In this document: positions 1 through 64,000 of the stretch, piece by piece
How positions within the stretch are numbered: position 1 is the stretch's first letter
How the letters are laid out: every line of letters starts with the position of its first letter
Program-made: the position numbers and the translations under genes
The notes under the pieces: generated by a model
Told to the model about the DNA's origin: nothing
Database searches by the model: none
The model's input: the letters and a program-made list of their open reading frames with translations, nothing else
DNA from: a virus
Taxonomy: Duplodnaviria > Heunggongvirae > Uroviricota > Caudoviricetes
IMG/VR virus record: IMGVR_UViG_3300035701_007101
Reading direction: 5' to 3' (one strand)
DNA: 64,000 nt

Positions 1-2160
1 TCTGGATCAATTACACCAGTTGAAAAAGAAAGAAAATTAAAACAAAATATTGAGTCTTTAAAGCAAAAGTTAAAAGAGCAGCAAAAAACATTAACAACAA
101 GCGAAAAAGTACATACTAAAGATGTCAGTCAATTAAGAAAAGAAATTGAAAAAATGAGGCAAAAAATGGAAAAGCCAACTGAAAAAGTTGTTGGTCATCC
201 ATTTACAAAAAAACCTGTTACTGATGAAATAAAAACTACAGAAAAAATAGATAAACCTGCTGCTGATGAAATTAAAGCTACGGAACAGCAGAAAGATGTT
301 CAAGAAAATCAAAATAAAAAACTACAACAAGTTGGCGATAAATCTAATGAACAATATCAAGAAACTTTAAAAACTGTTACGAAAAATGAGAAAAAACTTT
401 ATAGAGATGCTAGTTTTTTAAGTAATCCAGTGCCACCAGATCCTGAAAAAATTAAAACAATGCAGCTAGATCAAGCTAATTTAGAAAGAGCTGTAAAAGC
501 AATGGAGATTGGTGACGCAAAGATATCTGATGTAGTTAATAGTCCAAATGTTGTAACGTATAAAATAGATTTGTCAAATTTATCAGATATAGATAAAACA
601 AAGGCAATGAAAAAATTATTGTCATCAGATACAAAATCTATTTTTAGTCATTTTATTGGTAAAAAAGAAAATGTTATAATTGATGAAAATAGAGATACTG
701 ATACAATAGATGTTCATGTGCCAAAGGGTACTGAATTAAAGGATAGAGATCCTGTGTCGTTTAAGGAATTAGTGACAAATGACAAGTTTGTTAGTGCAGC
801 AAATGATGTAACAAAATTGCCAATTGCATTTGGTAAAAATGAAAATAATGAGACAATAATGTTTGATTTTAGCAAAACGCCGCATTTAATAGTTTCAGGA
901 GCTACTAAGTCTGGTAAGTCAGTATTCATTGAAAGTATTGCAAATTCAATTCAAATGGGCAAGTCTCCTGAAGATGTAAAAATGATATTAATTGATGTAG
1001 CTAAAAGAGGAACTGAGTTTGAACAGTTTAAAAATAGTGAATATTTAGATAGACCGATTGCAACTTCAGCTAAAGAAGCTGAAGAATCATTACAATCTTT
1101 GAATGATGAAGTAAATAGAAGAAATGATTTTTTAAAAAATGTTAGCGGCAAAACAGGAATGAGTTTTAGAAATATAGAAGATTGGAATTCATTTATTACA
1201 AAAAGTCCTGAGAAAATGAATGAAACTGAGAAAAAAGCATACGACACTATTCCTGAAGATCAAAGAAAAAAGATGCATAGAATTGTGACTATTGTTGATG
1301 AAGCTAAAGATTTATTTAATAAAGAAGTCAATCCAAATGCTGCTAAATTATTTGGTATGGTAGATCACATGTTAACTGTTGCAAGATCTGTCGGTGCTCA
1401 CATGGTTATTGCTTCTCAATCACCTGCAAAGCAAAATATACCAGGAAAAATACAGGCTAATATTGGTGCAAAAATGACTTTTAGATTACAAAATAAAAAT
1501 GATGCTGAAAATATTGGTGTGCCGGATGCAACTGATTTGTTAATGTATGGTGATGGTTATTTTGAAGATCCATTCTCTGGAGCAAAACCAACTAGATTGC
1601 AGACTGGTTTTATTGATAAAAGTGATGCTGCAAAAATAAATGAAAAGACGAAAGGTGATCAAAAATTTATTGAAAAAGCACCCAAAAAGGTTATGCCAAA
1701 ATATGAACCTACAACTGAGTCTACATCTGATTTCAAATTAAAAACTGAAGAAACTAGAAAACGTCTTGATGAGCAAAGGAAAAGAATTCAAGAAGATATT
1801 GCAAATTTAGAAAGAAAAAGAATTCAACAAGATCAAACTGAAAGTGAAAATAGACAAAAACGAGAAACTAGTGATCAAAAAAGACGCGAATTAGCACAGC
1901 AACAAGGTGATATTGAATCGAAAAAAGACTTAACGCCTGAAACAATTGAACCTTCAACTGAAACTACAACTGATGTTGCCGAACCTGAAACTGCAGATGA
2001 TGATTTGCAAAGGCAAATTGATGAATTAACTGTAGAAAAACCAGTTGATGAAGTTAAAAAACAAATGCAAAAACCAAAAGAAGAAAAACTTGAAGAAAAA
2101 CCGGTTCAAGAAAGAAAAAAAGGTCTTCTTGATAGAATTAAAAAATTTATAGGTAAATAA
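1..2160 (+). CDS. FtsK/SpoIIIE-family DNA translocase ATPase (5' partial; frame is open from nt 1 upstream of the first Met at 154)
   Basis: Walker A 'PHLIVSGATKSGKSVFIESIANS' followed by 'VKMILIDVAKRG' closely matches the FtsK motor core (PHLLIAGTTGSGKS...IMIDPK). Walker B 'IVTIVDEAKDLF'. Charged coiled-coil C-terminus. No stop between nt 1 and 154 in frame. Confidence 0.7.
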   Translation, partial: SGSITPVEKERKLKQNIESLKQKLKEQQKTLTTSEKVHTKDVSQLRKEIEKMRQKMEKPTEKVVGHPFTKKPVTDEIKTTEKIDKPAADEIKATEQQKDVQENQNKKLQQVGDKSNEQYQETLKTVTKNEKKLYRDASFLSNPVPPDPEKIKTMQLDQANLERAVKAMEIGDAKISDVVNSPNVVTYKIDLSNLSDIDKTKAMKKLLSSDTKSIFSHFIGKKENVIIDENRDTDTIDVHVPKGTELKDRDPVSFKELVTNDKFVSAANDVTKLPIAFGKNENNETIMFDFSKTPHLIVSGATKSGKSVFIESIANSIQMGKSPEDVKMILIDVAKRGTEFEQFKNSEYLDRPIATSAKEAEESLQSLNDEVNRRNDFLKNVSGKTGMSFRNIEDWNSFITKSPEKMNETEKKAYDTIPEDQRKKMHRIVTIVDEAKDLFNKEVNPNAAKLFGMVDHMLTVARSVGAHMVIASQSPAKQNIPGKIQANIGAKMTFRLQNKNDAENIGVPDATDLLMYGDGYFEDPFSGAKPTRLQTGFIDKSDAAKINEKTKGDQKFIEKAPKKVMPKYEPTTESTSDFKLKTEETRKRLDEQRKRIQEDIANLERKRIQQDQTESENRQKRETSDQKRRELAQQQGDIESKKDLTPETIEPSTETTTDVAEPETADDDLQRQIDELTVEKPVDEVKKQMQKPKEEKLEEKPVQERKKGLLDRIKKFIGK

Positions 2161-2601
2161 ATGGATCAAACAGCAATTATAAAACAATGTCCAAAAAAAG
2201 ATAAAGATTCAAGACCAAGTAATGAACAGAAGTTTTGTTTATATACTAGTGATGGTTCTAGATTGCTTGGTCGACATCCTTCAAAAGAAAAAGCTAGAAA
2301 TCAAGAAAAAGCAATTCAAAAACATAAACATGGCAAAATAATTAAACTTGAATTTTCTAAATTAGCTGTTGACTGGTGGAATGATTTGACCATTAAAGAG
2401 CAAAGAGAGTATTTAAGAAATCATCCAAAATCAATTTTAAGAGTAAGAAAAAGAGATGTTCCTGTTGGATCACTCCAATACTATAATGGTAGATATAGAC
2501 TATTGACGCATGATAGAGGTTGGATTTATTTTGATCCTGATGAAAAAGATGAATTAAAAGAAGAAAAAGCTAAAACTGACAAATTTTTAAATAGGGAGTA
2601 A
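2161..2601 (+). CDS. Small hypothetical protein, copy 1 of a paralogous 'WNDLxIxEQRxYLxxHPKS' family
   Basis: ORF start abuts the previous stop (TAAATG). Shares the motif 'WNDLTIKEQREYLRNHPKS' and 'GRHPS' with ORF 12288..12494. Confidence 0.45.
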   Translation: MDQTAIIKQCPKKDKDSRPSNEQKFCLYTSDGSRLLGRHPSKEKARNQEKAIQKHKHGKIIKLEFSKLAVDWWNDLTIKEQREYLRNHPKSILRVRKRDVPVGSLQYYNGRYRLLTHDRGWIYFDPDEKDELKEEKAKTDKFLNRE

Positions 2602-2605
2602 CTAA

Positions 2606-5500
2606 ATGTCAACAAATGATTATGGAACAACTGTTTCAAGAACATTACAGGCAGAATTCAGAGCGTTTGATACACTAGTCTTTAATGCTGGAAAGCCTGC
2701 GCTTGATTCAGAAATTAATTTGCTTTATGACATTGCTGCTGACAAACTTCAAAAATATATTCAATCTCAAATTCAATCTGGATTTTATAACAATGAGTTA
2801 TTTGCATTTGATGCTTCATGGTCTAATAAATTTCAATTACCAATTAGTACAGCTTTTGTTAATGGATTAAAAATTAACGTCAATGCTTATGGTGATCAAT
2901 TTATTTATTTGAATCCTGCGTCATTAGGCAATGGAAATCATAGATATGATTTTGTGTTTCTTGAAGTTTGGAAAACAATAATATCAGGTGAAACCACTGA
3001 ACATAAGCCGTCTTCAACAACTATTTATAAAGAAGGTAATGTACAAAATACGATTGAAACTTTGCCTGATGACATATATGATCCTGTTTTATTAACGATA
3101 GATCTTGAAACATCTAAACGTGTTCAAGTTCAATATAGGATTAGAATTCAAGAAGATACAACAACTCCAAATCAACAAAATTCTTCAATTTTTGATGGTA
3201 TAACTTTTGCACAGGGCGGTGCGTTAATACCTATTGATTCATTTACATTTATAAATTTAGGCGCATCAATTGGTGATTATGGTTTGTGGAGAGCAGGAAA
3301 TGGAGATAATGCTTCCAGATCACAGTTGCAAACTGTTGATGGATATGTGTATGCTATACCAATAGCATTAGTATTTAGAAGATCAATTGCTCCATATATT
3401 GATGAAGATCTTGGAGGACAATTTGCGTCTGACTTTGATATTGCTAGTGCATCATCAGATAGACCAGATGGATTATTTTATGATTCAGTTTGTGAAGATG
3501 ATGTAATTGATGTAAGACATAAAATAGCCATACAGCAATCTTATGATGATATATTAAGACTTACAGTACAAGATTTATTGACAGGACAAAATAAGACAAA
3601 AAGACCAATATCACTAAGATATGATGCACTAAGTGATGTTGCTATTACAGGGTATTCAATTCTCGGAAATGCAGACAAAACAAAGACGACAATAAGTGAT
3701 GTTCAAACTACTGTAGTTTCAAATGTAGTTAGAATAAATGTCGGTGACACAGATACATCTCAAGACTTTTATACAAGTAGAGCTTCTGGATCTTGGCAAA
3801 TTGGTGATACTATTACTATTAAAGTGCCTAATGGATCACCGTTAGGAACTTTAATTTTAGGAACTAATGATGCAAATGTAGCAACAAAGCCATTTGTATA
3901 TAAAAATGCAGTAGGTTTGACAAATGTGCTTGGTTCTTGGACTGGTACAGGAACTCCAATAGCATCATTTGCGATTAATGAAAATTTAGCAGGTCAAGAA
4001 TTATGGATTGTATATGATATTCAATATCCTGTAAATCAAGGATTATCATTTATTGCTGATGATATATTGAAAGTAAATTATGTAAATGCTGCATCATTTC
4101 CAATATCTCAAACAGCTTATGTGCCTCATAGCGGTATTGTTAGAGCTAGTTCAGATTTGTCAAATACATCTTTATATGTTTCAAGACATTCAAAACAGTT
4201 AAATTATACTCATACTGGCGCTGTAAATAGTTTTGCTTCAAATTATCAAATAAATAAACATAATAAAGAAATAAAAATTACGCCAATTGTTTCATCAACT
4301 ACAGTTGTTAGTGGTATTACAAGAACATTATATACTACAAATACTAATGCTACAACCAGAAAATTGTATTTGCCGTTTGCTACAAATAAAGTTTGGATGA
4401 TTAAAGGCGTTTATACTTCACAGTCTGGAATATCTCCGACAGATGATGTTGTTACAATTTCATTTTATGATCAACAGCCGTCAATAATTTCTGGTCAAGT
4501 ATTTAGACATCCAACGTCAGTAACTCAATATTCATTTGCAAAAATAACAGCTGTAGTTTTTGTGCCTACAAGTACTGATTTAATTGCTGCTGGTTATTCT
4601 CCTGTTTATAGACAAAGTTCAAATGGAAATATTGATCAGTTTGTTTTAGTTAATAGTAGTGGTGTTATTTATAATCCACCGTCTTCAAATCCAGTGGATT
4701 ATAAGTTAACGTATAAGAGTATACCAACTGTAAATGTAGCAGCATATACGACTAGTAGTAGTAGTCCAGTTGATAATTGGATTCAAGTTAGAGATGATGC
4801 TATTATTATTGATGGTCAGCAATTATGGATTGATATGGATTATATTGCAGAGCTTCATGATGGTGCTCAAACAAAAATAATATATAAGTATTTGCCATAT
4901 CAAGGTGTAGTTGATAGTACAGGTTTACAATTAAGTGCAGTGTTAAAGTCAATAACTGGACTAGTTCATACTGATGGGACAGGAAATGTTGGTATAAATA
5001 TTGATGTTAAGAAATATCCGAGAACATTAATTTCATATTTGCCGACTCAGAAGGATATTGAGTATTTATTGAAAGGAGACGCGATAAATGGAGTGGGCAA
5101 TATAGGAAAATTTAGTAGTACAGATTTATGTTATGCACTTACAAATTTATTAGATTATTCAGATTTACAACAAACAGCGATTAAGTTAAGTGACATTGTC
5201 ACTGCTCGTTATAATGATATGTTGAGTCAAATAGAACGCGGCGGAAATGAAGCAACTGCATTAAAGTCAGTAATGATTTTGCCATTGAATATAGCTAATT
5301 ATAAACAAGCAGTGGTTTTTGCATTAGGTGTTACAGCTGATGGATTTGCATTAAAGAATGAATTAGTATTATATGTATGGACATATACTAACAATGATGC
5401 TAGTAATATATTGACGTCAGCAGATGCAGATCATATTGGAGTAGATTTTTTCTTTATTAATCAAAGATTATTAACAAAAAAAGAGGGAAATTATGCTTAA
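2606..5500 (+). CDS. Large hypothetical protein (964 aa), possibly virion-structural; function unknown
   Basis: Long uninterrupted ORF, RBS GGGAG upstream, Ser/Thr/Asn-rich beta-type composition, no catalytic motifs recognised. Confidence 0.5.
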   Translation: MSTNDYGTTVSRTLQAEFRAFDTLVFNAGKPALDSEINLLYDIAADKLQKYIQSQIQSGFYNNELFAFDASWSNKFQLPISTAFVNGLKINVNAYGDQFIYLNPASLGNGNHRYDFVFLEVWKTIISGETTEHKPSSTTIYKEGNVQNTIETLPDDIYDPVLLTIDLETSKRVQVQYRIRIQEDTTTPNQQNSSIFDGITFAQGGALIPIDSFTFINLGASIGDYGLWRAGNGDNASRSQLQTVDGYVYAIPIALVFRRSIAPYIDEDLGGQFASDFDIASASSDRPDGLFYDSVCEDDVIDVRHKIAIQQSYDDILRLTVQDLLTGQNKTKRPISLRYDALSDVAITGYSILGNADKTKTTISDVQTTVVSNVVRINVGDTDTSQDFYTSRASGSWQIGDTITIKVPNGSPLGTLILGTNDANVATKPFVYKNAVGLTNVLGSWTGTGTPIASFAINENLAGQELWIVYDIQYPVNQGLSFIADDILKVNYVNAASFPISQTAYVPHSGIVRASSDLSNTSLYVSRHSKQLNYTHTGAVNSFASNYQINKHNKEIKITPIVSSTTVVSGITRTLYTTNTNATTRKLYLPFATNKVWMIKGVYTSQSGISPTDDVVTISFYDQQPSIISGQVFRHPTSVTQYSFAKITAVVFVPTSTDLIAAGYSPVYRQSSNGNIDQFVLVNSSGVIYNPPSSNPVDYKLTYKSIPTVNVAAYTTSSSSPVDNWIQVRDDAIIIDGQQLWIDMDYIAELHDGAQTKIIYKYLPYQGVVDSTGLQLSAVLKSITGLVHTDGTGNVGINIDVKKYPRTLISYLPTQKDIEYLLKGDAINGVGNIGKFSSTDLCYALTNLLDYSDLQQTAIKLSDIVTARYNDMLSQIERGGNEATALKSVMILPLNIANYKQAVVFALGVTADGFALKNELVLYVWTYTNNDASNILTSADADHIGVDFFFINQRLLTKKEGNYA

Positions 5501-6401
5501 ACTTTTAATTTATTATGGATGGTTAAGCGCGTTTAATTCTGGAGTTAATCAATGGAACAATGATTCAGTTGCTCATGATTTTGCAAAATATCAAATAATT
5601 GTTTTTGGTGATGGTATTGCAGATCCAAATCACAGTGATTATACTAATACAGTGTATGTAACTGCTAAAATTAAGCAATATAATCCAGAAACAAAAATAT
5701 TTGGATATGTTTCATCAAATCAAAATTATAGTTCATTTTGTGCAAAAGTAGATTTATTAGCTAATATATGTGTTGATGGTGTGTTCATGGATGAGTCTGG
5801 TTATGATTTTGGTGTCACAAGAGCTAACTTTAATCAAAAAGTCACATATATTAAGACAAAATTATATAGAGCATGTTTTGTAAATGCTTGGAATATTGAT
5901 CATGTGTTAGGTACCACTAATGATCCATCTTATCCAAATAGTGTTTATAATCCTGGATTAGCTGTTTCTAATTTAGAAATTGGTGATTGGTACACAGCTG
6001 AGTCATTTGTAGTAAATCCATCTTATCCAGGTGGATTTGCAACTGCTAGTGATTGGAAAACTAGAGGAGATAAAATAAAAAATTCTAGAAATACATATAG
6101 AATAAATGTTGCTGCTTCAGGTGTTATTGATAATAATGATATTAATGGTCAAAGTAAATCAGATTTTTCTTATCATGCAGCTTTAGGATATGAGTTTCAA
6201 GCACATGGAACTTCAGACATTAATTATGCAGCTAGTTCAGCTGCTGTGAAGATGTTTAATGATGCAATTAATGTTTATTGGAGAACAGGAACATCAATTG
6301 CTTGGACTAAATCAGGAAATATATATTATCGCAATGGGCAAAATCAGCAGCGCTTAAATTTAAATTTTAATACACAACAAAGTTATTTAACTACATATTA
6401 A
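5493..6401 (+). CDS. Hypothetical protein (possibly glycoside-hydrolase-like TIM-barrel; weak)
   Basis: ORF overlaps upstream gene by 8 nt (coupled). Asp/Glu-containing segments 'DGVFMDESGYDFG' reminiscent of GH-like families, not diagnostic. Confidence 0.4.
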   Translation: MLKLLIYYGWLSAFNSGVNQWNNDSVAHDFAKYQIIVFGDGIADPNHSDYTNTVYVTAKIKQYNPETKIFGYVSSNQNYSSFCAKVDLLANICVDGVFMDESGYDFGVTRANFNQKVTYIKTKLYRACFVNAWNIDHVLGTTNDPSYPNSVYNPGLAVSNLEIGDWYTAESFVVNPSYPGGFATASDWKTRGDKIKNSRNTYRINVAASGVIDNNDINGQSKSDFSYHAALGYEFQAHGTSDINYAASSAAVKMFNDAINVYWRTGTSIAWTKSGNIYYRNGQNQQRLNLNFNTQQSYLTTY

Positions 6402-6472
6402 AGTATATTTTTTCTTTATTAATCACAGATATAATAATATTAAAAAGAAAAACATTAAAACAAGGAGAATAT

Positions 6473-9400
6473 ATGTCAATTGATTTATCAGATCTGTTAG
6501 CAAAATTCTTACATGAACCTATTATAGTTACATCTACTAGAAGTCAACATGTAGATTTAGGAAAAACAGTTGCTTTAATTGTTGCAGCCATAGGTTGGCC
6601 ACAAATGACGTATCAATGGAAGAAAAATGGTGTTGTTATTACTGGCATTGATCATTGTGCATTATTACTTCTTAGGAAAGTATCTGTCATTGATGCTGGT
6701 GATTACACATGTACAGTGACAAACAAATATGGAAGTACTGTATCTCCTGTTTGTAGACTTGATGTTCATGCAATGCCGTTCGTACTTGTGCAGCCTGTTG
6801 CTGTTACTATCGATGAAGCAACTGCATTAACATTATCAGTTGTTGTAGCAGGATCATTACCAATATCATATCAATGGCAAAAGAATGGAATTGATATAAT
6901 TGGTGCAATATCTTCTACATATACAAAAGCTTCTTCAGAAGTTCAAGATACAGGCTTTTATTCATGTAAAGCTGTTAATCAATATGGACTTGTTACTAGC
7001 AAATCAGTTGCTGTTATAGTCAATCAAGTAGGTTTTGCTCCAAAAATTGATGTTCAACCTATAGGATCAAGCATTTTTGACGGTGGTAGTTTTTATTTAT
7101 CAGTTGTTGCATCTGGAACAATTCCGCTGTCATATCAATGGAAAAAGAATGGATCAATTATTACAGGAGCAATTGAAAATTTTTATGCTAAGAATGGTGC
7201 TGTAATGTCTGATTCTGGATCTTATACTTGTGTTGTTACTAATAACAATGGATCAGTTGAAAGCGTTGCTGCTGTTATATCAGTTGTAGGTGTTGCTCCA
7301 ATAATTGATGAACAACCTCAAGATGTTACTATTTATGACGGTGGAGACTTTTCTTTATCAGTCACAGTTCATGGAACAATTCCACTATCATATCAATGGA
7401 AGAAAAATGGTTCAATCATTGGTGGTGCAACAAGTGCAACATATATTAAAACTAATGCTGTAATGTCAGATTCTGGTTCTTATACTTGTGTTGTTACAAA
7501 TGTTATCGCATCTACTGAAACAATAGCTGTTGCTGTTGTAGTTCAAGGCGTAATTCCTGTAATTGACACTCAACCTCAGGATGTTACTATTTATGATGGT
7601 GGAGACTTTTCTTTATCAGTTACAGCTCATGGAACTTCTCCATTGTCATATCAATGGACAAAGAATAATGTTGATATTGGCGGTGCAACTAGTTCAACGT
7701 TTACTAAATCTCCGGCTGGAATGACTGACACTGCATCTTATGCTTGTATTGTGTCAAATATAGCTGGATCGACTTCAACTGATGAAGTTATTGTAACAGT
7801 TCAGGGCGTTGTTCCAATAATTGATGAACAACCACAGAATGTTACTATTTATGATGGTGGAAATTTTTCTTTATCAGTTACAGCTCATGGAACTTCTCCA
7901 TTGTCATATCAATGGAAAAAGAATAATATTGATATTGGTGGTGCAACTAATTCAACTTATTCTAAAGTTGGAGCGCTAATTAGTGATTCTGCACATTATG
8001 TTTGCGAAGTTTCAAATATTATTGGAACTACTAGAACTAATATTGCTGTTGTTACAGTTCAAGCTATTGTTCCGACGATTCAAGTACAGCCTAAAGATGT
8101 AACAATTGATGATAATGAAATTTTTACATTGACTATTGCTGCTACTGGAACGTTACCTTTATTGTATCAATGGAAGAAAAATGATATTGATATTCTGGGT
8201 GCAAATAGTGCGATATATTCTAAAGTTAGTGTCATGAGTGATTTAGGATCTTACACTTGTGTTGTTACAAATGCAGGAGGGTCTATAACTAGTGATGCCG
8301 CTGCAGTAGTAGTAGTAGGAGTTGCGGCTGAAGTTGTTAGCATTGAACCAGACAGTGTAGCAATTGTTGACGGTGAAAATTTTACTTTGACTGTTGCTGC
8401 TATAGGAACTCCTGTATTAACATATCAATGGAAGAAAGGTTTGTCAAATATTCCAGGTGCAACATTATCAGTCTATAATAAAGTTGGCGCTTTAATGACA
8501 GATTCAGGATCTTATACTTGTGTTGTTACAAATGATTATGGCACAGACACTAGTGCAGCTGTCATTGTGGCAGTAGCAGGTATTGCGCCAGTAATTGATG
8601 ATCAACCTCAGGGTGTTTCAATTGTTGACGGTGAAGATTTTACTTTATCAATTACAGCTCATGGAACAATTCCATTAGCATATCAATGGAAAAAAGGTGG
8701 TGTTGTTATTGAAGGAGCAACTAATTCAACTTATTCTAAAGTCTGCGCTTTAATAACAGATTCAGGATCTTATACTTGTGTTGTTACAAATGTAGTTGAT
8801 TCTATTACAAGCAGCGCAGCTATAGTGACTGTTGCAGGAATTGCTCCAGTAATTATGTCAATGACAGGTCCTCAAGGTAATGAAGTGTGGCAAGATATTG
8901 GAACAGCTTTTACGATAATTTTAGTTGCTGCAGGAACTGAACCGCTGTCTTATCAATGGAGAGTTGATTTTACAGGAACTGAAAATGATGATGGTTTAGG
9001 AATTAGAGATATTGTTGGAGCAATTGATACAGTTTATTCAGTAACTAATGCACAAAAAACTGTTTCAGGATTTTATTCTTGTAAAGTGACAAATGTATTT
9101 GGTGTGGCAACGAGTTATTCAATGCTAGTCAATATTGGTCAAGTACCAATGGTAATTAGCAATCCTGAAAATGTTACAGTTGATGAAAGACAATCTTTTC
9201 AGTTAGTAAGTCAAGCAAGAGGAGCATTTTTAAAGTTTCAATGGACAATAAATAGTTTACCAGTAGGCTCATTTGAATCAGTTACGCTTGATGGTCATGC
9301 GATTTTTACAAAACAAGCAGAAGTTTCAGATTTTGGTGTTTACAGTTGCAGATTCGTTAGTTGTTTAGAAAATGGCGATATTCCTGTAGATGCAAAATAT

Positions 9401-10624
9401 GCTTATAGTAAAGCTGTAATTGTATTAGTAACTGAAATTGGATTTGCTCCTGAAATTACTATTCAACCAGTCGGTGTTCAAATTCCTAAACCTGGTGTTG
9501 TAATTACTGGTGGTCAAACAGGCATTGCTGAAGTCGGTACTGTTCAACAAACAATAGCTATGTCTTCACTTGGTGATTATCAAACAATTTTTTCTAATAG
9601 TAACTATGCTCAGTTTTCATCAAATTTTGGAGCTACATGGGTAGCAAGACGTATTGGTCCATATTGGAATCAGTCTGTTAGTGTGTCTGGCAGTGGACAA
9701 TATCAGACGTCTTTTGCTACTGAAGGACGAGGACTGTATGTTTCAGCTAATTATGGTGTAAGTTGGGCGCTGAAAACAACAACTGAAGTAACGAATCCAT
9801 ATATTAGATCTAGTTCAATGGACAATTCTGGACAATATCAATTGGTATTGAATGAAATTTATGGTACTGCAGGAGCTTGGTTATCCAGAGATTATGGAAA
9901 TACTTGGACTAAAGTTGTAGCTCAAGGTGGGTGGGGTGCAACTGCTATATCTGCTAATGGTCAATATATGGCTGTAGCTTTAGCTGCTGTTGGATTTTGG
10001 AGGTCTACTGATTATGGCATAACTTGGACAAAACTTGTCAATTCTCCCTCATATAATGCGTACCAATTTAGAAGTCTTGCATTATCTTATGATGGAAGGA
10101 TTTGGTATTGGGTGGGTCAAAACAGTAATGTATTTGCATCTTCTGATTACGGTGCATCTTTTTATGTTCATTCAGCTTCACCGGCTGGTATAACGTGGTT
10201 ACGTCTTAGATGTTCTATTGATGGTAAAGTCATAGTTGGTGCTGCTGCAGGTCGTCCAATTTATTTTTCAAGAGATTATGGTGCAACATACAATATATTG
10301 CCAGGTTCTGAAGGTAAAGAATGGTCTGATATTGCAATATCAGCTGATGGTTCGAGAATAACTGGTGTAATGACAAATGCTAACATATATGTGTTTACTA
10401 TTTATGAAAGCCCGATTTCATTTACAGTCAGCTTAACTGTTATTGGAACTCCTCCATTATCATATCAATGGGAAAAAGAAGGAATAATTGTTCCTGATGC
10501 AACACAATATTTTTATTACAAGAATTCAGCTCAACCTTCTGATCTTGGTAATTACACTTGTGTTGTAACAAATAATTATGGTGAAATTGAAAGTGATATT
10601 GCAAGAGTTGAAATGGTTCCATAG
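6473..10624 (+). CDS. Giant surface/adhesin-like protein: about 13 tandem Ig-like (I-set-type) domains + BNR/Asp-box beta-propeller + terminal Ig domain
   Basis: 'SYQWKKNG...' followed by 'YTCVVTN..GS' recurs about every 90 aa, 13-14 times (I-set Ig signature). C-terminal region carries repeated Asp-box motifs S-x-D-x-G-x-T-W ('SRDYGNTWTKV','STDYGITWTKL','SANYGVSWAL','SSDYGASF','SRDYGATYN'). Strong RBS AAGGAGAATATATG. Ends with TAG followed by a terminator hairpin. Confidence 0.8.
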   Translation: MSIDLSDLLAKFLHEPIIVTSTRSQHVDLGKTVALIVAAIGWPQMTYQWKKNGVVITGIDHCALLLLRKVSVIDAGDYTCTVTNKYGSTVSPVCRLDVHAMPFVLVQPVAVTIDEATALTLSVVVAGSLPISYQWQKNGIDIIGAISSTYTKASSEVQDTGFYSCKAVNQYGLVTSKSVAVIVNQVGFAPKIDVQPIGSSIFDGGSFYLSVVASGTIPLSYQWKKNGSIITGAIENFYAKNGAVMSDSGSYTCVVTNNNGSVESVAAVISVVGVAPIIDEQPQDVTIYDGGDFSLSVTVHGTIPLSYQWKKNGSIIGGATSATYIKTNAVMSDSGSYTCVVTNVIASTETIAVAVVVQGVIPVIDTQPQDVTIYDGGDFSLSVTAHGTSPLSYQWTKNNVDIGGATSSTFTKSPAGMTDTASYACIVSNIAGSTSTDEVIVTVQGVVPIIDEQPQNVTIYDGGNFSLSVTAHGTSPLSYQWKKNNIDIGGATNSTYSKVGALISDSAHYVCEVSNIIGTTRTNIAVVTVQAIVPTIQVQPKDVTIDDNEIFTLTIAATGTLPLLYQWKKNDIDILGANSAIYSKVSVMSDLGSYTCVVTNAGGSITSDAAAVVVVGVAAEVVSIEPDSVAIVDGENFTLTVAAIGTPVLTYQWKKGLSNIPGATLSVYNKVGALMTDSGSYTCVVTNDYGTDTSAAVIVAVAGIAPVIDDQPQGVSIVDGEDFTLSITAHGTIPLAYQWKKGGVVIEGATNSTYSKVCALITDSGSYTCVVTNVVDSITSSAAIVTVAGIAPVIMSMTGPQGNEVWQDIGTAFTIILVAAGTEPLSYQWRVDFTGTENDDGLGIRDIVGAIDTVYSVTNAQKTVSGFYSCKVTNVFGVATSYSMLVNIGQVPMVISNPENVTVDERQSFQLVSQARGAFLKFQWTINSLPVGSFESVTLDGHAIFTKQAEVSDFGVYSCRFVSCLENGDIPVDAKYAYSKAVIVLVTEIGFAPEITIQPVGVQIPKPGVVITGGQTGIAEVGTVQQTIAMSSLGDYQTIFSNSNYAQFSSNFGATWVARRIGPYWNQSVSVSGSGQYQTSFATEGRGLYVSANYGVSWALKTTTEVTNPYIRSSSMDNSGQYQLVLNEIYGTAGAWLSRDYGNTWTKVVAQGGWGATAISANGQYMAVALAAVGFWRSTDYGITWTKLVNSPSYNAYQFRSLALSYDGRIWYWVGQNSNVFASSDYGASFYVHSASPAGITWLRLRCSIDGKVIVGAAAGRPIYFSRDYGATYNILPGSEGKEWSDIAISADGSRITGVMTNANIYVFTIYESPISFTVSLTVIGTPPLSYQWEKEGIIVPDATQYFYYKNSAQPSDLGNYTCVVTNNYGEIESDIARVEMVP

Positions 10625-10650
10625 TTATTTGAAGATTTGTAGAAATAATA

Positions 10651-10680
10651 AAAGTCAGTAAGAAATTACTGACTTTTTTA
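10651..10680 (+). terminator. Rho-independent terminator downstream of the Ig-like protein gene
   Basis: AGTCAGTAA-gaaa-TTACTGACT perfect 9-bp stem followed by a T5 run. Confidence 0.6.
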
Positions 10681-10754
10681 TTGTAAAATAACTATTATAC
10701 AAGACATAGAATAGCATTAAACAAAACAATGGTTTTAAAAATGACTATTATCTT

Positions 10755-12230
10755 ATGCTATCATTAGAAGTTGGTAATGTTAATATTAAACTAATTGGCA
10801 ATATAGACAATTTAACAATTCAAAAATTGTTTGAAGTTATGACATATAAAACCATTGAATTCAATGGTTTTAATTTTATTGAATTACAACACAATTTATT
10901 CAACAAATTAAAACAATCATTTCCGACTGGGCTTTTTTCGAAGGCTGCGGACATATTAGAAGAATTAGATGTAAAATATGATATCGTTGATAAAAGACAA
11001 CATTTCAAAATAAATCAACCTCTTAAATTGCATGATCCAAAAGATCCTCAAAAAAATGCACAACTCAGAGATTACCAAAAAGAAATTGCTAAACTAGCAG
11101 TTGAAGCTCAAAGATTTGTAATTCAAGTTGCTACTGGTGGTGGAAAAACAGTTATTGCTGCTGCTATACTTGCTGAATTAAACGTGCCTTCAATATTTGT
11201 AGTACACACTGGTGATTTATTTGAACAAGCACATGAAGAATTGAGTAAAATGTTAAATATACCAATTGGCAAAATTGGTGGAGGTGAATGTGACATACAA
11301 AAGATTAATGTATGCATGATCCAAACAATTCATTCAGTTTTAAATAAAAAGTATATACCCTTTGATGAAGATGAAAAAGAATTAATGGAACATGATGAAA
11401 TCGTAAAAAAGAGTTTCATTAAAAATGATAAAATTAAAAAATTTATTCAATCAGTCTCGTGCATACTAGTAGATGAAGTTCATCATCTTTCTTCTCGTAC
11501 TTACATTGAAACAATGAAAACATGCACATCTGCATTTTGGCGAGGAGGAATGTCAGCAACACCACACTCAGGTCAGGAAAAAGATATGATTTTGCAAGCT
11601 TATGCTGGTAAAATAATTTGTAGAATAACTGCTTCATATTTAATAAAGAGACATTTTTTAGTAAAACCAAAAATTTATTATTTGTTAGGAACAAAAAGCG
11701 GCAAATACAAATTTAGTAGAAAAAGATATAATGCTATCTATAAAGAATTCATAATCAACAATACATATAGAAATGAATTAATTTCAGATTGTGTAAGTAG
11801 ATTAAAATCACTAAATAAGTCTGTGTTAATAACTGTTACAACTAAAAATCATGGTCAAAAATTACTGAAAATTATTCAGGGTCTTGAAAATACATCAGTT
11901 CAATTCATTTGTAGTCATGTTAATAAAATGGTAAGAAAAGAATATTTGAATCAGATTAGAAATAAAGAATTAGATGTTATAATAGCAACACAACTTGCAG
12001 ATGAAGGTCTTGACTTGCCTGCACTTGATTCATTAATATTAGCTGGTGCAGGCAAGTCACCAACAAGAATGATTCAAAGAATAGGTAGAGTATTACGAAT
12101 ATATCCCGGTAAAGAAGATGCAATAGTTATTGATTTTAAAGATAGTGCAAGATATTTAGCAGGTCATTATAAGAAAAGACGCGAAATGTGCGAAAAAGAA
12201 TCAGAGTTCGAGATTATCGAGAATTTATAA
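10755..12230 (+). CDS. Superfamily-2 DNA/RNA helicase (DEAH/DExH; UvsW / type III res-like)
   Basis: Motif I 'QVATGGGKT', motif II 'VDEVHH', motif III 'SATP', motif VI 'QRIGRVLR'. Confidence 0.7.
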   Translation: MLSLEVGNVNIKLIGNIDNLTIQKLFEVMTYKTIEFNGFNFIELQHNLFNKLKQSFPTGLFSKAADILEELDVKYDIVDKRQHFKINQPLKLHDPKDPQKNAQLRDYQKEIAKLAVEAQRFVIQVATGGGKTVIAAAILAELNVPSIFVVHTGDLFEQAHEELSKMLNIPIGKIGGGECDIQKINVCMIQTIHSVLNKKYIPFDEDEKELMEHDEIVKKSFIKNDKIKKFIQSVSCILVDEVHHLSSRTYIETMKTCTSAFWRGGMSATPHSGQEKDMILQAYAGKIICRITASYLIKRHFLVKPKIYYLLGTKSGKYKFSRKRYNAIYKEFIINNTYRNELISDCVSRLKSLNKSVLITVTTKNHGQKLLKIIQGLENTSVQFICSHVNKMVRKEYLNQIRNKELDVIIATQLADEGLDLPALDSLILAGAGKSPTRMIQRIGRVLRIYPGKEDAIVIDFKDSARYLAGHYKKRREMCEKESEFEIIENL

Positions 12231-12287
12231 TTGCGACATAAATATATGTCAAAAATAGTAGGAACTATTTGAATTAAAGGAAAAATA

Positions 12288-12494
12288 ATGAAGCATTTAT
12301 CTGCAATTCAGACCGAATTTTTAAAAGAAGCTCGAAAGTGGAATGATTTGTCGATTGAGCAACAAAGAACTTATTTAAAGAAGCATCCAAAAAGTAAGAA
12401 AAAAATTAATGCAAAAGATTTTATGAAAGATTTTTCTCATGATGAACAAGTTATGTATTTAGGGCGACATCCAAGACTTAAAAAACATATTTAA
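12288..12494 (+). CDS. Small hypothetical protein, copy 2 of the 'HPKS' family
   Basis: 'RKWNDLSIEQQRTYLKKHPKSKKK' and 'GRHPRLKKH' parallel ORF 2161..2601. RBS AAAGGAAAAATAATG. Confidence 0.45.
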   Translation: MKHLSAIQTEFLKEARKWNDLSIEQQRTYLKKHPKSKKKINAKDFMKDFSHDEQVMYLGRHPRLKKHI

Positions 12495-12516
12495 TGTTGT
12501 AACATACATATTTGTA

Positions 12517-12545
12517 AAAAGGCTCATTTTTAAGAGCTTTTTTTA
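12517..12545 (+). terminator. Putative terminator hairpin
   Basis: AAGGCTC-atttttaa-GAGCTTT stem (one G-T pair) followed by a T run. Confidence 0.35.
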
Positions 12546-12582
12546 TGTAAAGTTGACGAGAATTTTTAGCTAAAATTATATT

Positions 12583-13524
12583 ATGACATATTTTACAATT
12601 GAACAAATTATTATTGAAAAATACATAAATGAATTAAGTGGCGATGCTTTTAAGACGTTGCTTAAAATAATTTATATTGCTAGAAGCAATAATGATGATA
12701 TTAATGTGCGCAATACTAAAATGCTTCAACGAATACTTGGTGTTAATTCAATTGATTCAACTAGTGTATTAAATGAATTAGTTAATTATGACGTTTTAAT
12801 TAAAAGAGAAAAACAAAATAAAATAACATATATCTTAAATAATAAAAAAATTCGTCAAGACAATCAGATATATTCAGAGAATAATGTGTTAAGACCGGCA
12901 AAAATAACTATATTTAGTGTGCAAGAGTCAAAAGTATTAAATGAAGTAGTTGATGAAATATCTGATGAAGTTATTAAGAAAAAAATGCGGCAAGTATTAG
13001 CAAGCGCTGATACTATTTTAATTGATAATTTGCTAAAGACAATTAGATTAATACAAAAGTATAATATTGAAAAAGAGCGAAGATTTTCATTTGCAATGCT
13101 TGCAAAATTTTTAGTAGATATATCTGTGTTTAATGTGCACCTTATAATGGATGTTTGTCAAAGGTATAATAATAATCCATCCATTGCTGGTTTACGAGGT
13201 TCTAGATATGTTTTGAGGATGGCTGAGGGTATTTCAAAAGAAGATCCAAGTTATGGAATAGATGAAAATTTTACTGTCGAAAATGAAAGACGACGACAAG
13301 AAGGTGAGATAAAATTTGCTCTAAAAGTAGTAAGAGGATTAGATATTGATGAAAGTGCAATTTATTTAAAATTAAAAAGAAACAATGTCGATGAATTAAA
13401 TAGATTGTGGCAGATCGGCGCTGACATATTAAGATTGCAACAAAAAGAAGATGAAATTTACTATGCATACAATTGGTTGAAACTTAAAGAAGTAAATAAT
13501 GAATCAAAAAAACAAATTTCTTGA
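12583..13524 (+). CDS. Hypothetical protein
   Basis: 313-aa ORF in the replication module, no motif recognised. Confidence 0.45.
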   Translation: MTYFTIEQIIIEKYINELSGDAFKTLLKIIYIARSNNDDINVRNTKMLQRILGVNSIDSTSVLNELVNYDVLIKREKQNKITYILNNKKIRQDNQIYSENNVLRPAKITIFSVQESKVLNEVVDEISDEVIKKKMRQVLASADTILIDNLLKTIRLIQKYNIEKERRFSFAMLAKFLVDISVFNVHLIMDVCQRYNNNPSIAGLRGSRYVLRMAEGISKEDPSYGIDENFTVENERRRQEGEIKFALKVVRGLDIDESAIYLKLKRNNVDELNRLWQIGADILRLQQKEDEIYYAYNWLKLKEVNNESKKQIS

Positions 13525-14227
13525 ACATTATTTTAGAATGTACGAGATGACAGAATATGATGGTACTCGATATCTTCTAAAAGATGAACAAAATGAAACT
13601 AAACGACACATGATTTTAGCAAATATTCCGGCTAATTATTATTCATATTCATTTACTGATGTTACTAATATTTGGAGTGATGATGTTTCAAATGATGAAG
13701 CCATACATGACTATACATTGTATTATGATAACCTTGAAGCTGCTAAAACTAATGGTACTGGATTATTTTTCTCTGGTGCTCATGGTTTGGTTAAGACTAC
13801 AGCAGCTGTTGTTGTATTAAAGAAAGCAATTTTACAAAAATTTACTGTGTATTTTATTTCAATGTCTGATTTAGTTGATTTTGTTACATCAGGATGGAAA
13901 GACTATAACTTAAAATTGAAATATCAATATATTGTCATGAATGTTGATTTTTTAGTAATTGATGATATTGGTCGAGATTACAAAATACAATCAAGTCAAT
14001 CAACTCAATTTTTAGACAAATTATTTGTTAGTAGATGCAATCAAAAGAAATCTACAATATTAACTTCTATGCACGACATAACATCTACATCAACTATCTT
14101 CACTGATTCATTAGTTACATTATTAAAGTCAAATTTAATTGAAATTAAATTGGTAGGCTCTGACATACGAGAGACTAAATCAAAATCTCTTATTGGTCAG
14201 TTAAAAATTGGTAAAAAAGGTGTCTAA
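13499..14227 (+). CDS. AAA+ helicase-loader-like protein (DnaC/IstB-like, degenerate P-loop)
   Basis: 'GLFFSGAHGLVKTTAAVVVL' (P-loop-like) and 'FLVIDDIGRD' (Walker B as in DnaC 'LLVLDDLG'). Sits directly upstream of a DnaB-like helicase with overlap. Confidence 0.4.
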   Translation: MNQKNKFLEHYFRMYEMTEYDGTRYLLKDEQNETKRHMILANIPANYYSYSFTDVTNIWSDDVSNDEAIHDYTLYYDNLEAAKTNGTGLFFSGAHGLVKTTAAVVVLKKAILQKFTVYFISMSDLVDFVTSGWKDYNLKLKYQYIVMNVDFLVIDDIGRDYKIQSSQSTQFLDKLFVSRCNQKKSTILTSMHDITSTSTIFTDSLVTLLKSNLIEIKLVGSDIRETKSKSLIGQLKIGKKGV

Positions 14228-15653
14228 AATGTTTGCGTCTATAAAAGGCGAAAATAAATTACTAAAGAGTCTAATTAGTCATGATACTATTGACCAGCAA
14301 ATTGCTATTAAAAATATTGAAAAGGTAATTAATAGTAATATATCACCTGAACATTTTACAACTGATTTTAGAGCATGGTTATTTTCTTCAATAATCTCAC
14401 ATTACTATTCATATTCTGCTGCTTTAACAATTGATCTTACTCATCAAAAAATAGTCAAAACATATAAAAAAGAACAGTCAATAAATGATGCAAACGCTTT
14501 ACTTGAAAAAGTTATTAATAGACTGTTTGATCAATTAGAACTAGAACCAACAATTGATGAATTAAAAAATTTACATCAATTAAGAAAAGTATTTGATGTA
14601 ACTCAAAGTCTATTGACAGACTTAAAAGCAATTAAAGAAGGCACTAAGGACGTAAATGCAACACCGTTAATTACTAAACTAGATAGTGCAATTGAACAGT
14701 TAAATAGTCAAAGCACTATGGAAAGAATAATTGAAGAAGACGCATTTCAAGACATTAATGGTGATATTGCATCAATACAAGACAGACACGATAATCCTGA
14801 AAAATATAAAGGTATAGATACTGGAATTGGGCCGTTAACATTAGCTACTGGTGGTTGGCAAGGCGGAGATCTTGTAACAGTAATTGGGCGAACAGGACAC
14901 GGCAAATCTATAGTTCTTTTAAATTTTGGATATTCTGCGTGGATTACTGGAGAAGATATTTTATATGCGACTATTGAAATGCCAATAGGTCAACAAAAAA
15001 GAAGATTACATTCTAGAATGACAGGTGTGCCTTATTTTAGAATGAAAAATGCAGATAAGTTGACTAATGAAGAATTGATTTATATTGAAAAAAAGATTAA
15101 GGACATTAAAAGTAAACATGACAATTCATTTGTAATATTGGATGCTCCTTCAGCTTGTAATGCTAATTTTATAAAAAAGAGAATTTATAATTATGAAAAA
15201 AGCACTGGCAAAAAAATTAAGCTTGTTATAGTTGATCCGATTTATTTAATGCAACCTAACGAACATAATGAAATGTCAAAAAAAGATCCTGTTGGAGCTA
15301 TTTCATGGGACCTTAAATTATTAGCTAGAGAATTAGATGTGCCTGTATTAACTGCAAATCAAATTAGTAGAGAAGGCAATAAAAGACATTTACAGGGTAG
15401 AGAGATAGATACCATGGATTCATCTAGTTCTGATAGATTAGGTCAAAATTCAGATATTATGTTAGGCATAATCTCTGATGATTTACAATGGTTAAAAATG
15501 ACTATTGTAAAATATAGAGATGGTAAAGGTCCAACATTATTTTTACGAAGAAAATTTGACGTAATGAAGGTAGAATATGATGTAGAATACAATCAGCATG
15601 ATGAAATAATCTCTCAAATTATGGGAACCAATAAAGAGGAAGAAAATGAGTGA
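14208..15653 (+). CDS. DnaB-family replicative helicase
   Basis: 'GGWQGGDLVTVIGRTGHGKSIVLLNFGYSAW' (Walker A), 'KLVIVDPIYLM' (Walker B), 'ELDVPVLTANQISREG' (DnaB H4 motif). Confidence 0.75.
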   Translation: MVKKVSKMFASIKGENKLLKSLISHDTIDQQIAIKNIEKVINSNISPEHFTTDFRAWLFSSIISHYYSYSAALTIDLTHQKIVKTYKKEQSINDANALLEKVINRLFDQLELEPTIDELKNLHQLRKVFDVTQSLLTDLKAIKEGTKDVNATPLITKLDSAIEQLNSQSTMERIIEEDAFQDINGDIASIQDRHDNPEKYKGIDTGIGPLTLATGGWQGGDLVTVIGRTGHGKSIVLLNFGYSAWITGEDILYATIEMPIGQQKRRLHSRMTGVPYFRMKNADKLTNEELIYIEKKIKDIKSKHDNSFVILDAPSACNANFIKKRIYNYEKSTGKKIKLVIVDPIYLMQPNEHNEMSKKDPVGAISWDLKLLARELDVPVLTANQISREGNKRHLQGREIDTMDSSSSDRLGQNSDIMLGIISDDLQWLKMTIVKYRDGKGPTLFLRRKFDVMKVEYDVEYNQHDEIISQIMGTNKEEENE

Positions 15654-15816
15654 ACAATACAAAAAGCAGTTGTTTGATAAAGATCTAGTATTTAAAATAA
15701 CAGCTGCAGCTATTACACTGTATGTATTAGAAGATAATGATGAAGTAAACGAGAAAAAGATTTCAAGTTTTGTTATTAAAAACTTTTCACAAATAGTTGA
15801 ATCAGTTACAAGCTAG
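15646..15816 (+). CDS. Small ORF (56 aa) ending in TAG immediately followed by TAA
   Basis: ATG overlaps the DnaB stop (ATGAGTGA). Not in the supplied ORF track because it is under 60 aa. Confidence 0.25.
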   Translation: MSEQYKKQLFDKDLVFKITAAAITLYVLEDNDEVNEKKISSFVIKNFSQIVESVTS

Positions 15817-15818
15817 TA

Positions 15819-16472
15819 ATGTCTACAAGTGTTATTGAAGAGTTGTATTATAAATTATACAATGCTGTGCTTCTTGGAAATATTAATGATTCAAGAATAT
15901 ATTTGGATTTGCTTAGAGATGAGTATGCTACGTGTGAAAAAGATTTTGAAATATTAAATGATGGCAGATTTGATCATTTACAACAATTAAGTATTGCAGT
16001 TGAACAAGGTCTAACTATAAAAAATTTCAATTATAAAGATGACTATGTTGATACTACTAATAAAGATGATGACCAGTTTATCACAGAAAAAGAATTAGTC
16101 GTTAGAATTTGCAAAGGTAATGAATTAAAAAAACTACTCAAGGCGTCTGACAACTTTTATATCTATAATATGGAGCATCCTACAAGATATGGCAAAATAG
16201 ATATTGTTGCTCAAGATAATTTAACAACTTATATTATTGAAACGAAAAAAAGTCATGCACATTATTCGGTCATTAGTCAGATTGATAAATATTTATTAGA
16301 TGTTAAATTGAAATTGAATTTAAAACATTACACTAAAGTTATTGGCATTGTAATAGCAAATGGCTATATTGGTAACGTGACTCAGGAATTAGTAAAACTT
16401 GGAGTGATACCAGTTAAATATATGATAATGAATGATGATTTAAAACTTAGTCTAATGATCAAGGAGATGTAA
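15819..16472 (+). CDS. Putative PD-(D/E)xK-fold nuclease-like protein
   Basis: 'GKIDIVAQD...TYIIETKK' fits the D...(D/E)xK arrangement. Weak. Confidence 0.35.
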   Translation: MSTSVIEELYYKLYNAVLLGNINDSRIYLDLLRDEYATCEKDFEILNDGRFDHLQQLSIAVEQGLTIKNFNYKDDYVDTTNKDDDQFITEKELVVRICKGNELKKLLKASDNFYIYNMEHPTRYGKIDIVAQDNLTTYIIETKKSHAHYSVISQIDKYLLDVKLKLNLKHYTKVIGIVIANGYIGNVTQELVKLGVIPVKYMIMNDDLKLSLMIKEM

Positions 16473-17770
16473 TGGAAATTAAATTAAAAAGACTAGCAAC
16501 ACCACATAAACTAAAATTTGTCGAAGATGCAGAAAGTGTAAAAAAACTTATTGATGAATGTTATGAAAAAGTAAAACCACAAATTATTGTAAATGGTTTT
16601 CGTAAAGGTAATGTACCTCGAGATGTAGCTGAAAAACAACCACATTTTGATAAATACAGAGTATATCAAACAATATTTGACATTTTATATAAAAAAGCAG
16701 TTGAACAACAAGGTCTTAAAATTGTTGATGCTAGTAATTTTGAAGTTATGGGTGCGTTTGAATATGGTGAATCATTGTCAATGCAAGCAACAGTTTATTT
16801 AAAGCCAACTGTGATAAAGTTTAATATTGATGATGTTAAAGTTTCAAGAGCTGATACAGTCATAACTCAGCAAATGGTTGACGATCAAATTAATGTATTG
16901 CAAAATACAAAAGCAATATTTACAAATGTTATTGATGTTGATTACAAGGCTAAAAAAGGTGATGTTCTTATAATTGACTTTGCAGGTAAATGTGAAGGAA
17001 AAGCATTTGCTGGAGGAACAGCTAATAATTTTAGGTATGTCATTGGTGAAACAAGATTTATTGAAGGCTTTGAAGAACAAATACTCAATATTAAACTGAA
17101 TGAGACAAATGTTGTTAAAGTGACATTTCCCGAAACATATCATGAAAAATCATTAAAAGGTAAGGCAGCTGAGTTTACAGTAACAGTACGAAAAATTGAC
17201 TCTAAAACTGTTAGATCAATTGAAGAAATGGCTGCTGCTGAGAATAAGTCTATTGAAGAATATAGAAAGTTTGTTTTTGATAAATTGGTTGAAGATTATA
17301 AGAAAATTGATGATGAACGATATGAGGCAGATGTTTTATCTCAGTGTGTTCTTATTGCTGAGATTCAACCAATACCAGATTCAATGGTAGAATATGAATT
17401 AGCAAATGAATGGAATCAATTGTTATATAGAATGAGTATGTCTGAAGAAGAATTTTTGAAAAAGAATAAGAGTGGTAAAGATGTATTTTATGCGCAAAAA
17501 AGATTGAGAGTCGAAAAAGCTCTTGAAATTAAGATGTTTTTAGATCATATTTGTGAAAAGTATAATATTACTGCGTCAGAAGAAGAAGTGCAGAAATTAT
17601 TTGACGACAGATTTACAAAGCTTAATAAAACTGAAGAAGAGAAAACTGAAATTAAAAATAATCTTAAGAAAAAACAAAATTATTCTGCAGGTGAAATGGC
17701 AGTTAAGCACGAAAAAGCAACGAAATTGTTAGTTAAATCAGTAAAAAATATTGACGATTATGCAAGCTGA
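16472..17770 (+). CDS. tig: Trigger factor-like ribosome-associated chaperone / PPIase
   Basis: N-terminal 'NGFRKGNVPRDVAEKQ' matches the trigger-factor ribosome-binding signature (GFRKGKVP). Central FKBP-type domain 'DFAGKCEGKAFAGGTANNFRYVIGETRFIEGFEEQILNIKLNETNVVKVTFPETYHEKSLKGKAAEFTVTV' matches the TF PPIase core. Length 432 aa as in bacterial Tig. Confidence 0.7.
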   Translation: MEIKLKRLATPHKLKFVEDAESVKKLIDECYEKVKPQIIVNGFRKGNVPRDVAEKQPHFDKYRVYQTIFDILYKKAVEQQGLKIVDASNFEVMGAFEYGESLSMQATVYLKPTVIKFNIDDVKVSRADTVITQQMVDDQINVLQNTKAIFTNVIDVDYKAKKGDVLIIDFAGKCEGKAFAGGTANNFRYVIGETRFIEGFEEQILNIKLNETNVVKVTFPETYHEKSLKGKAAEFTVTVRKIDSKTVRSIEEMAAAENKSIEEYRKFVFDKLVEDYKKIDDERYEADVLSQCVLIAEIQPIPDSMVEYELANEWNQLLYRMSMSEEEFLKKNKSGKDVFYAQKRLRVEKALEIKMFLDHICEKYNITASEEEVQKLFDDRFTKLNKTEEEKTEIKNNLKKKQNYSAGEMAVKHEKATKLLVKSVKNIDDYAS

Positions 17771-17801
17771 GTTGTGACGCTTGTTATGAAAAAATAAAAT
17801 A

Positions 17802-18137
17802 ATGCGTATATTGGTGCTTGATGATGATCAAATAAGATTGAGTAAATTTAAACACAAATATTTAAATGATGATGTAGATTGTGTTGAAACTTCAAAAGAC
17901 GCCATTAATAAACTTGACACTGAAAATTATGATTGCCTTTTTTTAGATCATGATCTCGGTGGTGAAGTTTATGTTGATTCAGGCGAAAACACTGGTTATG
18001 AAGTAGCTAAATGGCTTGCTGATAATCCTCAAAAACAACCAAAAATTATTTTCATACATAGTTTAAATCCTATTGGATCTGAAAACATGAAACAGTTGTT
18101 ACCCAGAGCTGTAAAAAAGACATTTGCATGGATATAA
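17802..18137 (+). CDS. Stand-alone response-regulator receiver (CheY-like REC) domain protein
   Basis: 'MRILVLDDD' acidic pocket, phospho-acceptor-like 'CLFLDHDLGGE', conserved Lys near the C-terminus. 111 aa with no output domain. Confidence 0.55.
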   Translation: MRILVLDDDQIRLSKFKHKYLNDDVDCVETSKDAINKLDTENYDCLFLDHDLGGEVYVDSGENTGYEVAKWLADNPQKQPKIIFIHSLNPIGSENMKQLLPRAVKKTFAWI

Positions 18138-18924
18138 AATGAAAAAACTTGATTTTAATCTATCTGCTTCTACAATAAATTATTTTTTTACATGTCCATG
18201 GGCATTTAAACAAGATAAAATTCTAAAAAGAGAAAAAATAAAACTATCAAATACAATTTTAGTTGTTGCACAAGCTTTTCATAAAATGCTTGCAGAGTTC
18301 TATGATCAAAAGAAATTTAGAACTTATGATTTATTCAAAAATTGGGATAAGTGTTTTGATGTAGAAACTAAAGTGCAAAAAGCTCAAAATTTGCAAGGGT
18401 TATCTTATGCAAAAATGTCAGGTTATACTCTTATAAAAAATTGGGTTGCAATGGCCAAAGAAAATGATTGGCTACATGAAGCAATTGGTGCTGAATTAGA
18501 ATTCATGCAACCATATAAGAATGATAGATTTGAAATTAATTTTCACGGTTTTATGGATTTAGTTATTGAAGTCAATAATAAGATATATGTGCTAGATTGG
18601 AAAACAGGAAAACATAATAAAGAAAAATATAGATTGCAAGCTTTGACTTATAGTTGGGCTCTTTGTAAACAATTCAATATGGTAGATGAATGCATAAGAT
18701 TCATTCATCCTTCTAAGAAAATGAATACGATTATTGATGTATATGTTAAGGATGAAGATTATTTAATAGTCAAAGATAAAGTTGAAACAATTTTCAACGC
18801 TATTGAAAAAGATGATTTTAAGAAAAACGCAGATAAAAGTCATTGTAAGTATTGTAATTGGACTGAATGTGAACATAATGTCAATGATAACTTAAAAGAG
18901 TATATAAAAAATAATGAAGATTAG
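18124..18924 (+). CDS. Cas4/RecB-family PD-(D/E)xK nuclease with C-terminal Cys cluster
   Basis: 'MDLVIEVNNKIYVLDWKTGK' (D..ExK). Cys at the N-terminus (CPWAF) plus 'CKYCNWTEC' suggest a 4Cys Fe-S cluster as in Cas4/AddB. Overlaps the REC gene by 14 nt. Confidence 0.6.
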   Translation: MHGYKMKKLDFNLSASTINYFFTCPWAFKQDKILKREKIKLSNTILVVAQAFHKMLAEFYDQKKFRTYDLFKNWDKCFDVETKVQKAQNLQGLSYAKMSGYTLIKNWVAMAKENDWLHEAIGAELEFMQPYKNDRFEINFHGFMDLVIEVNNKIYVLDWKTGKHNKEKYRLQALTYSWALCKQFNMVDECIRFIHPSKKMNTIIDVYVKDEDYLIVKDKVETIFNAIEKDDFKKNADKSHCKYCNWTECEHNVNDNLKEYIKNNED

Positions 18925-18976
18925 TATTCTATGTTGTTTGAATTGATTATTATTAAAATAAAATCAATAAAATAGG

Positions 18977-20950
18977 ATGAAAATTATGAAAGTTACTGAA
19001 AAGTCAAAGAATCAAGAGATTGGTCGATTAGAAGGCGATATACGGTTGCATAGGTATTTGTATTATAATAAAGAACCTCGAATATCTGATCAAGCTTATG
19101 ATGCTTTAGTTGAACGTCTAAGGCAATTAGCACCAAATAGCGAAGTACTCAAAGAAGTTGGTGCACCGGCAGATGAACATTCTGGATGGCAAAAAGCTAC
19201 GCATTCTATGATAATGGCATCGTTAGCAAATGCTATGACAATTGATGATTATAATAAATGGGTTCATACTACAAATGTCATTGGGAAAGTTTTAGTTTTA
19301 GAAGATAAACTTGATGGTTCATCAATTGAGTTGAATTATGAAAACGGTGAATTAACACAAGCAATTACTCGTGGTGATAGCAGAATCGGTGAAGATATTA
19401 CTCTCAACGTTAAAAAAATGAAATTTGTTCAATCCACTTTAAAGGAAAAAATTACCGTCAGCTTACGCGGTGAAATAATGTTGTTTAACGAAGAGTTTGA
19501 AGAAATCAATACATTAGTGGAAAAACCTTTTGCAAATCCAAGAAATGCAGCAAATGGCATAGCAAAACGATTTGATGGGAAATTTTGTGATAAGTTATGC
19601 ATTGTACTGTATGATATGATTTCGCCTAATGTTACATTTTCGTATGAAACTGAAAAATTAGATTACATGGCTAAAGCTCTTGATTTAGTAACTATTAATT
19701 ATAAATTAGTTACTCCTCAAGAAGTCGTTAAAGTTCGAGAGCAATATACAAAAACTGATAGAGCAAATTTACCATATAATATTGATGGCCTTGTTATTAA
19801 AATAAACAGTATTCAACGACAAAAAGACCTTGGCCGTCATCCCAATGGTGATCCTAAAGGTCATGTTGCTTTCAAATTTGATGCAAGAGGCGTTGCTACT
19901 ACTATTTTAGATTGCATTGCTGAAGTTGGTAGGACAGGAGTAATTACACCAAATGCTGTTTTAGATCCTATTAATATTGATGGATCGATTGTAAAAGCTG
20001 CAACATTACACAATTATGATGAAATTGCTCGATTAGGTGTCGGTATTGGTGATACAGTTGTCGTAGTAAAATCGGGGGAGATAATTCCCAAAGTGATCGA
20101 AGTTATTAAACATGTAGGTAATAAGATTTTACCACCTACGCAATGTCCTGCTTGTGGAGGACCAGTTGTTAAAGATGGTGACGGTGCTCATCTTTATTGT
20201 GACAATGATAATTGTGTTGGTAAGGAATTCAGAAAATTACGTCATTTTACAGATGTTTTAAAGAAACGAATGAGTTTGACTGATATTGGTCATAGTACCG
20301 TTGAGCAATTATTTGAAAAAGGTTTTATAAAGGATCCTGCTGATTTTTATACATTAACAATGACAAAAATTGCAAGTTTAGATAGATCGGGCGAAAAGTC
20401 TGCTAAGAAAATAGTTGATGGTTTTGAACGTTGTAAAGAAATGGACGTTGTTACTTTTTTAATGGGACTTGCAATACCTACATTAGGTGAAACTATGGCT
20501 GAAACTATTACTGATGAATATGATTTATTTGCATTAATGGAAGAAGTTACAGAAACAGATTTGTCAAAAATATCTGGTATTGGTCTTTCTCGTGCTCATG
20601 ACATTCTTGAAGGATTATCTCAACGTAAAGAGTTGATTGAAAAATTGATGCAAGTTGGTGTTAAAATTAAGAAATCTGGTGATGTGAAACTTGAGTCAAC
20701 TAAATTACAAGATAAGTCATTTCAAGTAACAGGACCAATTACGAAAATAAATCCAAAAACAAATAAATCATATAAACGCGAAGAATGGTATGATTTTGTA
20801 AAAGCTAATGGCGGAGAGATTAAACGAGTGAACAAGGAATTAATGTACCTTATAGCTAATAGGTCAAGTGGAAATAAGCTATCCAAGGCCTCTAGTATGG
20901 GGATTAAAGTAATATCTGAGGATGACTTTTGGAAAATGATTGACGATTAA
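18977..20950 (+). CDS. ligA: NAD+-dependent DNA ligase
   Basis: Adenylation motif 'EDKLDGSSIEL' (KxDG), Zn-finger 'CPACGGPV...C..C', HhH region, C-terminal BRCT-like domain. 657 aa. Confidence 0.85.
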   Translation: MKIMKVTEKSKNQEIGRLEGDIRLHRYLYYNKEPRISDQAYDALVERLRQLAPNSEVLKEVGAPADEHSGWQKATHSMIMASLANAMTIDDYNKWVHTTNVIGKVLVLEDKLDGSSIELNYENGELTQAITRGDSRIGEDITLNVKKMKFVQSTLKEKITVSLRGEIMLFNEEFEEINTLVEKPFANPRNAANGIAKRFDGKFCDKLCIVLYDMISPNVTFSYETEKLDYMAKALDLVTINYKLVTPQEVVKVREQYTKTDRANLPYNIDGLVIKINSIQRQKDLGRHPNGDPKGHVAFKFDARGVATTILDCIAEVGRTGVITPNAVLDPINIDGSIVKAATLHNYDEIARLGVGIGDTVVVVKSGEIIPKVIEVIKHVGNKILPPTQCPACGGPVVKDGDGAHLYCDNDNCVGKEFRKLRHFTDVLKKRMSLTDIGHSTVEQLFEKGFIKDPADFYTLTMTKIASLDRSGEKSAKKIVDGFERCKEMDVVTFLMGLAIPTLGETMAETITDEYDLFALMEEVTETDLSKISGIGLSRAHDILEGLSQRKELIEKLMQVGVKIKKSGDVKLESTKLQDKSFQVTGPITKINPKTNKSYKREEWYDFVKANGGEIKRVNKELMYLIANRSSGNKLSKASSMGIKVISEDDFWKMIDD

Positions 20951-20964
20951 AATGAGGAGTTTTT

Positions 20965-21276
20965 ATGATTAAAGAAACTATTACTATTCAAGACGTGTGC
21001 GATCTTTTAAATGAGCTATTGAAAAAAGATCCTTTTTGTATTAATAGTCTTATATTTCAAAGAGTTTTTTGTAATAAAGCTATTGCAAATCATCCTACAG
21101 TACAAGTTGATCAATGCGGAAATCAACCTCGTGTGGGTTTAATAGGAATAATCAATGGTTTGTTTGGCATTAGAGAAGATGGTATGGGTGCTTTATGTGC
21201 GGAAGTTAATAATGATGGCGAACTAATAGTTTTTAAGCCAACGCCTCCTCCTATTTCAAATGGACAAATAAGTTGA
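20965..21276 (+). CDS. Small hypothetical protein
   Basis: RBS GAGGAG upstream. First of a run of small ORFs. Confidence 0.35.
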   Translation: MIKETITIQDVCDLLNELLKKDPFCINSLIFQRVFCNKAIANHPTVQVDQCGNQPRVGLIGIINGLFGIREDGMGALCAEVNNDGELIVFKPTPPPISNGQIS

Positions 21277-21288
21277 AAGGAACGCAGC

Positions 21289-21501
21289 ATGAACAAGTAT
21301 AAACAAGCGTTAGTTAAAATATCACATTTTGATGTTCCGCCAGCTGATAATTCATGTTGTTATGAAATGCAAAGAGCTGTATACGACATCAAGGACATAG
21401 CAGAAGCTGCGATCGGTAAACAGCGTAAATCACAACAAACTCAAAAGTTTTGTAGTTGGCAGTGGAAATGTATTGTAGACAAAATATTCGGGCGTTGTTG
21501 A
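21289..21501 (+). CDS. Small hypothetical protein
   Basis: RBS AAGGAACG upstream. Confidence 0.3.
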   Translation: MNKYKQALVKISHFDVPPADNSCCYEMQRAVYDIKDIAEAAIGKQRKSQQTQKFCSWQWKCIVDKIFGRC

Positions 21502-21552
21502 ACTGTTGGTTACAATTTCATTCTTAATTGATACTGAGGAGTTTGCGTTTAA

Positions 21553-21801
21553 ATGAAACATTATACAATTGGTGCTAAGATGGCTTATGGAGATATTAGT
21601 CCTGTTTACGCTGATAATCAGCATGGTGAATGGGTTAAAGCAAAGGATATGGATAAAGCTATAAATAAACTTAAGCTTAAGTTAATAACAGTCAAGAAGG
21701 CAGTATTTACACAATCAAAATTATTAGATAATTGTGCATCTAACTTTAAATCAAAAACAATTTCTGATATAGCGTCTTCTTTAAGAAGCATTAAGTTCTA
21801 A
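21553..21801 (+). CDS. Small hypothetical protein
   Basis: RBS GAGGAG upstream. Confidence 0.3.
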   Translation: MKHYTIGAKMAYGDISPVYADNQHGEWVKAKDMDKAINKLKLKLITVKKAVFTQSKLLDNCASNFKSKTISDIASSLRSIKF

Positions 21802-21836
21802 TAGTCAAGCAGTTTCATTGTGATCAAAAACTGTAA

Positions 21837-22121
21837 ATGATAATGAAATTTAAAAAAATAGAATTAGCTTCAACAAAAGAAACTGACAAGTACGATGAGT
21901 TTGCTGCTGAATTTTTGAAAAAAATCTTTGGAATAAAAAATTTTTTAATTACTGATGAATCAAGTATCTATGATTTTGATTTTGAACTTGTAGGAAAAGT
22001 TCATCATAATACTGAGAAAGTTTTAAAAAAAATTAAAAAAAATTATGGTGTAGATGTTTCAAAAATAAAAGGTTTAAAGCTTCATAAAATTTTTCAAATG
22101 ATTTTTAAACAAAGGCATTAA
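21837..22121 (+). CDS. Small hypothetical protein
   Basis: ORF in a same-strand array. Confidence 0.3.
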   Translation: MIMKFKKIELASTKETDKYDEFAAEFLKKIFGIKNFLITDESSIYDFDFELVGKVHHNTEKVLKKIKKNYGVDVSKIKGLKLHKIFQMIFKQRH

Positions 22122-22122
22122 A

Positions 22123-22380
22123 ATGAGTATAATCTATGATTATCCATTATACAATAATGGGTTTTTACCGATTAAGTTACAATACATAGCTGCTGCTATT
22201 ACTCAAATAGTATGTGATGCAGATGAGTTTGTTTTTAATATAGTTTTAACAGAAGGTCATACTATACGAATATCACGATCAATGGAAACTCCTATTCCAA
22301 ACAATAAAGCTGAATTTGCAGAACAAAGAACAAGATTAATTACAGCATGGAAAGAGCATGAGAATCTTGCAAATAAATGA
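22123..22380 (+). CDS. Small hypothetical protein
   Basis: Start overlaps the previous stop (TAAAATG). Confidence 0.3.
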   Translation: MSIIYDYPLYNNGFLPIKLQYIAAAITQIVCDADEFVFNIVLTEGHTIRISRSMETPIPNNKAEFAEQRTRLITAWKEHENLANK

Positions 22381-22741
22381 TGACACTTTAGTTGATGTCA
22401 AAAAAGTAAAAAAGTATGCTGAGCAGAATATTGTTTCAATTGATACAATAAAAGCTGCAGTTGAATGTCCCATGGAAAGTATCCCTATAGGTGATAATCC
22501 TGAACATGTTGTGTATATTCATGATGGATTTCGTGTAGTTTATTCGATTGAAGAACAGCCTATAGGATTAATAGCTCATTTGTCTATTTCAGTAGAAGCT
22601 GTAGGTAAATATTCAAATGAGCAGGCTGTTAATGTAATTCTTAAAGAATTCGGAATGAATGATGTATCTGAAAGTATAAACGTGTGGTTGGATGAAAGTA
22701 ATCAATCAGTGAACATTTTACAAGAATTTATAAAGGATTAG
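22358..22741 (+). CDS. Small hypothetical protein
   Basis: Overlaps the previous ORF by 23 nt. Confidence 0.3.
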   Translation: MRILQINDDTLVDVKKVKKYAEQNIVSIDTIKAAVECPMESIPIGDNPEHVVYIHDGFRVVYSIEEQPIGLIAHLSISVEAVGKYSNEQAVNVILKEFGMNDVSESINVWLDESNQSVNILQEFIKD

Positions 22742-22860
22742 TATGTTTAGTTTTTTTGAAGATATGATGGACGGTATTTATTTTGCTATTGATGTGTTTA
22801 TAGAAACTGTCAATGACATTGTAGACAGCCTTTTCCAGTGGTGATTAATAGGAGAAAATT

Positions 22861-23430
22861 ATGAATTATCAAGAAAGACCTTGCGAGTCTCAACCAGGCG
22901 ACATAATAAATAGCATAAAGAGATATGAGTGTGCCGCTATGATATGTAAAGGCAAACGAGTGTTAGACTTTTCATGCGGTTATGGCTATGGTACAAATGT
23001 TTTTCATAAAGCCGGTATTGATGTAGTAGGAGTAGAAAGAGATGCTCCAGTTATAGAAGAGGCAAGAAAGAAATTTCCAAGATGTAAATTTATGGTTGCT
23101 GAAGCGTTTGCTATTGATTTAACGCAGTTTGACATAATTGTTTCTATGGAAGTTATTGAACATTTAGAATTTGAAGACAGAGATGCAACGTTGAAATTAT
23201 TTAGTAGTAAAGTAAAAGAAATTATTATGTCAACACCAAATGGTGACATGTTTCCTTATAGACCAAAAGAGAAAAAAGATCGAATTGGTTTTCATGTTTG
23301 TCATTATGCATATCTTGAACTGGACGATATTTTCAGAAAATTCTACAGCAATGTTGCAATTCTTGGACAAGCCTTTGACCCAAGAATTGGAAAATATACA
23401 GGTCATTTAGTATATGCTGCAAATACATAG
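22861..23430 (+). CDS. Class I SAM-dependent methyltransferase
   Basis: Motif I 'VLDFSCGYGYG', motif 'DIIVSMEVIEHL'. RBS AGGAGAAAATTATG. Stop codon TAG. Confidence 0.65.
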   Translation: MNYQERPCESQPGDIINSIKRYECAAMICKGKRVLDFSCGYGYGTNVFHKAGIDVVGVERDAPVIEEARKKFPRCKFMVAEAFAIDLTQFDIIVSMEVIEHLEFEDRDATLKLFSSKVKEIIMSTPNGDMFPYRPKEKKDRIGFHVCHYAYLELDDIFRKFYSNVAILGQAFDPRIGKYTGHLVYAANT

Positions 23431-23440
23431 GAGATTGCCT

Positions 23441-23584
23441 ATGAATGAACGTTCAATTAAAGTTTTGAAAAGTCAAGGATTCTTTTTAATTAAAGAATTG
23501 GAGAATGGAATGTATAGAGCTCAGTATGATAAAACTGTTTATTACAATTTGTATGTTGTTGGTAATTTAGTGAGACAAGCCTAA
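23441..23584 (+). CDS. Small ORF (47 aa)
   Basis: RBS GGAG 8 nt upstream of ATG. Under 60 aa so absent from the track. Confidence 0.25.
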   Translation: MNERSIKVLKSQGFFLIKELENGMYRAQYDKTVYYNLYVVGNLVRQA

Positions 23585-23586
23585 TT

Positions 23587-24753
23587 ATGAAAGCAATTTA
23601 TGCATTTTCGGGTGATCCAATAACATTTGGTCACATTGATATTATAGAAAGAGCTGCTAAGGTTTTTACAAAAGTGTTAGTTTGTATTGGCAGTAATCCA
23701 GATAAAAAGTATATGTTTACACTTGAACAAAGATTGCAAATGGCCCAAGATGCATTGTCGTCAATTAAAAATGTTGACGTCAAATCTTTTTCAGGATTGC
23801 TTGTTGACTTTGCTTTTGAGCAAAACATTTCAGTTATAATAAAAGGTGTTAGAAATACTACAGATTTTGAATATGAAAATACTCTTCATGCTGTAGGCGA
23901 AAGTCAAAAATTAGGTATTGAAACATTTATATTGTTTGCAAAACCACAATTGGCTCATGTTAGCTCTAGTACAGTTAAGTCAATTCAAAAAGAACATGGC
24001 TTTATTCATGAATATGTTACATTGAATGTTAAAGAAGCTTTAGAGAAGCAGATGTCAAAACAGCTTATTATTGGTGTGACTGGTGAAATTGCTGCTGGAA
24101 AATCGTATGTAACTGATGCATTAGTTAGTTTGCTGGATAAGTCAAAAATTGAAGCTCATAATATTGATTTAGATATTATTGCACATGAAATATTAGGTAG
24201 TTTAAAATTGCCTCAATATGTTGAAGTTAGACACAAAATATCTGCTAGATTTGGTGAAACCATTAAGGATCTTTATGATTCTATTAATAGAAAAAAATTA
24301 GGAGCAATAGTGTTTAAGGATTCAAATGCTCTTAAAGATTTAAATGACATAATGAGAGATTCAATACTTGTAAGAATTAAAAGAGAATTAAATAACAAAG
24401 AAGGCATTATCTTTTTGAATGCTGCTTTACTTGTAGAAGCAGGTATGACAGATTTATGTAATAATAATGTGATTTTAGTTAAGTGTGACAAAGTTGTTCA
24501 GAGATCACGTCTTTACAAACGAGGCCTTTCAACTGTTCAATTAAATAAACGATTAAAATCTCAATATTCTTATGATGAAAAGAAAGCAGTTCTTGCTGAG
24601 AGAATAAGAGAACATAACAAATATACAGGTAATATATTTATTGTAGATACTTCAAAAAATGACTCTGACATTATAAATACTGCTAAATTATTATCAAATT
24701 TGCAAAGCGGTGATTCTAAAGGATTGTGGAAAAACAAATTTTTGACTTTATAA
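23587..24753 (+). CDS. Bifunctional phosphopantetheine adenylyltransferase / dephospho-CoA kinase (CoaD-CoaE fusion)
   Basis: N-terminal 'KAIYAFSGDPITFGHIDIIERA' is the PPAT (CoaD) signature (GTFDPIT.GH..I.ERA). C-terminal half has the P-loop 'IIGVTGEIAAGKSYV' and 'NIDLDIIAHE' typical of DPCK (CoaE). Confidence 0.7.
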   Translation: MKAIYAFSGDPITFGHIDIIERAAKVFTKVLVCIGSNPDKKYMFTLEQRLQMAQDALSSIKNVDVKSFSGLLVDFAFEQNISVIIKGVRNTTDFEYENTLHAVGESQKLGIETFILFAKPQLAHVSSSTVKSIQKEHGFIHEYVTLNVKEALEKQMSKQLIIGVTGEIAAGKSYVTDALVSLLDKSKIEAHNIDLDIIAHEILGSLKLPQYVEVRHKISARFGETIKDLYDSINRKKLGAIVFKDSNALKDLNDIMRDSILVRIKRELNNKEGIIFLNAALLVEAGMTDLCNNNVILVKCDKVVQRSRLYKRGLSTVQLNKRLKSQYSYDEKKAVLAERIREHNKYTGNIFIVDTSKNDSDIINTAKLLSNLQSGDSKGLWKNKFLTL

Positions 24754-24824
24754 CCCTCTATAACTCAGTGGTAGAGTGGCGTTCTCTAAAAATGCTGTCA
24801 TCAGTTCAAATCTGATTAGAGGGA
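24754..24824 (+). tRNA. Suppressor tRNA, anticodon CUA (reads UAG amber)
   Basis: Manual cloverleaf fold. Acceptor CCCTCTA/TAGAGGG (7 bp), U8, D-stem ACTC/GAGT with loop AGTGGTA, anticodon stem GCGTT/AATGC, loop C-U-CUA-A-A (anticodon at 24786-24788), variable 4 nt, T-arm ATCAG-TTCAAAT-CTGAT, discriminator A. No encoded CCA. Confidence 0.8.
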
Positions 24825-24837
24825 TTGATAAATTATA

Positions 24838-24861
24838 AGAGGGATTAAAATCCCTCTTTTT
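24838..24861. terminator. Bidirectional terminator hairpin between the tRNA and the convergent minus-strand genes
   Basis: AGAGGGAT-taaa-ATCCCTCT perfect 8-bp stem followed by a T run. Confidence 0.55.
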
Positions 24862-25243
24862 ATGCAAAATTTAAGTGCTTAAAAATCTCGCCAGTATCAA
24901 TACATGCAATAGCTGTAACTTGATTATTCAAATCAGGTTCTTTAAATGACACATATATTTTTTTACGAGCAGCAAGTTTTGCTGCCCATAAATTTAAAAC
25001 TGATTCATTTCTTATACCAAGAAATATAAGATATGAATTATTCCATTTTTTATATGCTTCTAAATCACCTTTTAATGAATACTCGACAATAGCATGAGCA
25101 CCTTGCACGCACCGATACGTTTGATCTAGATCTTTACGCACCAATACATACATTCTCGGTTCTCGAATATTCATTAATCCAACTCCTAATAAGTTCTTGA
25201 TCAGGTTCGTTACCTTCTGCACATTTTGACTCAATTTGCTCAT
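24860..25243 (-). CDS. Putative peptidyl-tRNA hydrolase, PTH2 family (start uncertain; may be the internal Met near 25153)
   Basis: 'RMYVLVRKDLDQTYRCVQGAHAIVEY' resembles the Pth2 core 'KMVIVVRSDIKMGKGKIAAQVAHAA'. Length about 115 aa for the domain. Overlaps the upstream ORF if the first Met is used. Confidence 0.45.
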   Translation of the reverse strand: MSKLSQNVQKVTNLIKNLLGVGLMNIREPRMYVLVRKDLDQTYRCVQGAHAIVEYSLKGDLEAYKKWNNSYLIFLGIRNESVLNLWAAKLAARKKIYVSFKEPDLNNQVTAIACIDTGEIFKHLNFA

Positions 25244-25436
25244 ATTTAGTTCCTCGCATTAAACAATATGCAATATGTTTATGTCTGTATTGCCATCGTT
25301 CAAGTTTTAATTTGAATTGTAATTCACCAGCATAAAGACAACTTCTTTGAGTTTCTTTGAGATTCTTTTTATTAATTTTAATTTGAGAGGCTAATTGCTT
25401 AAGTTCGTTTTTGAAAGAAAGAATATTTGAATTCAT
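25134..25436 (-). CDS. Hypothetical protein
   Basis: 100-aa ORF overlapping the PTH2-like ORF's 5' region. Confidence 0.3.
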   Translation of the reverse strand: MNSNILSFKNELKQLASQIKINKKNLKETQRSCLYAGELQFKLKLERWQYRHKHIAYCLMRGTKYEQIESKCAEGNEPDQELIRSWINEYSRTENVCIGA

Positions 25437-25588
25437 AACTACACTCCTATTTATTTGTTTGTTGATTAATTAAACGTAATTTGACATGATCAACGAGCGT
25501 AGTTAAAATTAGGGAGGTTTGAATATCTACAGCATTTTTTAATATCTCCTATTATAATAGCTAATATATAACATTTTAATCAACGATG

Positions 25589-25810
25589 TTACATGTTTTC
25601 AATAAAATAATTGCATTGACAATATTTACAGCCCACGACAGCCATCTTTTCATAAGTGTCAAAGTGACGATAATATGGATGACCACATTTACATAGTCGA
25701 TCATCACCATAATTTGGATTGTAATGTAATTCTTTAACTATTGAAGTAATTTCAATGTATGGCTTATTATCATCTTTTAATGGTTTAATATCTGTTATTC
25801 TCATTGTCAT
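25589..25810 (-). CDS. Small Cys-rich (zinc-binding?) protein
   Basis: 'CKCGHPYYRHF...CKYCQC'. Confidence 0.35.
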   Translation of the reverse strand: MTMRITDIKPLKDDNKPYIEITSIVKELHYNPNYGDDRLCKCGHPYYRHFDTYEKMAVVGCKYCQCNYFIENM

Positions 25811-27072
25811 TGTTTAAATACCTCGTCAAATGTTTTTTCTTCAATAGTAGAATTAAAATGAGTCTTAAACATATTTTTACTGCGCATGTAATCGTGTATT
25901 GTTATTTTTTGATGTTCAGTAATTTTATCATAATCCCAGAAAAATCTATTCATTGACACTTTGACAAAACCTTTTTTATCAAGAAGAATTTGAGCATCTT
26001 TTCCTTCATGTTTGAAATTAAATTTTTCACAAAGTTCTTCAGAAAAATTAATATGATTCAAGTCAGAACAACCATAAAAATTTCCATCGCGATCAATATA
26101 ACCGGATCTCCATTCTGTTTTTCTAATATCTTCTGGCTCAATATTTTTGCGATCACTTTCTTTAAGTAATGCATTAACATATTGTTCTACATTTATAGCA
26201 GGCCCAATATTAGCCATAGCTCTGGCAATAATAGCATCAGATTGATTAGTTCTTGCATTGACAAAACTATCATTTTCATTTCCTAAAAGAGTAGTGAATT
26301 CCGGTTGTTTTGACTCATAACTTTCATGAACTATTTCATTGTCGCTAAAAACAAACAAATGCTCATATTTTTTATTAAAATAGTCTCTTATTGGATTTAA
26401 ATATGAAAATACTTCAGTGTAAACTCCGTAATTATGAAATTGACTCTTATAATTTTTTTTGTTTTTAAAAGTAGGGCCTTCAGATAATTCTAAAAAATCA
26501 GTAGGCAAATATTCTAAAGTTGGATCTAAAAAGAATTGTCTTGAAATATTTCTAATATCTGCCCAATATTCATTTATTTTTACTCTAATACTATTTTCAA
26601 TTTTATTTTCTTCAACTGCTGAAAGCCAATTTAAAGTGTAAAATTTATTCTCTTTAAAAGTAGAAGGATATTTTCGAATTAATCTAAAAGAACGAAGATG
26701 AAACTCTGAGATATATAATCGAACTTTCTTAAGTAACATTACATCATGCCAACTATCAAGTAACGGAAAATGCTTATTGTCTTTGCCTGATTTATTAGGA
26801 TCCCAACATTTTCTGTTATCATCCACAATATCAAACTCATTAGTACCAACAAATTTTTTCTTGCCAGATACAATATCAATGAAATGTGTGTTTATGTCAT
26901 CAATAGAACTGCATTGCGGAAACGTGTCTGTCCACATTTTGACGGCTTTTAATTCGCTACCTTCAGCCCAAAGATGTCGAAGTAACCATGTCATCGCTTT
27001 TCCTTCAATAGTAAAATAACATATTTTCATTGTCATAGTTTGTTTTTCTTTCAATCGTAAAAATTGCGCCAC
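25807..27072 (-). CDS. Hypothetical protein (421 aa)
   Basis: Long ORF, overlaps its neighbours by 4 and 22 nt (operon-like coupling). Confidence 0.5.
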   Translation of the reverse strand: MAQFLRLKEKQTMTMKICYFTIEGKAMTWLLRHLWAEGSELKAVKMWTDTFPQCSSIDDINTHFIDIVSGKKKFVGTNEFDIVDDNRKCWDPNKSGKDNKHFPLLDSWHDVMLLKKVRLYISEFHLRSFRLIRKYPSTFKENKFYTLNWLSAVEENKIENSIRVKINEYWADIRNISRQFFLDPTLEYLPTDFLELSEGPTFKNKKNYKSQFHNYGVYTEVFSYLNPIRDYFNKKYEHLFVFSDNEIVHESYESKQPEFTTLLGNENDSFVNARTNQSDAIIARAMANIGPAINVEQYVNALLKESDRKNIEPEDIRKTEWRSGYIDRDGNFYGCSDLNHINFSEELCEKFNFKHEGKDAQILLDKKGFVKVSMNRFFWDYDKITEHQKITIHDYMRSKNMFKTHFNSTIEEKTFDEVFKQ

Positions 27073-27401
27073 AAATAGTGAACACGAGATGAGTTTCGTA
27101 ATAATCCAAGTTGGGTAATTTTATTGATATTATCCACATTCAACTTTTCATTGATATTGTTCACATCCAGCTGATTAGGCAGACAAGAAAATGAGTCTAC
27201 ATTAGTTGATCGCATATCTTTTATTAAAAAATCTTGTTGATGATCAACTGTAATATACTTTACATTTTCACATGATTTTTTAATTTCACTTGAAAGTGCA
27301 GACGAATCTGACATTGATCGCATATCTGGAGACACTTTTACTGTATGATTTGGCCATTGTAGTTCATCTGCTTTGTTGTCTATATGTAATATCATAAGCA
27401 C
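27051..27401 (-). CDS. Hypothetical protein
   Basis: ORF in a minus-strand array. Confidence 0.35.
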   Translation of the reverse strand: MLMILHIDNKADELQWPNHTVKVSPDMRSMSDSSALSSEIKKSCENVKYITVDHQQDFLIKDMRSTNVDSFSCLPNQLDVNNINEKLNVDNINKITQLGLLRNSSRVHYLWRNFYD

Positions 27402-27619
27402 TCCTTTGTATAGTTTTTTTTACTTAATTTTTCACATTCTTTACAATATGTTTCAGACAAATGCCCTTTTTTACCCCAGACAGAGAGAGGAATTTCAGTT
27501 CGCATTACTTTTTTATTACCACATAAAGCAGGCTGACCGTTTAAACCAGTCTTTGATAAATGGAAATGCCACATGCCTTCTATACCTTCAACTATTTTTA
27601 AATTCTTTTGCATTTTCAT
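27392..27619 (-). CDS. Small zinc-ribbon-like protein
   Basis: 'CGNKK...CKECEK'. Confidence 0.35.
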   Translation of the reverse strand: MKMQKNLKIVEGIEGMWHFHLSKTGLNGQPALCGNKKVMRTEIPLSVWGKKGHLSETYCKECEKLSKKNYTKECL

Positions 27620-27812
27620 ACTCTTCTGTATATTGTATTATTTTTTCACAATCAGTTTTATCAAGTTCACCAATATGAATTTTTTTCTTTCCCATTTTAT
27701 TTGATATCCAAGAATAAGCTTCATTTTTAGTCATTTTGCCGTTTTTCCATAATTTATCAAATGCATTGTGCGCTTTAATTCGCCAATCTTTAACTTCTTT
27801 GGTTGCGGGCAC
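27588..27812 (-). CDS. Small hypothetical protein (GTG start in track; true start uncertain)
   Basis: Protein-like sequence; overlaps the upstream zinc-ribbon ORF in a different frame. Confidence 0.3.
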   Translation of the reverse strand: MPATKEVKDWRIKAHNAFDKLWKNGKMTKNEAYSWISNKMGKKKIHIGELDKTDCEKIIQYTEEYENAKEFKNS

Positions 27813-27814
27813 TC

Positions 27815-27982
27815 CTAATGGCTCACTTTCAGATTTGCACCATGAGAGCCATTACAATTAGGATAATTGATACAACTATAAAATTTTTTACTTTGACCAT
27901 TGTATTTGAATTTTGAAGTCTCTTTGAGGATCATGTCTGATTTGCAATATGGACAAGCATTTTTTAATGTTGTCGTTGTCAT
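27815..27982 (-). CDS. Small topoisomerase-type C4 zinc-ribbon protein (55 aa), TAG-terminated
   Basis: Own translation: MTTTTLKNACPYCKSDMILKETSKFKYNGQSKKFYSCINYPNCNGSHGANLKVSH-TAG. 'CPYC...SCINYPNC' resembles zf-C4 of topoisomerase. RBS AAGAG 5 nt upstream. Under 60 aa so absent from the track. Confidence 0.3.
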   Translation of the reverse strand: MTTTTLKNACPYCKSDMILKETSKFKYNGQSKKFYSCINYPNCNGSHGANLKVSH

Positions 27983-27995
27983 TGACTCTTATTTC

Positions 27996-29660
27996 TCACT
28001 TCTTGAAAATGTTATCTACAGTTAACCACGCTCTTTTTGACATCCACAAACCAAATGTTTTCACATATATAATTTGATTTTTTTCATGAGCATCAGAACC
28101 CAATGAAATTTTTACGCCCAAACTCTTGCATCTTTTAAGAATCATTTCATTTGCATCTAATCTATTTGGCTGACAATTCAATTCAATTGCAACATTATTC
28201 TGTTTACAGGCTTGCAAAACAGTTTCTACGTCAACTAAATGACCCTCACGTTCATTTATTATTCGACCAATTATATGACCTATTGTATGAACTTTGCCTG
28301 TCTGTATTGCTTTCACGTACGTTTCTGTAACATCTTTCTGTGTATTGGTATGAATTGAAGCGATTACAAAATCAAGCTGATCTAAAATTTCATCAGGATA
28401 ATCTAATGAACCATCACTTTTAATATCAACTTCAGACCCTTTCAATATCTTAATCATTGGATATTTTACTCTCAAAATATCGATTTCTTTATTCCTTTTC
28501 AATAAATCATTGATAGATAAACCTTTTGCAATTTTCAATGACTGAGAATGATCTGTTATTGCTATTTCTTCAAGATCTTGACTAATGGCAAAATTAACAA
28601 TTTCTTCAATTGATGATTTGCCGTCTGACCACGTTGAGTGTATATGATAATCACCTACAATATTTGACTTATCTAATAAAGTGATAATATTTTGGTCTAA
28701 TTTGTATTTTTGTATTTCATCTTGACCGCTTCTATGTTCTGGCGGTACCCAATGTAAACCGAGCAATTTGTAAATGTCTTTTTCAGTTCCATTGTCAAGT
28801 CTATCGCCAGTTCTTTCATTTCCATTTCTTTTGTATAAACCGTATTGTGAAAGAATGAGACCTTTTGATATTGCAATTTCACGCAATCTTTTATTATGAT
28901 CTGCAGAACCTGTTAAATGCATCAAACCAGATTCAAAATCTTTTTCACTAAATGCATAACAATCAACTCGAACGCCTTTTATCCATATTGATGATTTTTT
29001 TTCACCAGAATCAATTACACTATCGACAATTGGCATTTGTTCAAACACTCTTAATGAATCTTCTTCATTTTTTGGAATGATTGCGATGTCAATGTCACCG
29101 ACAGTTTCCGTCGACCTTCTGAATGATCCACCGACATCGATTCTTAAAACGTAAGGAGATACATAAGAAAAAATATCTCTGACTAAAATAATTGCTTCGT
29201 CTAATCTTATCCTGCCCTTTGTTTTATCTAAATATTCAAGACCTTTTTTTACTTTCAAGATCATTTTATCACCAAGGACAGAACTAATTGAATTGTCAGC
29301 TATAGAAGCTTTTAATTGTTCAATCGTAAATATGCTTAATTCACGTTGAATCTTTATAGCAGTTTTTTCTCCAATACCTTCAACTTTTAATAATTCATCA
29401 ATTTTAAAACTAGATGTAAGATGTTGTTTATTGTCTTCGATATATTGGATTTTACCCGTAGATAAATATTCTTTGATATGACCTGCTATTTTAGGCCCTA
29501 TGCCTTTTGTATTTTCTAAATCTATAGTATTTATAGGTACTGATAATAAACGGACAAATTGCGAAGCTTTTACATAAGCTCCAACAGAGAATGCATTAGA
29601 ACCAGTAGCTTTTTTAATCTTCGATATCTCTAATAAAATATCACTTACATTATCATTCAT
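27996..29660 (-). CDS. Family X DNA polymerase (Pol beta-like) with C-terminal PHP domain
   Basis: HhH motifs at the N-terminus, nucleotidyltransferase motif 'GGSFRRSTETVGDIDIAI', PHP motifs 'GDYHIHSTWSDG' and 'ITDHS'. Confidence 0.8.
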   Translation of the reverse strand: MNDNVSDILLEISKIKKATGSNAFSVGAYVKASQFVRLLSVPINTIDLENTKGIGPKIAGHIKEYLSTGKIQYIEDNKQHLTSSFKIDELLKVEGIGEKTAIKIQRELSIFTIEQLKASIADNSISSVLGDKMILKVKKGLEYLDKTKGRIRLDEAIILVRDIFSYVSPYVLRIDVGGSFRRSTETVGDIDIAIIPKNEEDSLRVFEQMPIVDSVIDSGEKKSSIWIKGVRVDCYAFSEKDFESGLMHLTGSADHNKRLREIAISKGLILSQYGLYKRNGNERTGDRLDNGTEKDIYKLLGLHWVPPEHRSGQDEIQKYKLDQNIITLLDKSNIVGDYHIHSTWSDGKSSIEEIVNFAISQDLEEIAITDHSQSLKIAKGLSINDLLKRNKEIDILRVKYPMIKILKGSEVDIKSDGSLDYPDEILDQLDFVIASIHTNTQKDVTETYVKAIQTGKVHTIGHIIGRIINEREGHLVDVETVLQACKQNNVAIELNCQPNRLDANEMILKRCKSLGVKISLGSDAHEKNQIIYVKTFGLWMSKRAWLTVDNIFKK

Positions 29661-29730
29661 ATATATATAGTCATATAGATAAGCGTAGAAAACAATAATC
29701 TATGACTTACTCTATCAATTATCGTAGCAT

Positions 29731-30090
29731 TTACTTTATTTCAATTAGCGTAGAATCAGCTGTAAGTGCAGTCTGCTTAGGTAAAATAACTGATAGCCCA
29801 CAATCATGACCTTGAAAGAAAGAATGAGTGACGCAAGCTGCGCCTTGAGGTATATTAACAACTTCATTTTCTGGTCTTTTCCAAGGAGCAAAATCAGGAG
29901 GTGTTAATATCTTTTTATTATCTAATCGAACAAATTTATAATAAGTTCGAGAACCGCCAGACCAATTTGCGTTGTATCCAGTGTCTATAGAGTCTTCATA
30001 AGATAAATAAAATTTTCGACCGGTATAATCTGGATATACTTGTTTTGCTAATCTATAAATTTTAGGATGCGACTTCTTTGTTATTTTCAT
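29731..30090 (-). CDS. Hypothetical protein
   Basis: 119-aa ORF. Confidence 0.4.
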   Translation of the reverse strand: MKITKKSHPKIYRLAKQVYPDYTGRKFYLSYEDSIDTGYNANWSGGSRTYYKFVRLDNKKILTPPDFAPWKRPENEVVNIPQGAACVTHSFFQGHDCGLSVILPKQTALTADSTLIEIK

Positions 30091-30176
30091 AAATAAATAA
30101 TCAATTAAATAATCATAGACATGTAAAGCTATTGAGGCATCTTACATATAAATCACTATGAAAGGAATCTTCTTTT

Positions 30177-31049
30177 ATGAAAATTGAATTTTATGGTGTT
30201 CGTGGAAGCTATCCAGTACCAGGTAATGATACTATCAAATATGGTGGCAACACAACGTGTGTTTCAATTTCAAAAGAAGTTAATGGTAAAATAATTAGAC
30301 TTATTTTTGATAGTGGTACTGGCATCATTCGTCTTGGAAAAGACATTATTAAAAATTATTTTGAAGGCAAAGAAACTTTATGTGTTAATTTGTTTTTCAC
30401 GCATTTACATCCTGATCATTGTCAAGGATTTCCATTTTTTGCTGTCAATTTTTTTAAAAATAGTTGTTTAAAGCTTTATGGAATGCAAACTTTGCATAAA
30501 CATATTGGCGATATTTTATCCGAACAAATGTATCCGCCAAATTTTCCTATAGAATATCGAGATTTAAAAAGTGATAGAGAAAGCATTGTTTTAGTTGATG
30601 GTCAAACAATAACAATAAGTGATTTTACTGTTACTTGTATGCAAGCGTTTGCACCGTCACATCCTCAGCAAGGTGCAATGTATTATAAAGTACGTGATAA
30701 TTATGCTAATACAGAAGTTGTTTGTGTTTGGGACAATGAGTCAAAAATTGGTGGTGATCAAGCAGTTATTAGGTTTGCAAAAGATTGCAATGTTATGATT
30801 CATGACACACATTATACTTCTGAAGAATATGTAAGTAATAAAATAATTGTTCAAGGTTTTGGTCATTCAACATACGACATGGCTATGAATAATGCTATTC
30901 AAGCGCATATAAAGCAAAAGTTGATTTGTTTACATTTTAATCCGTTACATGATGATTATAAATTAGATTTAATTCAGAAACAAATAAATGATAATTGTAG
31001 ACCTTTTGAGACAGTTTTGGCCAAAGAAGGATTGATTTTAATAATATAA
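30177..31049 (+). CDS. Metallo-beta-lactamase-fold hydrolase (RNase Z/BN-like candidate)
   Basis: 'FFTHLHPDHCQGFPFF' (HxHxDH), N-terminal 'IRLIFDSGTGI', C-terminal 'GFGHS'. The tRNA 3'-processing role is inferred because the phage tRNAs lack encoded CCA. Confidence 0.55.
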   Translation: MKIEFYGVRGSYPVPGNDTIKYGGNTTCVSISKEVNGKIIRLIFDSGTGIIRLGKDIIKNYFEGKETLCVNLFFTHLHPDHCQGFPFFAVNFFKNSCLKLYGMQTLHKHIGDILSEQMYPPNFPIEYRDLKSDRESIVLVDGQTITISDFTVTCMQAFAPSHPQQGAMYYKVRDNYANTEVVCVWDNESKIGGDQAVIRFAKDCNVMIHDTHYTSEEYVSNKIIVQGFGHSTYDMAMNNAIQAHIKQKLICLHFNPLHDDYKLDLIQKQINDNCRPFETVLAKEGLILII

Positions 31050-31058
31050 GAGGAATGT

Positions 31059-31265
31059 ATGTTTTTAATATTATTGGAAATTACTGTAGCGTGTATAGTG
31101 TTAATATTTTTTGTTACGCAATTAATTATACCTCTTTTTAGAGGAACTGTTTTCTTTCCTATGTTTAGAGAAGAGAGTGATTTAGAAACTAAATTACGAA
31201 AAACAAAGCAAAAGAAATTAGAGAAAAACTTGCAAGATGAAATTAAAAAAAATGAAAGCATATAA
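31059..31265 (+). CDS. Small single-pass membrane protein
   Basis: Hydrophobic N-terminus 'FLILLEITVACIVLIFFVTQLIIPLF', charged C-terminus. Stop overlaps the start of the SPFH gene. Confidence 0.35.
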   Translation: MFLILLEITVACIVLIFFVTQLIIPLFRGTVFFPMFREESDLETKLRKTKQKKLEKNLQDEIKKNESI

Positions 31266-32464
31266 TGTCAAAAAAACTATTAACAAATTTAAAGGAGAAG
31301 AGTATGTCACCGAAAACGATGGGTTTAACTGCTTTAGTTTCTATTGCATGTTTATTTTTTCTAATTTCATGTTTTAAATTGTTTGAAAATAATAATGCAA
31401 ATCAAATTATGTGTGTTCAAAGTCCTATACTTGGTAAATTAACATGGTACATTACTGCCGGCACTAAATGGCAAGGATTTGGAAAAATTACAAAATATGA
31501 TAAACGTTCTATTTATAATTTTTCATTACCAGTTAGATTTAATGATGCAGGACACGCCACTATGACTGGATCAGTTCAATTTGATATGTCATTATCTAAA
31601 GAACATCTTGATAAAGTACAATCTAAGTTTGGTACTGAAGAAGCTATAAAAACTCAATTGTTACAAACTGTAGTTAATAAGTGTTTGTATATGACTGGCC
31701 CAATGATGAGTAGTAAAGAATCGTATGCTGAAAAGAGAAGCTATCTAATTAATTATGTAGAAGATCAAATATCGAATGGCATTTTTAGGACTGCTATAAA
31801 AGATACTACAATTAAAGACCCTATTACAGGAGTAGATAAGATGGCTTCTTTAGTTGAAATTGTCACTGTAAACAAAATTCCTCAGCGTCAGGAAGAAGCT
31901 GTATTAAAAGAATTTGGAATTAGAGCATTTAACTTTTCTATTGAGAAATTAGATTATGACGAAACTGTTGAGAAACAAATACAGCAACAACAACAAATGA
32001 CAATGGCAGTACAGACGTCAATAGCTGATGCAAAGAGAGCAGAGCAAGCAGCTATTACTGCAGAAGCTAATGGAAAAGCAAATGCTGCTACTGCAAAATG
32101 GGAACAAGAAACTAATAAAGCTCGTGCTGTTACTATAGCTGAAAAAGATAGAGATAGTTGTAAATTAGTTATGGAAGCTGCAGCATTTAGGAAGCAAGCA
32201 AGTATATTGGAAGGCGAAGGAGAAGCTACTAAACGTCGATTGATATTACAGGCAGACGGTGCTTTATCCATTAAGCTCGACAAGTGGATTGAATCTCAAA
32301 AAGTATGGGCTGTAGCATTTGCAGCATATAAAGGTCAGATTGTTCCCACTACTGTCATGGGTGGAAATTTTAATGGTCAAAACGGTGCAACTACTTTTAT
32401 GGATATAATGGCTGCAAAAGCTGCTAAAGATTTATCTTTAGACATGAGTGTGCCAAATAAATAA
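31265..32464 (+). CDS. SPFH/band-7 (flotillin/HflC-like) membrane protein
   Basis: N-terminal TM segment, then Ala/Glu/Gln/Lys-rich coiled region 'AKRAEQAAITAEANGKANAATAKWEQETNKARAVTIAEKDRD...EGEGEATKRRLILQA' typical of the SPFH C-terminal region. Confidence 0.6.
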   Translation: MSKKLLTNLKEKSMSPKTMGLTALVSIACLFFLISCFKLFENNNANQIMCVQSPILGKLTWYITAGTKWQGFGKITKYDKRSIYNFSLPVRFNDAGHATMTGSVQFDMSLSKEHLDKVQSKFGTEEAIKTQLLQTVVNKCLYMTGPMMSSKESYAEKRSYLINYVEDQISNGIFRTAIKDTTIKDPITGVDKMASLVEIVTVNKIPQRQEEAVLKEFGIRAFNFSIEKLDYDETVEKQIQQQQQMTMAVQTSIADAKRAEQAAITAEANGKANAATAKWEQETNKARAVTIAEKDRDSCKLVMEAAAFRKQASILEGEGEATKRRLILQADGALSIKLDKWIESQKVWAVAFAAYKGQIVPTTVMGGNFNGQNGATTFMDIMAAKAAKDLSLDMSVPNK

Positions 32465-32538
32465 TTAATATTTGATAATGATAATGATAATTATGTTGTC
32501 TAAAACTAATTTTTCACAATTTTCAAAGGATTAAAACA

Positions 32539-32820
32539 ATGATGTCGATTTTTATTGGTAATCTTCCATTCTCATCAACTGAAGAATCTATTAAAAATCT
32601 CTTATCTACTTATAGCAATGTTATATCTATCAAAATAATTATTGATCGAGAAACAGGCAAATCGAAAGGTTTTGCTTTTGCTGAGGTTGATGATGGCGAT
32701 AAAGTGATTGCTAATCTTAATGGAACTGATTTTAATGGTCGAAAATTAGTAGTCAATCAAGCAAGACCAAAAGAAGATAAACCAAGAAATGACAATCGAA
32801 AACCGAATTATGTCAGGTGA
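32539..32820 (+). CDS. RRM-type RNA-binding protein
   Basis: RNP-2 'IFIGNL', RNP-1 'KGFAFAEV', 93 aa like bacterial Rbp proteins. Confidence 0.7.
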   Translation: MMSIFIGNLPFSSTEESIKNLLSTYSNVISIKIIIDRETGKSKGFAFAEVDDGDKVIANLNGTDFNGRKLVVNQARPKEDKPRNDNRKPNYVR

Positions 32821-32839
32821 CGCAAAACAAGTTATATAT
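32810..32839. repeat. 30-bp exact repeat copy A (ATGTCAGGTGACGCAAAACAAGTTATATAT)
   Basis: Identical 30-mer found again at 38673..38702. Here it spans the stop codon of the RRM gene. Confidence 0.7.
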
Positions 32840-33136
32840 TGAAAAGTAATAATTATTTTATAATTTCTAAAATAATACACGGTAGTGATTATCGGAAGTG
32901 CTCTTGGAGTTGTCTAGTTGTAAATAGAAACGTTGAAGAGAGAAGTTACTTTTGTAACGATCAATAGTAGAAATCGCTAGGACAATGAAGTTACATTAGA
33001 CACAAATGTAGCTTCATTATGTCATTATCATAGAATCACATCTGCTAAGCTATGATATGACGTAGATATTTCAAACATTCACAAATCATTGAAATTATTT
33101 CAATTGTTAAGGAGTTACATGTCAACGTAAAATATA

Positions 33137-34105
33137 TTGACTAAACTATTCATAAACTCATTTAAAAGGAGATTTATGGATAAAAGAAATTTCGTTGATT
33201 ACTCATTCGTTGACCCTATTCTTCTACAAAATCCTGAGATAACTTGGGCTGAATTTAATAAAATGTATTCAGTTAAAATGTCAGATGCTACATTTTACAA
33301 TAGGAAAAAATTTCTACTTAAAACGCTTGCAAATGAAGCTAATCCTTTAATTGATCAATCGCAAGACTTACTTACTCACTTTCACTTTCGACCTAATACT
33401 AAAACGTATGAATTAGTTAAAATGTTAATTGAGAAGCCTGAAGGCATTGATATTACTGCTGCTTCCGGTGCATTAAAGTTGAGTCAAAAGAACATTTGCG
33501 ACATTATTAGTCGTCTCAAGAATCGTAAACAAATGTCGATTGGTCATTCTGGCAATCTTATTTATATTAACAACACTAAATCAAAGCAACTAACAGTTGT
33601 CGAAAAGACTACGCAAGATCAATTATTGCCTAGCTCATTAGTGCCGGTTGAAAAGTTGCCGAGGCAGGGATCGTTAATGTATAAGATACTTGAATTATTA
33701 ATAGTTCATAAAGAGACGGGTATAAGTATTGATGAATTAAAGGGTCAATTAAAGGTCAAACGTACATCTATTTATTATCTTATTCATCACTTGAAGAAGA
33801 AAGGTATAAATATAAATTCAACACACGGTATTTATAAAATCAAAGTATCAAAAGCAATGGTGAAATCTCAGCAATTTGTTACAAAATCTGATGCATTGCA
33901 ATTTGTTACGAAATCTGATGCATTACCTTCACAAAACAAAATATTGTTGGAGCTTTCTAATTTAACAGATTCTGATTTGGGCGATGCACTTCAACACATA
34001 AAGTTGGCACGTTTTCATAGTGCTGTTTATCAAGCAATCATTGAATCAAACGCAATTGTAGTACGTTTAGAAAAAGAAATACAATCTGGACGTCAACTTA
34101 TATAA
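33137..34105 (+). CDS. Hypothetical protein with internal 27-bp tandem duplication (FVTKSDALQ x2)
   Basis: ORF. Direct repeat 'caatttgttacRaaatctgatgcattR' at 33872..33925. Confidence 0.45.
   Translation: MTKLFINSFKRRFMDKRNFVDYSFVDPILLQNPEITWAEFNKMYSVKMSDATFYNRKKFLLKTLANEANPLIDQSQDLLTHFHFRPNTKTYELVKMLIEKPEGIDITAASGALKLSQKNICDIISRLKNRKQMSIGHSGNLIYINNTKSKQLTVVEKTTQDQLLPSSLVPVEKLPRQGSLMYKILELLIVHKETGISIDELKGQLKVKRTSIYYLIHHLKKKGININSTHGIYKIKVSKAMVKSQQFVTKSDALQFVTKSDALPSQNKILLELSNLTDSDLGDALQHIKLARFHSAVYQAIIESNAIVVRLEKEIQSGRQLI
33872..33925. repeat. 27-bp tandem duplication inside ORF 33137..34105
   Basis: caatttgttacaaaatctgatgcattg / caatttgttacgaaatctgatgcatta. Confidence 0.6.
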
Positions 34106-34126
34106 AACCGTTGAAAGGAGCAGTTA

Positions 34127-34546
34127 ATGCAATCAATACAGTTGTTAACAGAAAATCAAAAACAAATTCAAGGTCTTTTGAAAGATCGCACGTATCTTCA
34201 TGCAAAAGAAATCGCTGAAGTTGTTGAAGTTCCTATAACAAGAGTATATTCGGCTATTAAGCAAATGAGGATAAGTGGCATTGGCGTGATGACTATCAAT
34301 AAAGGGTATGTGTTGTCGAACAAAGCTACAAAAAGAGACGACATTAATTTCACGCGACGGTTATATGGACGAAGAGCAAGCGATTTATTGGCTGTTATGG
34401 TCTGCAAAGATGATATTCAAAAGCGGTGGAACACTCCTCGCGATAGAGCAATGTTTCAGAAAATTACATCGCCATTACTTGTAAATTTGAGTAATTCAAA
34501 AGGTATGCAAGTTTTGTTGACTATTGAAAAGGAATTAAAAGACTAA
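34127..34546 (+). CDS. Hypothetical protein (possible HTH)
   Basis: 'LHAKEIAEVVEVPITRVYSAIKQMR' is HTH-like. RBS GGAG. Confidence 0.4.
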   Translation: MQSIQLLTENQKQIQGLLKDRTYLHAKEIAEVVEVPITRVYSAIKQMRISGIGVMTINKGYVLSNKATKRDDINFTRRLYGRRASDLLAVMVCKDDIQKRWNTPRDRAMFQKITSPLLVNLSNSKGMQVLLTIEKELKD

Positions 34547-35170
34547 ATGCCAAAAGTAAAAGTAAATGGCGAGATTTTTCTTGCTGCATGGCCAAAAGAA
34601 AGCGACAAAATAATTATAGCTGTTGCTAAAGCATATAAACGTGGTAAACTAATACAATGGCAATTAGCTGAATCTGAAGGTGCTCTCAATGGTGTTTTAA
34701 ATGTACCAATTAAAAAAATAAGATGTAGATACAATTTTTTGAGAGATAAAATAAAAATTTATGCTAAAAGAAGACTTCAAAAGCAAATCACTCGTGTAAG
34801 TAGTTATCACAATTTTAAAAGAAGATTAACTCTTCAATATGCTGCTGGTTACAATTCAAAAAGGACAAAATGGTTATTAAAAGATGAAATTTTACTATTA
34901 TGTCTTGCTAAAAAATATACAATAAATAACAGAATTAAATGGAAGCTTCTGGTTAATGATAAAAAAGTAAAAAAATTACCAACAAATAATATTAAATCAT
35001 TGTCACATACTTACAATAGATTTATTAATCTAGACGTTCATAGAAAGTCTGCTTTGAAATGGAAAAAGAAAAATCGACAAAGATTTAATGAGACTGTTCA
35101 AAAAAGATTAAAAAATAAAAGACAGCTTATACGACAATTTCTTTGGAATAAAATAGGAATAAGATCATAG
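34547..35170 (+). CDS. Highly basic (K/R-rich) hypothetical protein
   Basis: 207-aa ORF starting at the previous stop (TAAATG). Confidence 0.4.
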   Translation: MPKVKVNGEIFLAAWPKESDKIIIAVAKAYKRGKLIQWQLAESEGALNGVLNVPIKKIRCRYNFLRDKIKIYAKRRLQKQITRVSSYHNFKRRLTLQYAAGYNSKRTKWLLKDEILLLCLAKKYTINNRIKWKLLVNDKKVKKLPTNNIKSLSHTYNRFINLDVHRKSALKWKKKNRQRFNETVQKRLKNKRQLIRQFLWNKIGIRS

Positions 35171-35587
35171 TTTAAGAGTGATAGCAATTTATATAACTTT
35201 TGGATGATTTTATAGTAACCAATAGAAATTGCGTCGTAATCAAAACGTAATAATAGGAGTAAGATTTGTAAAATAAAGACTTTATTGCACAGATTAACTA
35301 AAAAGAAGTTAAAAAATGCAAAAAAAAACATCACAAAAACTTAACGTACAAAAACTTAAAGTAAAACTAATTAGTAACGAACTTGGGTGGTTTGTGTCGA
35401 TTGAACAATCTAAGTCTTTTTCATATTATTGGTACTCTTTTTTAATATGGTTAATGAGAACATTTATGAGATATGAAATTAAAATTGCCAAAATATGTAG
35501 AAACATTCATAACTTTCTTTACTGTGATCATAATGATATACGATAAATTAGTACTACAATTGTAGGTCGTTTTGAATAAGGAAAAAT

Positions 35588-35857
35588 ATGATATGTTTAC
35601 GTTGTGGTTATTGCTGCAAAAAATATTTTGTAGCAATAGTTAATGATCCAAGCAAAGGTATAACAGATAAAAATATAATTATACAAACTGGCGATAATCG
35701 ATGTAAACATTTAGTAGGTACTGAAGTAGGTAAATATAGTTGCGCCATACATGACTATACTTGGTATAAAGAAACACCGTGTTATCAATTTGATCAAGTA
35801 GGTAAAATAGATGCTCCATGTAGAATAGGTGTTTATCAATTAAGTAAGGTTAACTAA
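35588..35857 (+). CDS. Small Cys-rich protein (YkgJ/CxxCxxCC-like zinc/iron-chelating domain)
   Basis: 'CLRCGYCCKKYF' plus additional Cys (CKHL, CAIH, CYQ). Confidence 0.35.
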   Translation: MICLRCGYCCKKYFVAIVNDPSKGITDKNIIIQTGDNRCKHLVGTEVGKYSCAIHDYTWYKETPCYQFDQVGKIDAPCRIGVYQLSKVN

Positions 35858-36170
35858 AAATTTTGTGATTATCTTGCAAAAGGATAGTAATAGTTAGTCT
35901 ATGGTTACTCGATTAATGCATTATTACAGATGGTCTGATCGTGCCGGTAATGGCAATTAATTGCTACTCGTAACTCGGCGATTAAACACCATACTATTAC
36001 AAATTCGATAAGTGCGGGTGCACACGTGCGTGTATTAATTGGTAACCTGGACTTTTTAAAAACTTTTGGGGTATAGATCAACAGTTATGACTATGAAATA
36101 TATAGTTAATAATAATATAAATTATAGCAGTCGCATTTTATTTATACCATAGCTTTAAAAAGGAAAGAGT

Positions 36171-37148
36171 ATGAAAGCAAATTTAGCAAAACAAGATAAA
36201 AAGCGCTTTGTAATTATGTTAATTTGTCTCATTTTATTTTCATTGTGCTTTGCGCAAAAAGATTCAACAAGTGATAGTTCACACGTGCTATTACCAAAGT
36301 CAATCGGTCCAACAACTCTATTTCAAAAATCATCAAGATTTAGAATGCAAGAATATAATTATTTCCTTTTTGGTTTAAGTAAAAAAAGTCCTATAATGGA
36401 ATACAAAAATCAAGTTAAAATTTTATTTAGCATGAAATTTAATTTTTTTACTTTTACTTATGATTCATTATTAGTACTTGTTAAATTCAAAAAGATAACT
36501 AAAAATTTTAATTTATATAGAAGTTTAAACGTTGATATCGGCTATAGACAAAAAAGCTTCTGGAATATTTATGATGATTCTACTTCTCGTCCAATGTATG
36601 ACAATAATTACTCACCCTCTTTCTATCTTTCATGGATAACTTACATCAAAAAAATATCATTACCAATTTCAATATTAGCAGGCTATGTTCACGAATCAAA
36701 CGGTGGAGCTACTTTTTTAAACCCATATTGTCCGGCAATATCAAGAAGTTGGGATAGAATTTATTTAGGCGCAAGCGCAGGAAATTTACAAACAAATCTT
36801 GTAACATTTCAATTAGATATGTGGGTACCTTTTGGTCTTGAAGAAAATACTGATATATATAAACATTATGGAATTGGTGAAATAACTTTGTACTATCAGC
36901 CATTTTTCAAATATCAACATTCATTATCAAATTTTGGTCTATCATTTACGTGGAAAATAGCTAGTGAAAATTTCAACAATGCTGAACTTAGCTTATTTTT
37001 CAGTCCCTTTCAATTTGCTAAAAACAAAATTCTACGATTATTCACGCCCACATTTTATTCTCAACTATATTTAGGAAGCGGTGAGAATTTAATTGATTAT
37101 CAAACTAGACATATTTCTTTTAGAATCGGTTTAGCTACGTTATTTTAA
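36171..37148 (+). CDS. pldA: Outer-membrane phospholipase A (OMPLA, PldA family)
   Basis: Signal peptide 'KRFVIMLICLILFSLCFA'. Catalytic block 'GYVHESNGGATFLNPYCPAISRSWDRIY' vs E. coli 'GYNHDSNGRSDPTSRSWNRLY'. C-terminal 'YSQLYLGSGENLIDYQTRHISFRIGLATLF' vs E. coli '[32 protein letters not shown]'. Terminal Phe of an OM beta-barrel. Confidence 0.8.
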   Translation: MKANLAKQDKKRFVIMLICLILFSLCFAQKDSTSDSSHVLLPKSIGPTTLFQKSSRFRMQEYNYFLFGLSKKSPIMEYKNQVKILFSMKFNFFTFTYDSLLVLVKFKKITKNFNLYRSLNVDIGYRQKSFWNIYDDSTSRPMYDNNYSPSFYLSWITYIKKISLPISILAGYVHESNGGATFLNPYCPAISRSWDRIYLGASAGNLQTNLVTFQLDMWVPFGLEENTDIYKHYGIGEITLYYQPFFKYQHSLSNFGLSFTWKIASENFNNAELSLFFSPFQFAKNKILRLFTPTFYSQLYLGSGENLIDYQTRHISFRIGLATLF

Positions 37149-37304
37149 GGTCATAGAATGAATGTAAAATGCATTTCAACGATAGTAAAAATACTCTATA
37201 ATGGCAAATTGTTTGACCATAATCAAGTACTTAATTACAAAAACAGATTTTGACTTGTCTATGTGAATTTAGTTGACTATAATAATAGTTCGATAGGTAG
37301 TTGT

Positions 37305-37470
37305 AAGAAATAAAGGGTTACTTTTATGATTAGTATGCAGCGTTCATTAGGTGTGCGACAGTTTTCCTTCGAGGGAAACCCATGGTACGCGAACTCGAAG
37401 ATACCGCGTATGGTGTCTTATTCGTTGCTGAAAATTATGAAGTAACCCTTTTTACAATAACGTCAAAATT
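37305..37470 (+). ncRNA. Structured intergenic element (candidate ncRNA / leader) upstream of the NadD-like gene
   Basis: 12-bp closing stem AAAGGGTTACTT ... AAGTAACCCTTT enclosing about 115 nt with nested complementarity (TTCGAG/CTCGAA, TACGCG/CGCGTA). GC content above the local background. Confidence 0.3.
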
Positions 37471-37496
37471 ATTTTAAGATCATAGAACTAGATTAA

Positions 37497-38429
37497 ATGA
37501 AAATTTCAAATATTCATTCATTAATGACAAGAATACAAACTGTATTTATTGATAATTTTGGTTTTACACCATTACGTCAAAGAAATCAAGACATACTCAC
37601 AGAAGCTATTGAGATATCAAGGTTTTCATCGACTGCTAATCTCAAAGAAGAACATGGTGATTTATTGTGCAGCCTTTTAATGAGTTTCAAAGAAAACGGT
37701 TGGGACCCTGTTGAATGTGTTGAAGCAACATTAAATAAAATTGAAAGAAGAAAAAGTCAATATCAAGCATACGGTCGAAAATTGTCAATAGCTATTTTAG
37801 GTGGTGCGTTTGACCCAATTACTGTGGGCCATATTGCAGTCGCTGAATTTCTATTAAATGCTAGCTCACAATTCGACGAAGTCTGGATAACACCCTGTCG
37901 TAAGCATTTATTTAATAAAAAATTAGCAGATGCTGAGTATAGATTAGAATTATGCAGATTAGCAACAAAGCATGATAGACGTATAAAAGTTTGGGATTAT
38001 GAAATTAAACATAAACTTGGCGGTGAAACTTACAATCTTGTTAAACGATTATTAGCAGATAAAGAATATTATGATAAATATAGTTTTTCAATTGTAATAG
38101 GCATGGATAATGCAAACACTTTCAATCAATGGATGAATTTTGAACATCTTGAACGATTAATACCATTTGTTGTTGTTACTAGAAGTGGTATAGAGATAAA
38201 GCATGAAAGTAATTGGTATTTAAAGTCACCGCATAAGTTTCTTGTGCCAGAGAAACCATTGCCTGAAGTTTCATCAACAATTATTAAAGCTGATTTATGC
38301 ATATATTATAATATTTTTAAATCAGCGGGTGCTAGTTTAGGTAAAGAAAATCCATTAATAAATCGATTGAAAAATAATTTGAATCCTGAAGTTTTTGCGT
38401 CAATTATAAAAAATGAGGCATATAAGTGA
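37497..38429 (+). CDS. Nicotinate/nicotinamide mononucleotide adenylyltransferase-like protein (NadD/NMNAT family) with about 95-aa N-terminal extension
   Basis: 'LSIAILGGAFDPITVGHIAVAE' ((H/T)xGH nucleotidyltransferase motif as in NadD 'GGTFDPIH.GH'). C-terminal 'VSSTIIK' (NadD 'ISST.IR'). Confidence 0.55.
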   Translation: MKISNIHSLMTRIQTVFIDNFGFTPLRQRNQDILTEAIEISRFSSTANLKEEHGDLLCSLLMSFKENGWDPVECVEATLNKIERRKSQYQAYGRKLSIAILGGAFDPITVGHIAVAEFLLNASSQFDEVWITPCRKHLFNKKLADAEYRLELCRLATKHDRRIKVWDYEIKHKLGGETYNLVKRLLADKEYYDKYSFSIVIGMDNANTFNQWMNFEHLERLIPFVVVTRSGIEIKHESNWYLKSPHKFLVPEKPLPEVSSTIIKADLCIYYNIFKSAGASLGKENPLINRLKNNLNPEVFASIIKNEAYK

Positions 38430-38573
38430 AAAATAATGAATTATTTGCAACTATTTTATCATTAGAAAACGAAGTTGAAGATTTGACCAGTGAAAAAATC
38501 AGTACAAGTAAACAAAAAAAATTATTGAAAAGGTTGAAAATTCAAGCAAAAAATCAATTTAGACTAAAAGACA

Positions 38574-38936
38574 ATGCAACATATAATTTGTAAACCTCGT
38601 GTACAAAAGAATTGTTTTGCAGAGCATTTAACTGACGGTATTTTTTTAAATTCACATGGCGAATTACAATATATGTCAGGTGACGCAAAACAAGTTATAT
38701 ATACAAGAACTGTTTTTTTCGAATCAAACACTACTACTGCAAGTTTTATTGAAGCTTTTAATTTAACAAGAACACTTTTTAAAAAATTTTTACAAAATTT
38801 TACAAAATATTCTATTATAATATTCACTGTTTATTGGTTTTTCATTCAAGAAGAAAACAAGATTATAGTTAATATTTTTGTTAAATCAGAAGATGAAGAT
38901 GTTAATGATTTTTTTAGATATTTAAAAATATTGTAG
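38574..38936 (+). CDS. Hypothetical protein; contains copy B of the 30-bp repeat in-frame (MSGDAKQVIY)
   Basis: 120-aa ORF. Repeat at 38673..38702. Confidence 0.3.
   Translation: MQHIICKPRVQKNCFAEHLTDGIFLNSHGELQYMSGDAKQVIYTRTVFFESNTTTASFIEAFNLTRTLFKKFLQNFTKYSIIIFTVYWFFIQEENKIIVNIFVKSEDEDVNDFFRYLKIL
38673..38702. repeat. 30-bp exact repeat copy B
   Basis: Identical to 32810..32839. Confidence 0.7.
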
Positions 38937-39139
38937 TTCATGATTCAGAAAGATATGGTCTTGCTTCTGTTACTAATCAAGATAACGTTGAAATACGAAA
39001 AATGCCGTATGCAAGTCATAGTGTTCAAGTTTTAGTAAGCAAATAAATTACTACACTATATTTTTGAGAATATTGTAATACATTGAGAAAATTGATATAT
39101 ATTATACTTATAAGAAATATTGCTCTTTGGAATATAAAA

Positions 39140-39232
39140 AGAAGTGGTGCTTTAGTGAAGTTTCAGAAAATGTTCTAGGTGAACACCAAAACTGCTAATT
39201 TTGTATGACGGTTCAAATCCGTGTCTAACACT
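39140..39232 (+). pseudogene. tRNA-like fragment / degenerate tRNA (does not fold into a full cloverleaf by hand)
   Basis: Shares the 5' leader 'GAAGTGG(T/C)GCT' and 'TTCAGAAAAT' with the downstream tRNA. Has a T-arm-like 'ACGG-TTCAAAT-CCGT', but no acceptor partner was found for the 3' segment. Confidence 0.25.
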
Positions 39233-39296
39233 TTACTAGAATTTCATCCTTCTTTTAAATTTGAAAAAATGAAGTGGCGCTCAAGAATAGGACTTC

Positions 39297-39369
39297 AGAA
39301 AATTTGCTCAATTGGTAGAGCGAAAGATTTAGGATCTTTACGTTGTTGGTTCAAATCCGACATTTTCAT
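39297..39369 (+). tRNA. tRNA with anticodon UAG (Leu codon CUA/CUG by standard rules) but class-I (short variable arm) structure; A1-A72 mismatch
   Basis: Manual fold. Acceptor AGAAAAT/ATTTTCA (6 bp plus 1-72 mismatch), D-arm GCTC-AATTGGTA-GAGC, anticodon stem AAAGA/TCTTT with loop UU-UAG-GA, variable 5 nt, T-arm GTTGG-TTCAAAT-CCGAC. Confidence 0.5.
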
Positions 39370-39604
39370 CCAAACGTTTTATTCAATTTCGCCCTTCTTT
39401 TAATAAAAATTCTGTTGATACATGAGGTTAAACTCATGGTTTTAAAGGGTGCTGGTGAAAAGTCATGATTCCTCCTCGCCCTTTATTTTAAAGGTATAAA
39501 AATTATGAAAATGACAACGAACTTCACTTTTAATTGTAGCAGTTGCTTTAATAGTAGCAACTCAGTGAGGTTCATTTTCTAATTATTCCATTATAGAACA
39601 ACTA

Positions 39605-39643
39605 GAAAAAAGGGCCTCACCTAAAAAATGAGGCCCTTTTTTT
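39605..39643. terminator. Strong bidirectional terminator hairpin
   Basis: GGGCCTCA-cctaaaaaa-TGAGGCCC flanked by an A run 5' and a T run 3'. Confidence 0.55.
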
Positions 39644-40169
39644 ATTGAGAAAAACTATGAAAATGTATATTTTAAGGTATTTGTTTGATATGAATATTAA
39701 ACAATCTAAAAACTTTATTTTAAAGAAATCCCATACCTCAATTTGGAATTTTTTACTTGTAATTTCTAATTTAATGTTTTTATTAAAAACAACATTATCA
39801 CTAAATTCTTCCAATGACTTAGGGATAACAACAATAAATTCATTTAAATTTAAATTACAAGAAAACTATGTACTAAACGCATTTTTAATTTTACATATTT
39901 AAGATTCATAAAGTGAAGATTGTAATTTTTTAAAACTTTGAAATTGTATAAATGAATATGAGTTATGAATTAAAATTAAGTTTTGGTATGATGTGCAGGA
40001 AACAAAACTATTTGAGTTCTTTACAAGGATATGAGATTTTGTCGTGTTCAGAAATATTAAAACGTTATACTATTGTAAAACACGAAAATGATTATGATTT
40101 GGTAGACAATTTGGATTTGTTAGTTGAGTTTTTATATAAGAATATATTTTGAAAATTAGTGTAGTCGCC

Positions 40170-40241
40170 GCCGCCTTAGCTGAGATGGATTAGCGCAAGC
40201 CTGAAGAGCTTGAGAGCACAGTTCGATACTGTGAGACGGCA
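40170..40241 (+). tRNA. tRNA-Phe (anticodon GAA)
   Basis: Manual fold. Acceptor GCCGCCT/AGACGGC (one C-A mismatch), D-arm GCTG-AGATGGAT-TAGC, anticodon stem CAAGC/GCTTG with loop CU-GAA-GA, variable AGAG, T-arm CACAG-TTCGATA-CTGTG, discriminator A. Confidence 0.6.
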
Positions 40242-40252
40242 TTTGAAATCAT

Positions 40253-40327
40253 AGATAGGTACGCAAATTGGCACGCGGCAGGATTGTTACTCCTGTGATT
40301 TTGGGGGTTCGACTCCCTCCCTATCTG
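40253..40327 (+). tRNA. tRNA-Asn (anticodon GUU)
   Basis: Manual fold. Acceptor AGATAGG/CCTATCT (perfect), D-loop AATTGGCA, anticodon stem CAGGA/TCCTG with loop UU-GUU-AC, T-arm GGGGG-TTCGACT-CCCTC, discriminator G. Variable loop is 7 nt by this fold and needs a software check. Confidence 0.55.
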
Positions 40328-40488
40328 TTATTTTAATTATGGAGAAGTATAGGCAATGGATAATAATGCTTTTATAAATTTTCTAATGGAAAGTAGTCGG
40401 ATATTGGTTTGCCGAAGCTATCTGCTAAATAGTTGTTCAATAAAATGAACTGAAAGTTCAATTCTTTCACTTTCCGTTAGGAGATTTT

Positions 40489-41631
40489 ATGTATAAATGC
40501 AATGATTGTAAATTAGATTTTAAAAATCGATCACAATTAGCAAATCATTTTAGATGGAAACATAAACAATGTTTAATTTTCAAATGTAATAAATGCAACA
40601 AAGAAATAACAGATAAAAGCGGTTTGACGATTCATGAAAAATTTTGTACAGGTGTTAAAGAAAAGAAAAACAATATTTGTCCAAAATGTAACTTTACAAT
40701 TAAAACAAACTATAAGAAACATGTTGTTTCATGTAATGGGTTAGGTCCTCGTCGATTAAGAACAAAACATCGCGAGAGAGTTGTTTTAACAAAAGAAAAT
40801 ATTGAAATAATTAGAAAACAATATGATGATAATGTGCCATTAAAAATTATTAGACAGCAAAATAAGTTTTCAAAATTACAAGTTAGACATGCATTAAAAG
40901 GATATAAGAAGCGATCAAAGTCAGACGTTATTAAAAGAAGTCACAAAGAAGGTAGAATGTGCAGACTGCAATTTCACGAATCTTTTGCTGAAAAGTTTTT
41001 TAATGACTTTTTACAAAAATCAGGATATAAATTAGGATTGGATTATATTCGTGAATATAGAGTTTCTTATTATCGAATTGATTTCTTTTTTCAAAATTTG
41101 AATATAGCAATAGAAGTAGATGGATCACAACATTATACATATAATCATCAAATAGAAATTGATAAAAGAAAAGATCAATTATTGAATAATCTTGGTATTA
41201 AAGTAATAAGGTTACCTTGGAAAGTGGTTTGTAATGAGTCAAAAAATACATTAAATGAGGTACTAGATATTATTAAAAACAAAAATGTTGATGAATTTAA
41301 TAATAAACAGAAAATTAAATTAGCAGATTTATTAAAAAAACGAAAAGAAACAAAGAAAAAGCAAAAACAAAGAAAGAAAAATTTGCCAAAAAAATACATT
41401 GAAAAATTAATAATTGCATTAAATAAATGCATTGTATATAAAACATATATGAAGCGCATGAATGATTTAAACAATGTTGATTTAAAAAAATGGGGAACTA
41501 TTTCTGAGCTTTCAAATTTATGGAATGTTTCTCATACTCAGGTTAGACGATATATTGAAAAACATTGTTTGTTAGAAAAATCAAAGACGGTGTGGCAGAG
41601 TTGGTACATGCTACGGTCTGCAAAACCGTAA
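40489..41631 (+). CDS. C2H2 zinc-finger + DUF559/Vsr-like (PD-(D/E)xK) endonuclease-domain protein; candidate tRNA-associated homing-type endonuclease
   Basis: Three C2H2-like fingers ('YKCNDCKLDFKNRSQLANHFRWKH','FKCNKCNKEITDKSGLTIHEKFC','CPKCNF...HVVSC'). 'YRIDFFFQNLNIAIEVDGSQH...LGIKVIRLPW' matches the DUF559 pattern. The 3' end overlaps tRNA-Cys by 46 nt. Confidence 0.5.
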   Translation: MYKCNDCKLDFKNRSQLANHFRWKHKQCLIFKCNKCNKEITDKSGLTIHEKFCTGVKEKKNNICPKCNFTIKTNYKKHVVSCNGLGPRRLRTKHRERVVLTKENIEIIRKQYDDNVPLKIIRQQNKFSKLQVRHALKGYKKRSKSDVIKRSHKEGRMCRLQFHESFAEKFFNDFLQKSGYKLGLDYIREYRVSYYRIDFFFQNLNIAIEVDGSQHYTYNHQIEIDKRKDQLLNNLGIKVIRLPWKVVCNESKNTLNEVLDIIKNKNVDEFNNKQKIKLADLLKKRKETKKKQKQRKKNLPKKYIEKLIIALNKCIVYKTYMKRMNDLNNVDLKKWGTISELSNLWNVSHTQVRRYIEKHCLLEKSKTVWQSWYMLRSAKP

Positions 41632-41658
41632 ACGTCGGTTCAAATCCGATCACCGTCT
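41586..41658 (+). tRNA. tRNA-Cys (anticodon GCA)
   Basis: Manual fold. Acceptor GACGGTG/CACCGTC perfect, D-loop with GG, anticodon stem ACGGT/ACCGT with loop CU-GCA-AA, T-arm GTCGG-TTCAAAT-CCGAT, discriminator U (Cys identity element). Confidence 0.7.
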
Positions 41659-41842
41659 CTTTTTAAATCAATTCTACGATAAATCACATGATTATAATAA
41701 TAAAGGAGGATATTTGACATTATTATAAACTTTTCAAGGAGGTTTTTATAAGATCTATGTGATTAGTTTATTGTTATCTTGTCAGTTTACTGGCTAGATA
41801 TCGTTCTAAAACGAAAATTAACAATTAACGAAGGGATTAAAA

Positions 41843-42427
41843 ATGCTTGAATTACATGAACTTTTAAATTTACAGAGTGATTTTAATCAATATCAATATG
41901 GTATTGGCAATAATTTAATTCACTATTTCGCTCATCCACGAATTCCTCAACCAACTTTTATCTTTGCAAACGCTATAAATTCATTTGTCAAACGTCAACA
42001 TGCTGAATCGTTAGATCAAATGAGAATGGCACCTCAAGACGTTTCAATTTTCAAAAAACGAGCAGGACTTCTTGCAACGAATAACGCAGCTTATTATATT
42101 GCAAGTAAAGAATATCCGGCAGTGCAAGAATTATATGATTTTTCATTAATTCAACCATGTTGGTCAATACTTTTTCCGCTTAAACATTATTTACTTCATC
42201 ATCCAGAGACTGCAAGAAATTATAGAGGATTATTACCGTTTGGATCTGAAGTAGTAAAGTATATTAATAAGATGATCAAAAATAAACCTAAACCTGTATT
42301 AGCGTCACCAGATGTCGCAGATCATGTTTTCTTACAGCAAATAACTAACAGTATGTCTGATTTTACTGGAATGACTACTGTGACAATTAACAATGTAATG
42401 TATTTAGAAGGTCGAAAAATAGATTAA
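41843..42427 (+). CDS. Hypothetical protein
   Basis: 194-aa ORF, RBS GAAGGGA. Confidence 0.4.
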   Translation: MLELHELLNLQSDFNQYQYGIGNNLIHYFAHPRIPQPTFIFANAINSFVKRQHAESLDQMRMAPQDVSIFKKRAGLLATNNAAYYIASKEYPAVQELYDFSLIQPCWSILFPLKHYLLHHPETARNYRGLLPFGSEVVKYINKMIKNKPKPVLASPDVADHVFLQQITNSMSDFTGMTTVTINNVMYLEGRKID

Positions 42428-42615
42428 TTTTTTCAAGAGAGGCGAGAAATCTCTACTCTCTTACAAATCTTCGTCAAACTATATGATTATAATTACGTAA
42501 TACTACTTTCTTTGACAAATATACAGTTGACAATAGTGTTCCATTAAAATGTTCATTGATTAGTCTCAGAGTCATCTTTCGACCTATAAAGGGCAACTAG
42601 AATGAAAGGAATATA

Positions 42616-42843
42616 ATGAAGATTAATAAACGATATTATTTGTATGCTTTTCCTATTTTTCTTATTGTAGCTTTAATTCTTACTTGTACAGATAGCGAAG
42701 TTATTTCGATATATATGACATATATGAAAAGTCTTCAACTTGTAATGTTTAATTGTTCTCCAATATCAATTGTTAGAATTGCATGTTTTGTGTTGGCATT
42801 TGCTTCGTATATTATGTATTTCATTTCAAATGATAAACGATGA
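42616..42843 (+). CDS. Small membrane protein (two hydrophobic segments)
   Basis: Hydrophobic composition, RBS AAAGGAATATAATG. Confidence 0.3.
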   Translation: MKINKRYYLYAFPIFLIVALILTCTDSEVISIYMTYMKSLQLVMFNCSPISIVRIACFVLAFASYIMYFISNDKR

Positions 42844-43259
42844 ATAAAATACTTTGCATAGACGATAGTTGCTGGGTTCAAGGATTTCATGGTTATGTTA
42901 GAAAATTAGATATAACTATTGGAAAAACTTATTCTATCATTGAACAAGAAGATAGTCGTTATTACTATATTTATGATGATAAAAATAGTAGAGGATATTA
43001 TCCAAAACATTGTTTTAAAATAAGCGACGAGATTGACGATCCAAAAAATTTAGAAATTTTCAGACAAAAAGAGCTTGATGATATTAAAGCACAAACACGA
43101 CTCAATGAAGAACAGCAAAAGTTAGATAATCAAAAAGCAATAAGTGATGAAATGGATAGATTTTATAATTCACAAAAATTTTATGATCGAATAAAATGTT
43201 ATGATGCATTTGTAAATAAAATTTCACAAGTGTTTGTACAGGGCATATCGTATGATTAA
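42840..43259 (+). CDS. Hypothetical protein
   Basis: ORF overlapping the previous one by 4 nt. Confidence 0.4.
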   Translation: MNKILCIDDSCWVQGFHGYVRKLDITIGKTYSIIEQEDSRYYYIYDDKNSRGYYPKHCFKISDEIDDPKNLEIFRQKELDDIKAQTRLNEEQQKLDNQKAISDEMDRFYNSQKFYDRIKCYDAFVNKISQVFVQGISYD

Positions 43260-43369
43260 ACTAGAATTAGTTGGGGATAGCGGTCTACGTAAGTTTATCG
43301 CACTTTGTCTAACTAGATTAGATGAATCTCGGATAATCCCCTTCTAGTTCTAATTAACAAGAAATAGAT
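43260..43369 (+). other. Intergenic element closed by a long imperfect inverted repeat
   Basis: TAGAATTAGTTGGGGA ... TCCCCTTCTAGTTCTA bracket about 70 nt of relatively GC-rich sequence. Confidence 0.25.
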
Positions 43370-43577
43370 ATGAAAATAAGTAAAAATTTTGCTTTTGAAT
43401 TAAGCTTCTTAAACTTCATTCGAGAATTCTCTGATAGTATAACTTTCTTTACTGTAAACATTGAAAGTGACTGGTATAAAGGTGATCATAATCCTCAATT
43501 TGGCATTAGTTTAATTTTTTTAAATATTATGATTTTAGAATTTCGAATATACAATATTCATCATGAGGTGATAGACG

Positions 43578-44180
43578 ATGAAAAGTAAGTTTGCTAGAAG
43601 GATGTCGTTTGTTCAAAAAGATCAAATGCGTAAAATGTTTGTTGAGCAATATGCAATTAGTTGTATAGCACGAAAGTTTAAATGTCGTCAGAATACAGTA
43701 TGGAATAATGTATTTGATCTTGACAAAAATTACACACTTTCTAAAGAAAGAAAAATTAGAGCAATTACACATAGTAAGTTGAAAGTTGAACAAGTGAAGT
43801 TAATTAGAAGTTTGTCATATAAAGATAGAAAAAAATATAATGCAATTGCATTAGCAAAGCTGTATAAAGTTAGTCAATCAACTATTCTTGGTGTAGTACG
43901 AGGTAAAACTTTTAGATGGGTTGATGGATGGATATGTTCTAAAAAAGTTTGGAATTATTTGAAACCATCTAAACAAATTAGACCAAAAGGAAAAACTGAT
44001 GTTAAATTTGGTCCAAGAATAGGATCACATTTTCATTATCGTAATGGTGAATTAACAGTTATTGCGAAAAAAGCCGGTGTTTCTCTTTCTACTATGTGTA
44101 GAAAAATGAAGAGAATGAGAATGAAAGAATTGACAAAGAAAAAGAAATTGCATTTAACACATAATGATGAAGAACGATAA
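43578..44180 (+). CDS. Basic DNA-binding-like hypothetical protein (two HTH-like segments)
   Basis: 'YAISCIARKFKCRQNTVWNNV' and 'ALAKLYKVSQSTILGVVRGKTF'. Confidence 0.4.
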   Translation: MKSKFARRMSFVQKDQMRKMFVEQYAISCIARKFKCRQNTVWNNVFDLDKNYTLSKERKIRAITHSKLKVEQVKLIRSLSYKDRKKYNAIALAKLYKVSQSTILGVVRGKTFRWVDGWICSKKVWNYLKPSKQIRPKGKTDVKFGPRIGSHFHYRNGELTVIAKKAGVSLSTMCRKMKRMRMKELTKKKKLHLTHNDEER

Positions 44181-44204
44181 TCTGTTGCCGGTTTTGAAAA
44201 GAAG

Positions 44205-44495
44205 ATGCAACTGGATGTTACTATGATAGATTTTATACTAATTATAATAGGTTTAATACTCATATATAAATGTAATATAGTTCTTATCAACGAGGATAAG
44301 TATTTATTATGGGTTTTCCTCGCTCCTTATGGATTAATATTTAAAGTTTTATTAATAAAAGCTACTTTTAATACTTATATGGGTAACTCATGGGATTTTA
44401 GTTTTTATACTATAGTAACTATATATTGTTGTTTAGCGGGTTTGCTTGATGTACGGTGGTATTATAAATTTAAAAATAAAATAAATAAAATATGA
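44205..44495 (+). CDS. Small membrane protein
   Basis: Hydrophobic segments 'IDFILIIIGLILIY', 'LWVFLAPYGLIF'. Confidence 0.3.
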   Translation: MQLDVTMIDFILIIIGLILIYKCNIVLINEDKYLLWVFLAPYGLIFKVLLIKATFNTYMGNSWDFSFYTIVTIYCCLAGLLDVRWYYKFKNKINKI

Positions 44496-44528
44496 GAGTT
44501 TGTAAAAAATAAATTCGCAGAAGATAAA

Positions 44529-44687
44529 ATGACTGACAATATGAATGACGATGATTACATTGTTTGTGGTCAATGTGGCTGCGATGAATTTATTATTGAC
44601 GAGAAAGATGTAGTTAACGTTGAAAATAAAACTGCTACATGTGCTAATTGTAAAAAAGCATATAAAGTTAAATTTTTAAAAAATTGA
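44529..44687 (+). CDS. Small zinc-ribbon protein (52 aa)
   Basis: Own translation MTDNMNDDDYIVCGQCGCDEF...TATCANCKKAYKVKFLKN. Under 60 aa so absent from the track. Confidence 0.3.
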   Translation: MTDNMNDDDYIVCGQCGCDEFIIDEKDVVNVENKTATCANCKKAYKVKFLKN

Positions 44688-44858
44688 GGTTGGAAATGCA
44701 AAAATTTAATAAAGGTGAGAAAAAAGTAGATAATACAGTTGGAATTTCTACAAAATCTAAAAAACTAATGTTCTTTATTGATCCACAAATTAATTTTATA
44801 AAAAATAAAGACGACAACTTGTCTAATTTCATTAAAGCGAGACATGTCAATCAACTTA

Positions 44859-45506
44859 TTAGAACGTGGCGCTGCACCGGCGTCTAATTTCATCAATTAA
44901 CCATTTTCTAGCATTAGTCTGCTGCACAAGTTTATGATTCATGTTGATTTTTTCAATAAATTCTTTGTATGATATTTTTTCAAATGTATAAATAGCTGAT
45001 TCAAGTGAAACATTGTATATCTTACTCAAACTATTTTTGTAGACTTCATAATAAGCATTGCCTCTTAAATATGCTTTCTCATTTTGTTTTCCTCTATGCT
45101 CTACATCATGAAAGTGACTTTTATTATTAATAAATCTACCATCATATCCCAATAAATATATTTCTTTAAATTGTAATGCAATACCCACTGATAAGGCAAA
45201 CAAACCCACTAAATAAGGACTATACATGCCATCTTTAAATCCATTAGTATTATATTGTTTTGACGTTTTTAATGTAATGAAATCATCAGGAACTGACAAA
45301 ACTTTTTTTGTTATTTTCAATGCTTTATTATTTAGTATTTGTTGTTTATTGTTTTGAGAAAAATCTTTATCGACCCAAACAATAGCTGTCGGCTCATAAA
45401 AATGACATACAAAATTTAATCCAAACGTTATGTGATTATTTAATGTATGCAAATCAAAACTATCTATGCTAGAACCACCACCAATTATTATTAGCTTTTC
45501 ATTCAT
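44859..45506 (-). CDS. Hypothetical protein, co-oriented and overlapping with the large glycosyltransferase gene (possible accessory enzyme)
   Basis: 8-nt overlap with 45499..48771. Confidence 0.45.
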   Translation of the reverse strand: MNEKLIIIGGGSSIDSFDLHTLNNHITFGLNFVCHFYEPTAIVWVDKDFSQNNKQQILNNKALKITKKVLSVPDDFITLKTSKQYNTNGFKDGMYSPYLVGLFALSVGIALQFKEIYLLGYDGRFINNKSHFHDVEHRGKQNEKAYLRGNAYYEVYKNSLSKIYNVSLESAIYTFEKISYKEFIEKINMNHKLVQQTNARKWLIDEIRRRCSATF

Positions 45507-48500
45507 TTTTTAATCTTCTTGATGCTTGAAAGTGTTCAATTACAGGCTTATCTGCATCTTTCATTGTGTCAAAGATTTGACAATATGCAGGAGATAAAAT
45601 GTAAGTTTTCAAATTTTGCAATGAATTAACTGCTTCATGAAGATAGGATTGATCTAATTTATATTTTTTATTATTGCTATTAACTAACTGTTTCCATTTT
45701 TCTAACAATTCAAAAGCTTTTTGAGTATAATTGAAATACATAGTACCGCCAAGCAGCTCGCTAGTGTTATTTCTTTTCATTCTTAAGTGATATGCAAAAT
45801 CATATTTATCTAACTTAAATAATAACTCAGGCTGTTGTTGAATTATTGCATCACAATCAACCCATACTACAGGACATCTATGCTTATTTAGCATGTCTTT
45901 AACAAATTCAGTTCTATAAAAACAATTTGCAAACCAACTACCCTGTGAGTTAATACCAATTATTTCATAATTCAATTTAAATTTTTTCAATGATAATTCT
46001 AAAGTTTTGTATTCTTTTTCATAGCCTGTATTTTTAGTATAATAAGACACAAACACTAAGTTAGAAGTCGGTTGTTCTAGTTGACGTGTAACTTGTTTTG
46101 ATTCAACAATTGGTTGAATTTGTTCAATCTCTTTAAATGTGGTTTGTTCAAATTGAATATCTAAATTTTTAAAATCTATATTCTTACGATTAGGTAACAA
46201 ATTAATAAAATCATTACTCATATTTTCAATCTCTTTAAATTTATTTTGCATTACTAATTGAAAAGTGTTATCCCATAATTTCTGAGTGACTGACCAACTA
46301 AAAAACTTTTCAATGTGTTGTCTATTTCTTTCGCCAGTTTGTCGTCTTAATTGAAGATTGTTTTTCAATAACAATAACTTTTCATTCATTTCTTTTATTA
46401 CTTGATCATCAGGTGTCACTGACACTATCCATTGCTCGTCTAATAGCATACAGATACTGCCAACTTTAGTTGAAACAACTGGCAATCCGCAAGCCATTGC
46501 TTCTAATACTACTCTTGGCATACATTCACTTATGCTTGTTAAAATTAATACATCAATTGAATTGTAAAAGTCTTTCATTTTGTCTAATGTTTGACCATCA
46601 ACAAAGTATTGCTTTCCCCAGTCACTCTTTTTTTCAACTTTAAAATCTAATTGATCTAATAAATAAGGTCTTTTTACATCTCTGATGCAGCCTGCCCAAC
46701 CAACAATAAAACTATTTGATTTTTTATTAGAAGGAATAAAGTAATTAGTATCAATAGCTTCAGGTAAGAAAATTACTGACTTGTTAGGATACATTTGTCT
46801 CAAAAAATCCAGATGTTGAATCGAAATTGAGACTATTATGTCAGGCTCAGGTTCGTATTTCATTTTACATTCGCCGCCATAGCCGCCAATTATTTTCACA
46901 TTCTTTTGTTTTAATTGTGTTATCAATTGCTGACATCTAGTATAATCTATATTCGGTGAATGTATGTACACTACATCAGCGCTTAAAGTTGTTACATCTA
47001 GTAATCTTTTATATTCAATGTTATGAGTTGAATATTTTTGTTGATCTTTTGCAATAAAATAATATGCCCAACCGAACTGGTCAATTATTTTACAAATAGT
47101 AAGTTTTTTGTTTTGTAAGGTTGGTTTCTGTTGAATATTTTGAACATTTTTTTTAGTAGGTACATATTCATTCCAATTTCTAAAACATAACTTGCATGTG
47201 TCATTCATTTTATTTGGCTCACAGAGACTGTCTCTTAAATTGCTGGCATAGTCATTTTGCCAGACAATATTATCTTTTATGGTTCCGTGTTCTTTTGCAG
47301 GCGCAAAGACGGAACCACAAAATGAAACGCTTCCGTTACCATTTATGCCAATTGTTGTCCACGGTATTTGACAATTACATCTTATTTCATTTCGTTGTAT
47401 TAATGTAGGATAAAGCTTGATAATGTCAGCTTCTGGTAGATTTTGCAATTCGTCAATTTCTTTTTTATCATTATACGTTAATACTTCATTCCAAAAATTT
47501 TCATCATCATAATTGACAGCTAAGTGAGGTAATAAATTTAATAAATGAACTGTTTTAACACCATGATCTTTTACTAATTTTAAAAATTCAGGAACATATT
47601 TCAAATTACTTTTCGTGCAAACATAAGAACAAAATGTATTAAGATCATTACTTATACAAAAATCAATGCCTTGTAAGACTTTTTGAAATGTATTTGAATT
47701 ATTTATTTTATTATGTAGTTTTGCATTTGGTGCATTTAAGCTAATCGATATATAATCAGGTTTTGCATTAAGTAATTCATTAGCTCTATCAATTATTAAT
47801 GACCCATTGGTTATTAGACCCACAATTTTATTTTTATTTTTCAAATGGTTAATAATTTGAAATAAATTTTGATTTAGAAATGGTTCACCATACCCTGCAC
47901 AACAAAAACTTTTTAAACTATCAAATTTAGATAATAAATTATTGACAGTTTCAATAGTTAAGTCAGGCGCTTGTTCAATTAGATTTGTATTTCTGTAGCA
48001 AAAATTACAATTAAAGTTGCATTTTGAAGTTAAGTATAAATTTGCATTTATAGGCATTTGTAAGAAGCTACGTGCACGTTCAAAGCTTCGATGATGACAT
48101 CTAAAATCTTTTTCACCAATTTGTATGTTATCATTAATCAAACTAGTGTATATTCCAAGAAATGCATATAAGTTATTTTCGGAAGGATTAGATTTTAATA
48201 TATTCCATAATTTTAGCGGTAAATCAGCAATCCATATATATTTGAATTGCTTAAATTTGTCCATTAAATTATAATAACGTTCAAATATACCTTCATTTGA
48301 CCATTGTGGAGCATGTTTGCCAACTATATTTTTAAATAATTTAATTAAATATCCATCTTGTTTAAGTCTGTCAATTTGTTCAACTTCACAAGACATTGAT
48401 TCTAAATTATATGGATATTTTTTGAGAATATCATGCTTGTAAATTTTTACGCCCGAGATTTCAAAGTCAAGATGAACATCAATTAAATTACAAATTATAA

Positions 48501-48771
48501 TGGCAGTTTTATTATTAGATTGCTTAGCGAAATTATAGAGTGTTTCAATGCCATTTTCATTCATAACCATATCTTCATCTATTTCAATATAATATGACGT
48601 TTTACAAGAGTCAATCATTAATTGAAAAGCTGCAGACATTGGATGAACATTTTTAATAATTTCAATATTGAACGTGAGCGTTTGCTGTTGCAATGCTTTT
48701 ATACATTCATTATAGCACGGATTTTCCCCACAGCTAATTACAAAAACAGTTAAGTCTTTAGCAAAGTTCAC
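45499..48771 (-). CDS. Multi-domain enzyme: GT2-like glycosyltransferase + radical-SAM (with extra Cys cluster, SPASM-like) + GT4/GT1-like glycosyltransferase
   Basis: N-terminal 'VFVISCGENPCYNECIKALQQQT' (GT-A-like). 'CNFNCNFCYRN' CxxxCxxC radical-SAM cluster followed by 'CNCQIPW...CGS' and 'CEPNKMNDTCKLC'. 'ILTSISECMPRVVLEAMACGLPVVSTKVGS' is the GT4 E-x7-E signature. Confidence 0.65.
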   Translation of the reverse strand: MNFAKDLTVFVISCGENPCYNECIKALQQQTLTFNIEIIKNVHPMSAAFQLMIDSCKTSYYIEIDEDMVMNENGIETLYNFAKQSNNKTAIIICNLIDVHLDFEISGVKIYKHDILKKYPYNLESMSCEVEQIDRLKQDGYLIKLFKNIVGKHAPQWSNEGIFERYYNLMDKFKQFKYIWIADLPLKLWNILKSNPSENNLYAFLGIYTSLINDNIQIGEKDFRCHHRSFERARSFLQMPINANLYLTSKCNFNCNFCYRNTNLIEQAPDLTIETVNNLLSKFDSLKSFCCAGYGEPFLNQNLFQIINHLKNKNKIVGLITNGSLIIDRANELLNAKPDYISISLNAPNAKLHNKINNSNTFQKVLQGIDFCISNDLNTFCSYVCTKSNLKYVPEFLKLVKDHGVKTVHLLNLLPHLAVNYDDENFWNEVLTYNDKKEIDELQNLPEADIIKLYPTLIQRNEIRCNCQIPWTTIGINGNGSVSFCGSVFAPAKEHGTIKDNIVWQNDYASNLRDSLCEPNKMNDTCKLCFRNWNEYVPTKKNVQNIQQKPTLQNKKLTICKIIDQFGWAYYFIAKDQQKYSTHNIEYKRLLDVTTLSADVVYIHSPNIDYTRCQQLITQLKQKNVKIIGGYGGECKMKYEPEPDIIVSISIQHLDFLRQMYPNKSVIFLPEAIDTNYFIPSNKKSNSFIVGWAGCIRDVKRPYLLDQLDFKVEKKSDWGKQYFVDGQTLDKMKDFYNSIDVLILTSISECMPRVVLEAMACGLPVVSTKVGSICMLLDEQWIVSVTPDDQVIKEMNEKLLLLKNNLQLRRQTGERNRQHIEKFFSWSVTQKLWDNTFQLVMQNKFKEIENMSNDFINLLPNRKNIDFKNLDIQFEQTTFKEIEQIQPIVESKQVTRQLEQPTSNLVFVSYYTKNTGYEKEYKTLELSLKKFKLNYEIIGINSQGSWFANCFYRTEFVKDMLNKHRCPVVWVDCDAIIQQQPELLFKLDKYDFAYHLRMKRNNTSELLGGTMYFNYTQKAFELLEKWKQLVNSNNKKYKLDQSYLHEAVNSLQNLKTYILSPAYCQIFDTMKDADKPVIEHFQASRRLKNE

Positions 48772-48839
48772 TTTTTTGTCACTTTCAAAAATTTTTAATC
48801 TATTAATATAAGATTTAGATTAGGCACCAGTTTACATAA

Positions 48840-49505
48840 TTAGAATGTTCTTCTAAAAGGAGATGCAGTCGGAATATTTATATTGTATGACTGCGGCTTT
48901 GATCCTTTAGGCGCTGCTACTACATTTACTATATAATTGTAATTGTCACTCCAAATAACACCGTCACTGACTTGTAAAGCTATTTGACGAGACATATCTG
49001 ATACGTCGCCCAACACTTTAATTTTAGCTGTTGTGTCAGTTACTGAAGAAATTTCGTATTTAGTTCCAGGTGATACTAGTAATTTAAAACTACCAGGATA
49101 AGGTTTACTTGTTTGAACGTTTAGATTGTTCAAAGTAATTGTAAAATATGAGCCAATGTACATTTTTGGAAAGCTTGTTTGATTGACAATTATTGGAATT
49201 TCAACAACTGTTACATTCAATATGTACCAGTTACTATAATCAATTCCATTATTTACTCTTACTTGAACTGACAGGTTACCTTTATAACTAGCTGTGGGAA
49301 TCACATATAAGTACGTGACTTCACCTGAGTCAGTGTCAATAGTATAATGAGCGCCTGAATGAGCTTCTATTGACCAGTCTTTGCCACTACCGTCTGGATA
49401 GTCTGGATCATCAACAATCAAATCTGTTAATCTGACTGTTAAAACTTTGTTTTCTCCTAAAATAATAGGATTTACAATTTGACCTGTAATAATTGGAGCT
49501 GACAT
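48840..49505 (-). CDS. Hypothetical beta-rich protein (possibly structural)
   Basis: 221-aa ORF. Confidence 0.45.
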   Translation of the reverse strand: MSAPIITGQIVNPIILGENKVLTVRLTDLIVDDPDYPDGSGKDWSIEAHSGAHYTIDTDSGEVTYLYVIPTASYKGNLSVQVRVNNGIDYSNWYILNVTVVEIPIIVNQTSFPKMYIGSYFTITLNNLNVQTSKPYPGSFKLLVSPGTKYEISSVTDTTAKIKVLGDVSDMSRQIALQVSDGVIWSDNYNYIVNVVAAPKGSKPQSYNINIPTASPFRRTF

Positions 49506-49580
49506 AAATTTTTCCTTTCGTTATGAAACGACAATTCTGTTCATTTAGATTTAGATGAAAGATAAACTCTTAAGAAAATT

Positions 49581-50038
49581 ATGATTTTTGACACAATCAT
49601 TAAAACATTTGAAGAAAAGAACAAAAGAAACTGGACAACACTTTATTTTGCAATTGATCTACACGGCACGATAATCAATAAATATAAAGGTGATGAAATC
49701 GAGCCAATTGAATTTGCGACTGAAGTACTTACAGAATTGAGTAGTACACCTGACATTGTTCTGATTCTATTTACTTCAACTTATCTCGAACAACTTACTC
49801 ATTTTTATAAATGGTGTTCAGAAAACAACATTAACTTCAAATATCTAAATGAAAATCCAGAATGTCCTAGTACTATTACTGGAGATTTTTCAAAAAATTC
49901 TACTATAATGTATTGATTGATGATCGTGCAGGGTTTGATCATTCAGAATGGCTCGAAGTTCTCAGAGCAGTCAAAATTGGTTCTAAGTTGTACTATAATA
50001 AAAAACGACTGCGTGCTATTACGCCAAAGAAGAATTAG
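49581..50038 (+). CDS. HAD-superfamily hydrolase (5'-nucleotidase-like) interrupted by a -1 frameshift at A_AAA_AAT; second part ends at TAG
   Basis: Frame 1 'FAIDLHGTIINK' (HAD motif I-like) stops at 49916. The -1 frame carries 'FYYNVLIDDRAGFDHSEWLEVLRAVK' (HAD motif IV 'hhhDD') and is open from 49871. The heptamer A_AAA_AAT at 49893..49899 is the only junction. Confidence 0.45.
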
Positions 50039-50233
50039 TCCTTACCAGTTATGGGGGTGACCTTTTACTATCCCCATTTTTCCTCTGCACGTCATCCATG
50101 TAATACCATGAATATAGTTTATTCCTTTAGGCATTTAATGCTATACACGTTAGATACTTATTGGACATATCGCGCTGAGAGGTGGTTCGCTTCACTCATT
50201 AAAGATGGCTGCCTCTAAGCCCACTGCAATCGT

Positions 50234-50560
50234 TTATAATTCTATTGACCATTTAGATCTTAATATTATTCGTTTACCGTCTTGAGAAACAACTCTATTA
50301 ACGCCGTCTCGCAAATGCACTTCTATTTCGTCACTGCCAACAAATTTCTTAATTTCATCATTTTCTAATTGCTTTAACTTTCTTAATAAAAAGAATGTAG
50401 TAAATAAAAATCGTTTTGCATAACTTTTATTAGATGCAAATACTATACAATCTAAGTCATGATTTTTCCATTCTTTACTAATCCAAGTTTCCTGTCTTTG
50501 ACTCCAATCTCTATCATGCCAATTTGATTGCGTAAAATTTAATCGTTTTATCGTAAACAT
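50234..50560 (-). CDS. Hypothetical protein
   Basis: 108-aa ORF. Confidence 0.4.
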   Translation of the reverse strand: MFTIKRLNFTQSNWHDRDWSQRQETWISKEWKNHDLDCIVFASNKSYAKRFLFTTFFLLRKLKQLENDEIKKFVGSDEIEVHLRDGVNRVVSQDGKRIILRSKWSIEL

Positions 50561-50568
50561 ATAATCCT

Positions 50569-50724
50569 TTACGGTTCTTGCAATTTTGCACGTTCTTCAT
50601 CTGTTAAGTCTAACCAAATTGCATCCATTTTATCAAGTAAATTATCTTCCTCATTACTTTCCAAACCATTATGTAATTCTCGTATTTTCACAAGGTCATT
50701 TAGTAAAGATATATATTCAGACAT
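50569..50724 (-). CDS. Small acidic ORF (51 aa) translationally coupled to the AAA ATPase gene
   Basis: TAATG stop/start overlap with 50724..52412. Own translation MSEYISLLNDLVKIRELHNGLESNEEDNLLDKMDAIWLDLTDEERAKLQEP. Confidence 0.3.
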   Translation of the reverse strand: MSEYISLLNDLVKIRELHNGLESNEEDNLLDKMDAIWLDLTDEERAKLQEP

Positions 50725-52412
50725 TATAGTCCCTTTGGCATTAATCCTTCAGATTTATCATCAGCAACTTTTGATAAAACTTCTTTAAATAATTCATCGA
50801 TTTCATCAGTTTCATTATTAGCGAATCTTGCTCTTATACCTTCATTTCTTTCTTTATCATAACCAACCCATTTTACAAGATACTCTAATTGTTTTTCCAT
50901 CGTTTTGACAATTGGCACTTTCATTCTTAACGAGTTTTTTAACATTGCTTGCGTTAAATCAGATTTCTTATCATTTTTATAAAGTGAAAAAGCTTCATAT
51001 AAACTTTCATGAGTCGCTTGCATGATTTCTCGACCAGCTAAATTTGGGCAGCAACCAGCTAATTCATCAAGATTGAATTTTTTTGGATCTCTATTATTTT
51101 GTTTTAAATGAATATCAATAATTTCTTTTCTTTCATTTAAGTCAGGCGGCCCAACAAAGAAAATACCATCAAATCTTGATACTAATTCCGGTGGTAAAAT
51201 ATGAATCTGATTGCAAGTTGCAGCGACGAAAGTAAATGACTTATTATCATTCATCCATATCAAAAATATACCAATAGTTCTAAGAGTAGTCCCTGCATCA
51301 GAAAATGAAGAACTCTGTGACCCTGCAAAACCTTTTTCAATCTCATCAATAAACATAATTGACGGCGCTAAACTTTCAGCCCTTGCAAGAACTAAATGCA
51401 TATTTCCTTCACTCTCTCCAACCCTCGATGAAAATACTTTTGAAGGATCAAACTGAATAAAATTTAAACCCCACTCACTTGCGAGAGCCTCACAGATAAG
51501 ACTTTTTCCGCATCCTGGAAGTCCGACTAGAATCACGCCTTTTAATGGAGGTAATCCGAATTCTTTACCTTCATTAGTCCATCCACCATACATTTTTCTG
51601 AACCATTTTTTAAGTCTGCCTAAGCCGCCCACAGTCTTGAATGTAACTTCTGGCTCTTTAAACTTTAAAAGAGAAGTTTTACTAATAGCAGTTCTTTTTA
51701 GTGTATTAATTATAGTTGGATCGAGACATCCTTTACCATGTTTATTTTGTTTTCTAGTGATATCAATGCAAGAAGTTATAACTTGATGTATTTGAGGTAT
51801 GATTAGACCTTTTAATGAATTAATAACTTCAAAATCTGTTCTAACTTCAATGCTTTTTGATTTATCTTTTAAAGCATTATTAAATTTTGCAACCAAACTA
51901 ACTAATTCAAACCGTATTTCTTCATCATCAGGATATGGATATGTAAATACATCAATATATTTTTCTAATTTATCAGGCAAAAATAACTTTGAAGACATCA
52001 AAATAACAACTTTTAAATTACTATCACTACTATCAGCTTGTATAGCAAAATCTTTAACTCTACGTAATACTTGAGCATCTTCTAAATGTTGATCTGCTTC
52101 AGTGATAATAAATATTTGTCGTCTATCTTTTTTGTTTTGTTGATGAATATGAATAAGTGCATTATGAATGTCTACTGTAGCAGCATCAGCTAAACACTTT
52201 TTTTCATCAATTTCCTTCTTGTAACTTTGAATGTTCACTATGCCAGTTGTAGATTTGTAAATGAATATTTCAGTAGTATACTTATTACTTGCAGAAATTT
52301 TTTCAATATTCAAAATTACTCTATGTTCGTCTTCAGTTAATACATAAACAAGAGATGTAATTTGATCTAATTTTGATTTGAAATAATCAATTGAATTTGT
52401 TTTAATCATCAT
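50724..52412 (-). CDS. AAA+ family ATPase (classic AAA clade)
   Basis: Walker A 'VGLPGCGKSLICEALA', Walker B 'IMFIDEIEK', second region of homology / sensor 'ATCNQIHILPPELVSRFDGIF'. Confidence 0.7.
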   Translation of the reverse strand: MMIKTNSIDYFKSKLDQITSLVYVLTEDEHRVILNIEKISASNKYTTEIFIYKSTTGIVNIQSYKKEIDEKKCLADAATVDIHNALIHIHQQNKKDRRQIFIITEADQHLEDAQVLRRVKDFAIQADSSDSNLKVVILMSSKLFLPDKLEKYIDVFTYPYPDDEEIRFELVSLVAKFNNALKDKSKSIEVRTDFEVINSLKGLIIPQIHQVITSCIDITRKQNKHGKGCLDPTIINTLKRTAISKTSLLKFKEPEVTFKTVGGLGRLKKWFRKMYGGWTNEGKEFGLPPLKGVILVGLPGCGKSLICEALASEWGLNFIQFDPSKVFSSRVGESEGNMHLVLARAESLAPSIMFIDEIEKGFAGSQSSSFSDAGTTLRTIGIFLIWMNDNKSFTFVAATCNQIHILPPELVSRFDGIFFVGPPDLNERKEIIDIHLKQNNRDPKKFNLDELAGCCPNLAGREIMQATHESLYEAFSLYKNDKKSDLTQAMLKNSLRMKVPIVKTMEKQLEYLVKWVGYDKERNEGIRARFANNETDEIDELFKEVLSKVADDKSEGLMPKGL

Positions 52413-52424
52413 TAATCTTCTCCG

Positions 52425-52775
52425 TTAATAATTTGAACTTACCCATTGCCGTAAACTCTCAACTATTTCAGAAGCTACCATGTCATCTAAAGACATACAA
52501 CTATGAAGACTAAATTCAGTCTTTGCAGTTGATTGTCTATCAAGAGTTTTCATGTTGAAATATCTTTTTATTTCTTGTGGCAGAAATTGTTTCTCTGTAA
52601 CAGAAATAGAAAGAAACTCATTATTTTTGTTATCACAAAATCTAAAACATCTACCCATTGCGTCGTCAACAACTTTTAATGGTCCTTCAGGATAAATTTC
52701 TAAAAAACCTCTAGGCTCTGGATAAGATAAAAACATATTTTTTATTTTTTGCTTTAATTCAGCTTTAGAAGACAT
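52425..52775 (-). CDS. Hypothetical protein
   Basis: ORF. Confidence 0.4.
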   Translation of the reverse strand: MSSKAELKQKIKNMFLSYPEPRGFLEIYPEGPLKVVDDAMGRCFRFCDNKNNEFLSISVTEKQFLPQEIKRYFNMKTLDRQSTAKTEFSLHSCMSLDDMVASEIVESLRQWVSSNY

Positions 52776-52786
52776 CTACTTCTCCA

Positions 52787-53116
52787 TTAGATAGGTTTGT
52801 TGACTTTTACTTCTTCAATCCAATAATCATACTCTGAACTGTGGTCATGACTAGTTTGTCGTTTAAACTTATTGTCACCAATAGAATATACAGAACATCC
52901 TGAATCTTTTGCTACTTTTTTAATGAGATTTTCAGCAGCAATAATATCAGTACCAACACCAATAACAACACTAACGTCAAAATCACCGTTAGTATATACT
53001 AAAAAAACAGTATTCATAATTTTACAGGTTTTTCCATAGTGAAAACAGGTCTTAATGTTCGTTTTTTGTATATAAAAAAATGTGCCCATTTCCAAGGTAT
53101 GAAGATAAAATACCAT
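52787..53116 (-). CDS. Hypothetical protein
   Basis: ORF. Confidence 0.35.
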   Translation of the reverse strand: MVFYLHTLEMGTFFYIQKTNIKTCFHYGKTCKIMNTVFLVYTNGDFDVSVVIGVGTDIIAAENLIKKVAKDSGCSVYSIGDNKFKRQTSHDHSSEYDYWIEEVKVNKPI

Positions 53117-53364
53117 TTAGGCGGCACAATTTTTCTTACATCAAAATTAGCATAGCGAAACGTAACTTGTAATTTAATGTCAGCCACAATAAATCTTTGG
53201 ATGGTCACCATTTAAATCAATAAGTTGTTGACGTTCTTCTTTTGAATAAACAGTATCAAGTATCAAATCAGAAAATTCTGGGTTTATCCATTGAACAAAA
53301 ATTGAACCATCTTCATTAATTATAAATGTTTGAATTGATTCAACTTCTTTAAATTCATTCATAC

Positions 53365-53676
53365 TTAATACGATGCATTGATTTCAATTTTGCCGTCTAC
53401 ATTCTTCACTGACTTCACTCTGTGACCTTTTTTAGCAATTTCAGCAAGAATAAAATTTTTGCTATATGTTTGTTTAAGTCTATCAAACTCGTAACTGCGC
53501 ATTTCGTCGTACTTAATTTCACCTGTAATACAATTAATTGTCATTTTGTCGTAGCCTTGACCCCATTGAAAATTGCCTTCTTTGAGTTCATTATAAGAAA
53601 TGTTCATTTCTTTCAATGATTGTTCAAGAATTGCCCTGTTACGAATGTCAGTTGTTCCTATTATTTGTCTTGACAT
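53365..53676 (-). CDS. Hypothetical protein
   Basis: ORF. Stop/start overlap with the next gene. Confidence 0.35.
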   Translation of the reverse strand: MSRQIIGTTDIRNRAILEQSLKEMNISYNELKEGNFQWGQGYDKMTINCITGEIKYDEMRSYEFDRLKQTYSKNFILAEIAKKGHRVKSVKNVDGKIEINASY

Positions 53677-53900
53677 TAGTTGCCTCCTTGTACGAATAGG
53701 TCATTTTTTACTGGTACGTGATCATCTTTTTTGTTTTTGACAGAATCAACATTTCCCATTGAATTCATGACAGTCACAAATTCTTCACATTTGTGAGTGC
53801 CGGCATTTACAACAGATCCATTCCATGAACCGTCTCTTTCAACTGTAATTTTATATTCCATGAACTTCCTCCTCATTGTATTTTTTATTTTTTTTAACAA
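53676..53900 (-). CDS. Small hypothetical protein
   Basis: ORF. Confidence 0.3.
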   Translation of the reverse strand: MLKKIKNTMRRKFMEYKITVERDGSWNGSVVNAGTHKCEEFVTVMNSMGNVDSVKNKKDDHVPVKNDLFVQGGN

Positions 53901-53965
53901 TAAAAATTATCGCAAGTATAATTAAGGTGGTAATCATTCCTGAGGTCAAAGCAATCTTAATTTTT

Positions 53966-54709
53966 TTATTCATTTTTTTCTCCATTCATAAGCCATTTGA
54001 ATTTGTTTAAGTTATTTTTATAATATACTTCTTTATCAATAAATTTTACGACACGTTGCGGTTCCCTTACTAACAAACCGAATTTACTGCGTGTGGTTAT
54101 ATTAACTGCTAAAGTATTTGCATCTAAATCTTGATTACAATTAATATCATTAATTAAAAACCCATCAAGTTTATCTATTGCCAAGATTATGCCTGGTTCA
54201 ATAGTATCACATCTGATAATATTATTATTAACATCATGAATGGTTTTCATACTCAGTCTAGTTTTGTAGTTACATACATAATATTTAAAATCACAGTATG
54301 TGCTGAAATCAAGTTCATTGAAATCTTGAAAATCATTTATAATTACGATATTTTTAGTCATATCAAAAATATAATTAATGATTTTTAACAAACATTGCAT
54401 TTCTAGTTCAGACAATTGATCTGCGATTTTAATTGCCAAATCAGTCTTATCTAAAAGAAGCTCTATATCTAAACGACATTGCAAATCATATTTTAAAACA
54501 TGAAATGCTGCACTATTACACTTAAATAATGTAAACGCTTCTCTACGAACTGAATTAGCTATAGAATTTGATGGATTAATAATAGTAATGTTTTGATTAT
54601 TATCTAATGTAATGTACGTGTCATTTAGACGCAAAACAGACATTTGTGATTGAATAAAATTTTTACGAATGAAGTGGCATTGTAATCGTTGATTAATGAC
54701 ATTTATCAT
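53966..54709 (-). CDS. Hypothetical protein
   Basis: 247-aa ORF. Confidence 0.4.
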   Translation of the reverse strand: MINVINQRLQCHFIRKNFIQSQMSVLRLNDTYITLDNNQNITIINPSNSIANSVRREAFTLFKCNSAAFHVLKYDLQCRLDIELLLDKTDLAIKIADQLSELEMQCLLKIINYIFDMTKNIVIINDFQDFNELDFSTYCDFKYYVCNYKTRLSMKTIHDVNNNIIRCDTIEPGIILAIDKLDGFLINDINCNQDLDANTLAVNITTRSKFGLLVREPQRVVKFIDKEVYYKNNLNKFKWLMNGEKNE

Positions 54710-54735
54710 AAAGAAAAGGCTTAAATTAATGAGAC

Positions 54736-56067
54736 TTAAATTTTTAAACTAAGTTTTTTCCTCTTTTTTCGTTCTACTTCAGATTCTTCATCTTGTAGTT
54801 CAGTTTTTTCAACTACTGATTCAATCTGTGGTTCAGGAGTTTCATCGTCACTATTTGAAACATTCTTTTCAGAATATGCTGAATCTGGTATTTCTTCCTT
54901 GACTTGATCTTTATTGACAAATATTTTTCTGTCTTTAATAAGATCATTGATCTTTTGTTTTATTTCTGGTTTTGTTTCCAAGATTTCATCAAATTTTCTT
55001 TTAGAGAAGTCGTCCAAGTCATTGTATAATTTTTGACCAGATACAGGATTGACAAAATTATATCTTAAAGTTATTTTTCCATCTTTTTTGGTTGTTTGAT
55101 ATTCCTTTATAACACCATTTATGAAAGCAACATCAAATAATTCTTTTTCATTATTTACACCAGAACCATCGTGCATAAGCGTAAATACAATTGCATCTTC
55201 TGGTAAAGGTCCTGCTTTATTTTTCTCAAAAGTAACTTTTACATCATGAGAGAGTATTTCACCTGCCTCATCTCTTTCAACTGAGTCCCAAACTTTTGCC
55301 ACTTTAAGAGCAACTGTGTCATAAAATGGCAGAGCATTACCACCCGTTCGATAATCGCTAACTCGTCCTAAAGAATTGGGATTTTTACGTAATTGATTGA
55401 TAAAGAATAATATTGATCTTGATTCAACGTCTGTTCTAGCCATTGCTGAAGTAACTTTTTTCAAGCCTAAGCCAATAGCTGAAGCCTGTGATCCTCTTTG
55501 TCTTGAGTCACCTAATTGTTTAACTGAATCAATAGTCGAAACAAGTTGAGTAACACTGTCAATACCGATTATTGCATATTTGCCAGGATTAATAACTTTT
55601 AATACTTCACCTGTTTTCTTATCTACTTCATGTTCACCTAAAACTAAAGCATGAATCATATCAAAACATTCTTCAGCAGTTGAACATTTCAATACAATAA
55701 GCTTTGATATATCAACACCAACTTTTTCAGCCCATTCAGCCTGAAATTCAAATTGTCTTTCAGCATCTATTAATACGCATGGTTCATCAGGATATTTCTT
55801 TTGTGCTTCAGCTATTGCTAAATAAAGAAGCAATGTCTTACCTGCGCCTTCCCAGCCAAAAACTTCAATTGTTGAACCTCTAGGATATCCTTTACATTTA
55901 CCAATAGAATTATCCAGCAAGATTGATCCTGATGAAATAGCTTCAATAGGCTTTTTATATTTATCTCCTGATACTTCAATGGAACGACCAAATCTTTCTC
56001 TTATGATATTTGCAGCGCTAATAACGACTGATTTTTTTTCTTTTTCTTTCTTTTCTTCGTGCGACAT
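54736..56067 (-). CDS. RecA-superfamily recombinase (UvsX/RadA-like) with C-terminal extension
   Basis: Walker A 'EVFGWEGAGKTLLLYLAIAEA', Walker B 'AIIGIDSVTQL', RecA-like core. Adjacent to a gp32-like SSB gene. Confidence 0.6.
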   Translation of the reverse strand: MSHEEKKEKEKKSVVISAANIIRERFGRSIEVSGDKYKKPIEAISSGSILLDNSIGKCKGYPRGSTIEVFGWEGAGKTLLLYLAIAEAQKKYPDEPCVLIDAERQFEFQAEWAEKVGVDISKLIVLKCSTAEECFDMIHALVLGEHEVDKKTGEVLKVINPGKYAIIGIDSVTQLVSTIDSVKQLGDSRQRGSQASAIGLGLKKVTSAMARTDVESRSILFFINQLRKNPNSLGRVSDYRTGGNALPFYDTVALKVAKVWDSVERDEAGEILSHDVKVTFEKNKAGPLPEDAIVFTLMHDGSGVNNEKELFDVAFINGVIKEYQTTKKDGKITLRYNFVNPVSGQKLYNDLDDFSKRKFDEILETKPEIKQKINDLIKDRKIFVNKDQVKEEIPDSAYSEKNVSNSDDETPEPQIESVVEKTELQDEESEVERKKRKKLSLKI

Positions 56068-56147
56068 AGTTATCCTTTCATAAATAAACTAATTTTTTAT
56101 GTGCGTGAAAAAATTAGTGCCGTTAAAGCAATGGCACTAATCATCAA

Positions 56148-57428
56148 TTAAAATGGTAATTTACGTTTTACAGCAGCAGCAACTGGTGTAGAAGTTGATG
56201 CAACAGGTTTTTCAGGAATCGGTGTACTTGACCCTTGTTTACCGACTTTTCCTTGTTTGCCGACTAAACTTTTAGTAGCTTCTGCAGTTTTTTCTTTTAT
56301 GAGCTTTTCAATTTCAGCACCTGACATATTAGCAATGCTAATGTTTAATTCTTTAGCTTTTGCTTTAAATGTTGATTTTAGTTCTTGACATTGTTTAACA
56401 AATGGACATTCCTGACAACCAACATCTTCTCCATCATGAGTACCACGACAATCAAGTGCTTCAAATGTTACAGTTTCTTCATTTGATTCATTTGCATTTT
56501 CAGGTGAAGTAAAAGCACTGCTGTCATTATTGTCATCACTTGATGAGTCAGTTTCAGTATCAGTATCATCATCAGCAGATGGAGTAGCTACATCATGATC
56601 GTCTTCATCATTTGTCGAAGTAGCAGTTGTGTTTTCACTAGCTACGGGTGCAGAAGATTTTTCGTCATCATCACTATCAACTTCTTTTAATTGTTTTTTT
56701 AGTTTTTTGAGGTTAATAGTATCAAGAGGAGGTTTTGCATTTTCAATGATGTCAATCATTTCTTCAGCAGATGAAAAAGTTCTGAGTTTTATAAGATCAT
56801 AAGCAGTGGCTTTTATTGCTTGTATTTCTTCTTCAGTTAAACTTTTACGTTCAGAATCAGGCAATATTGTATATTCTCTTTTAATCTTTTCTCCAGTTAC
56901 TGTTACAGTCAAATCATAACCTCTATCTCCTGATGATGAAGGATTGCCCCATTTTGAGCTACTTCCGAGTTCAATAACAGGTTTCCAAATAGTAGGCCCA
57001 GCCACTAATCTTTTAATCTTTATTTGTCCTTTTTCATTGCGATAATCTTCTCTATGAATGACATTCATATCGTAAGTTTTTTTACCACGAAATACATTAA
57101 TTTGTTTGATCAGTTTTTTAATTTCTGGTGATTCGTCAGTCATATTTTCTTCTTCTTTTAATCTGTAAACTTCACTCCATAATAAACTAACGTAATCACA
57201 AACGGGACATTTGTATTTTACATCATGTATAATTGGTCTGTTTTTAATACTAGTTTTTATTGGAATCCAGTGAACAATGTACTTTACAAACGGTAAACCA
57301 TTTGGCTTTACACTAGGACAAATTCTAAGTGTATGATCACCTTGTTTCCATGTCATGCCTACAATGTCACTTCTTTTAGTTTTACTACTTTCTTCATTTT
57401 CATGTGCCCAGGGATTTTCGTCATGCAT
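56148..57428 (-). CDS. gp32-like single-stranded DNA-binding protein
   Basis: 'YKCPVCDYVS' matches the T4 gp32 zinc site 'VCPVCQYIS' with upstream His. Long acidic tract 'DSDDDEKS...DDDTDTETDSSSDDNND' typical of the SSB acidic tail. Confidence 0.6.
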   Translation of the reverse strand: MHDENPWAHENEESSKTKRSDIVGMTWKQGDHTLRICPSVKPNGLPFVKYIVHWIPIKTSIKNRPIIHDVKYKCPVCDYVSLLWSEVYRLKEEENMTDESPEIKKLIKQINVFRGKKTYDMNVIHREDYRNEKGQIKIKRLVAGPTIWKPVIELGSSSKWGNPSSSGDRGYDLTVTVTGEKIKREYTILPDSERKSLTEEEIQAIKATAYDLIKLRTFSSAEEMIDIIENAKPPLDTINLKKLKKQLKEVDSDDDEKSSAPVASENTTATSTNDEDDHDVATPSADDDTDTETDSSSDDNNDSSAFTSPENANESNEETVTFEALDCRGTHDGEDVGCQECPFVKQCQELKSTFKAKAKELNISIANMSGAEIEKLIKEKTAEATKSLVGKQGKVGKQGSSTPIPEKPVASTSTPVAAAVKRKLPF

Positions 57429-57463
57429 TTGCTGACTCCTTTGTTAAATGTTTATTGTTTGTT

Positions 57464-58030
57464 CTATTTTGTATCATCTTCATCTTCTTTTTCATCTTCA
57501 TCGCTACTAAAAGCACGTACATCATCATTTTTATCTTTTCTAACAAATGTTGTCGGCTTTTCTGACTTCATCATTGAAATGATATTAACTAATCGTTCTC
57601 CTCTTTCTCCAAAGCCATAGGCAATTGACTTAATATTTGCAGCATCTTTCTTTCTCATTAAAACCTGATTATATTGTCTCATATATTCAGGATCAGTCAT
57701 TACAGCTTCTTTTACCATTTTGTCAGTTATTCTTTTACCAGACACTGTCTCAGTCAATTCTTCCCTATAATGCTTTGATTGCTCTTCAACCCATATATCA
57801 AATTGTATCTGAGCTCTATCAAAATCAACTGCAGCTTCATTTGAAAGAACATTCCACCTTGCATGAAGTGCCGGATTTTCAGCCATCATATTGCATACTT
57901 TAGCTGGCGTCAAAAGATCTATATAAGGAATATGTAACTTTTCATTAACATCTATCTCTAATGTCTCTTGACGAACAAATATAGATACTTTAAATTCTGA
58001 CTGAGCAACTTTTCCTTTTTTTCCTATCAT
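57464..58030 (-). CDS. Hypothetical protein with acidic C-terminus
   Basis: ORF. Confidence 0.4.
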   Translation of the reverse strand: MIGKKGKVAQSEFKVSIFVRQETLEIDVNEKLHIPYIDLLTPAKVCNMMAENPALHARWNVLSNEAAVDFDRAQIQFDIWVEEQSKHYREELTETVSGKRITDKMVKEAVMTDPEYMRQYNQVLMRKKDAANIKSIAYGFGERGERLVNIISMMKSEKPTTFVRKDKNDDVRAFSSDEDEKEDEDDTK

Positions 58031-58073
58031 ATTATTTATTATATGTTAAATGGGTATAAAATTTTACAGAGAT

Positions 58074-61000
58074 TTATTCGTTTGCCATTTCATCATATTT
58101 GGCTAATTTCTCCTTTTGCTCGGGAGTTCTTTCATATAAATTGCCAACACAACAAATATCTAACAAATCTATAAATATTCTGCCCATATATTCGCTAGCA
58201 ACAGCTTCACCAACTAAAATATTATCAACTTTGATAACTTCTTGAACTTTGACTTTTGCATATTTTCCAGTTTCTTGTTTTAAAAGAAAAGCGCTTGAGC
58301 ATCTTCTATTATAACAGGGTATTCTAACTTTGACCATGTTAAATTTTGAATCAGTTAATGTCACATAATAATAACTATTATTAGCTTTACTTGTTTTTTC
58401 AACAATCTCAGAAGCTACTCCCCAAACAGTAGCTTTCATATTTACTTTTGGTTGTGTAAAATTTGTTAACATGACAGCTTTTAATTTTGCAACTTCTCTT
58501 TTTTGACTATCAGATAATTTTGTTCGCCAATCTAAAGCATAAGCATCAATAAACTGTTCATGTTCATATTTTGTATCATTATAATCAACATCTCGTTCCC
58601 ACTTTTTCTCTTTTCTTATTTCTTTGTAATATTTTTCTAATATCTCATTTTGAGTGCCAAATGCATCAAATGCATGACCGCTAATTAAAGCTATCATAGC
58701 TGTTTTTGTTATTTTCTTTATTTGTGATGTTTTCTCGCAAAAATCTTCAAATGAATCAAATGGCTGTGACTGTAAAATATTATTTATAACTGCAGGTCCT
58801 ACATGATTTATATGGCCTAAGCCAAACATAATACTTTTTTCTTCACCATATATTGAAAAACCTTCTTTAGCTCTGCTAATATTTGCAGGAACAATACTTA
58901 TGCCATGACTTATGATCTCTGCAAAATAACTTGTAAACTTTTCCTTCAATGAATTTGACAACAATACTACATAAAACTCCAAAGCATAATATTCTTTAAA
59001 CCACATCATCTGGTAACTTAGAACAGTGTATGCTACTGCATGCGAGCGGTTGAATCCGTAGCGTGCAAATGCGACGCAACTTTGCCACAAAATTTCAGCA
59101 GAAGTTTCAATTAAGTCACCGACGCTTATACAGCCCTTAATAAATTTATCATGAATTTCTTTTCGTTGTTTAGCTTCTTTATCTTTTGCATCAGTGTCTC
59201 GTATTGATTTCATTAAATTTTTTCTAACTGTATCAGTCAAATCTAATGGAAATCCTGCAACCATGTGACACAATCTCATTACATCTTCTTGATAAACTAA
59301 AATACCATAACTTGATTTCAAACATTTTTCAACTAATTTTGATTCGTAATTGAATTCTTTACCATTTTTTCTTTGTGCATATTCATGATGCATTCCCATA
59401 TCTAACGGTCCGGGGCGACCTAGCGCTGTTGCTGTCGTTATGTCAGAAAACGTTGTAGGTTTTATTTCTTTCAATAAAGCTTTCATTAAGTTGCTATTAT
59501 GAACTACAAATCCATTAGCTATATAATTATGATTTATAGCTTCAGGATCAAAACCAATATCATAAACTTCTTTTGTACCAACAAATTGAATGGCTTTAAT
59601 TGGCACATATATATACCTGAACATGTGTCTTGCAAATCGTTTATATATTTTAACTTTAACTTTACCCTTTTTCCATACACGTCTAAGAATATAATCTTTC
59701 TTATAAGTTTTTATTGGTCTAAATTTTGACAACAATTGAGGTCTACATGTTCTTTGACCACTTCTAATGCAACTTGCGCAATTTTCAGCTATACCTTGCA
59801 CATCTACTGATCTATTGTAAAATGCACAATAATGTTGACATCTGAACCGCTCTTGATCAATTAATATTTTGTCATCAACTTTTAATTCTTCTAATCTTTT
59901 CCAACCGCGAGGTGTATAAAATTCATGTAGTAATGCAGTTTCAATACATCTATCGTTATCATATTGAACTGTAACTCTGTAAACATCTCGTACTTGTTTT
60001 TTCATAGCAAATATTTTTTGTCTAATTTTCATTTTTCTAGTTGACGGATTTAAATTAACACAGCTAACTTTGTGTATTGACTTTTTATTTTTTTCAAACA
60101 TATCATATAAGTTTTTGATTCTATATGAGCCAACCCATGAATTGCCGTCAATACATTCAAATTGAAAAATACCATTTGTATCAGTTTGTCTAAATTTTGA
60201 ATAAATTGTGTTATTGCCATCTAACGGCAATTTTGATGAAAATTCTTCATAAAATAATGATGTTATTTGCTTATGTTCAATAGATCGTAAATCAAAATCT
60301 GCTTTATCATTATACGATTTTGTTGATCTAATAATGTCAAGTATTTCTTTTATAATAGATAATGTTTTTAGACCAAGAATATCAAATTTAATGAATCCTG
60401 AAGATTGTAAATCTTTTCGAATGATGCCATCAACCCAGCTTGTTATAAGCTCATTTTTATGTCTCATTAAAGGTATTGTTTCATCAATTTTTGTCGGCGT
60501 TGCAACTACACCTGCGGGATGTTTTGTAAGATGTCTTAATTGGCCTTTTAGTTTGAATAAGATCTCTCTTATTTGAGGATGTCGTCCAAGATATTGTTTT
60601 ATATCATATAGATCCTGTCTAAAGCCATCTTGACCAGATTCAATCATTAAAGTTGCGTCAAACACTTCTTCAGACATTTCATCAACATCATCAGCAAGAT
60701 TTTTAACAACATCATTAGTGTCTTGAATATCAATATCAAATATTCTAGCAATATCTCTTAAAACCATTTTCATTTTCATTTGACCGTAAGAGCCAATAGG
60801 AGCTACATGGTCATTGCCATATTTGTCAATAAAATATTTAATGACAAGTTCTCTTTCATTCATACTAAAATCACTATCAATGTCAGGAAATGAAGATTGC
60901 TTTTTGATTTTTAGAACGATGTTGTTTTTGATTGGATCTGTAGACGATATGTTTAAAAGATAATACATTAAAGAACCGTGCGTTTTAACTTTTACTTTAT

Positions 61001-61160
61001 TTTTAATGAGGCTAATTATGTAGTCTTGTAAATTTTGAACATTGACATTTGTTAATTCTCTTTCAAGTGCTTGAATATATTTATCATTTTCATGTAATGA
61101 TAGTTCTTTTAATTTTTTCTCACACAAATATTGAATAAAATCAATTTTTTTTATATCCAT
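58074..61160 (-). CDS. dnaE: DNA polymerase III alpha (DnaE) C-terminal part: palm, fingers, OB; carries an in-frame mini-intein; begins with a 90-aa non-DnaE leader
   Basis: 'FPDIDSDFS' (catalytic Asp pair, vs E. coli PDFDVDFC), 'KFDILGLKTL', 'ALGRPGPLDMGMHHEYAQRKNG', 'GFNRSHAVAYTVLSYQMMWFKEYYALEFY' (vs [27 protein letters not shown]). The intein interrupts between 'FQFE' and 'SNLMKALL'. Confidence 0.8.
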   Translation of the reverse strand: MDIKKIDFIQYLCEKKLKELSLHENDKYIQALERELTNVNVQNLQDYIISLIKNKVKVKTHGSLMYYLLNISSTDPIKNNIVLKIKKQSSFPDIDSDFSMNERELVIKYFIDKYGNDHVAPIGSYGQMKMKMVLRDIARIFDIDIQDTNDVVKNLADDVDEMSEEVFDATLMIESGQDGFRQDLYDIKQYLGRHPQIREILFKLKGQLRHLTKHPAGVVATPTKIDETIPLMRHKNELITSWVDGIIRKDLQSSGFIKFDILGLKTLSIIKEILDIIRSTKSYNDKADFDLRSIEHKQITSLFYEEFSSKLPLDGNNTIYSKFRQTDTNGIFQFECIDGNSWVGSYRIKNLYDMFEKNKKSIHKVSCVNLNPSTRKMKIRQKIFAMKKQVRDVYRVTVQYDNDRCIETALLHEFYTPRGWKRLEELKVDDKILIDQERFRCQHYCAFYNRSVDVQGIAENCASCIRSGQRTCRPQLLSKFRPIKTYKKDYILRRVWKKGKVKVKIYKRFARHMFRYIYVPIKAIQFVGTKEVYDIGFDPEAINHNYIANGFVVHNSNLMKALLKEIKPTTFSDITTATALGRPGPLDMGMHHEYAQRKNGKEFNYESKLVEKCLKSSYGILVYQEDVMRLCHMVAGFPLDLTDTVRKNLMKSIRDTDAKDKEAKQRKEIHDKFIKGCISVGDLIETSAEILWQSCVAFARYGFNRSHAVAYTVLSYQMMWFKEYYALEFYVVLLSNSLKEKFTSYFAEIISHGISIVPANISRAKEGFSIYGEEKSIMFGLGHINHVGPAVINNILQSQPFDSFEDFCEKTSQIKKITKTAMIALISGHAFDAFGTQNEILEKYYKEIRKEKKWERDVDYNDTKYEHEQFIDAYALDWRTKLSDSQKREVAKLKAVMLTNFTQPKVNMKATVWGVASEIVEKTSKANNSYYYVTLTDSKFNMVKVRIPCYNRRCSSAFLLKQETGKYAKVKVQEVIKVDNILVGEAVASEYMGRIFIDLLDICCVGNLYERTPEQKEKLAKYDEMANE
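59496..60155 (-). mobile_element. Mini-intein (220 aa) inside DnaE, with Cys-rich insertion; no LAGLIDADG/HNH motif seen
   Basis: Begins 'CIDGNSWV' (block A, Cys1). Ends 'VYDIGFDPEAINHNYIANGFVVHN' followed by Ser+1 (canonical blocks F/G). The flanking sequences re-join to a conserved DnaE stretch (FQFE|SNLMKALLKEI... equivalent to E. coli FQLES-RGMKDLIKRL). Confidence 0.7.
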
Positions 61161-61177
61161 TATTATCCTTATGCTTT

Positions 61178-61510
61178 TTAATTGTCGAGAGTTACAATTT
61201 TTACTTTTCTCGACGTTAATAGCGTTTGAAGATCAATATTAAAGGTGTTGTAATCTAGAATCCAACATTTTTTATCTATGAAAGTGTCGCCGTCAATATC
61301 AAATTGCTTGAAATAAATAGCTTGCCATGAAATTGATTTATTCAAAGTTGTATTACAATACATTAATAATGATGAAAAACTTTCAAGCATTATCATGGAG
61401 CTAAATTTTTGTATAAAATAGTCAAACCACATATTTCGTTGTTTGATGCCTGTAAGTTGTACAAAATCAAATAACGTTAAATTTTTATCAACAATAAACA
61501 TTATTTTCAT
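61178..61510 (-). CDS. Hypothetical protein
   Basis: ORF between the DnaE parts. Confidence 0.35.
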   Translation of the reverse strand: MKIMFIVDKNLTLFDFVQLTGIKQRNMWFDYFIQKFSSMIMLESFSSLLMYCNTTLNKSISWQAIYFKQFDIDGDTFIDKKCWILDYNTFNIDLQTLLTSRKVKIVTLDN

Positions 61511-61532
61511 AATTTAGATCTCATCATTAACA

Positions 61533-62162
61533 TTACCTCGTAGCTAAAGAGCAAATGTTCTCTTTAGAAATATCAACGTCTATTTGCTTACTTTGAATAG
61601 TAAGTTTTGCAATTGCTTTATCTTTTATAGATACAAACAATTCATTTCCCTTTAATTCAACTGATAATTGTTCATGTAATTTATCGACATCAATATTTTG
61701 TCGTAACATCCATGAAGGTGAAAACGGATCACTATGACGAAATCTTGGTACTTGAAAAGACGGTCTTCCAAATGTACCTGTTACACCTGATAAACCTGTA
61801 ACACCTGATAAACCTGTAACACCCTGTATACCCATATATCCTACAAGTTCAGCAGGCGCACCTACAAATTCAGTGCCAGTTGCACCACCAATAAGCCCGT
61901 TAGTTACCATGTGTCCGTTAGATGAAAGTGCAACACTTTGAACTCGTCTTTCAAAAAGAGTATCACGGGAAAGACATTCTTGACTTATTTGTTCATTTTC
62001 TATTTCATCGTTACAAAGTAAATTAAATTTTTCAAAAGATTTTTTACTAACAATATCTACTTTGTCAACAACTATATCGTCTACTCTATTATAGCTTCTA
62101 AAAAATAATTTTTTCTTAACTAAATCTAACCCATTAATTGCTAAAAATTTTTCATTTGACAT
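61533..62162 (-). CDS. Collagen-like (Gly-X-Y x8) repeat protein
   Basis: 'GIQGVTGLSGVTGLSGVTGTFGRP'. Underlying 18-bp tandem DNA repeat at 61772..61832. Confidence 0.45.
   Translation of the reverse strand: MSNEKFLAINGLDLVKKKLFFRSYNRVDDIVVDKVDIVSKKSFEKFNLLCNDEIENEQISQECLSRDTLFERRVQSVALSSNGHMVTNGLIGGATGTEFVGAPAELVGYMGIQGVTGLSGVTGLSGVTGTFGRPSFQVPRFRHSDPFSPSWMLRQNIDVDKLHEQLSVELKGNELFVSIKDKAIAKLTIQSKQIDVDISKENICSLATR
61772..61832. repeat. 18-bp tandem repeat (cctgataaacctgtaaca x2 plus partial copies) encoding the Gly-X-Y tract
   Basis: Direct adjacent repeats read from the plus strand. Confidence 0.6.
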
Positions 62163-62923
62163 TTTAGCTTCTTTATAGTTCTTTCATAGTCCTCAAATCT
62201 AATTTTTGCTATTTTTGATCGATCACTTGTCCTGACTACAATACCTTCTGGTTTTCCACCCTCTCCGTCAATAGGTGCATTTGTCTTACCGGGAAGCATA
62301 GTTTTTAACCAAGCAAATGTCTCTATTAAATCTTTAGGCGGACAATATGACTCTAATCTTGGAACTATTGGTATATCGACTTTTCTTGCTATATCTTGAA
62401 ATTGCTGTTCATTAAGAAATTTTTGATGACCATGATCACGAAGAAAAGAAATTGACTGAATTGAATTATTCACTAAAAAACTATCAAAATCATATTCAGA
62501 ATCATAATAAGCGACATCGAATAATCTAAAACCAGGTGCACGACAACTTGTATAATTTTTAGCGTTATTAATATTCAATCCATATACTTCACCAAAAAAT
62601 ATCCATACATAACTTGTTAAATTTATATCATTGAACTTTGACATTAATGGTCTTAAAGTATCTACTATGCCCATTGATGGATTGTAAATTAAATCACCAC
62701 TAGCAGTAAGTAGTTCTTCCCTTGAGCCTATAAAATAAGACTTATCATAAAATAGAATGATCCTTGCATTAGTGCCATCAATCTTCTCTGTAAGAATTAC
62801 TGGATCATTAAATTCAACTTGAACATTATTTACTAAACTACCTTTATCACCAAGTTCATGATAAGTAAGAATTGAAGGATATTTTGCTGCTGAATTTAAT
62901 TTGTCTAAATTTGTCTTAATCAT
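62141..62923 (-). CDS. ATP-dependent RNA ligase (Rnl2-like nucleotidyltransferase)
   Basis: Motif I 'VILTEKIDGTNARII' (KxDGxN, cf. T4 Rnl2 EKIHGTNF), motif IV-like 'FFGEVYG', motif V-like 'KPEGIVVRT', Lys motif 'KIAKIRFEDY'. Confidence 0.55.
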   Translation of the reverse strand: MIKTNLDKLNSAAKYPSILTYHELGDKGSLVNNVQVEFNDPVILTEKIDGTNARIILFYDKSYFIGSREELLTASGDLIYNPSMGIVDTLRPLMSKFNDINLTSYVWIFFGEVYGLNINNAKNYTSCRAPGFRLFDVAYYDSEYDFDSFLVNNSIQSISFLRDHGHQKFLNEQQFQDIARKVDIPIVPRLESYCPPKDLIETFAWLKTMLPGKTNAPIDGEGGKPEGIVVRTSDRSKIAKIRFEDYERTIKKLKCQMKNF

Positions 62924-63000
62924 TTCATTTCCTTTAAAAATCTGTCTTTATCTTTAAAAAAATATGTATGTTGCACATATCTTCTAAAACTGCAGAAAAT

Positions 63001-64000
63001 TTATTCATTATCCAACCTAATGAGTCTATTATTATACCATTCTTCAAATTCATTTTCTATATATAATTCGTTCTTATCTTCTATTTCTTTAATCTCACCA
63101 ACAGATAAGTCATATACAGCCATACTTCTTGACATACTCAAAAATCTCTCAAATAACAAATCATGCTTTAATGGATCTATATTTGTAATATCCATTAAGT
63201 AACATGCAAGAGAACCTGCGCTCGACCCACGTGCTGGGCCTACAAGCACACCATGTTCTTTGGCCCATTTAATATAATCAGCTACAATTAAAAAATAATC
63301 AGACATTTCTGTGCGCCTGATAACACTTAATTCATATTTTATTCTTTTTGTATATTGACTATTTTCTTCATACCAATGATCTTCAGCTTTTCTATCCCAT
63401 CCATCTCTAGTCAACTGAACTAAATAATCGTAACTGCTCAAATCACCAGTATCAATTTTTGGTAATTTTTCTTTAGTATCCCAGTCCCAAGAATCAATTT
63501 TTTTAGCTACTTTTATTGTATTATCAAGAGCCACTTGAAAGTCTTCAAGGCTTAAGTATTTATAATGACCTTGATCTATATATGCATCAATCATTTGATG
63601 TCTGTCTTTAAACCAGAAGTCTTTAGTTGAAAACTCCCAAACTCTTTTAAATTTTTTCTTTCCAGTAACAATGTCTAAAATTTCATTAAAAGTAATTCCG
63701 TCATCTTTATCTCTTAATGGTTTAAACTTTTTAAATCTATCTAACTCAATAAAACTATTGTAAGTTTTACGTATATGATTTGGATCAACATCATTTCCAA
63801 TTGCATCTAAAATTTCACCCATTGCATGCAATCTTTCTTTATCTTTCATTGTAACTTGTTCACCATCATCTTTAGAACCCAACATTAGTGATATTTCTTG
63901 AGCTTTAGAATCAAGTTTATCTAAATAATGAACGTCGTTTGTTACAATGAAATTAATGTTTAATTCTTTAGCAATCTCAACTAATATCTTATTTACATAT
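63001..64000 (-). CDS. dnaE: DnaE N-terminal part (PHP domain to start of palm), 5' partial (ORF continues beyond window end); ends with a 40-aa non-DnaE tail
   Basis: '[54 protein letters not shown]' vs E. coli '[59 protein letters not shown]'. Own translation upstream of 63885 shows '[10 protein letters not shown]' (PHP) with no stop to nt 64000. Confidence 0.75.
   Translation of the reverse strand, partial: [332 protein letters not shown]

Follow-up and report, generated by a model that had tools for sequence, protein, structure and literature searches.

A trigger factor gene in the replication module of a huge tailed phage

Trigger factor is a bacterial chaperone that is seated on the ribosome and takes in newly made proteins. 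With its GFRxGxxP loop, the bacterial protein docks at the exit tunnel, on ribosomal protein uL23. Huge phages are known for their tRNA, ribosomal protein and translation factor genes; we know of no description of co-translational folding at the exit tunnel as a phage-controlled process. The 64,000-nucleotide stretch analyzed here (the window, from IMG/VR record IMGVR_UViG_3300035701_007101) contains an open reading frame that an earlier note, made from the letters only, had read as a phage-encoded trigger factor. The locus thereby raises the question of whether a phage owns such a gene, and for what purpose. Bacterial hosts already hold abundant trigger factor, so that a second copy brings no evident selective advantage.

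Identity, fold and constraint of the tig product

By all the sequence and fold criteria that were tested, the open reading frame is a trigger factor gene (tig). The Trigger_N, FKBP_C and Trigger_C domains follow one another in this order in a single chain, each above its Pfam gathering score, and the protein is exactly as long as the E. coli trigger factor (Table 1). The FKBP-like core of the right order and length was thus correctly recognized, and the absence of profile matches, which the earlier note had named as the outcome that would speak against its reading, did not occur. The NCBIfam equivalog TIGR00115 ('tig') aligned over profile positions 4–409 of 410 with a score of 239.8 bits, as compared to a cut-off of 180.2 bits. 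Judged from the sequence, the profile matches are far beyond chance. The GFRKGNVP docking signature noticed at the outset is also in place, at residues 42–49.

Table 1. Features of the tig locus and of the candidate client genes in the window
Feature	Position	Strand	Basis and remarks
1383-aa Ig-repeat protein (I-set/Ig_3 x9), virion-surface type, candidate trigger factor client	6473..10624	+	Pfam; PHROG tail/Hoc-like
DnaC-like helicase loader, conserved upstream partner	13499..14227	+	IstB_IS21 1.6e-10, phrog_50; syntenic in all relatives
DnaB-like replicative helicase, conserved upstream partner	14208..15653	+	DnaB_C 6.7e-29, phrog_19 1.6e-53
217-aa NucS_C-like ORF, stop overlaps tig start	15819..16472	+	PF01939 NucS_C in homologues of relatives
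Shine-Dalgarno AAGGAG	16461..16466	+	read from sequence; 5 nt before tig ATG
tig, phage trigger factor	16472..17770	+	432 aa plus stop codon; TIGR00115, three Pfam domains, AF2 model, Foldseek, dN/dS
Trigger_N ribosome-binding domain	16472..16897	+	residues 1-142; Pfam PF05697, 4.3e-19
Ribosome (uL23) docking signature G42-F-R-K-G-N-V-P49	16595..16618	+	aligned to E. coli G43-P50
FKBP-type PPIase domain	16946..17188	+	residues 159-239; Pfam PF00254 (FKBP_C), 2.3e-13
Trigger_C, substrate-cradle arms	17249..17734	+	residues 260-421; Pfam PF05698, 8.3e-15
cREC_REC receiver-domain protein directly downstream of tig	17802..18137	+	PF20274, 1.7e-19
PD-(D/E)XK / Cas4-like exonuclease, conserved downstream partner	18124..18924	+	phrog_1218, phrog_69; PDDEXK_1 and Cas_Cas4 in relatives
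NAD-dependent DNA ligase, end of conserved module	18977..20950	+	DNA_ligase_aden 5.3e-47 and related domains
1090-aa radical-SAM + GT1 glycosyltransferase fusion	45499-48771	-	

The AlphaFold (AF2) model of the protein, with a pLDDT of 90.8, confirmed the assignment at the level of the fold. Foldseek placed the model closest to 2vrh_A (E 1.6e-22) and 1w26_A (E 1.9e-22) over 427–432 columns, the best structural match being ribosome-bound E. coli trigger factor, although the TM score was only 0.54. The model displays the elongated trigger factor fold, with an N-terminal 'tail', a PPIase 'head' and C-terminal 'arms', and its Trigger_C region is all-helical.

The functional residues are strongly conserved in the phage clade (n = 22). 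The docking loop has invariant G, R, K, G and P residues, and F is retained in 21 of the 22 sequences. The FKBP pocket is complete: F179, F200, Y223 and F235 do not vary within the clade and I197 occurs in 21 of 22 sequences, their E. coli counterparts being F177, F198, Y221, F233 and I195, respectively. In comparison with an 81%-identical relative, the dN/dS ratio was 0.135 for the complete gene, with values of 0.135, 0.108 and 0.149 for the N-terminal, PPIase and C-terminal domains. Purifying selection acts on each of the three domains.

Phage-type trigger factors are nevertheless systematically unlike the cellular ones in two respects. Their net charge is -6.7 ± 3.3 in the clade, and -3 in the protein studied here, as compared to -29.8 ± 9.4 in cellular trigger factors. 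Furthermore, docking-loop position 47 (E. coli K48) is occupied by His or Asn in the clade, Asn in this protein, whereas 92 of 96 cellular trigger factors have Lys. This clade-wide loss of negative charge and replacement of Lys suggests an altered ribosome affinity and/or client preference, although the swap of a near-universal docking-loop Lys could weaken ribosome binding instead of tuning it. With their low charge and modified docking loop, the phage proteins provide a natural set of variants for studies of ribosome affinity and client choice in trigger factors.

The tig locus and the genome that carries it

The tig start codon (16472–16474) overlaps the stop codon of the upstream gene (16470–16472) in the sequence TAATG, which in combination with the strong Shine-Dalgarno element AAGGAG suggests that translation of the two genes is coupled on a polycistronic transcript. 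Terminator-like sites between the genes did not exceed the background, and the promoter and terminator scan performed no better than on shuffled sequences.

The gene is embedded in a phage replication module with the order DnaC-like loader, DnaB, Tig, nuclease and then ligase. The 217-aa product encoded immediately upstream of tig showed no Pfam match itself, and is 51–63% identical in relatives; the cREC_REC protein adjoins Tig in close relatives only. The DnaC-DnaB-Tig order is retained even where DnaB is only 33–38% identical, and in relatives Tig often begins right at the DnaB stop. Synteny is kept at 49–59% Tig identity among the relatives and also in other huge-phage lineages of up to 424 kb, in which Tig identity is 29–32%. 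In a third lineage, the trigger factor gene is located two genes upstream of DnaE. The GC content of tig (29.3%) and its GC3 (15.7%) equal the window means. Thus, based on a composition that matches the phage and synteny that is kept at deep divergence, we conclude that tig has long been part of the phage replication module and is not a recent capture.

In the phylogeny, the phage Tig clade was monophyletic in 100 of 100 bootstraps and is set apart by the longest internal branch of the tree (0.53). It is absent from the 185,579 species-representative genomes in GTDB, and identity to bacterial trigger factors is only 21–34%. The closest cellular proteins in the genome scan were from Lachnospiraceae; at approximately 34% identity, they are not a reliable signal of donor or host. 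The Lachnospiraceae loci have the bacterial tig-clpP-clpX arrangement, whereas clpP and clpX are absent beside tig from the window and from every locus of the clade. Thus, based on its monophyly, long stem, absence from species representatives and lack of clpP/clpX, the clade is not cellular. A superclade of phage-type proteins (33 tips) obtained support in only 38 of 60 neighbor-joining bootstraps, so that a single origin of the phage-type trigger factors is no more than suggested.

That the gene is phage-encoded, as originally claimed, is also supported by the surrounding genome. An overlapping contig (L110) shares window positions 1–7546 at 100% identity and extends upstream of the window. 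It encodes a 1181-aa protein located 9–12 kb upstream of the window that matches phrog_6 'baseplate wedge subunit' (3.9e-24), followed by a giant Fn3/CHB_HEX protein of 2147 aa; the giant proteins of this upstream sequence are fiber-like. The Ig-repeat protein in the window matches phrog_3995 (tail, 6e-229) and phrog_4069 (Hoc-like, 6e-109). At least ten related contigs, ranging from 47 to 416 kb, are IMG/VR viral genomes over their whole length (416,029, 329,800, 128,327, 126,451, 112,971 and others); these relatives were recovered with alignment queries, whereas the window's own contig was not among the IMG/VR entries. The remaining gene content, with DnaE, RecA/UvsX, SSB, ThyA/ThyX, NrdD and RuvC and a tRNA array, is what one expects of large virulent phages. 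A suppressor tRNA is present as well. Stop-codon recoding was considered as an explanation for this tRNA and rejected for the window, since TAG ends 8 of the 53 open reading frames and reading TAG as sense merges nothing.

The element might instead be a megaplasmid or another large extrachromosomal element, comparable to the 'Hodor' megaplasmids on which a trigger factor is known (PMC12934698), or tig might be host DNA joined by mis-assembly or mis-binning. The approximately 100 kb of accessible sequence yielded no capsid, portal or terminase gene; in the window, in L001-L024 and in 47 extra ORFs of relatives, the search for these genes returned only families of DNA and nucleotide metabolism. 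The virion evidence therefore consists of the baseplate and Ig proteins and the IMG/VR classification. In addition, an FtsK/SpoIIIE ATPase is present on the element and one relative was binned in a 'Nitrosarchaeum' MAG. However, to our knowledge Archaea have no trigger factor, and the supposedly archaeal contig shows the phage gene order; the record was rejected as an archaeal trigger factor. The baseplate-wedge homologue and the Hoc/tail-type Ig protein belong to the same genome, the relatives are called virus over their whole contigs, and the Pfam lists of the window and the relatives' loci showed no SecYEG, sortase or conjugation genes near Tig. The tig context is identical in independent assemblies from JGI, ENA and Logan, and the phage-like composition of tig, the lack of clpP/clpX and the missing clade in GTDB also argue against a plasmid or host origin. 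We regard such an origin as very improbable and already largely refuted.

Database searches agreed with the statement that trigger factor is rarely reported in phage genomes. No publication describing a phage trigger factor was found in the literature search, and BFVD contained no trigger factor fold. A megablast search of INPHARED phages with 12 kb around tig gave no match, and tblastn of Tig against phages gave only matches of at most 31% identity. Those that were checked are bacterial DNA: 'Acinetobacter phage MD-2021a' has tig-clpP-clpX with leuA/metX, and the UNVERIFIED records MT835503 and OR844993 were rejected because clpP/clpX adjoin tig. Against plasmids, tblastn mostly returned Mb-sized records (some of 0.1–0.8 Mb) with an ordinary cellular-type tig at no more than 31% identity. 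Single-protein scans of IMG/VR with Tig, FtsK or the giant protein gave no match, nor did a metagenome scan with a NusG-like protein. The comparison flags errors in the databases: the nr entry 'Trigger factor [Nitrosarchaeum sp.]' comes from a phage contig that was binned wrongly, and several GenBank 'phage' records with tig are host DNA.

Possible roles of the phage trigger factor

We consider it probable that tig encodes a functional trigger factor of a huge tailed phage (source contig 135 kb, relatives 416–424 kb) that serves as a ribosome-bound chaperone for phage proteins. The conserved residues predict that the protein binds ribosomes and is active as a PPIase and as a chaperone. According to this model, the protein would be made together with the replication genes, bind to host 50S subunits via the conserved docking loop and cradle nascent phage polypeptides, thereby supplementing or displacing the host trigger factor. 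In this way, slowly folding multi-domain products would be kept from misfolding; its clients could include the many giant Ig/Fn3-repeat virion proteins (1181, 1383, 1875 and 2147 aa) and large phage enzymes.

Two large products that had been put forward as clients, an Ig/BNR protein and a glycosyltransferase, are indeed encoded in the window (Table 1), the former with approximately nine Ig_3/I-set domains and a faint BNR match. The giant protein family P0154-P0178 is found on the same contigs as Tig, beside further giant proteins, and the huge phages that carry a trigger factor encode many proteins of 1,000–2,100 aa. The conserved neighbors of tig are replication genes and not giant structural genes, so that the link to large clients is one of co-occurrence in the same genomes only. 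Folding of the very large phage proteins, or remodeling of host ribosomes, which were the purposes first suggested for the gene, would both be compatible with the evidence.

The position of tig could point to a role away from the ribosome, with the protein serving mainly the phage replisome, such as the DnaB hexamer and its loader, or other complexes, as a holdase or as a chaperone of their assembly. Such a role would account for the locking of tig beside DnaC-DnaB across divergent helicases, with start and stop often abutting, as well as for the proximity to DnaE in the third lineage. Trigger factor can bind folded proteins and promote assembly, as Thermotoga trigger factor does with ribosomal protein S7 (PDB 3gty/3gu0); these structures are among the fold matches of the model. 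However, the docking motif is invariant under strong purifying selection and would be needless for an off-ribosome protein. Moreover, genes that share an operon in phages are often grouped by timing and not because their products touch, and we know of no replication role of trigger factor. A mainly off-ribosome function is therefore unlikely in our judgment.

The protein might also be a competitive takeover factor on uL23, which would displace host trigger factor, and possibly SRP or nascent-chain processing enzymes, and thereby disturb host protein biogenesis or evade a host response, with folding of phage proteins not being the primary purpose. The earlier note's idea of ribosome remodeling is of this type. 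The same interface is a phage target elsewhere, since ModB of phage T4 ADP-ribosylates host trigger factor at Arg45 of the docking (FRK) loop (PMC3014915), and the clade-specific replacement of Lys by His or Asn and the change in surface charge could shift the competition for binding. However, the PPIase pocket and C-terminal cradle are constrained to the same extent as the N-terminal domain, which points to a complete chaperone rather than a simple plug. We thus give the takeover explanation little credence, and retain that of a ribosome-bound chaperone for phage proteins.

A broader scenario, offered tentatively and more doubtful than the chaperone role itself, is a single ancient acquisition of trigger factor by a phage from which a broad group of huge phages (up to ~420 kb) descends. 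The protein would by now have become virus-specific, charge-neutralized, altered in its uL23-docking loop and locked to the replicative helicase, and would either take the ribosome exit site from host trigger factor during infection or double as a chaperone for replisome or virion assembly. If this is true, the control of co-translational folding would represent a previously unrecognized layer of the phage takeover of the translation apparatus. Trigger factor has been conserved by purifying selection in deep lineages of huge phages, which suggests that these phages are limited by folding capacity or by occupancy of uL23.

Comparison with known systems

The phage protein shares with bacterial Tig (TIGR00115; E. 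coli trigger factor, PDB 1W26/2VRH) its length, the N-PPIase-C architecture, the docking signature, the FKBP pocket and the full-length fold. It differs in its low identity and its placement in a separate clade on a long stem, in the location of the gene within a replication module instead of a tig-clpP-clpX context, in its net charge (around -7, as compared to around -30 in bacteria) and in the His or Asn at E. coli position 48.

Phages are known to supply their own folding machines. T4 gp31 is a GroES-like co-chaperonin and Pseudomonas phage EL has a GroEL-like chaperonin. The phage trigger factor resembles these proteins in being a phage-supplied version of a host machine that would secure the folding of phage proteins. 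However, the chaperonin system acts post-translationally, whereas trigger factor is co-translational at the ribosome exit.

The T4 enzymes Alt/ModB (PMC3014915) act on the same docking interface between trigger factor and uL23, which is thus a known phage target; T4 modifies the host protein, whereas the lineage described here encodes a replacement or an extra copy. The closest parallel on a mobile element is provided by the 'Hodor' conjugative megaplasmids of gut bacteria, in which the trigger factor gene is located beside SecY/SecG/SecE and a class B sortase and is proposed by the authors to chaperone the giant repeat proteins of the element (PMC12934698). Like the phage studied here, these megaplasmids are very large mobile elements that combine a trigger factor copy with genes for giant repeat proteins. 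The phage tig, in contrast, lies between DnaB and a nuclease, has no Sec or sortase genes nearby and comes from environmental metagenomes.

Identity of the phage trigger factor

An ORF for trigger factor (TF; gene tig, protein Tig) had been proposed at 16472-17770 (+) in the earlier note, and its position, content and length were all correct. The ORF encodes 432 aa, including the peptide NGFRKGNVPRD, with an AAGGAG Shine-Dalgarno sequence 5 nt 5' of an ATG that overlaps the stop of the preceding ORF as TAATG. A scan for promoters and terminators around tig was uninformative. The domain profile check suggested in that note was run, and all three domains were matched in the canonical Pfam order Trigger_N, FKBP_C and Trigger_C (see table); the outcome named there as refuting, an absence of significant profile hits, did not occur. 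The NCBIfam equivalog TIGR00115 "tig" scored 239.8 bits, above its curated cut-off of 180.2 bits, with model positions 4-409 of 410 covered. In a phmmer search of PDB sequences, residues 20-393 matched E. coli TF (1W26/2VRH; 7.8e-26), and the PHROGs match was phrog_26774 (6.5e-48), a family with unannotated function. An AlphaFold2 model computed from a 68-sequence alignment had a mean pLDDT of 90.8 and a pTM of 0.70. Its top Foldseek matches in the PDB were 2vrh_A, which is E. coli TF bound to a translating ribosome (E 1.6e-22 over 432 columns), and 1w26_A; TFs from Thermotoga, Vibrio and chloroplasts came next. The dN/dS ratio by Nei-Gojobori for the window Tig and its 81%-identical relative was low, both overall (0.135) and per domain (N domain 0.135, PPIase 0.108, C domain 0.149), indicating that the entire three-domain protein is kept by selection.

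Source of the window and gene order around tig

The window encodes an FtsK-like ATPase, a 964-aa orphan, a nine-Ig-domain protein, a DEAD helicase, a DnaC-like loader, DnaB, Tig, a cREC receiver, a PD-(D/E)XK nuclease, NAD ligase, a CoaD-CoaE fusion, PolX, six tRNAs, a radical-SAM/glycosyltransferase fusion, an AAA ATPase, RecA/UvsX, an SSB-like protein and a split, intein-bearing DnaE. The 64-kb window showed no gene for capsid, portal or terminase, and a non-phage element was considered as a rival source. By exact-protein look-up, the window was extended upstream onto JGI contig Ga0373627_0000389, whose locus L110 is 100% identical to window 1-7546 across the 7.5-kb overlap. The run of giant proteins on this contig is probably a baseplate and fibre module. 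The 1383-aa Ig protein of the window matched phrog_3995 (tail; 6e-229) and phrog_4069 (Hoc-like head decoration; 6e-109). IMG/VR lists at least 10 related contigs as viral genomes spanning the whole contig, two of them 416,029 and 329,800 bp long, the former also assembled independently by ENA (415,903 bp). Additional genes in the relatives (ThyX, NrdD, RNR, dCTP deaminase, RuvC, SbcD and RtcB) form a set typical of large virulent phages. Thus, based on the baseplate-wedge match, the Ig matches to tail and Hoc-like families, the whole-contig viruses and the virulent-phage gene content, we conclude that the source appears to be a huge tailed phage, of which the virion genes within reach are those for the baseplate-wedge-like and Ig proteins.

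The order DnaC-like, DnaB, small ORF, NucS-like, Tig, PD-(D/E)XK and, further on, NAD ligase was kept in relatives with identities of 49-59% for Tig, 66-69% for DnaB and 69-74% for DnaC. Five of the IMG/VR loci (L115 and L117-L120; GC 26-32%) again show DEAD helicase, orf, DnaC-like, DnaB and Tig in this order, even though identity to the window is only 33-38% for DnaB and 29-32% for Tig; in several, the start of Tig adjoins or overlaps the stop of DnaB. In two IMG/VR loci, L121 and L122 (IMGVR_UViG_3300010413_002075 and 3300042731_004037), TF is located two genes upstream of DnaE. Taken together, these arrangements show that TF is a recurrent and ancient part of huge-phage replication modules.

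Other features were observed in the window and its relatives. The phage lineage carries an RNA repair and maintenance kit of RNA ligase, RtcB, Ro60/TROVE, CCA-adding enzyme and a tRNA array. TAG ends 8 of the 53 window ORFs, and reading it as sense merged no ORFs; late genes in other parts of the genome may use stop-codon recoding. The 95-nt shared stretch is located where the near-identical contig Ga0373627_0000389 loses collinearity with the window, and may reflect a repeat or a strain-level rearrangement. The C2H2 zinc-finger protein is likely to be a homing endonuclease.

Features of the window, Tig and related loci (L002, L020 and L023, other loci compared; L004, a 126-kb relative; L006 and L112, contigs binned as Nitrosarchaeum sp.)
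Feature	Location	Match	Remark
Trigger_N	Tig residues 1-142	Pfam 4.3e-19
FKBP_C	Tig residues 159-239	Pfam 2.3e-13
Trigger_C	Tig residues 260-421	Pfam 8.3e-15
cREC_REC (cyclic-phosphate-processing receiver) protein	window 17802-18137 (+); L002:3500-4840; L006:17969-19363; L004:17982-19304		adjoins Tig; L002, L006 and L004 positions listed jointly for cREC_REC and the RNA-repair kit
IS200/IS605-type insertions	L004:8620-9669 and 12396-13813		Y1 transposase + TnpB/Cas12f-like TNB; flank Tig
Phosphopantetheine adenylyltransferase-like (CTP_transf_like) + dephospho-CoA kinase (CoaE) fusion	window 23587-24753 (+)		last two CoA synthesis steps; kept in 81% relative
tRNA, anticodon CUA	window 24754-24824 (+)	ARAGORN: tRNA-Pyl	amber suppressor
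95-nt stretch	window 32872-32966; L020:20124-20217	96.8% identity
C2H2 zinc-finger + DUF559/Vsr-like endonuclease	window 40489-41631 (+)		inside tRNA cluster; homologues scattered in relatives
1090-aa radical-SAM + GT1 glycosyltransferase fusion	window 45499-48771 (-)		57% identity in Nitrosarchaeum-binned relative
Split DnaE (Pol III alpha)	window 58074-61160 (-) and 63001-64000 (-); L023:8079-9923		614-aa PHP/N-terminal ORF + 1028-aa C-terminal ORF with intein; split kept in relatives
RNA ligase	window 62141-62923		between DnaE halves, with two small ORFs
Giant-protein run	L110:1-16444		order kept in L112
1875-aa ASH/HYDIN-type Ig-repeat protein	L110, upstream of window		first in order
ORFs of 144, 154 and 496 aa	L110		after 1875-aa protein
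1181-aa protein	L110	phrog_6 "baseplate wedge subunit", 3.9e-24	after 496-aa ORF
2147-aa Fn3_assoc/CHB_HEX_C giant protein	L110		after 1181-aa protein

Phylogeny and characteristics of the phage-type clade

A word-indexed protein search identified a clade of 24 clusters at 42-100% identity and 342-932 bits, after which scores fell to 158 bits. The clade was monophyletic in 100 of 100 NJ bootstraps, with a stem (0.53) that is the longest internal branch, and clade-specific peptide patterns gave zero matches in 185,579 species-representative genomes. Lachnospiraceae genomes have tig followed by clpP-clpX, and both clp genes are absent from the window and all clade loci. The GC content of the window tig is 29.3% and its GC3 15.7%, against window means of 30.2 ± 2.7% and 18.8 ± 4.0%. 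We therefore rejected host DNA as the source of tig, given the absence of clpP-clpX, the phage-like composition, the separate clade and the lack of a species-representative match.

Database labels were also considered. The only clade member named at NCBI is "trigger factor [Nitrosarchaeum sp.]", from a contig with the gene order of the window (FtsK, 956-aa orphan, helicase, DnaC, DnaB, NucS-like, Tig, PD-(D/E)XK, rSAM-GT); the giant-protein module is on a second contig of the same MAG. An archaeal TF was rejected as mis-binning on the basis of this gene order and because archaea are not known to have TF. At least two contigs of the phage lineage are present in this MAG (L006 and L112; JAUSEY010000618.1 and JAUSEY010000114.1 in GCA_030650065.1). 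The tig genes in the GenBank "phage" records checked were rejected as host contamination from their bacterial chromosome context: tig-clpP-clpX alongside leuA, metX and a gene for a TonB receptor in L107 (CAKLQH020000005.1), tig-clpP-clpX in L108 (MT835503.1) and tig-clpX in L109 (OR844993.1), the latter two flagged UNVERIFIED.

When 1.84 billion representatives were searched exhaustively with a profile, the sequences scoring below the core clade formed a graded series (P0204 at 419 bits, P0205-P0222 at 316-236 bits). An IMG/VR scan with these TFs yielded more TF genes, carried by UViGs between 43 and 424 kb in length. The smallest clade containing the core clade and five IMG/VR phage-type TFs in a 101-sequence NJ tree has 33 tips; with a bootstrap of 38/60, a single origin of phage-type TFs is suggested. 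The TFs of L121 and L122, from a further viral lineage, have a cellular-like charge of -21, K/R in the docking loop and no clpP/clpX nearby; they may represent an independent acquisition by phages.

Residues were compared after E. coli TF had been aligned by MAFFT with 22 members of the clade and 96 cellular TFs. The docking signature (G42-F43-R44-K45-G46-N47-V48-P49 in the window Tig) is invariant in the clade at G, R, K, G and P, with F in 21/22, and in cellular TFs at G, F, R and G, with P in 95/96 and K in 78/96. In the FKBP pocket, all clade members share F179, F200 (E. coli F198), Y223 and F235, and 21/22 have I197. At the E. coli K48 position, 92/96 cellular TFs have Lys, whereas the clade has His (10), Asn (9) and no Lys. 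The net charge at pH 7 was -6.7 ± 3.3 in the clade versus -29.8 ± 9.4 in the cellular TFs (E. coli TF, -23), a shift present in each of the three domains, as calculated from related sequences that are not independent samples. Within the 33-tip clade the mean charge was -8.0, with Lys at the K48 position in one tip, versus -29.4 and Lys in 56/68 outside it. Both characteristics extend to the wider phage-type group.

Proposed role and comparison with known systems

Huge phages carry many translation-related genes. The conserved uL23-docking loop, PPIase pocket and cradle arms suggest that Tig acts as TF does, and would dock at the 50S exit site and shield nascent chains. If co-expressed with the replication genes, it would load ribosomes with phage TF ahead of late synthesis. 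The linkage to DnaB suggests a rival, in which Tig would be an off-ribosome replisome or assembly chaperone; in another rival it would serve as a competitive takeover factor. For a ribosome-bound chaperone, plausible clients would be the many giant multi-domain proteins of the lineage, and the family of the 2147-aa protein, which adjoins the 1181-aa and 1875-aa proteins, is found on the same contigs as Tig. A TF is also encoded by the "Hodor" megaplasmids, and its authors propose that it chaperones giant secreted proteins (PMC12934698). T4 ModB ADP-ribosylates host TF at Arg45 in the docking loop (PMC3014915), so phages do intervene at this interface. Both fit the ribosome-bound chaperone reading.

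Full-text literature searches turned up no description of a phage-encoded TF, and one published study that specifically sought TF among 2,416 viral genomes from the Southern Ocean detected none (PMC8407431). No BFVD structure matched the Tig model at E <= 0.001, and none of the GenBank phage records checked held a genuine phage tig, all being host DNA. Several copies are annotated "trigger factor" by IMG, and Tig is a plain member of a very well-known family; what is new is its undescribed setting and its consistent lineage-specific features. Compared with cellular TF, the clade Tig differs in genomic context, net charge and the docking-loop Lys.

Follow-up and report, generated by a model that had tools for sequence, protein, structure and literature searches.

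A gene at positions 23587–24753 on the plus strand of the 64-kb stretch of DNA that we analyzed (the window) encodes a single protein of 388 amino acids, from ATG to TAA, in which a phosphopantetheine adenylyltransferase (PPAT or CoaD) domain is followed by a dephospho-CoA kinase (DPCK or CoaE) domain. We consider it likely that this protein is a bifunctional CoaD-CoaE enzyme from a prokaryotic fusion family that was captured by a sub-lineage of huge phages and that plays an auxiliary metabolic role there. An earlier note on this DNA had claimed such a fusion in one open reading frame and had proposed profile searches of both halves as a check, and these placed the CoaD half and the CoaE half each above the curated cut-offs (TIGR01510 and TIGR00152). 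The two signature motifs on which the claim was based indeed lie in the same reading frame, YAFSGDPITFGH at residues 5–16 and GVTGEIAAGKS at residues 163–173.

The CoaD half (residues 3–155; 23593–24051, plus strand) is recognized by profiles, PDB sequences, and structure comparison. It scores 151.5 bits against the TIGR01510 coaD equivalog (cut-off 103.3), with residues 3–155 covering model positions 2–154 of 155, and it matches Pfam CTP_transf_like above the gathering score (3.3e-18) as well as 34 PPAT sequences in the PDB (E-values of about 1e-20 to 1e-30), all of which, as far as we recognized them, are bacterial. In an AF2 model of the fusion (pLDDT 86.3, pTM 0.83), the CoaD domain reaches a pLDDT of about 90, and the top 50 Foldseek matches of this half are all PPAT structures, the best being E. 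coli PPAT 6b7a_A (rmsd 1.6 Å over 156 columns, TM-score 0.92 normalized to the target). The expected residues S8, T13-F-G-H16 (T13-x-G-H16), K40, R89, and S126–S128 are all present, and S8, T13-x-G-H16, K40, R89, and S126–S128 are invariant across 24 family members (alignment A1). Given the residue offset of +2 between the fusion and 1b6t in the PDB alignment, S8, H16, K40, R89, and S126–S128 correspond to the catalytic or binding residues T10, H18, K42, R91, and S128–S130 of E. coli PPAT. The CoaD half thus resembles bacterial CoaD (E. coli 1b6t and 6b7a, T. maritima 1vlh) in its fold, in its HxGH, Lys, Arg, and SSS motifs, and in its above-cut-off equivalog score, but differs from it in that its C-terminus is fused to a kinase and that AFSGDP takes the place of the canonical nucleotide-binding loop PG(S/T)FDP ahead of HxGH. 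All family members have Gly where the canonical (T/S)FDP has Phe, and this unusual loop could conceivably alter how substrates are handled.

The CoaE half (residues 161–341; 24067–24609, plus strand) is identified by TIGR00152 (92.4 bits at a cut-off of 65.55, over residues 161–341), by the Pfam CoaE family PF01121 (84.2 at a gathering score of 27, E 1.2e-23), and by DPCK structures. It contains the Walker A motif G166-EIAAG-K172-S173 and the D194-L-D196 motif, which align with the same motifs of DPCK structures 2grj, 2if2, 4i1u, 6n39, and 2f6r over the core, while T165, G166, K172, and D196 are invariant across the 24 family members. As in bacterial CoaE (T. maritima 2grj, A. aeolicus 2if2, H. 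influenzae 1jjv), Walker A, DxD, and the lid region align across the whole core, but the kinase half of the fusion has no free N-terminus and is more diverged from bacterial CoaE than the CoaD half is from its counterparts (PDB E-values of 1e-15 to 1e-4). At the junction, the AF2 model has a helix at residues 146–157 followed by a strand at 159–166, so that the last CoaD helix is predicted to pass directly into the first kinase strand essentially without a linker. The remaining C-terminal part (24610–24750, plus strand) is modeled as a strand (350–354) and a helix (360–374) of the kinase fold that are followed by a tail of about 12 residues (377–388) with pLDDT below 50, which is conserved in the family alignment only in an 89%-identical relative (P0003).

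Two joinings of the last two steps of CoA synthesis were available for comparison outside this family, in eukaryotes and in archaea. The earlier note had likened the gene to eukaryotic CoA synthase (COASY) rather than to the separate bacterial genes, and this was not supported as stated and a eukaryote-like origin was rejected, because the N-terminal half matches the bacterial CoaD equivalog and has the fold of E. coli PPAT. What the fusion shares with COASY is that the same two predicted activities follow each other in the same order on a single chain, with homologous kinase halves, whereas it lacks an N-terminal targeting or regulatory extension, its CoaD domain beginning at residues 1–3 of the reading frame. 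For COASY, the PDB has a single chain (2f6r); it may contain the kinase domain alone and matches residues 159–329, i.e., only the kinase half (E 2.7e-6), which amounts to a lack of support for the likeness rather than to a test of it. With a PPAT half of the bacterial CoaD type, the likeness is one of domain order only, and the fusion described here is a fusion event independent of COASY. Fusions of archaeal PPAT with an arCOG04076 protein (the GTP-dependent DPCK of the TK1697 type) are also known from Shimosaka et al. 2019 (PMC6650551), who note that TK1697 has no orthologs in Nanoarchaeota and some other DPANN. These fusions are likewise a separate, independent joining of the last two steps, but both of their domains are non-orthologous to ours (their PPAT is archaeal, and their kinase is a relative of thiamine pyrophosphokinases).

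Far closer to the window protein is a large family of prokaryotic CoaD-CoaE fusions. At E ≤ 1e-5, at least 849 close homologs were found, all of the best 120 of which carry PF01467 together with PF01121. At E ≤ 1e-30, clusters at 50% identity yielded 310 matching representatives, the best 150 of which mostly cover both halves in one stretch (query residues about 2–360); judged from these matches, the family has a minimum of about 150 such clusters. The 24 sequences of alignment A1 have a mean column identity of 61% with a junction free of gaps. The window protein shares the motif YAFSGDPIT(Y/F)GH with the family, is 52–62% identical to prokaryotic members over more than 90% of its length, and nests within the family beside a bacterial subgroup in a midpoint-rooted neighbor-joining tree without bootstrap values. 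Members occur on cellular contigs of DPANN archaea, candidate-phyla bacteria, and Bacteroidota and in records of Aminicenantes and other groups, including lineages without TK1697 orthologs (Nanoarchaeota and some other DPANN). Among their contexts are a contig of 1.36 Mb, a Woesearchaeota contig of 411 kb that has a CarS-like gene, a bacterial contig that also encodes PNPase, S15, RibF, and CoaX, and a further contig with acetyl-CoA synthetase and enolase, and the species-representative genomes that encode the fusion include that of the isolate Tenacibaculum sp. M341. JGI and NCBI label these proteins “pantetheine-phosphate adenylyltransferase” or “.../dephospho-CoA kinase”, and our search of the accessible literature found no description of the family, which is known at database level only. 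The window protein has the same domain order and the same linker-less junction as these prokaryotic fusions, but is set apart by its location on a phage-like element and by the C-terminal tail specific to its own lineage. Given this membership in the family, the gene is no invention of the phage but was taken from cells in an already fused state.

The window itself has the appearance of a replication region in a huge-phage genome. It encodes FtsK, DnaB, trigger factor, LigA, PolX, a split PolIII-alpha with an intein, RecA, SSB (phrog_1192), and an RNA ligase, besides six tRNAs and many open reading frames without matches. Its relatives at 58–67% protein identity are IMG/VR viral contigs, and the flanks of the fusion gene are a replication module in common with such contigs and with homologs that come from huge phages only; in particular, the GenBank matches of a 964-residue protein are confined to huge phages. 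Based on this gene content, the IMG/VR class of the relatives, and the phage-only homologs, the element around the fusion gene is most likely a huge phage. A competing view of the element is that the window is a fragment of a small-genome cell (a DPANN archaeon or candidate-phyla bacterium) and the fusion its housekeeping CoA synthase. Such a cell would fit the AT-richness of the window (about 30% GC), the cell-like trigger factor, RecA, LigA, and PolIII-alpha, and the DPANN or candidate-phyla names of the contigs that carry most family members. It would also fit our failure to find capsid, portal, or terminase genes in the 64 kb or in the flanks that were read. A PHROGs search for virion hallmarks in the flanks of relatives returned only FtsK-like and unknown families. 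We nevertheless regard a cellular fragment as unlikely. Ribosomal, aminoacyl-tRNA synthetase, and central-metabolism genes are all absent from the 64 kb and most small open reading frames have no match, the replication genes are of bacterial rather than archaeal type, and the relatives are classed as viral. Furthermore, the trigger factor stands in a clade of its own (42–100% identity within, at most 34% to other homologs), and the fusion gene is missing at the syntenic site in relatives, unlike what is expected of an essential housekeeping gene. An attempt to infer the host from the trigger factor failed on the same divergence and for want of informative taxon names.

A survey of related phages for the same fusion, as suggested by the earlier note, found it in some and not in others. 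At the related locus L099, the gene and the adjoining tRNA are kept between conserved flanking genes and the encoded protein is 89% identical, while L110 and L111, of which L111 comes from a contig of 416 kb, are syntenic with the window and lack the fusion gene downstream of LigA. The dN/dS between the window and L099 is 0.13 overall, 0.04 in the CoaD part, and 0.21 in the CoaE part, indicative of purifying selection. Since it is absent from relatives of the same gene order and kept at this dN/dS in L099, the gene is a lineage-specific acquired metabolic gene that is accessory in this phage lineage. Four other huge viral contigs of IMG/VR (298–467 kb) encode related single-ORF fusions and share no synteny with the window except for the fusion itself, so that they represent separate acquisitions.

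Beyond these contigs, phage genomes were found to carry the two activities separately or in part. The 735-kb phage LR756501 (LR756501.1) has adjacent but separate coaD and coaE genes with a 4-nt overlap, Microcystis phage MaAM05 and Myxococcus phage Mx1 have coaD alone, and coaD and coaE have been reported as abundant viral auxiliary metabolic genes in snow viromes (PMC11097641). The window protein covers the same enzymatic steps as these viral genes, but unlike them it has both domains on one chain. Among 50,697 GenBank phage records, no match covered at least 80% of the fusion, and PHROGs contain an unannotated CoaD family (phrog_29208) but no family clearly matching the CoaE half. We found nothing specific in the literature on CoA genes in jumbo phages.

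Judged from its sequence, the fusion protein most likely converts 4'-phosphopantetheine to CoA. The CoaD half would combine 4'-phosphopantetheine and ATP to dephospho-CoA, which may be handed over to the CoaE half, where phosphorylation of its 3'-OH would yield CoA. We envision that one sub-lineage of the huge-phage group captured the gene into a variable region downstream of a conserved replication module, and that it was then retained under purifying selection and took on the base composition of the phage (29.4% GC in the gene, 30.3% in the window). In infected cells, it would most plausibly act as an auxiliary metabolic gene that supplies or resupplies CoA from 4'-phosphopantetheine independently of host CoaD and CoaE; that it may reprogram host CoA pools, as the earlier note had stated, is a reasonable supposition.

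The surroundings of the gene bear on how it is expressed and on other possible functions. As had been noted earlier, it lies immediately upstream of a suppressor-type tRNA: A tRNA with anticodon CUA, reading UAG (24754–24824, plus strand; ARAGORN, Rfam tRNA 60.1 bits), starts on the very base after the TAA stop codon and therefore probably shares a transcript with the fusion gene. The same arrangement is seen at L099, where the tRNA begins 1 nt after the fusion stop. Between the tRNA and a convergent gene at 24860–25243, a GC-containing hairpin (24837–24858; AAGAGGGAT-TAAA-ATCCCTCTT) is the sole terminator-like site in 20900–25500 and probably marks the end of the transcription unit, though it was called on the minus strand and one such site is no more than expected by chance (shuffle mean 1.6). 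A scan for sigma-70-like promoters around the fusion gene found sites at no more than chance expectation. The convergent gene (127 amino acids) was considered as peptidyl-tRNA-hydrolase-like, but neither Pfam nor the PDB supported this and only phrog_3668 (“hydrolase”) was matched. The methyltransferase encoded upstream of the fusion is a weak match to phrog_4752, a family of phage proteins with the annotation tRNA methyltransferase. Further downstream are an MBL-fold protein (30177–31049) that stays below every cut-off and an NadD-like NMN/NaMN adenylyltransferase (37497–38429; TIGR00482 98.4 bits, under the cut-off of 112.45).

CoA and holo-acyl carrier protein (holo-ACP) both yield 4'-phosphopantetheine, the starting substrate of the fusion, when they are broken down, and the enzyme could hence serve counter-defense or damage repair by rebuilding CoA after the host or a defense system has broken down CoA or acyl carrier protein. 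By analogy to phage NAD+ reconstitution pathways, it might do so alongside the NadD-like adenylyltransferase of the phage, and the fusion on an independent huge viral contig (L091) lies 2.5–4.5 kb from a gene for a protein with an NAPRTase N-domain. However, a literature search found no anti-phage system that depletes CoA, the link to NAD genes is loose (13 kb apart in the window), and no defense-related context was detected, with the MBL-fold neighbor falling short of all cut-offs. We hold this role to be improbable, and equally doubtful is the broader idea that huge phages carry cofactor-restoration modules in which the fusion and NAD-salvage enzymes (NadD-like here, NAPRTase-like in L091) would together act upon destruction of CoA or holo-ACP. 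If true, such a module would be the CoA counterpart of phage NAD+ reconstitution pathways.

A role of the fusion in RNA or other non-metabolic chemistry, e.g., in supplying or removing dephospho-CoA as a non-canonical initiating nucleotide of 5'-capped RNA, would tie it to the adjacent tRNA. The fusion gene abuts this tRNA, the fusions of L089 and L091 lie less than 10 kb from tRNA arrays (in L089 also with a PolyA_pol/CCA-adding-type enzyme), and the upstream methyltransferase would fit as well. However, huge phages commonly have tRNA islands as accessory regions and proximity to them is thus weak evidence, both halves have the profile scores of plain equivalogs of metabolic enzymes, and cellular family members are found in unrelated contexts without tRNAs. 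This makes an RNA-related function very unlikely compared to the auxiliary metabolic role in CoA supply that we favor.

Despite the suppressor-type tRNA, recoding is not visible in the window by open reading frame coverage or counts of TAG stops. Under code 11, open reading frames of at least 100 amino acids cover 84% of the window and TAG ends 6 of 40 long ones, and reading TAG as sense adds little in the window and related loci alike, which speaks against recoding that hides or alters the reading frame of the fusion. The fusion gene has neither internal stops nor frameshifts. A one-base error could join two genes that overlap like coaD and coaE of LR756501, but that the single reading frame is an assembly or frameshift artifact of two genes, or that a chimeric contig placed a cellular gene into phage DNA, has a negligible chance given that the identical 388-residue protein (P0001) is found on at least 4 independently assembled contigs (2 from JGI and 2 from Logan), that its variants at 94% and 89% identity are just as long, that alignments of hundreds of homologs with the same single-ORF architecture span the junction without gaps, that the genes flanking the fusion are conserved in L099, and that its GC content is that of the window.

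It is already known that the cellular fusion is common (from databases) and that phages encode coaD and coaE, so that the window is a further example, and since the domains make the enzymology predictable, current understanding is not overturned. What the window adds is a clear case of a phage that encodes the last two steps of CoA synthesis on a single polypeptide, drawn from a ready-made cellular fusion family. The presence of such fusions in at least 3 separate huge-phage lineages suggests that CoA supply or the recycling of 4'-phosphopantetheine is a recurrent need of very large phages. The cellular family is a by-product of this analysis that may matter more than the phage case: It is large and diverse, extends into DPANN archaea including some without the archaeal-type dephospho-CoA kinase, and seems undescribed in the literature that we searched.

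The open reading frame at 23587-24753 on the + strand, coaDE, runs uninterrupted for 388 codons from an ATG start to a TAA stop, and in its protein residues 5-16 read YAFSGDPITFGH and residues 163-173 GVTGEIAAGKS. The earlier note had seen CoaD (PPAT) and CoaE (dephospho-CoA kinase, DPCK) in this single frame and had proposed profile searches of each half, which neither half fails: the N-terminal half aligns end to end over residues 3-155 with the NCBIfam coaD equivalog TIGR01510 (151.5 bits; cut-off 103.3), and the C-terminal half matches the dephospho-CoA kinase model TIGR00152 over residues 161-341 (92.4 bits; cut-off 65.55). Pfam likewise assigns CoaE (1.2e-23) and CTP_transf_like (3.3e-18), and among PDB sequences the N-terminal half matched 34 PPAT sequences (E 1e-30 to 4e-20) and the C-terminal half nine dephospho-CoA kinases (best E 3e-15). 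A frameshift hiding two genes is not seen, and an assembly artefact is ruled out because four contigs, two from JGI and two from Logan, encode the same protein at 100% identity and variants of 94% and 89% identity are equal to it in length.

Catalytic residues are preserved in both halves. With window residue n corresponding to E. coli PPAT residue n+2 in the alignment, the residues that bind ATP and stabilise the transition state in the E. coli enzyme (T10, H18, K42, R91, and S128-130) have S8, H16, K40, R89, and S126-128 as counterparts, all invariant in 24 of 24 diverse family members. The kinase half retains Walker A (G166-EIAAG-K172-S173) and a D194-x-D196 motif, which align with the equivalent motifs in five solved DPCK structures. 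In a confident AlphaFold2 model from the family alignment (pLDDT 86.3, pTM 0.83), disorder is limited to residues 377-388 and the N-domain fits onto E. coli PPAT with an rmsd of 1.6 A across 156 columns, with a family-specific loop AFSGDP where canonical PPAT has PG(S/T)FDP. The last CoaD helix (146-157) continues directly into the first kinase strand (159-166) in this model, so that the two halves are predicted to be joined without a flexible linker.

The best-supported reading of coaDE is a predicted bifunctional enzyme whose CoaD half would convert 4'-phosphopantetheine to dephospho-CoA and whose CoaE half would convert dephospho-CoA to CoA, with a linkerless junction possibly favouring hand-over of the intermediate. 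The phage would gain the last two steps of CoA synthesis without reliance on host CoaD and CoaE. E. coli CoaD is a regulated step inhibited by CoA, and 4'-phosphopantetheine is a breakdown product of CoA and holo-ACP. More speculative, and in our estimate improbable, is a role of the fusion as a counter-defence device that restores the cofactor. This idea draws slight support from a 310-aa NadD-like NMN/NaMN adenylyltransferase 13 kb downstream (37497-38429, + strand; domain at residues 97-265) and from a NAPRTase-like protein that adjoins the fusion in L091, a 312-kb IMG/VR viral contig (668 aa with a NAPRTase N-terminal domain, 5535-7538, 2.5-4.5 kb upstream of the fusion), but no CoA-depleting defence system was found in the literature searched. 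The NadD-like protein scores 98.4 bits against TIGR00482, just below the cut-off of 112.45, and has an N-terminal extension of ~95 residues without assignment; no NAMPT-like partner was found among the window ORFs scanned. Near its NAPRTase-domain protein, L091 also encodes a radical SAM enzyme and an SPFH/Band-7 protein. SPFH and radical SAM proteins occur in the window too, the former at 31265-32464 and the latter as a fusion.

As to the carrier of this predicted bifunctional enzyme, it is in all probability a phage, an indirect assignment since no capsid, portal, or terminase gene was found within the readable window and flanks. The window encodes an FtsK-like ATPase, DEAD/ResIII helicase, DnaC/IstB-like loader, DnaB, Cas4-like nuclease, NAD-dependent ligase, PolX-PHP, RecA, SSB (phrog_1192), six tRNAs, and dozens of matchless ORFs, and its 64 kb hold no ribosomal or central-metabolism genes. 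PolIII-alpha is split into two ORFs on the - strand (58074-63885), an N-terminal piece (63001-63885) and a larger, intein-containing remainder (58074-61160), between which lie an RNA ligase (62141-62923) and a 209-aa ORF. A 964-aa ORF (2606-5500) has GenBank matches in huge phages only (a 485-kb uncultured phage, Bacillus phage G, and a Tunturiibacter phage tail fibre), and IMG/VR viral contigs, including two recovered from the sample that also yielded the 262-kb contig, hold 58-67%-identical homologues of this ORF and of SSB. The full-length trigger factor (16472-17770, +; N-terminal, FKBP, and C-terminal domains) forms a clade of its own with those of large viral-type contigs, one of 416 kb, at 42-100% identity, with other homologues at 34% or less. 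An outer-membrane phospholipase A1 homologue (36171-37148, +; PF02253, 1.8e-23) hints at a Gram-negative host. Further ORFs encode a 1383-aa protein (6473-10624, +) in which nine or more immunoglobulin-like domains and, weakly, a BNR/Asp-box were recognised, a 1090-aa protein combining radical SAM and group-1 glycosyltransferase domains (45499-48771, -), and an MBL-fold hydrolase (30177-31049, +) that weakly resembles RNase Z and cyclic-nucleotide phosphodiesterases, with every match under its cut-off; in the related contig L099 this hydrolase has a homologue with a faint match to Anti-Pycsar Apyc1. Inside a tRNA cluster (39297-41659), the 3' end of a C2H2 zinc-finger/DUF559 endonuclease-like ORF (40489-41631, +) overlaps tRNA-Cys (41586-41659), and the syntenic relative L111 has a homologous layout (ORF 13963-15180, tRNA-Cys at 15182).

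In both L110 and L111 the genes run FtsK, 958-aa protein, helicase, IstB, DnaB, NucS-like, trigger factor, Cas4, LigA, with trigger factors 58% and 50% identical to that of the window, respectively. Both lack coaDE in the region 3' of LigA, while L099, whose fusion is 89% identical, has methyltransferase, coaDE, and tRNA(CUA) arranged exactly as in the window; coaDE is thus an accessory acquisition of one phage sub-lineage. Its residence is old enough for base composition to match (29.4% GC vs 30.3% for the window), and purifying selection acts on both halves (dN/dS against L099 of 0.04 for CoaD, 0.21 for CoaE, and 0.13 overall). A simple neighbour-joining tree, in which placement is approximate, groups the phage pair beside the copy on L101, a phage-like 8-kb contig, and a bacterial subgroup.

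The claim that coaDE lies immediately upstream of a suppressor-type tRNA held up, as both ARAGORN and Rfam find a CUA-anticodon tRNA at 24754-24824, its first base directly 3' of the stop. The same tRNA begins 0-1 nt past the stop in the window and in L099 (11169-11241), so RNase P processing would strip the coaDE mRNA of any 3' UTR. Together with a hairpin 3' of the tRNA (24837-24858), this abutment suggests that coaDE and tRNA(CUA) share one transcript. TAG ends 6 of the 40 long ORFs in the window, where no TAG-recoded genes are visible, and we saw no sign of a functional link between coaDE and the tRNA.

A survey of other phages, also proposed earlier, recovered single-ORF fusions on four IMG/VR contigs of 298-467 kb (40-52% identity); none is syntenic with the window, and on two of them tRNA arrays lie no more than 10 kb away from the fusion. 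In 50,697 GenBank phage records, no match spans 80% or more of the protein. The data indicate at least three independent captures of the fusion by phages, the window lineage included. In the 735-kb phage LR756501.1, the largest of the GenBank phage records with a match, the two steps are unfused: coaD (149 aa) and coaE (205 aa) are distinct genes with a 4-nt overlap (ATGA) at 2947-4010 of its locus. Several GenBank phages have coaD without coaE, and in PHROGs there is a CoaD family that bears no annotation (phrog_29208) and no clear match to the CoaE half. Both enzymatic steps were on record among viral auxiliary genes before, coaD and coaE having been reported as abundant ones in snow viromes (PMC11097641).

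The supposed likeness to eukaryotic CoA synthase rather than to bacterial genes did not survive, the N-terminal half being a bacterial coaD equivalog and the homologues prokaryotic fusions. The likeness of eukaryotic COASY to the window fusion goes no further than domain order; the PDB's one COASY chain, which may lack the PPAT domain, aligns with the kinase half alone. A search of 5.8 billion proteins gave at least 849 matches at E<=1e-5, the best 120 of which all have both Pfam domains and, save three near-identical copies (89-100%), are 52-62% identical over >90% of their length. Cluster representatives at 50% identity gave 310 matches at E<=1e-30, and in most of the best 150 a single continuous match spans both halves. 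Nanoarchaeota, Woesearchaeota, Pacearchaeota, Micrarchaeota, DPANN, Woesebacteria, and Pacebacteria are among the named sources. Species-representative genomes with the full-length fusion include Paceibacterota, Aminicenantes, a Bacteroidota MAG, and one isolate, Tenacibaculum sp. M341. Several contexts are cellular: HisRS and HisG on a 1.36-Mb contig, CarS-like and CDP-alcohol transferase genes on a 411-kb Woesearchaeota contig, PNPase, S15, RibF, and type III pantothenate kinase on a bacterial contig, and acetyl-CoA synthetase and enolase on a fourth contig. A subset of 517-619 aa (P0121, P0123, P0131, P0167, and L015 2986-4746) has ~140-230 additional C-terminal residues that match no Pfam family. 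Archaea have a third, non-homologous PPAT-DPCK fusion, and its archaeal-type kinase is absent from Nanoarchaeota and some other DPANN (PMC6650551), lineages in which the CoaD-CoaE family occurs.

Judged by its spread, domains, and cellular genomic contexts, the CoaD-CoaE fusion is a widespread prokaryotic invention built of bacterial-type parts. We found no paper describing this family in the literature searched, and some members already carry the JGI label [quoted passage not shown]; the window gene adds a new member, carried by a phage, to a family already known at the database level, and the size and distribution of that family are a by-product of more interest than the phage gene itself.

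Follow-up and report, generated by a model that had tools for sequence, protein, structure and literature searches.

A predicted amber suppressor tRNA linked to a PTH2-like hydrolase gene in a largely standard-code huge phage

The CUA tRNA and its neighbours

Here, we describe a tRNA gene with the amber suppressor anticodon CUA, and the genes that surround it, in a huge phage with a genome of at least about 300 kb (Caudoviricetes; IMG/VR record IMGVR_UViG_3300035701_007101). The stretch analysed, referred to as the window, is 64,000 nucleotides long, and with flanks of 18.9 kb on its left and 8.9 kb on its right the sequence read amounts to ~92 kb (~30% of the genome). These 92 kb hold the replication genes and a baseplate/tail module; the genes for the head (major capsid, portal), for packaging (terminase) and for lysis lie outside. 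No close relative of the phage was found among GenBank phages, and contigs of this genome do not appear among the 80 of 115 matches listed by a metagenome scan.

The final gene of a long rightward block of replication genes encodes a fusion of CoaD-like and CoaE domains (CoaDE). The tRNA begins with the very next base after its TAA stop, which makes co-transcription of CoaDE and the tRNA probable (Table 1). Beyond the tRNA lies a terminator-like hairpin that would be common to the tRNA on the plus strand and to the convergent operon of the PTH2-like gene on the minus strand. The PTH2-like open reading frame (ORF) is 36 nt from the tRNA, convergent with it and not co-oriented, and is accompanied by a small helical ORF. 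An earlier note on this DNA, made from its letters without database searches, had placed CoA-synthesis and PTH2-like genes beside the tRNA, and both proved real by Pfam matches and by a PTH2 family profile.

Table 1. Features at the tRNA locus, in window coordinates
Feature	Position	Strand	Evidence
CoaD-like/CoaE fusion gene	23587..24753	+	Pfam CoaE 1.2e-23, CTP_transf_like 3.3e-18
tRNA, anticodon CUA (amber suppressor type)	24754..24824	+	ARAGORN, Rfam, fold, homologues
G+C-rich hairpin, AAGAGGGATT-AAAA-TCCCTCTT, T-runs on both sides	24837..24858		terminator scan: 9 pairs, 4 of them G-C
PTH2-like gene (peptidyl-tRNA hydrolase 2 superfamily), 104-127 aa by start codon	24860..25243	-	PHROG, family profile
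100-aa ORF, overlapping the start of the PTH2-like gene	25134..25436	-	homologues in module loci

ARAGORN called a tRNA with a CTA anticodon at exactly this position and strand and assigned no other anticodon, and Rfam RF00005 matched it over the full model (1-71) with 60.1 bits (gathering score 29; E=1.7e-10). The minimum-free-energy fold of 24754..24870 is a cloverleaf followed by the hairpin (z = -3.5; as good in 0 of 200 shuffles), which bears out the clean cloverleaf described earlier. The tRNA is a 71-nt class I molecule with a 4-nt variable loop, a 5-bp anticodon stem, two bases separating the acceptor and D stems, a 7-nt D-loop (AGTGGTA) with G18G19, and the T-loop TTCAAAT. Its anticodon loop reads C-U-CUA-A-A, with CUA at 34-36, U33 before it and a purine at 37; the discriminator is A73, the acceptor stem begins with C1:G72, and CCA is not encoded. 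When 24300..25300 was scanned against Rfam (E up to 10), the tRNA alone was matched, and no Theta or other ribozyme. Isotype assignment by similarity to ~290 other tRNAs from the fetched loci was inconsistent, the top matches being Thr, Lys, Glu, Trp and Phe by turns, and acceptor and discriminator features are heterogeneous among ~100 metagenomic CUA tRNAs. An archaeal-type tRNA-Tyr, considered from C1:G72, A73 and the short variable loop, was dropped because the homologue in the sister lineage and most family members have G1:C72.

Homologous CUA tRNAs of two related phages lie at the loci L143 (12308..12378) and L162 (4049..4120). L143 belongs to the sister lineage, whose ligase is 90% identical, and a homologous CUA tRNA is also kept by a relative whose ligase is 69% identical (R4). 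The anticodon is CUA in the window, L143 and L162 alike, L143 being an independent find at a syntenic site, the same CoaDE-tRNA junction, while for L162 and the other homologues the search pattern itself demanded the CTCTAAA loop. Relatives with 65-70% ligase identity were found to lack the CoaDE-tRNA junction. The tRNAs of the window and the sister lineage differ at 12 positions, which include three double compensatory pairs and one change from G-U to G-C, and remain 100% paired; across seven PTH2-linked homologues all stem cells (147/147) are paired, with changes on both sides in 17 of 21 pairs. Because homologous cloverleaves survive through compensatory changes that keep every stem pair, the tRNA is not a pseudogene, and the earlier description of it as functional-looking and not decayed stands.

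Amber codons in the readable genome

Amber suppressors in phages are usually read as markers of stop-codon recoding. The genes of the 92 kb end in 60 TAA, 21 TGA and 12 TAG codons (12/93, 13%), and none of the long ORFs in the 92 kb needs an in-frame TAG. ORFs of at least 100 aa cover 86% of the window in the standard code and 89% with TAG as sense. For window and flanks, code-11 ORF coverage is 0.86-0.94 and gains at most 0.03 with TAG as sense, while two truly recoded control loci that the same scans had turned up (L160 and L164) go from 0.32-0.35 in code 11 to 0.54-0.69. The baseplate/tail block is intact in code 11, with genes of 1875, 496, 1181 and 2147 aa, the 1181-aa gene being a phrog_6 baseplate wedge gene (7.6e-25, on its orthologue). 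Neither RF2 nor GlnRS or any other aminoacyl-tRNA synthetase is present among the Pfam-annotated genes of the 92 kb.

These results agree with the earlier note on two points: TAG still terminates genes of the window, among them those that end at 10624, 18924 and 23430, and there is no mark of global recoding, TAG being a stop throughout the window and 28 kb of flanks. It had also proposed a scan for genes split solely by an in-frame TAG; within the readable 92 kb there are none, and its own candidates are frameshifts. The ORF at 27815..27982 is part of a DUF3268 gene (27588..27982) split by a 1-nt deletion, so that read-through of the TAG would leave the frame unrestored; the orthologue in the sister phage is intact at 124 aa. 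The 'second part' of the HAD-like gene likewise reflects a frameshift, near 49900, and not a TAG.

Comparison with the sister lineage and with outgroups shows that at least three genes of the window lineage have gained their TAG stops anew. After the TAG stops of this phage, the next TAA or TGA follows at a median of 7 codons. TAG accounts for 11% of stops in suppressor-bearing lineages versus 19% in other lineages (p=0.09, a trend that is not significant), and the back-up stop lies at a median of 7 versus 19 codons (p=0.07, also not significant); fewer TAG stops and nearer back-up stops together hint at read-through pressure.

Linkage of PTH2-like genes to CUA tRNAs

The PTH2-like protein of the window matches PHROG 3668 'hydrolase' (2.4e-9), and alone against Pfam PTH2 it reaches E=0.015 and 15.9 bits, below the cut-off of 23. 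Its family gives clearer matches: 23 of 29 members match Pfam PTH2 (best 1.1e-9), and the family profile (A6) finds PTH2 structures in the PDB, 2zv3 at 3.3e-9 and five more below 1e-3 (1rzw, 1rlk, 1wn2, 1q7s and 1xty), with the matches to PTH2 structures extending to E=2e-3. Q24, H27, F77, E79 and T87 are invariant in the family alignment, and R13, D15 and P80 nearly so, as is the Asp beside P80 in the EPD motif. By these matches the neighbouring gene belongs to the PTH2 superfamily and encodes a putative hydrolase. With PTH2 proper (Pfam PF01981; archaeal and eukaryotic Pth2, PDB 2zv3 and 1q7s) the family has in common the Q..HA motif and the C-terminal acidic and Thr motifs; unlike it, this predicted hydrolase family is much diverged, phage-borne and tied to CUA tRNAs, and the window protein is without the GKGK loop. 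A single-sequence AlphaFold2 model of the protein (pLDDT 39) was too poor to use. The 100-aa ORF is predicted to be helical, carries the conserved motif YRHxHIAYxxxRGxxYxxIE, and belongs to no known family, searches of Pfam, PHROG and NCBIfam giving no match; its single-sequence AlphaFold2 model is a long helix (pLDDT 75, pTM 0.33).

The linkage was examined in 129 loci that were gathered solely by a CUA-tRNA pattern. A PTH2-like homologue is present in 41 of the 129 loci, in 31 of them with the tRNA downstream on the same strand, and in 17 of the 41 it is directly preceded by a homologue of the 100-aa ORF. Of 147 CUA tRNAs, 13 were at most 10 nt from a PTH2-like ORF, as against 0 of 306 other tRNAs from the same loci. 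Control loci totalling 463 kb contain no PTH2-like ORF, and an opal control, weak since ARAGORN found just 2 real UCA tRNAs in its 17 IMG/VR loci (TCA pattern), showed no adjacent PTH2-like ORF. Among 50,697 GenBank phage records only 37 carry a PTH2-like homologue, every one of them at least 223 kb long; the carriers include Lak, LR756500 and LR756501, with suppressor tRNAs nearby, and XacN1. Phage tmRNA genes are present in two of the CUA-tRNA loci, and a local recoding signature is lacking in 21 of the 23 PTH2-linked CUA loci of at least 6 kb.

The PTH2-like gene is a conserved partner of the CUA tRNA in many phages and not an incidental neighbour, a point that the earlier note overlooked. 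Small helical protein, PTH2-like hydrolase and tRNA(CUA) make up a conserved three-part module with strong linkage. This association is unexpected, recurrent and specific, and it extends over many unrelated metagenomic phages, including Lak and phages of 462-735 kb.

A proposed partial suppressor and its alternatives

UAG is never sense in the readable third of the genome and yet terminates 13% of the genes there, which makes partial suppression in competition with RF1 the likeliest function of the tRNA. Our preferred reading, to which we give a probability of about 0.5, is that of a predicted functional amber suppressor, set in a conserved hydrolase–tRNA module, partially suppressing UAG against RF1 in a phage that is largely standard-code; decoding a set of recoded genes is probably not what the tRNA does. 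It would most likely be transcribed at the end of the replication-gene operon, excised by host RNase P and 3' processing, given its CCA by the CCA-adding enzyme and charged by a host synthetase, with Gln or Lys the likeliest amino acid by analogy with E. coli amber suppressors. The competition with RF1 would then take place at the ordinary UAG stops of messages from host and phage alike, and the phage proteins would gain short tails only, since the next TAA or TGA follows after a median of 7 codons. The PTH2-like partner may, as a conjecture, clear the peptidyl-tRNA or blocked aminoacyl-tRNA by-products of that competition. The phage would probably benefit by becoming independent of RF1-dependent termination in the infected cell or by interfering with it, and the present state may be a first step to code change ('suppressor pre-emergence'). 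Persistence of the tRNA across the clade weighs against a partial suppressor and suggests a needed decoding job.

Known systems offer precedents. The jumbo phage XacN1 uses the standard code and carries two CUA tRNAs in its terminal repeats; in-silico read-through of its amber stops gave no targets (Yoshikawa et al. 2018, PMC5852040). The window phage resembles it in having a CUA tRNA together with the standard code, and XacN1 also encodes a PTH2-like homologue (H65), only ~35% identical to the window protein; whereas the spacing in the window is 36 nt, in XacN1 a 279-aa protein ends in this domain and the nearest tRNA is more than 4 kb away. A suppressor without reassignment was termed 'pre-emergence' in crAss-like phages (Yutin et al. 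2021, PMC7886860), and a standard-code Agate phage with an acquired suppressor is on record (Borges et al. preprint 10.1101/2021.08.26.457843); such suppressors have been proposed as a first step to recoding or as a means to impair host proteins. As in those cases, a suppressor is present in a low-GC phage in which no stop reassignment was detected, for the window phage in the 92 kb read. Those were recent single events, by anticodon point mutation or fresh acquisition, whereas the CUA family of the window persists at ~69% ligase identity and travels with a hydrolase gene.

Physical coupling of an accessory element to a phage suppressor tRNA is also known from the Theta (HDV-like) ribozyme-tRNA units of gut phages (Kienbeck et al. 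2024, PMC10879173); here the coupled element is instead a protein gene, and no ribozyme lies within 450 nt on either side. [quoted passage not shown] 2022, PMC9523058), and neither paper mentions a PTH2-like hydrolase. A further proposal, which we hold tentatively and at less than even odds, is that of a dedicated, widespread phage 'amber-decoding module' in which the hydrolase is mechanistically required for UAG suppression or regulates it. Its task might be to recycle the peptidyl-tRNA(CUA) that is lost when the tRNA competes with RF1, to edit the acylation state of the suppressor, or to rescue ribosomes once RF1-dependent termination has been shut down.

A rather unlikely alternative to the partial suppressor is late-gene recoding (code 15 in blocks), in which the tRNA, made from an early or middle operon, would decode TAG in head, packaging or lysis genes of the ~210 kb beyond the sequence read. 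The code-15 phages, in which TAG is read as Gln, comprise Lak, crAss-like, Agate and Jade phages with a 'code-change module' (Borges et al.; Peters et al. 2022, PMC9523058), and the window phage shares with them a phage suppressor tRNA in a standard-code region. Surveys link Sup-CTA tRNAs strongly to TAG recoding, which in the literature is often limited to late or hallmark genes while early genes stay standard, and the genes in which recoded stops usually occur (those for major capsid, portal, terminase and lysis) are the ones outside the 92 kb. The position of the tRNA at the end of a replication-gene operon would suit this arrangement, as would the retention of its family in relatives with ~69% identical ligases and the occurrence in TAG-recoded Lak phages of the same PTH2-like family at most 0.7 kb from the suppressor tRNA, there with the anticodon UUA. 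However, late genes are represented in the 92 kb by more than 10 large genes of the baseplate and tail, none of which has an in-frame TAG here or in relatives, and two presumed virion genes (the 1875-aa gene and that of a 1383-aa Ig-repeat protein) stop at TAG. TAG stops are moreover of ordinary frequency, new ones having arisen in the lineage, and unlike code-15 phages the 92 kb show no drop in code-11 density and encode no RF2 or synthetase. The 21 of 23 PTH2-linked loci that lack a recoding signature also count against it.

Another alternative is that the tRNA has no decoding target of its own and that the module serves counter-defence or rescue, keeping translation going when termination at UAG is impaired. 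The threats could be loss or inhibition of RF1, or toxins that cleave mRNA in the A site with a preference for UAG; the tRNA would let ribosomes continue as far as the following TAA or TGA, and stalled products would be recycled by the hydrolase, together with a tmRNA in some phages. The specific pairing of a hydrolase-like enzyme with CUA tRNAs, the tmRNA genes in two of the loci and the back-up stops a median of 7 codons after TAG are in keeping with such a role, and read-through has been proposed as an anti-defence strategy (PMC7886860). The argument is purely inferential, no defence or toxin gene having been identified, and it overlaps with partial suppression, from which it differs solely in the selective benefit; we regard it as improbable.

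It is more improbable still that the tRNA is not a decoder at all and serves as a 3'-end processing or stability element of the transcript, as a decoy, or survives as a neutral relic of a recoded ancestor. In most module loci the tRNA begins 1-7 nt past the stop codon of the PTH2-like gene, so that its processing would set the 3' end of the mRNA, and the 92 kb yielded no target codons. Yet the CUCUAAA loop, G18G19, the T-loop and all stems have been kept through many compensatory changes, a mere processing signal has no need of an intact anticodon arm, and the window tRNA is intact even though it is inverted relative to the PTH2-like gene. As for the 'tRNA-Pyl' label, which ARAGORN prints for any CTA anticodon, pyrrolysine tRNAs have a short D-loop without G18G19, a 3-nt variable loop, a 6-bp anticodon stem and one base between the acceptor and D stems, and go with pylS and pylBCD, whereas the window tRNA has a normal D-loop with G18G19, the TTCAAAT T-loop, a 5-bp anticodon stem, a 4-nt variable loop and a two-base spacer, and pylS and pylBCD are absent from the called genes, leaving this identity a negligible chance.

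The window phage, like XacN1, keeps a conserved suppressor while its visible genes, late baseplate genes included, end at UAG, and it is consequently a good system for studying the role of such a tRNA before, or without, recoding. With the PTH2-like linkage, phage code switching gains a concrete candidate for a missing component, one that can be tested. If true, the amber-decoding module would add a previously undescribed enzymatic component to the machinery of phage code change and would help to account for the retention of amber suppressors in XacN1 and other jumbo phages that use the standard code. As a natural tRNA-and-protein set, it may also be of interest for genetic-code-expansion work.

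A conserved tRNA with a CUA anticodon

ARAGORN detected six tRNAs in the window, five in a cluster and one, with anticodon CTA, beginning directly after the TAA stop of CoaDE, a CoaD-like/CoaE fusion gene (coordinates in the table); the program labels every CTA anticodon "Pyl", so the label carries no weight. All 71 nt matched the Rfam tRNA model (60.1 bits, gathering score 29, E=1.7e-10), and the minimum-free-energy fold of 24754..24870 is a cloverleaf followed by a hairpin (z-score -3.5; 0 of 200 shuffles as good), together confirming the CUA tRNA proposed in the earlier note. Read from the sequence, the tRNA has an acceptor stem of CCCUCUA/UAGAGGG, a D arm of ACUC-AGUGGUA-GAGU, an anticodon arm of GCGUU-CUCUAAA-AAUGC, a 4-nt variable loop (UGUC), a T arm of AUCAG-UUCAAAU-CUGAU, and a discriminator A with no encoded CCA. 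Its G18G19, TTC T-loop and 5-bp anticodon stem, which we take to be incompatible with tRNA-Pyl architecture, ruled out a pyrrolysine identity. An Rfam scan of 450 nt on either side found no ribozyme or other family.

CoaDE ends a long rightward block (helicase, DnaC/B, trigger factor, nuclease, ligase, methyltransferase, CoaDE), and a hairpin downstream of the tRNA also closes a convergent leftward block ending with a 100-aa ORF and a PTH2-like gene. We infer that the tRNA is co-transcribed with the replication genes; promoter-like matches around it were no commoner than in shuffled sequence.

In the sister lineage L143 (ligase 90% and CoaDE 89% identical), a CUA tRNA occupies exactly the same post-CoaDE junction. 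It differs from that of the window at 12 of 71 positions, with changes at pairs 1:72 (C:G to G:C), 10:25 (A:U to G:C), 11:24 (C:G to U:A) and 29:41 (G-U to G:C), and all 42 stem cells of the two tRNAs are paired. Relatives at 65-70% ligase identity have neither CoaDE nor a CUA tRNA near the ligase; one of them, IMGVR_UViG_3300032516_000008 (loci L145 and L162), carries a clearly homologous CUA tRNA that closes its main tRNA cluster (Phe, Asn, Ser, Cys, Thr, Sup). Across seven homologues (window, L143, L162, L134, L159, L150, L065), pairing holds in 147 of 147 stem cells, and both sides have changed in 17 of 21 pairs, compensatory changes that bear out the earlier view of a functional-looking rather than decayed gene. 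This pattern argues for purifying selection on the gene as a tRNA with a CUA anticodon, and the window tRNA is probably a real, conserved UAG decoder.

Similarity to other tRNAs gave no consistent isotype, and a provisional archaeal-Tyr-like identity was abandoned because of the 1:72 flip in L143. A73 is retained in six of the seven homologues. GlnRS and LysRS are the usual enzymes to charge CUA tRNAs among the amber suppressors of E. coli, and the combination of A73 and U35 is compatible with LysRS; phage recodings in the literature are of TAG to Gln. A gene for a CCA-adding enzyme lies just downstream of the ligase in the clade relative L140, and none was seen in 92 kb of the window genome, whose CUA tRNA has no encoded CCA.

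The host phage and its use of TAG

The window (30% G+C) is densely coding under the standard code and encodes an FtsK-like protein, a 1383-aa Ig-repeat protein, helicases, DnaC- and DnaB-like proteins, trigger factor, a Cas4-like nuclease, NAD-dependent ligase, PolX, RecA and a split DnaE with intein. GenBank phages hold no near match. The same genome (99.7-100% identity) was found in several Logan assemblies and in two JGI metagenomes, 3300035659 and 3300036761. It spans at least ~300 kb, since Ga0373628_0000021 (261,940 bp) starts at window position 17,149 and Ga0373627_0000389 extends 22.5 kb beyond the left end of the window. A baseplate/tail block makes up the left flank, with genes of 1875, 144, 154, 496, 1181 and 2147 aa; PHROG 6 (baseplate wedge) was matched at 7.6e-25 by the orthologue of the 1181-aa protein, and relatives have a 716-aa neighbour with matches to "tail protein" families. 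The clade comprises at least 20 related huge phages (ligase 59-90% identical, contigs up to 416 kb). NCBI records P0016, P0077 and P0100 come from clade contigs (58.7 kb, 102.9 kb) labelled "MAG: Nitrosarchaeum sp.", probably by mis-binning, because these contigs carry phage baseplate and bacterial-type replication genes.

Recoding of TAG was examined from -18.9 kb to +72.9 kb in window coordinates (~92 kb, roughly 30% of the genome), a region of replication and baseplate/tail genes. Under code 11 (TAG as stop), 0.86-0.94 of the window and its two flanks falls within ORFs of at least 100 aa, with a gain of no more than 0.03 when TAG is read as sense; the only large "TAG-containing" ORFs are genes that overrun their own stop and continue into the following one. 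That the method picks up recoding is shown by two control loci from the same DNA-pattern scans (L160 and L164), where coverage rises from 0.32-0.35 to 0.54-0.69 with TAG as sense and genes have up to 20 in-frame TAGs each. Stop codons in the 92 kb are 60 TAA, 21 TGA and 12 TAG, the last ending both replication genes and presumed virion genes (TAG for the Ig-repeat gene, TAG-TGA for the 1875-aa gene). TAG recoding is absent from this region, in agreement with the earlier note that TAG is still a stop. Two genes that had been read as split by TAG are instead frameshifted: the DUF3268 zinc-finger gene has a 1-nt deletion relative to an intact 124-aa L143 orthologue, and the HAD-like gene shifts to another frame near 49900. 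Comparison with the sister lineage and outgroups shows that at least three genes of the window lineage have acquired TAG as a derived stop, so new TAG stops are still arising alongside the tRNA.

TAG makes up 11% of stops in suppressor-bearing lineages vs 19% in others (p=0.09, not significant), and a back-up TAA or TGA follows TAG at a median of 7 vs 19 codons (p=0.07, not significant). In a relative without a CUA tRNA in its fetched loci, a TAG-ended 205-aa gene is followed in frame by a 1193-aa gene; the suppressor-bearing sister lineage has TAA at this junction, a single case that fits avoidance of a harmful read-through fusion.

Coordinates of features in the window and in related loci
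Feature	Sequence	Coordinates	Remarks
CUA tRNA	window	24754..24824 (+)	
CoaDE	window	23587..24753 (+)	
Hairpin	window	24837..24858	
PTH2-like gene	window	24860..25243 (-)	
100-aa ORF	window	25134..25436 (-)	
Small ORFs	window	2161..2601, 12273..12494 (+)	common motif WWNDL(T/S)I(K/E)(E/Q)QR(E/T)YL(R/K)(N/K)HPK; may be a paralogous family
1383-aa protein	window	6473..10624 (+)	~ten eukaryote-type immunoglobulin (I-set/Ig_3) repeats, 258-nt tandem units
DUF3268 gene	window	27588..27982 (-)	two-ORF calls also in three other assemblies of the genome
Intact DUF3268 orthologue	L143	15056..15430	
3-kb strain-level indel	window	32207..35183	also in L002; missing from 99.7-99.9% identical L001, L003
tRNA called Leu(UAG)	window	39297..39372 (+)	class-I size, no long variable arm, A1xA72 mismatch; unusual for Leu
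DUF559/zinc-finger endonuclease ORF	window	40489..41631 (+)	between tRNA-Ser and tRNA-Cys; also in L013, not called in strain L012, similar insertion in 65%-identity relative L141; looks like a mobile homing-endonuclease element within the tRNA cluster
HAD-like gene region	window	49581..50230 (+)	
~190 nt after HAD-like gene	window	50040..50230	no ORF, no Rfam match, G+C richer by eye; may be a non-coding RNA
Split DnaE (DNA polymerase III alpha)	window	58074..63885 (-)	three genes inserted between parts
DnaE N-terminal PHP part	window	63001..63885	
DnaE remainder	window	58074..61160	contains intein
RNA-ligase-like insert in DnaE	window	62141..62923	
CCA-adding enzyme gene	L140	13124..14446	
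205-aa/1193-aa junction	L023 vs L021	5597..9802 vs 5582..9796	
tmRNA genes	L163; L165	1949..2349; 4443..4839	CUA-pattern loci on IMG/VR contigs (162 and 193 kb); ARAGORN CUA call in L163, not in L165
Two tandem CUA tRNAs, differing in sequence	L019; L020; L168	621..777; 2386..2542; 6421..6574	other huge phages (340, 359, 735 kb)

Linkage of CUA tRNAs to a PTH2-like gene

In L162, L159 (a 424-kb contig), L150 and L154, a homologue of the PTH2-like gene is followed, on its own strand and after a gap of 2-7 nt, by the CUA tRNA, and a homologue of the 100-aa ORF precedes that gene in all but the truncated L159. Linkage was surveyed in loci fetched purely by a CUA-tRNA DNA pattern, using locally iterated HMMs seeded from the two window proteins. 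A PTH2-like ORF was present in 41 of 129 non-redundant loci (19 of 46 when only loci extending at least 1.5 kb to each side of the tRNA are counted), accompanied in 17 of the 41 by the small ORF; the tRNA was downstream on the same strand in 31 loci, with a gap of 1-7 nt in 12. Within 10 nt of a PTH2-like ORF lay 13 of 147 CUA tRNAs vs 0 of 306 other tRNAs from the same loci, and within 100 nt 19 vs 3. No PTH2-like ORF was found in 463 kb of clade loci fetched without the CUA criterion. A TCA-anticodon pattern gave an adjacent PTH2-like ORF in 0 of 17 IMG/VR loci, a weak control because ARAGORN gave a UCA tRNA call in few of them. Since the linked CUA tRNAs are diverse in sequence and acceptor features and the PTH2-like homologues share no more than 25-55% identity with the window protein, the linkage spans many lineages.

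The family profile matched PDB entry 2zv3 at 3.3e-9 (1rzw, 1rlk, 1wn2, 1q7s and 1xty down to 2e-3) and 23 of 29 members matched Pfam PTH2, which points to a diverged PTH2; the 100-aa protein matched no known family. By tblastn, only 37 of 50,697 GenBank phage records hold a homologue of the PTH2-like protein, all of at least 223 kb (Lak; 462-735 kb phages LR7565xx; XacN1; Xoo-sp13; Stenotrophomonas RAS14 and CM1; Aeromonas jumbo phages). Among eight neighbourhoods inspected, Lak-C1 has a UUA suppressor tRNA 0.7 kb from the gene, LR756500 a CUA tRNA 0.8 kb downstream and LR756501 two CUA tRNAs 2.2 kb downstream; the other five have no suppressor tRNA within 4-6 kb. XacN1 nonetheless carries two CUA tRNAs elsewhere in its genome (PMC5852040).

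Possible roles of the tRNA and hydrolase

We favor, with a probability of about 0.5, a partial suppressor acting in an essentially standard-code phage, in a module with a hydrolase that would handle peptidyl-tRNA or blocked aminoacyl-tRNA by-products. This reading has precedents in the "suppressor pre-emergence" described for crAss-like phages (PMC7886860) and in XacN1, for whose CUA tRNAs the authors found no targets (PMC5852040). The main rival, block-wise TAG recoding of head, packaging or lysis genes (capsid, portal and terminase among them) beyond the examined ~92 kb, is favored by the literature association of suppressor tRNAs with recoding but is less likely, as the baseplate/tail genes are TAG-terminated without in-frame TAG and TAG stops are still being gained. 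A rescue or counter-defence role, departing from partial suppression in the proposed benefit only, seems improbable. Readings as a non-decoder or remnant, against fully paired stems, or as tRNA-Pyl, against the arm architecture, are unlikely.

Phage amber suppressors are already known, including one in a standard-code jumbo phage. The phage recoding literature searched does not mention peptidyl-tRNA hydrolase, and PTH2, phage and suppressor tRNA were not found together in the literature searched, neither being proof of novelty. The apparent novelty lies in the specific and recurrent association of CUA tRNAs with both a small conserved protein and a PTH2-like hydrolase, and in a new phage clade, with genomes of at least 300 kb, that appears to keep this module without visible recoding.
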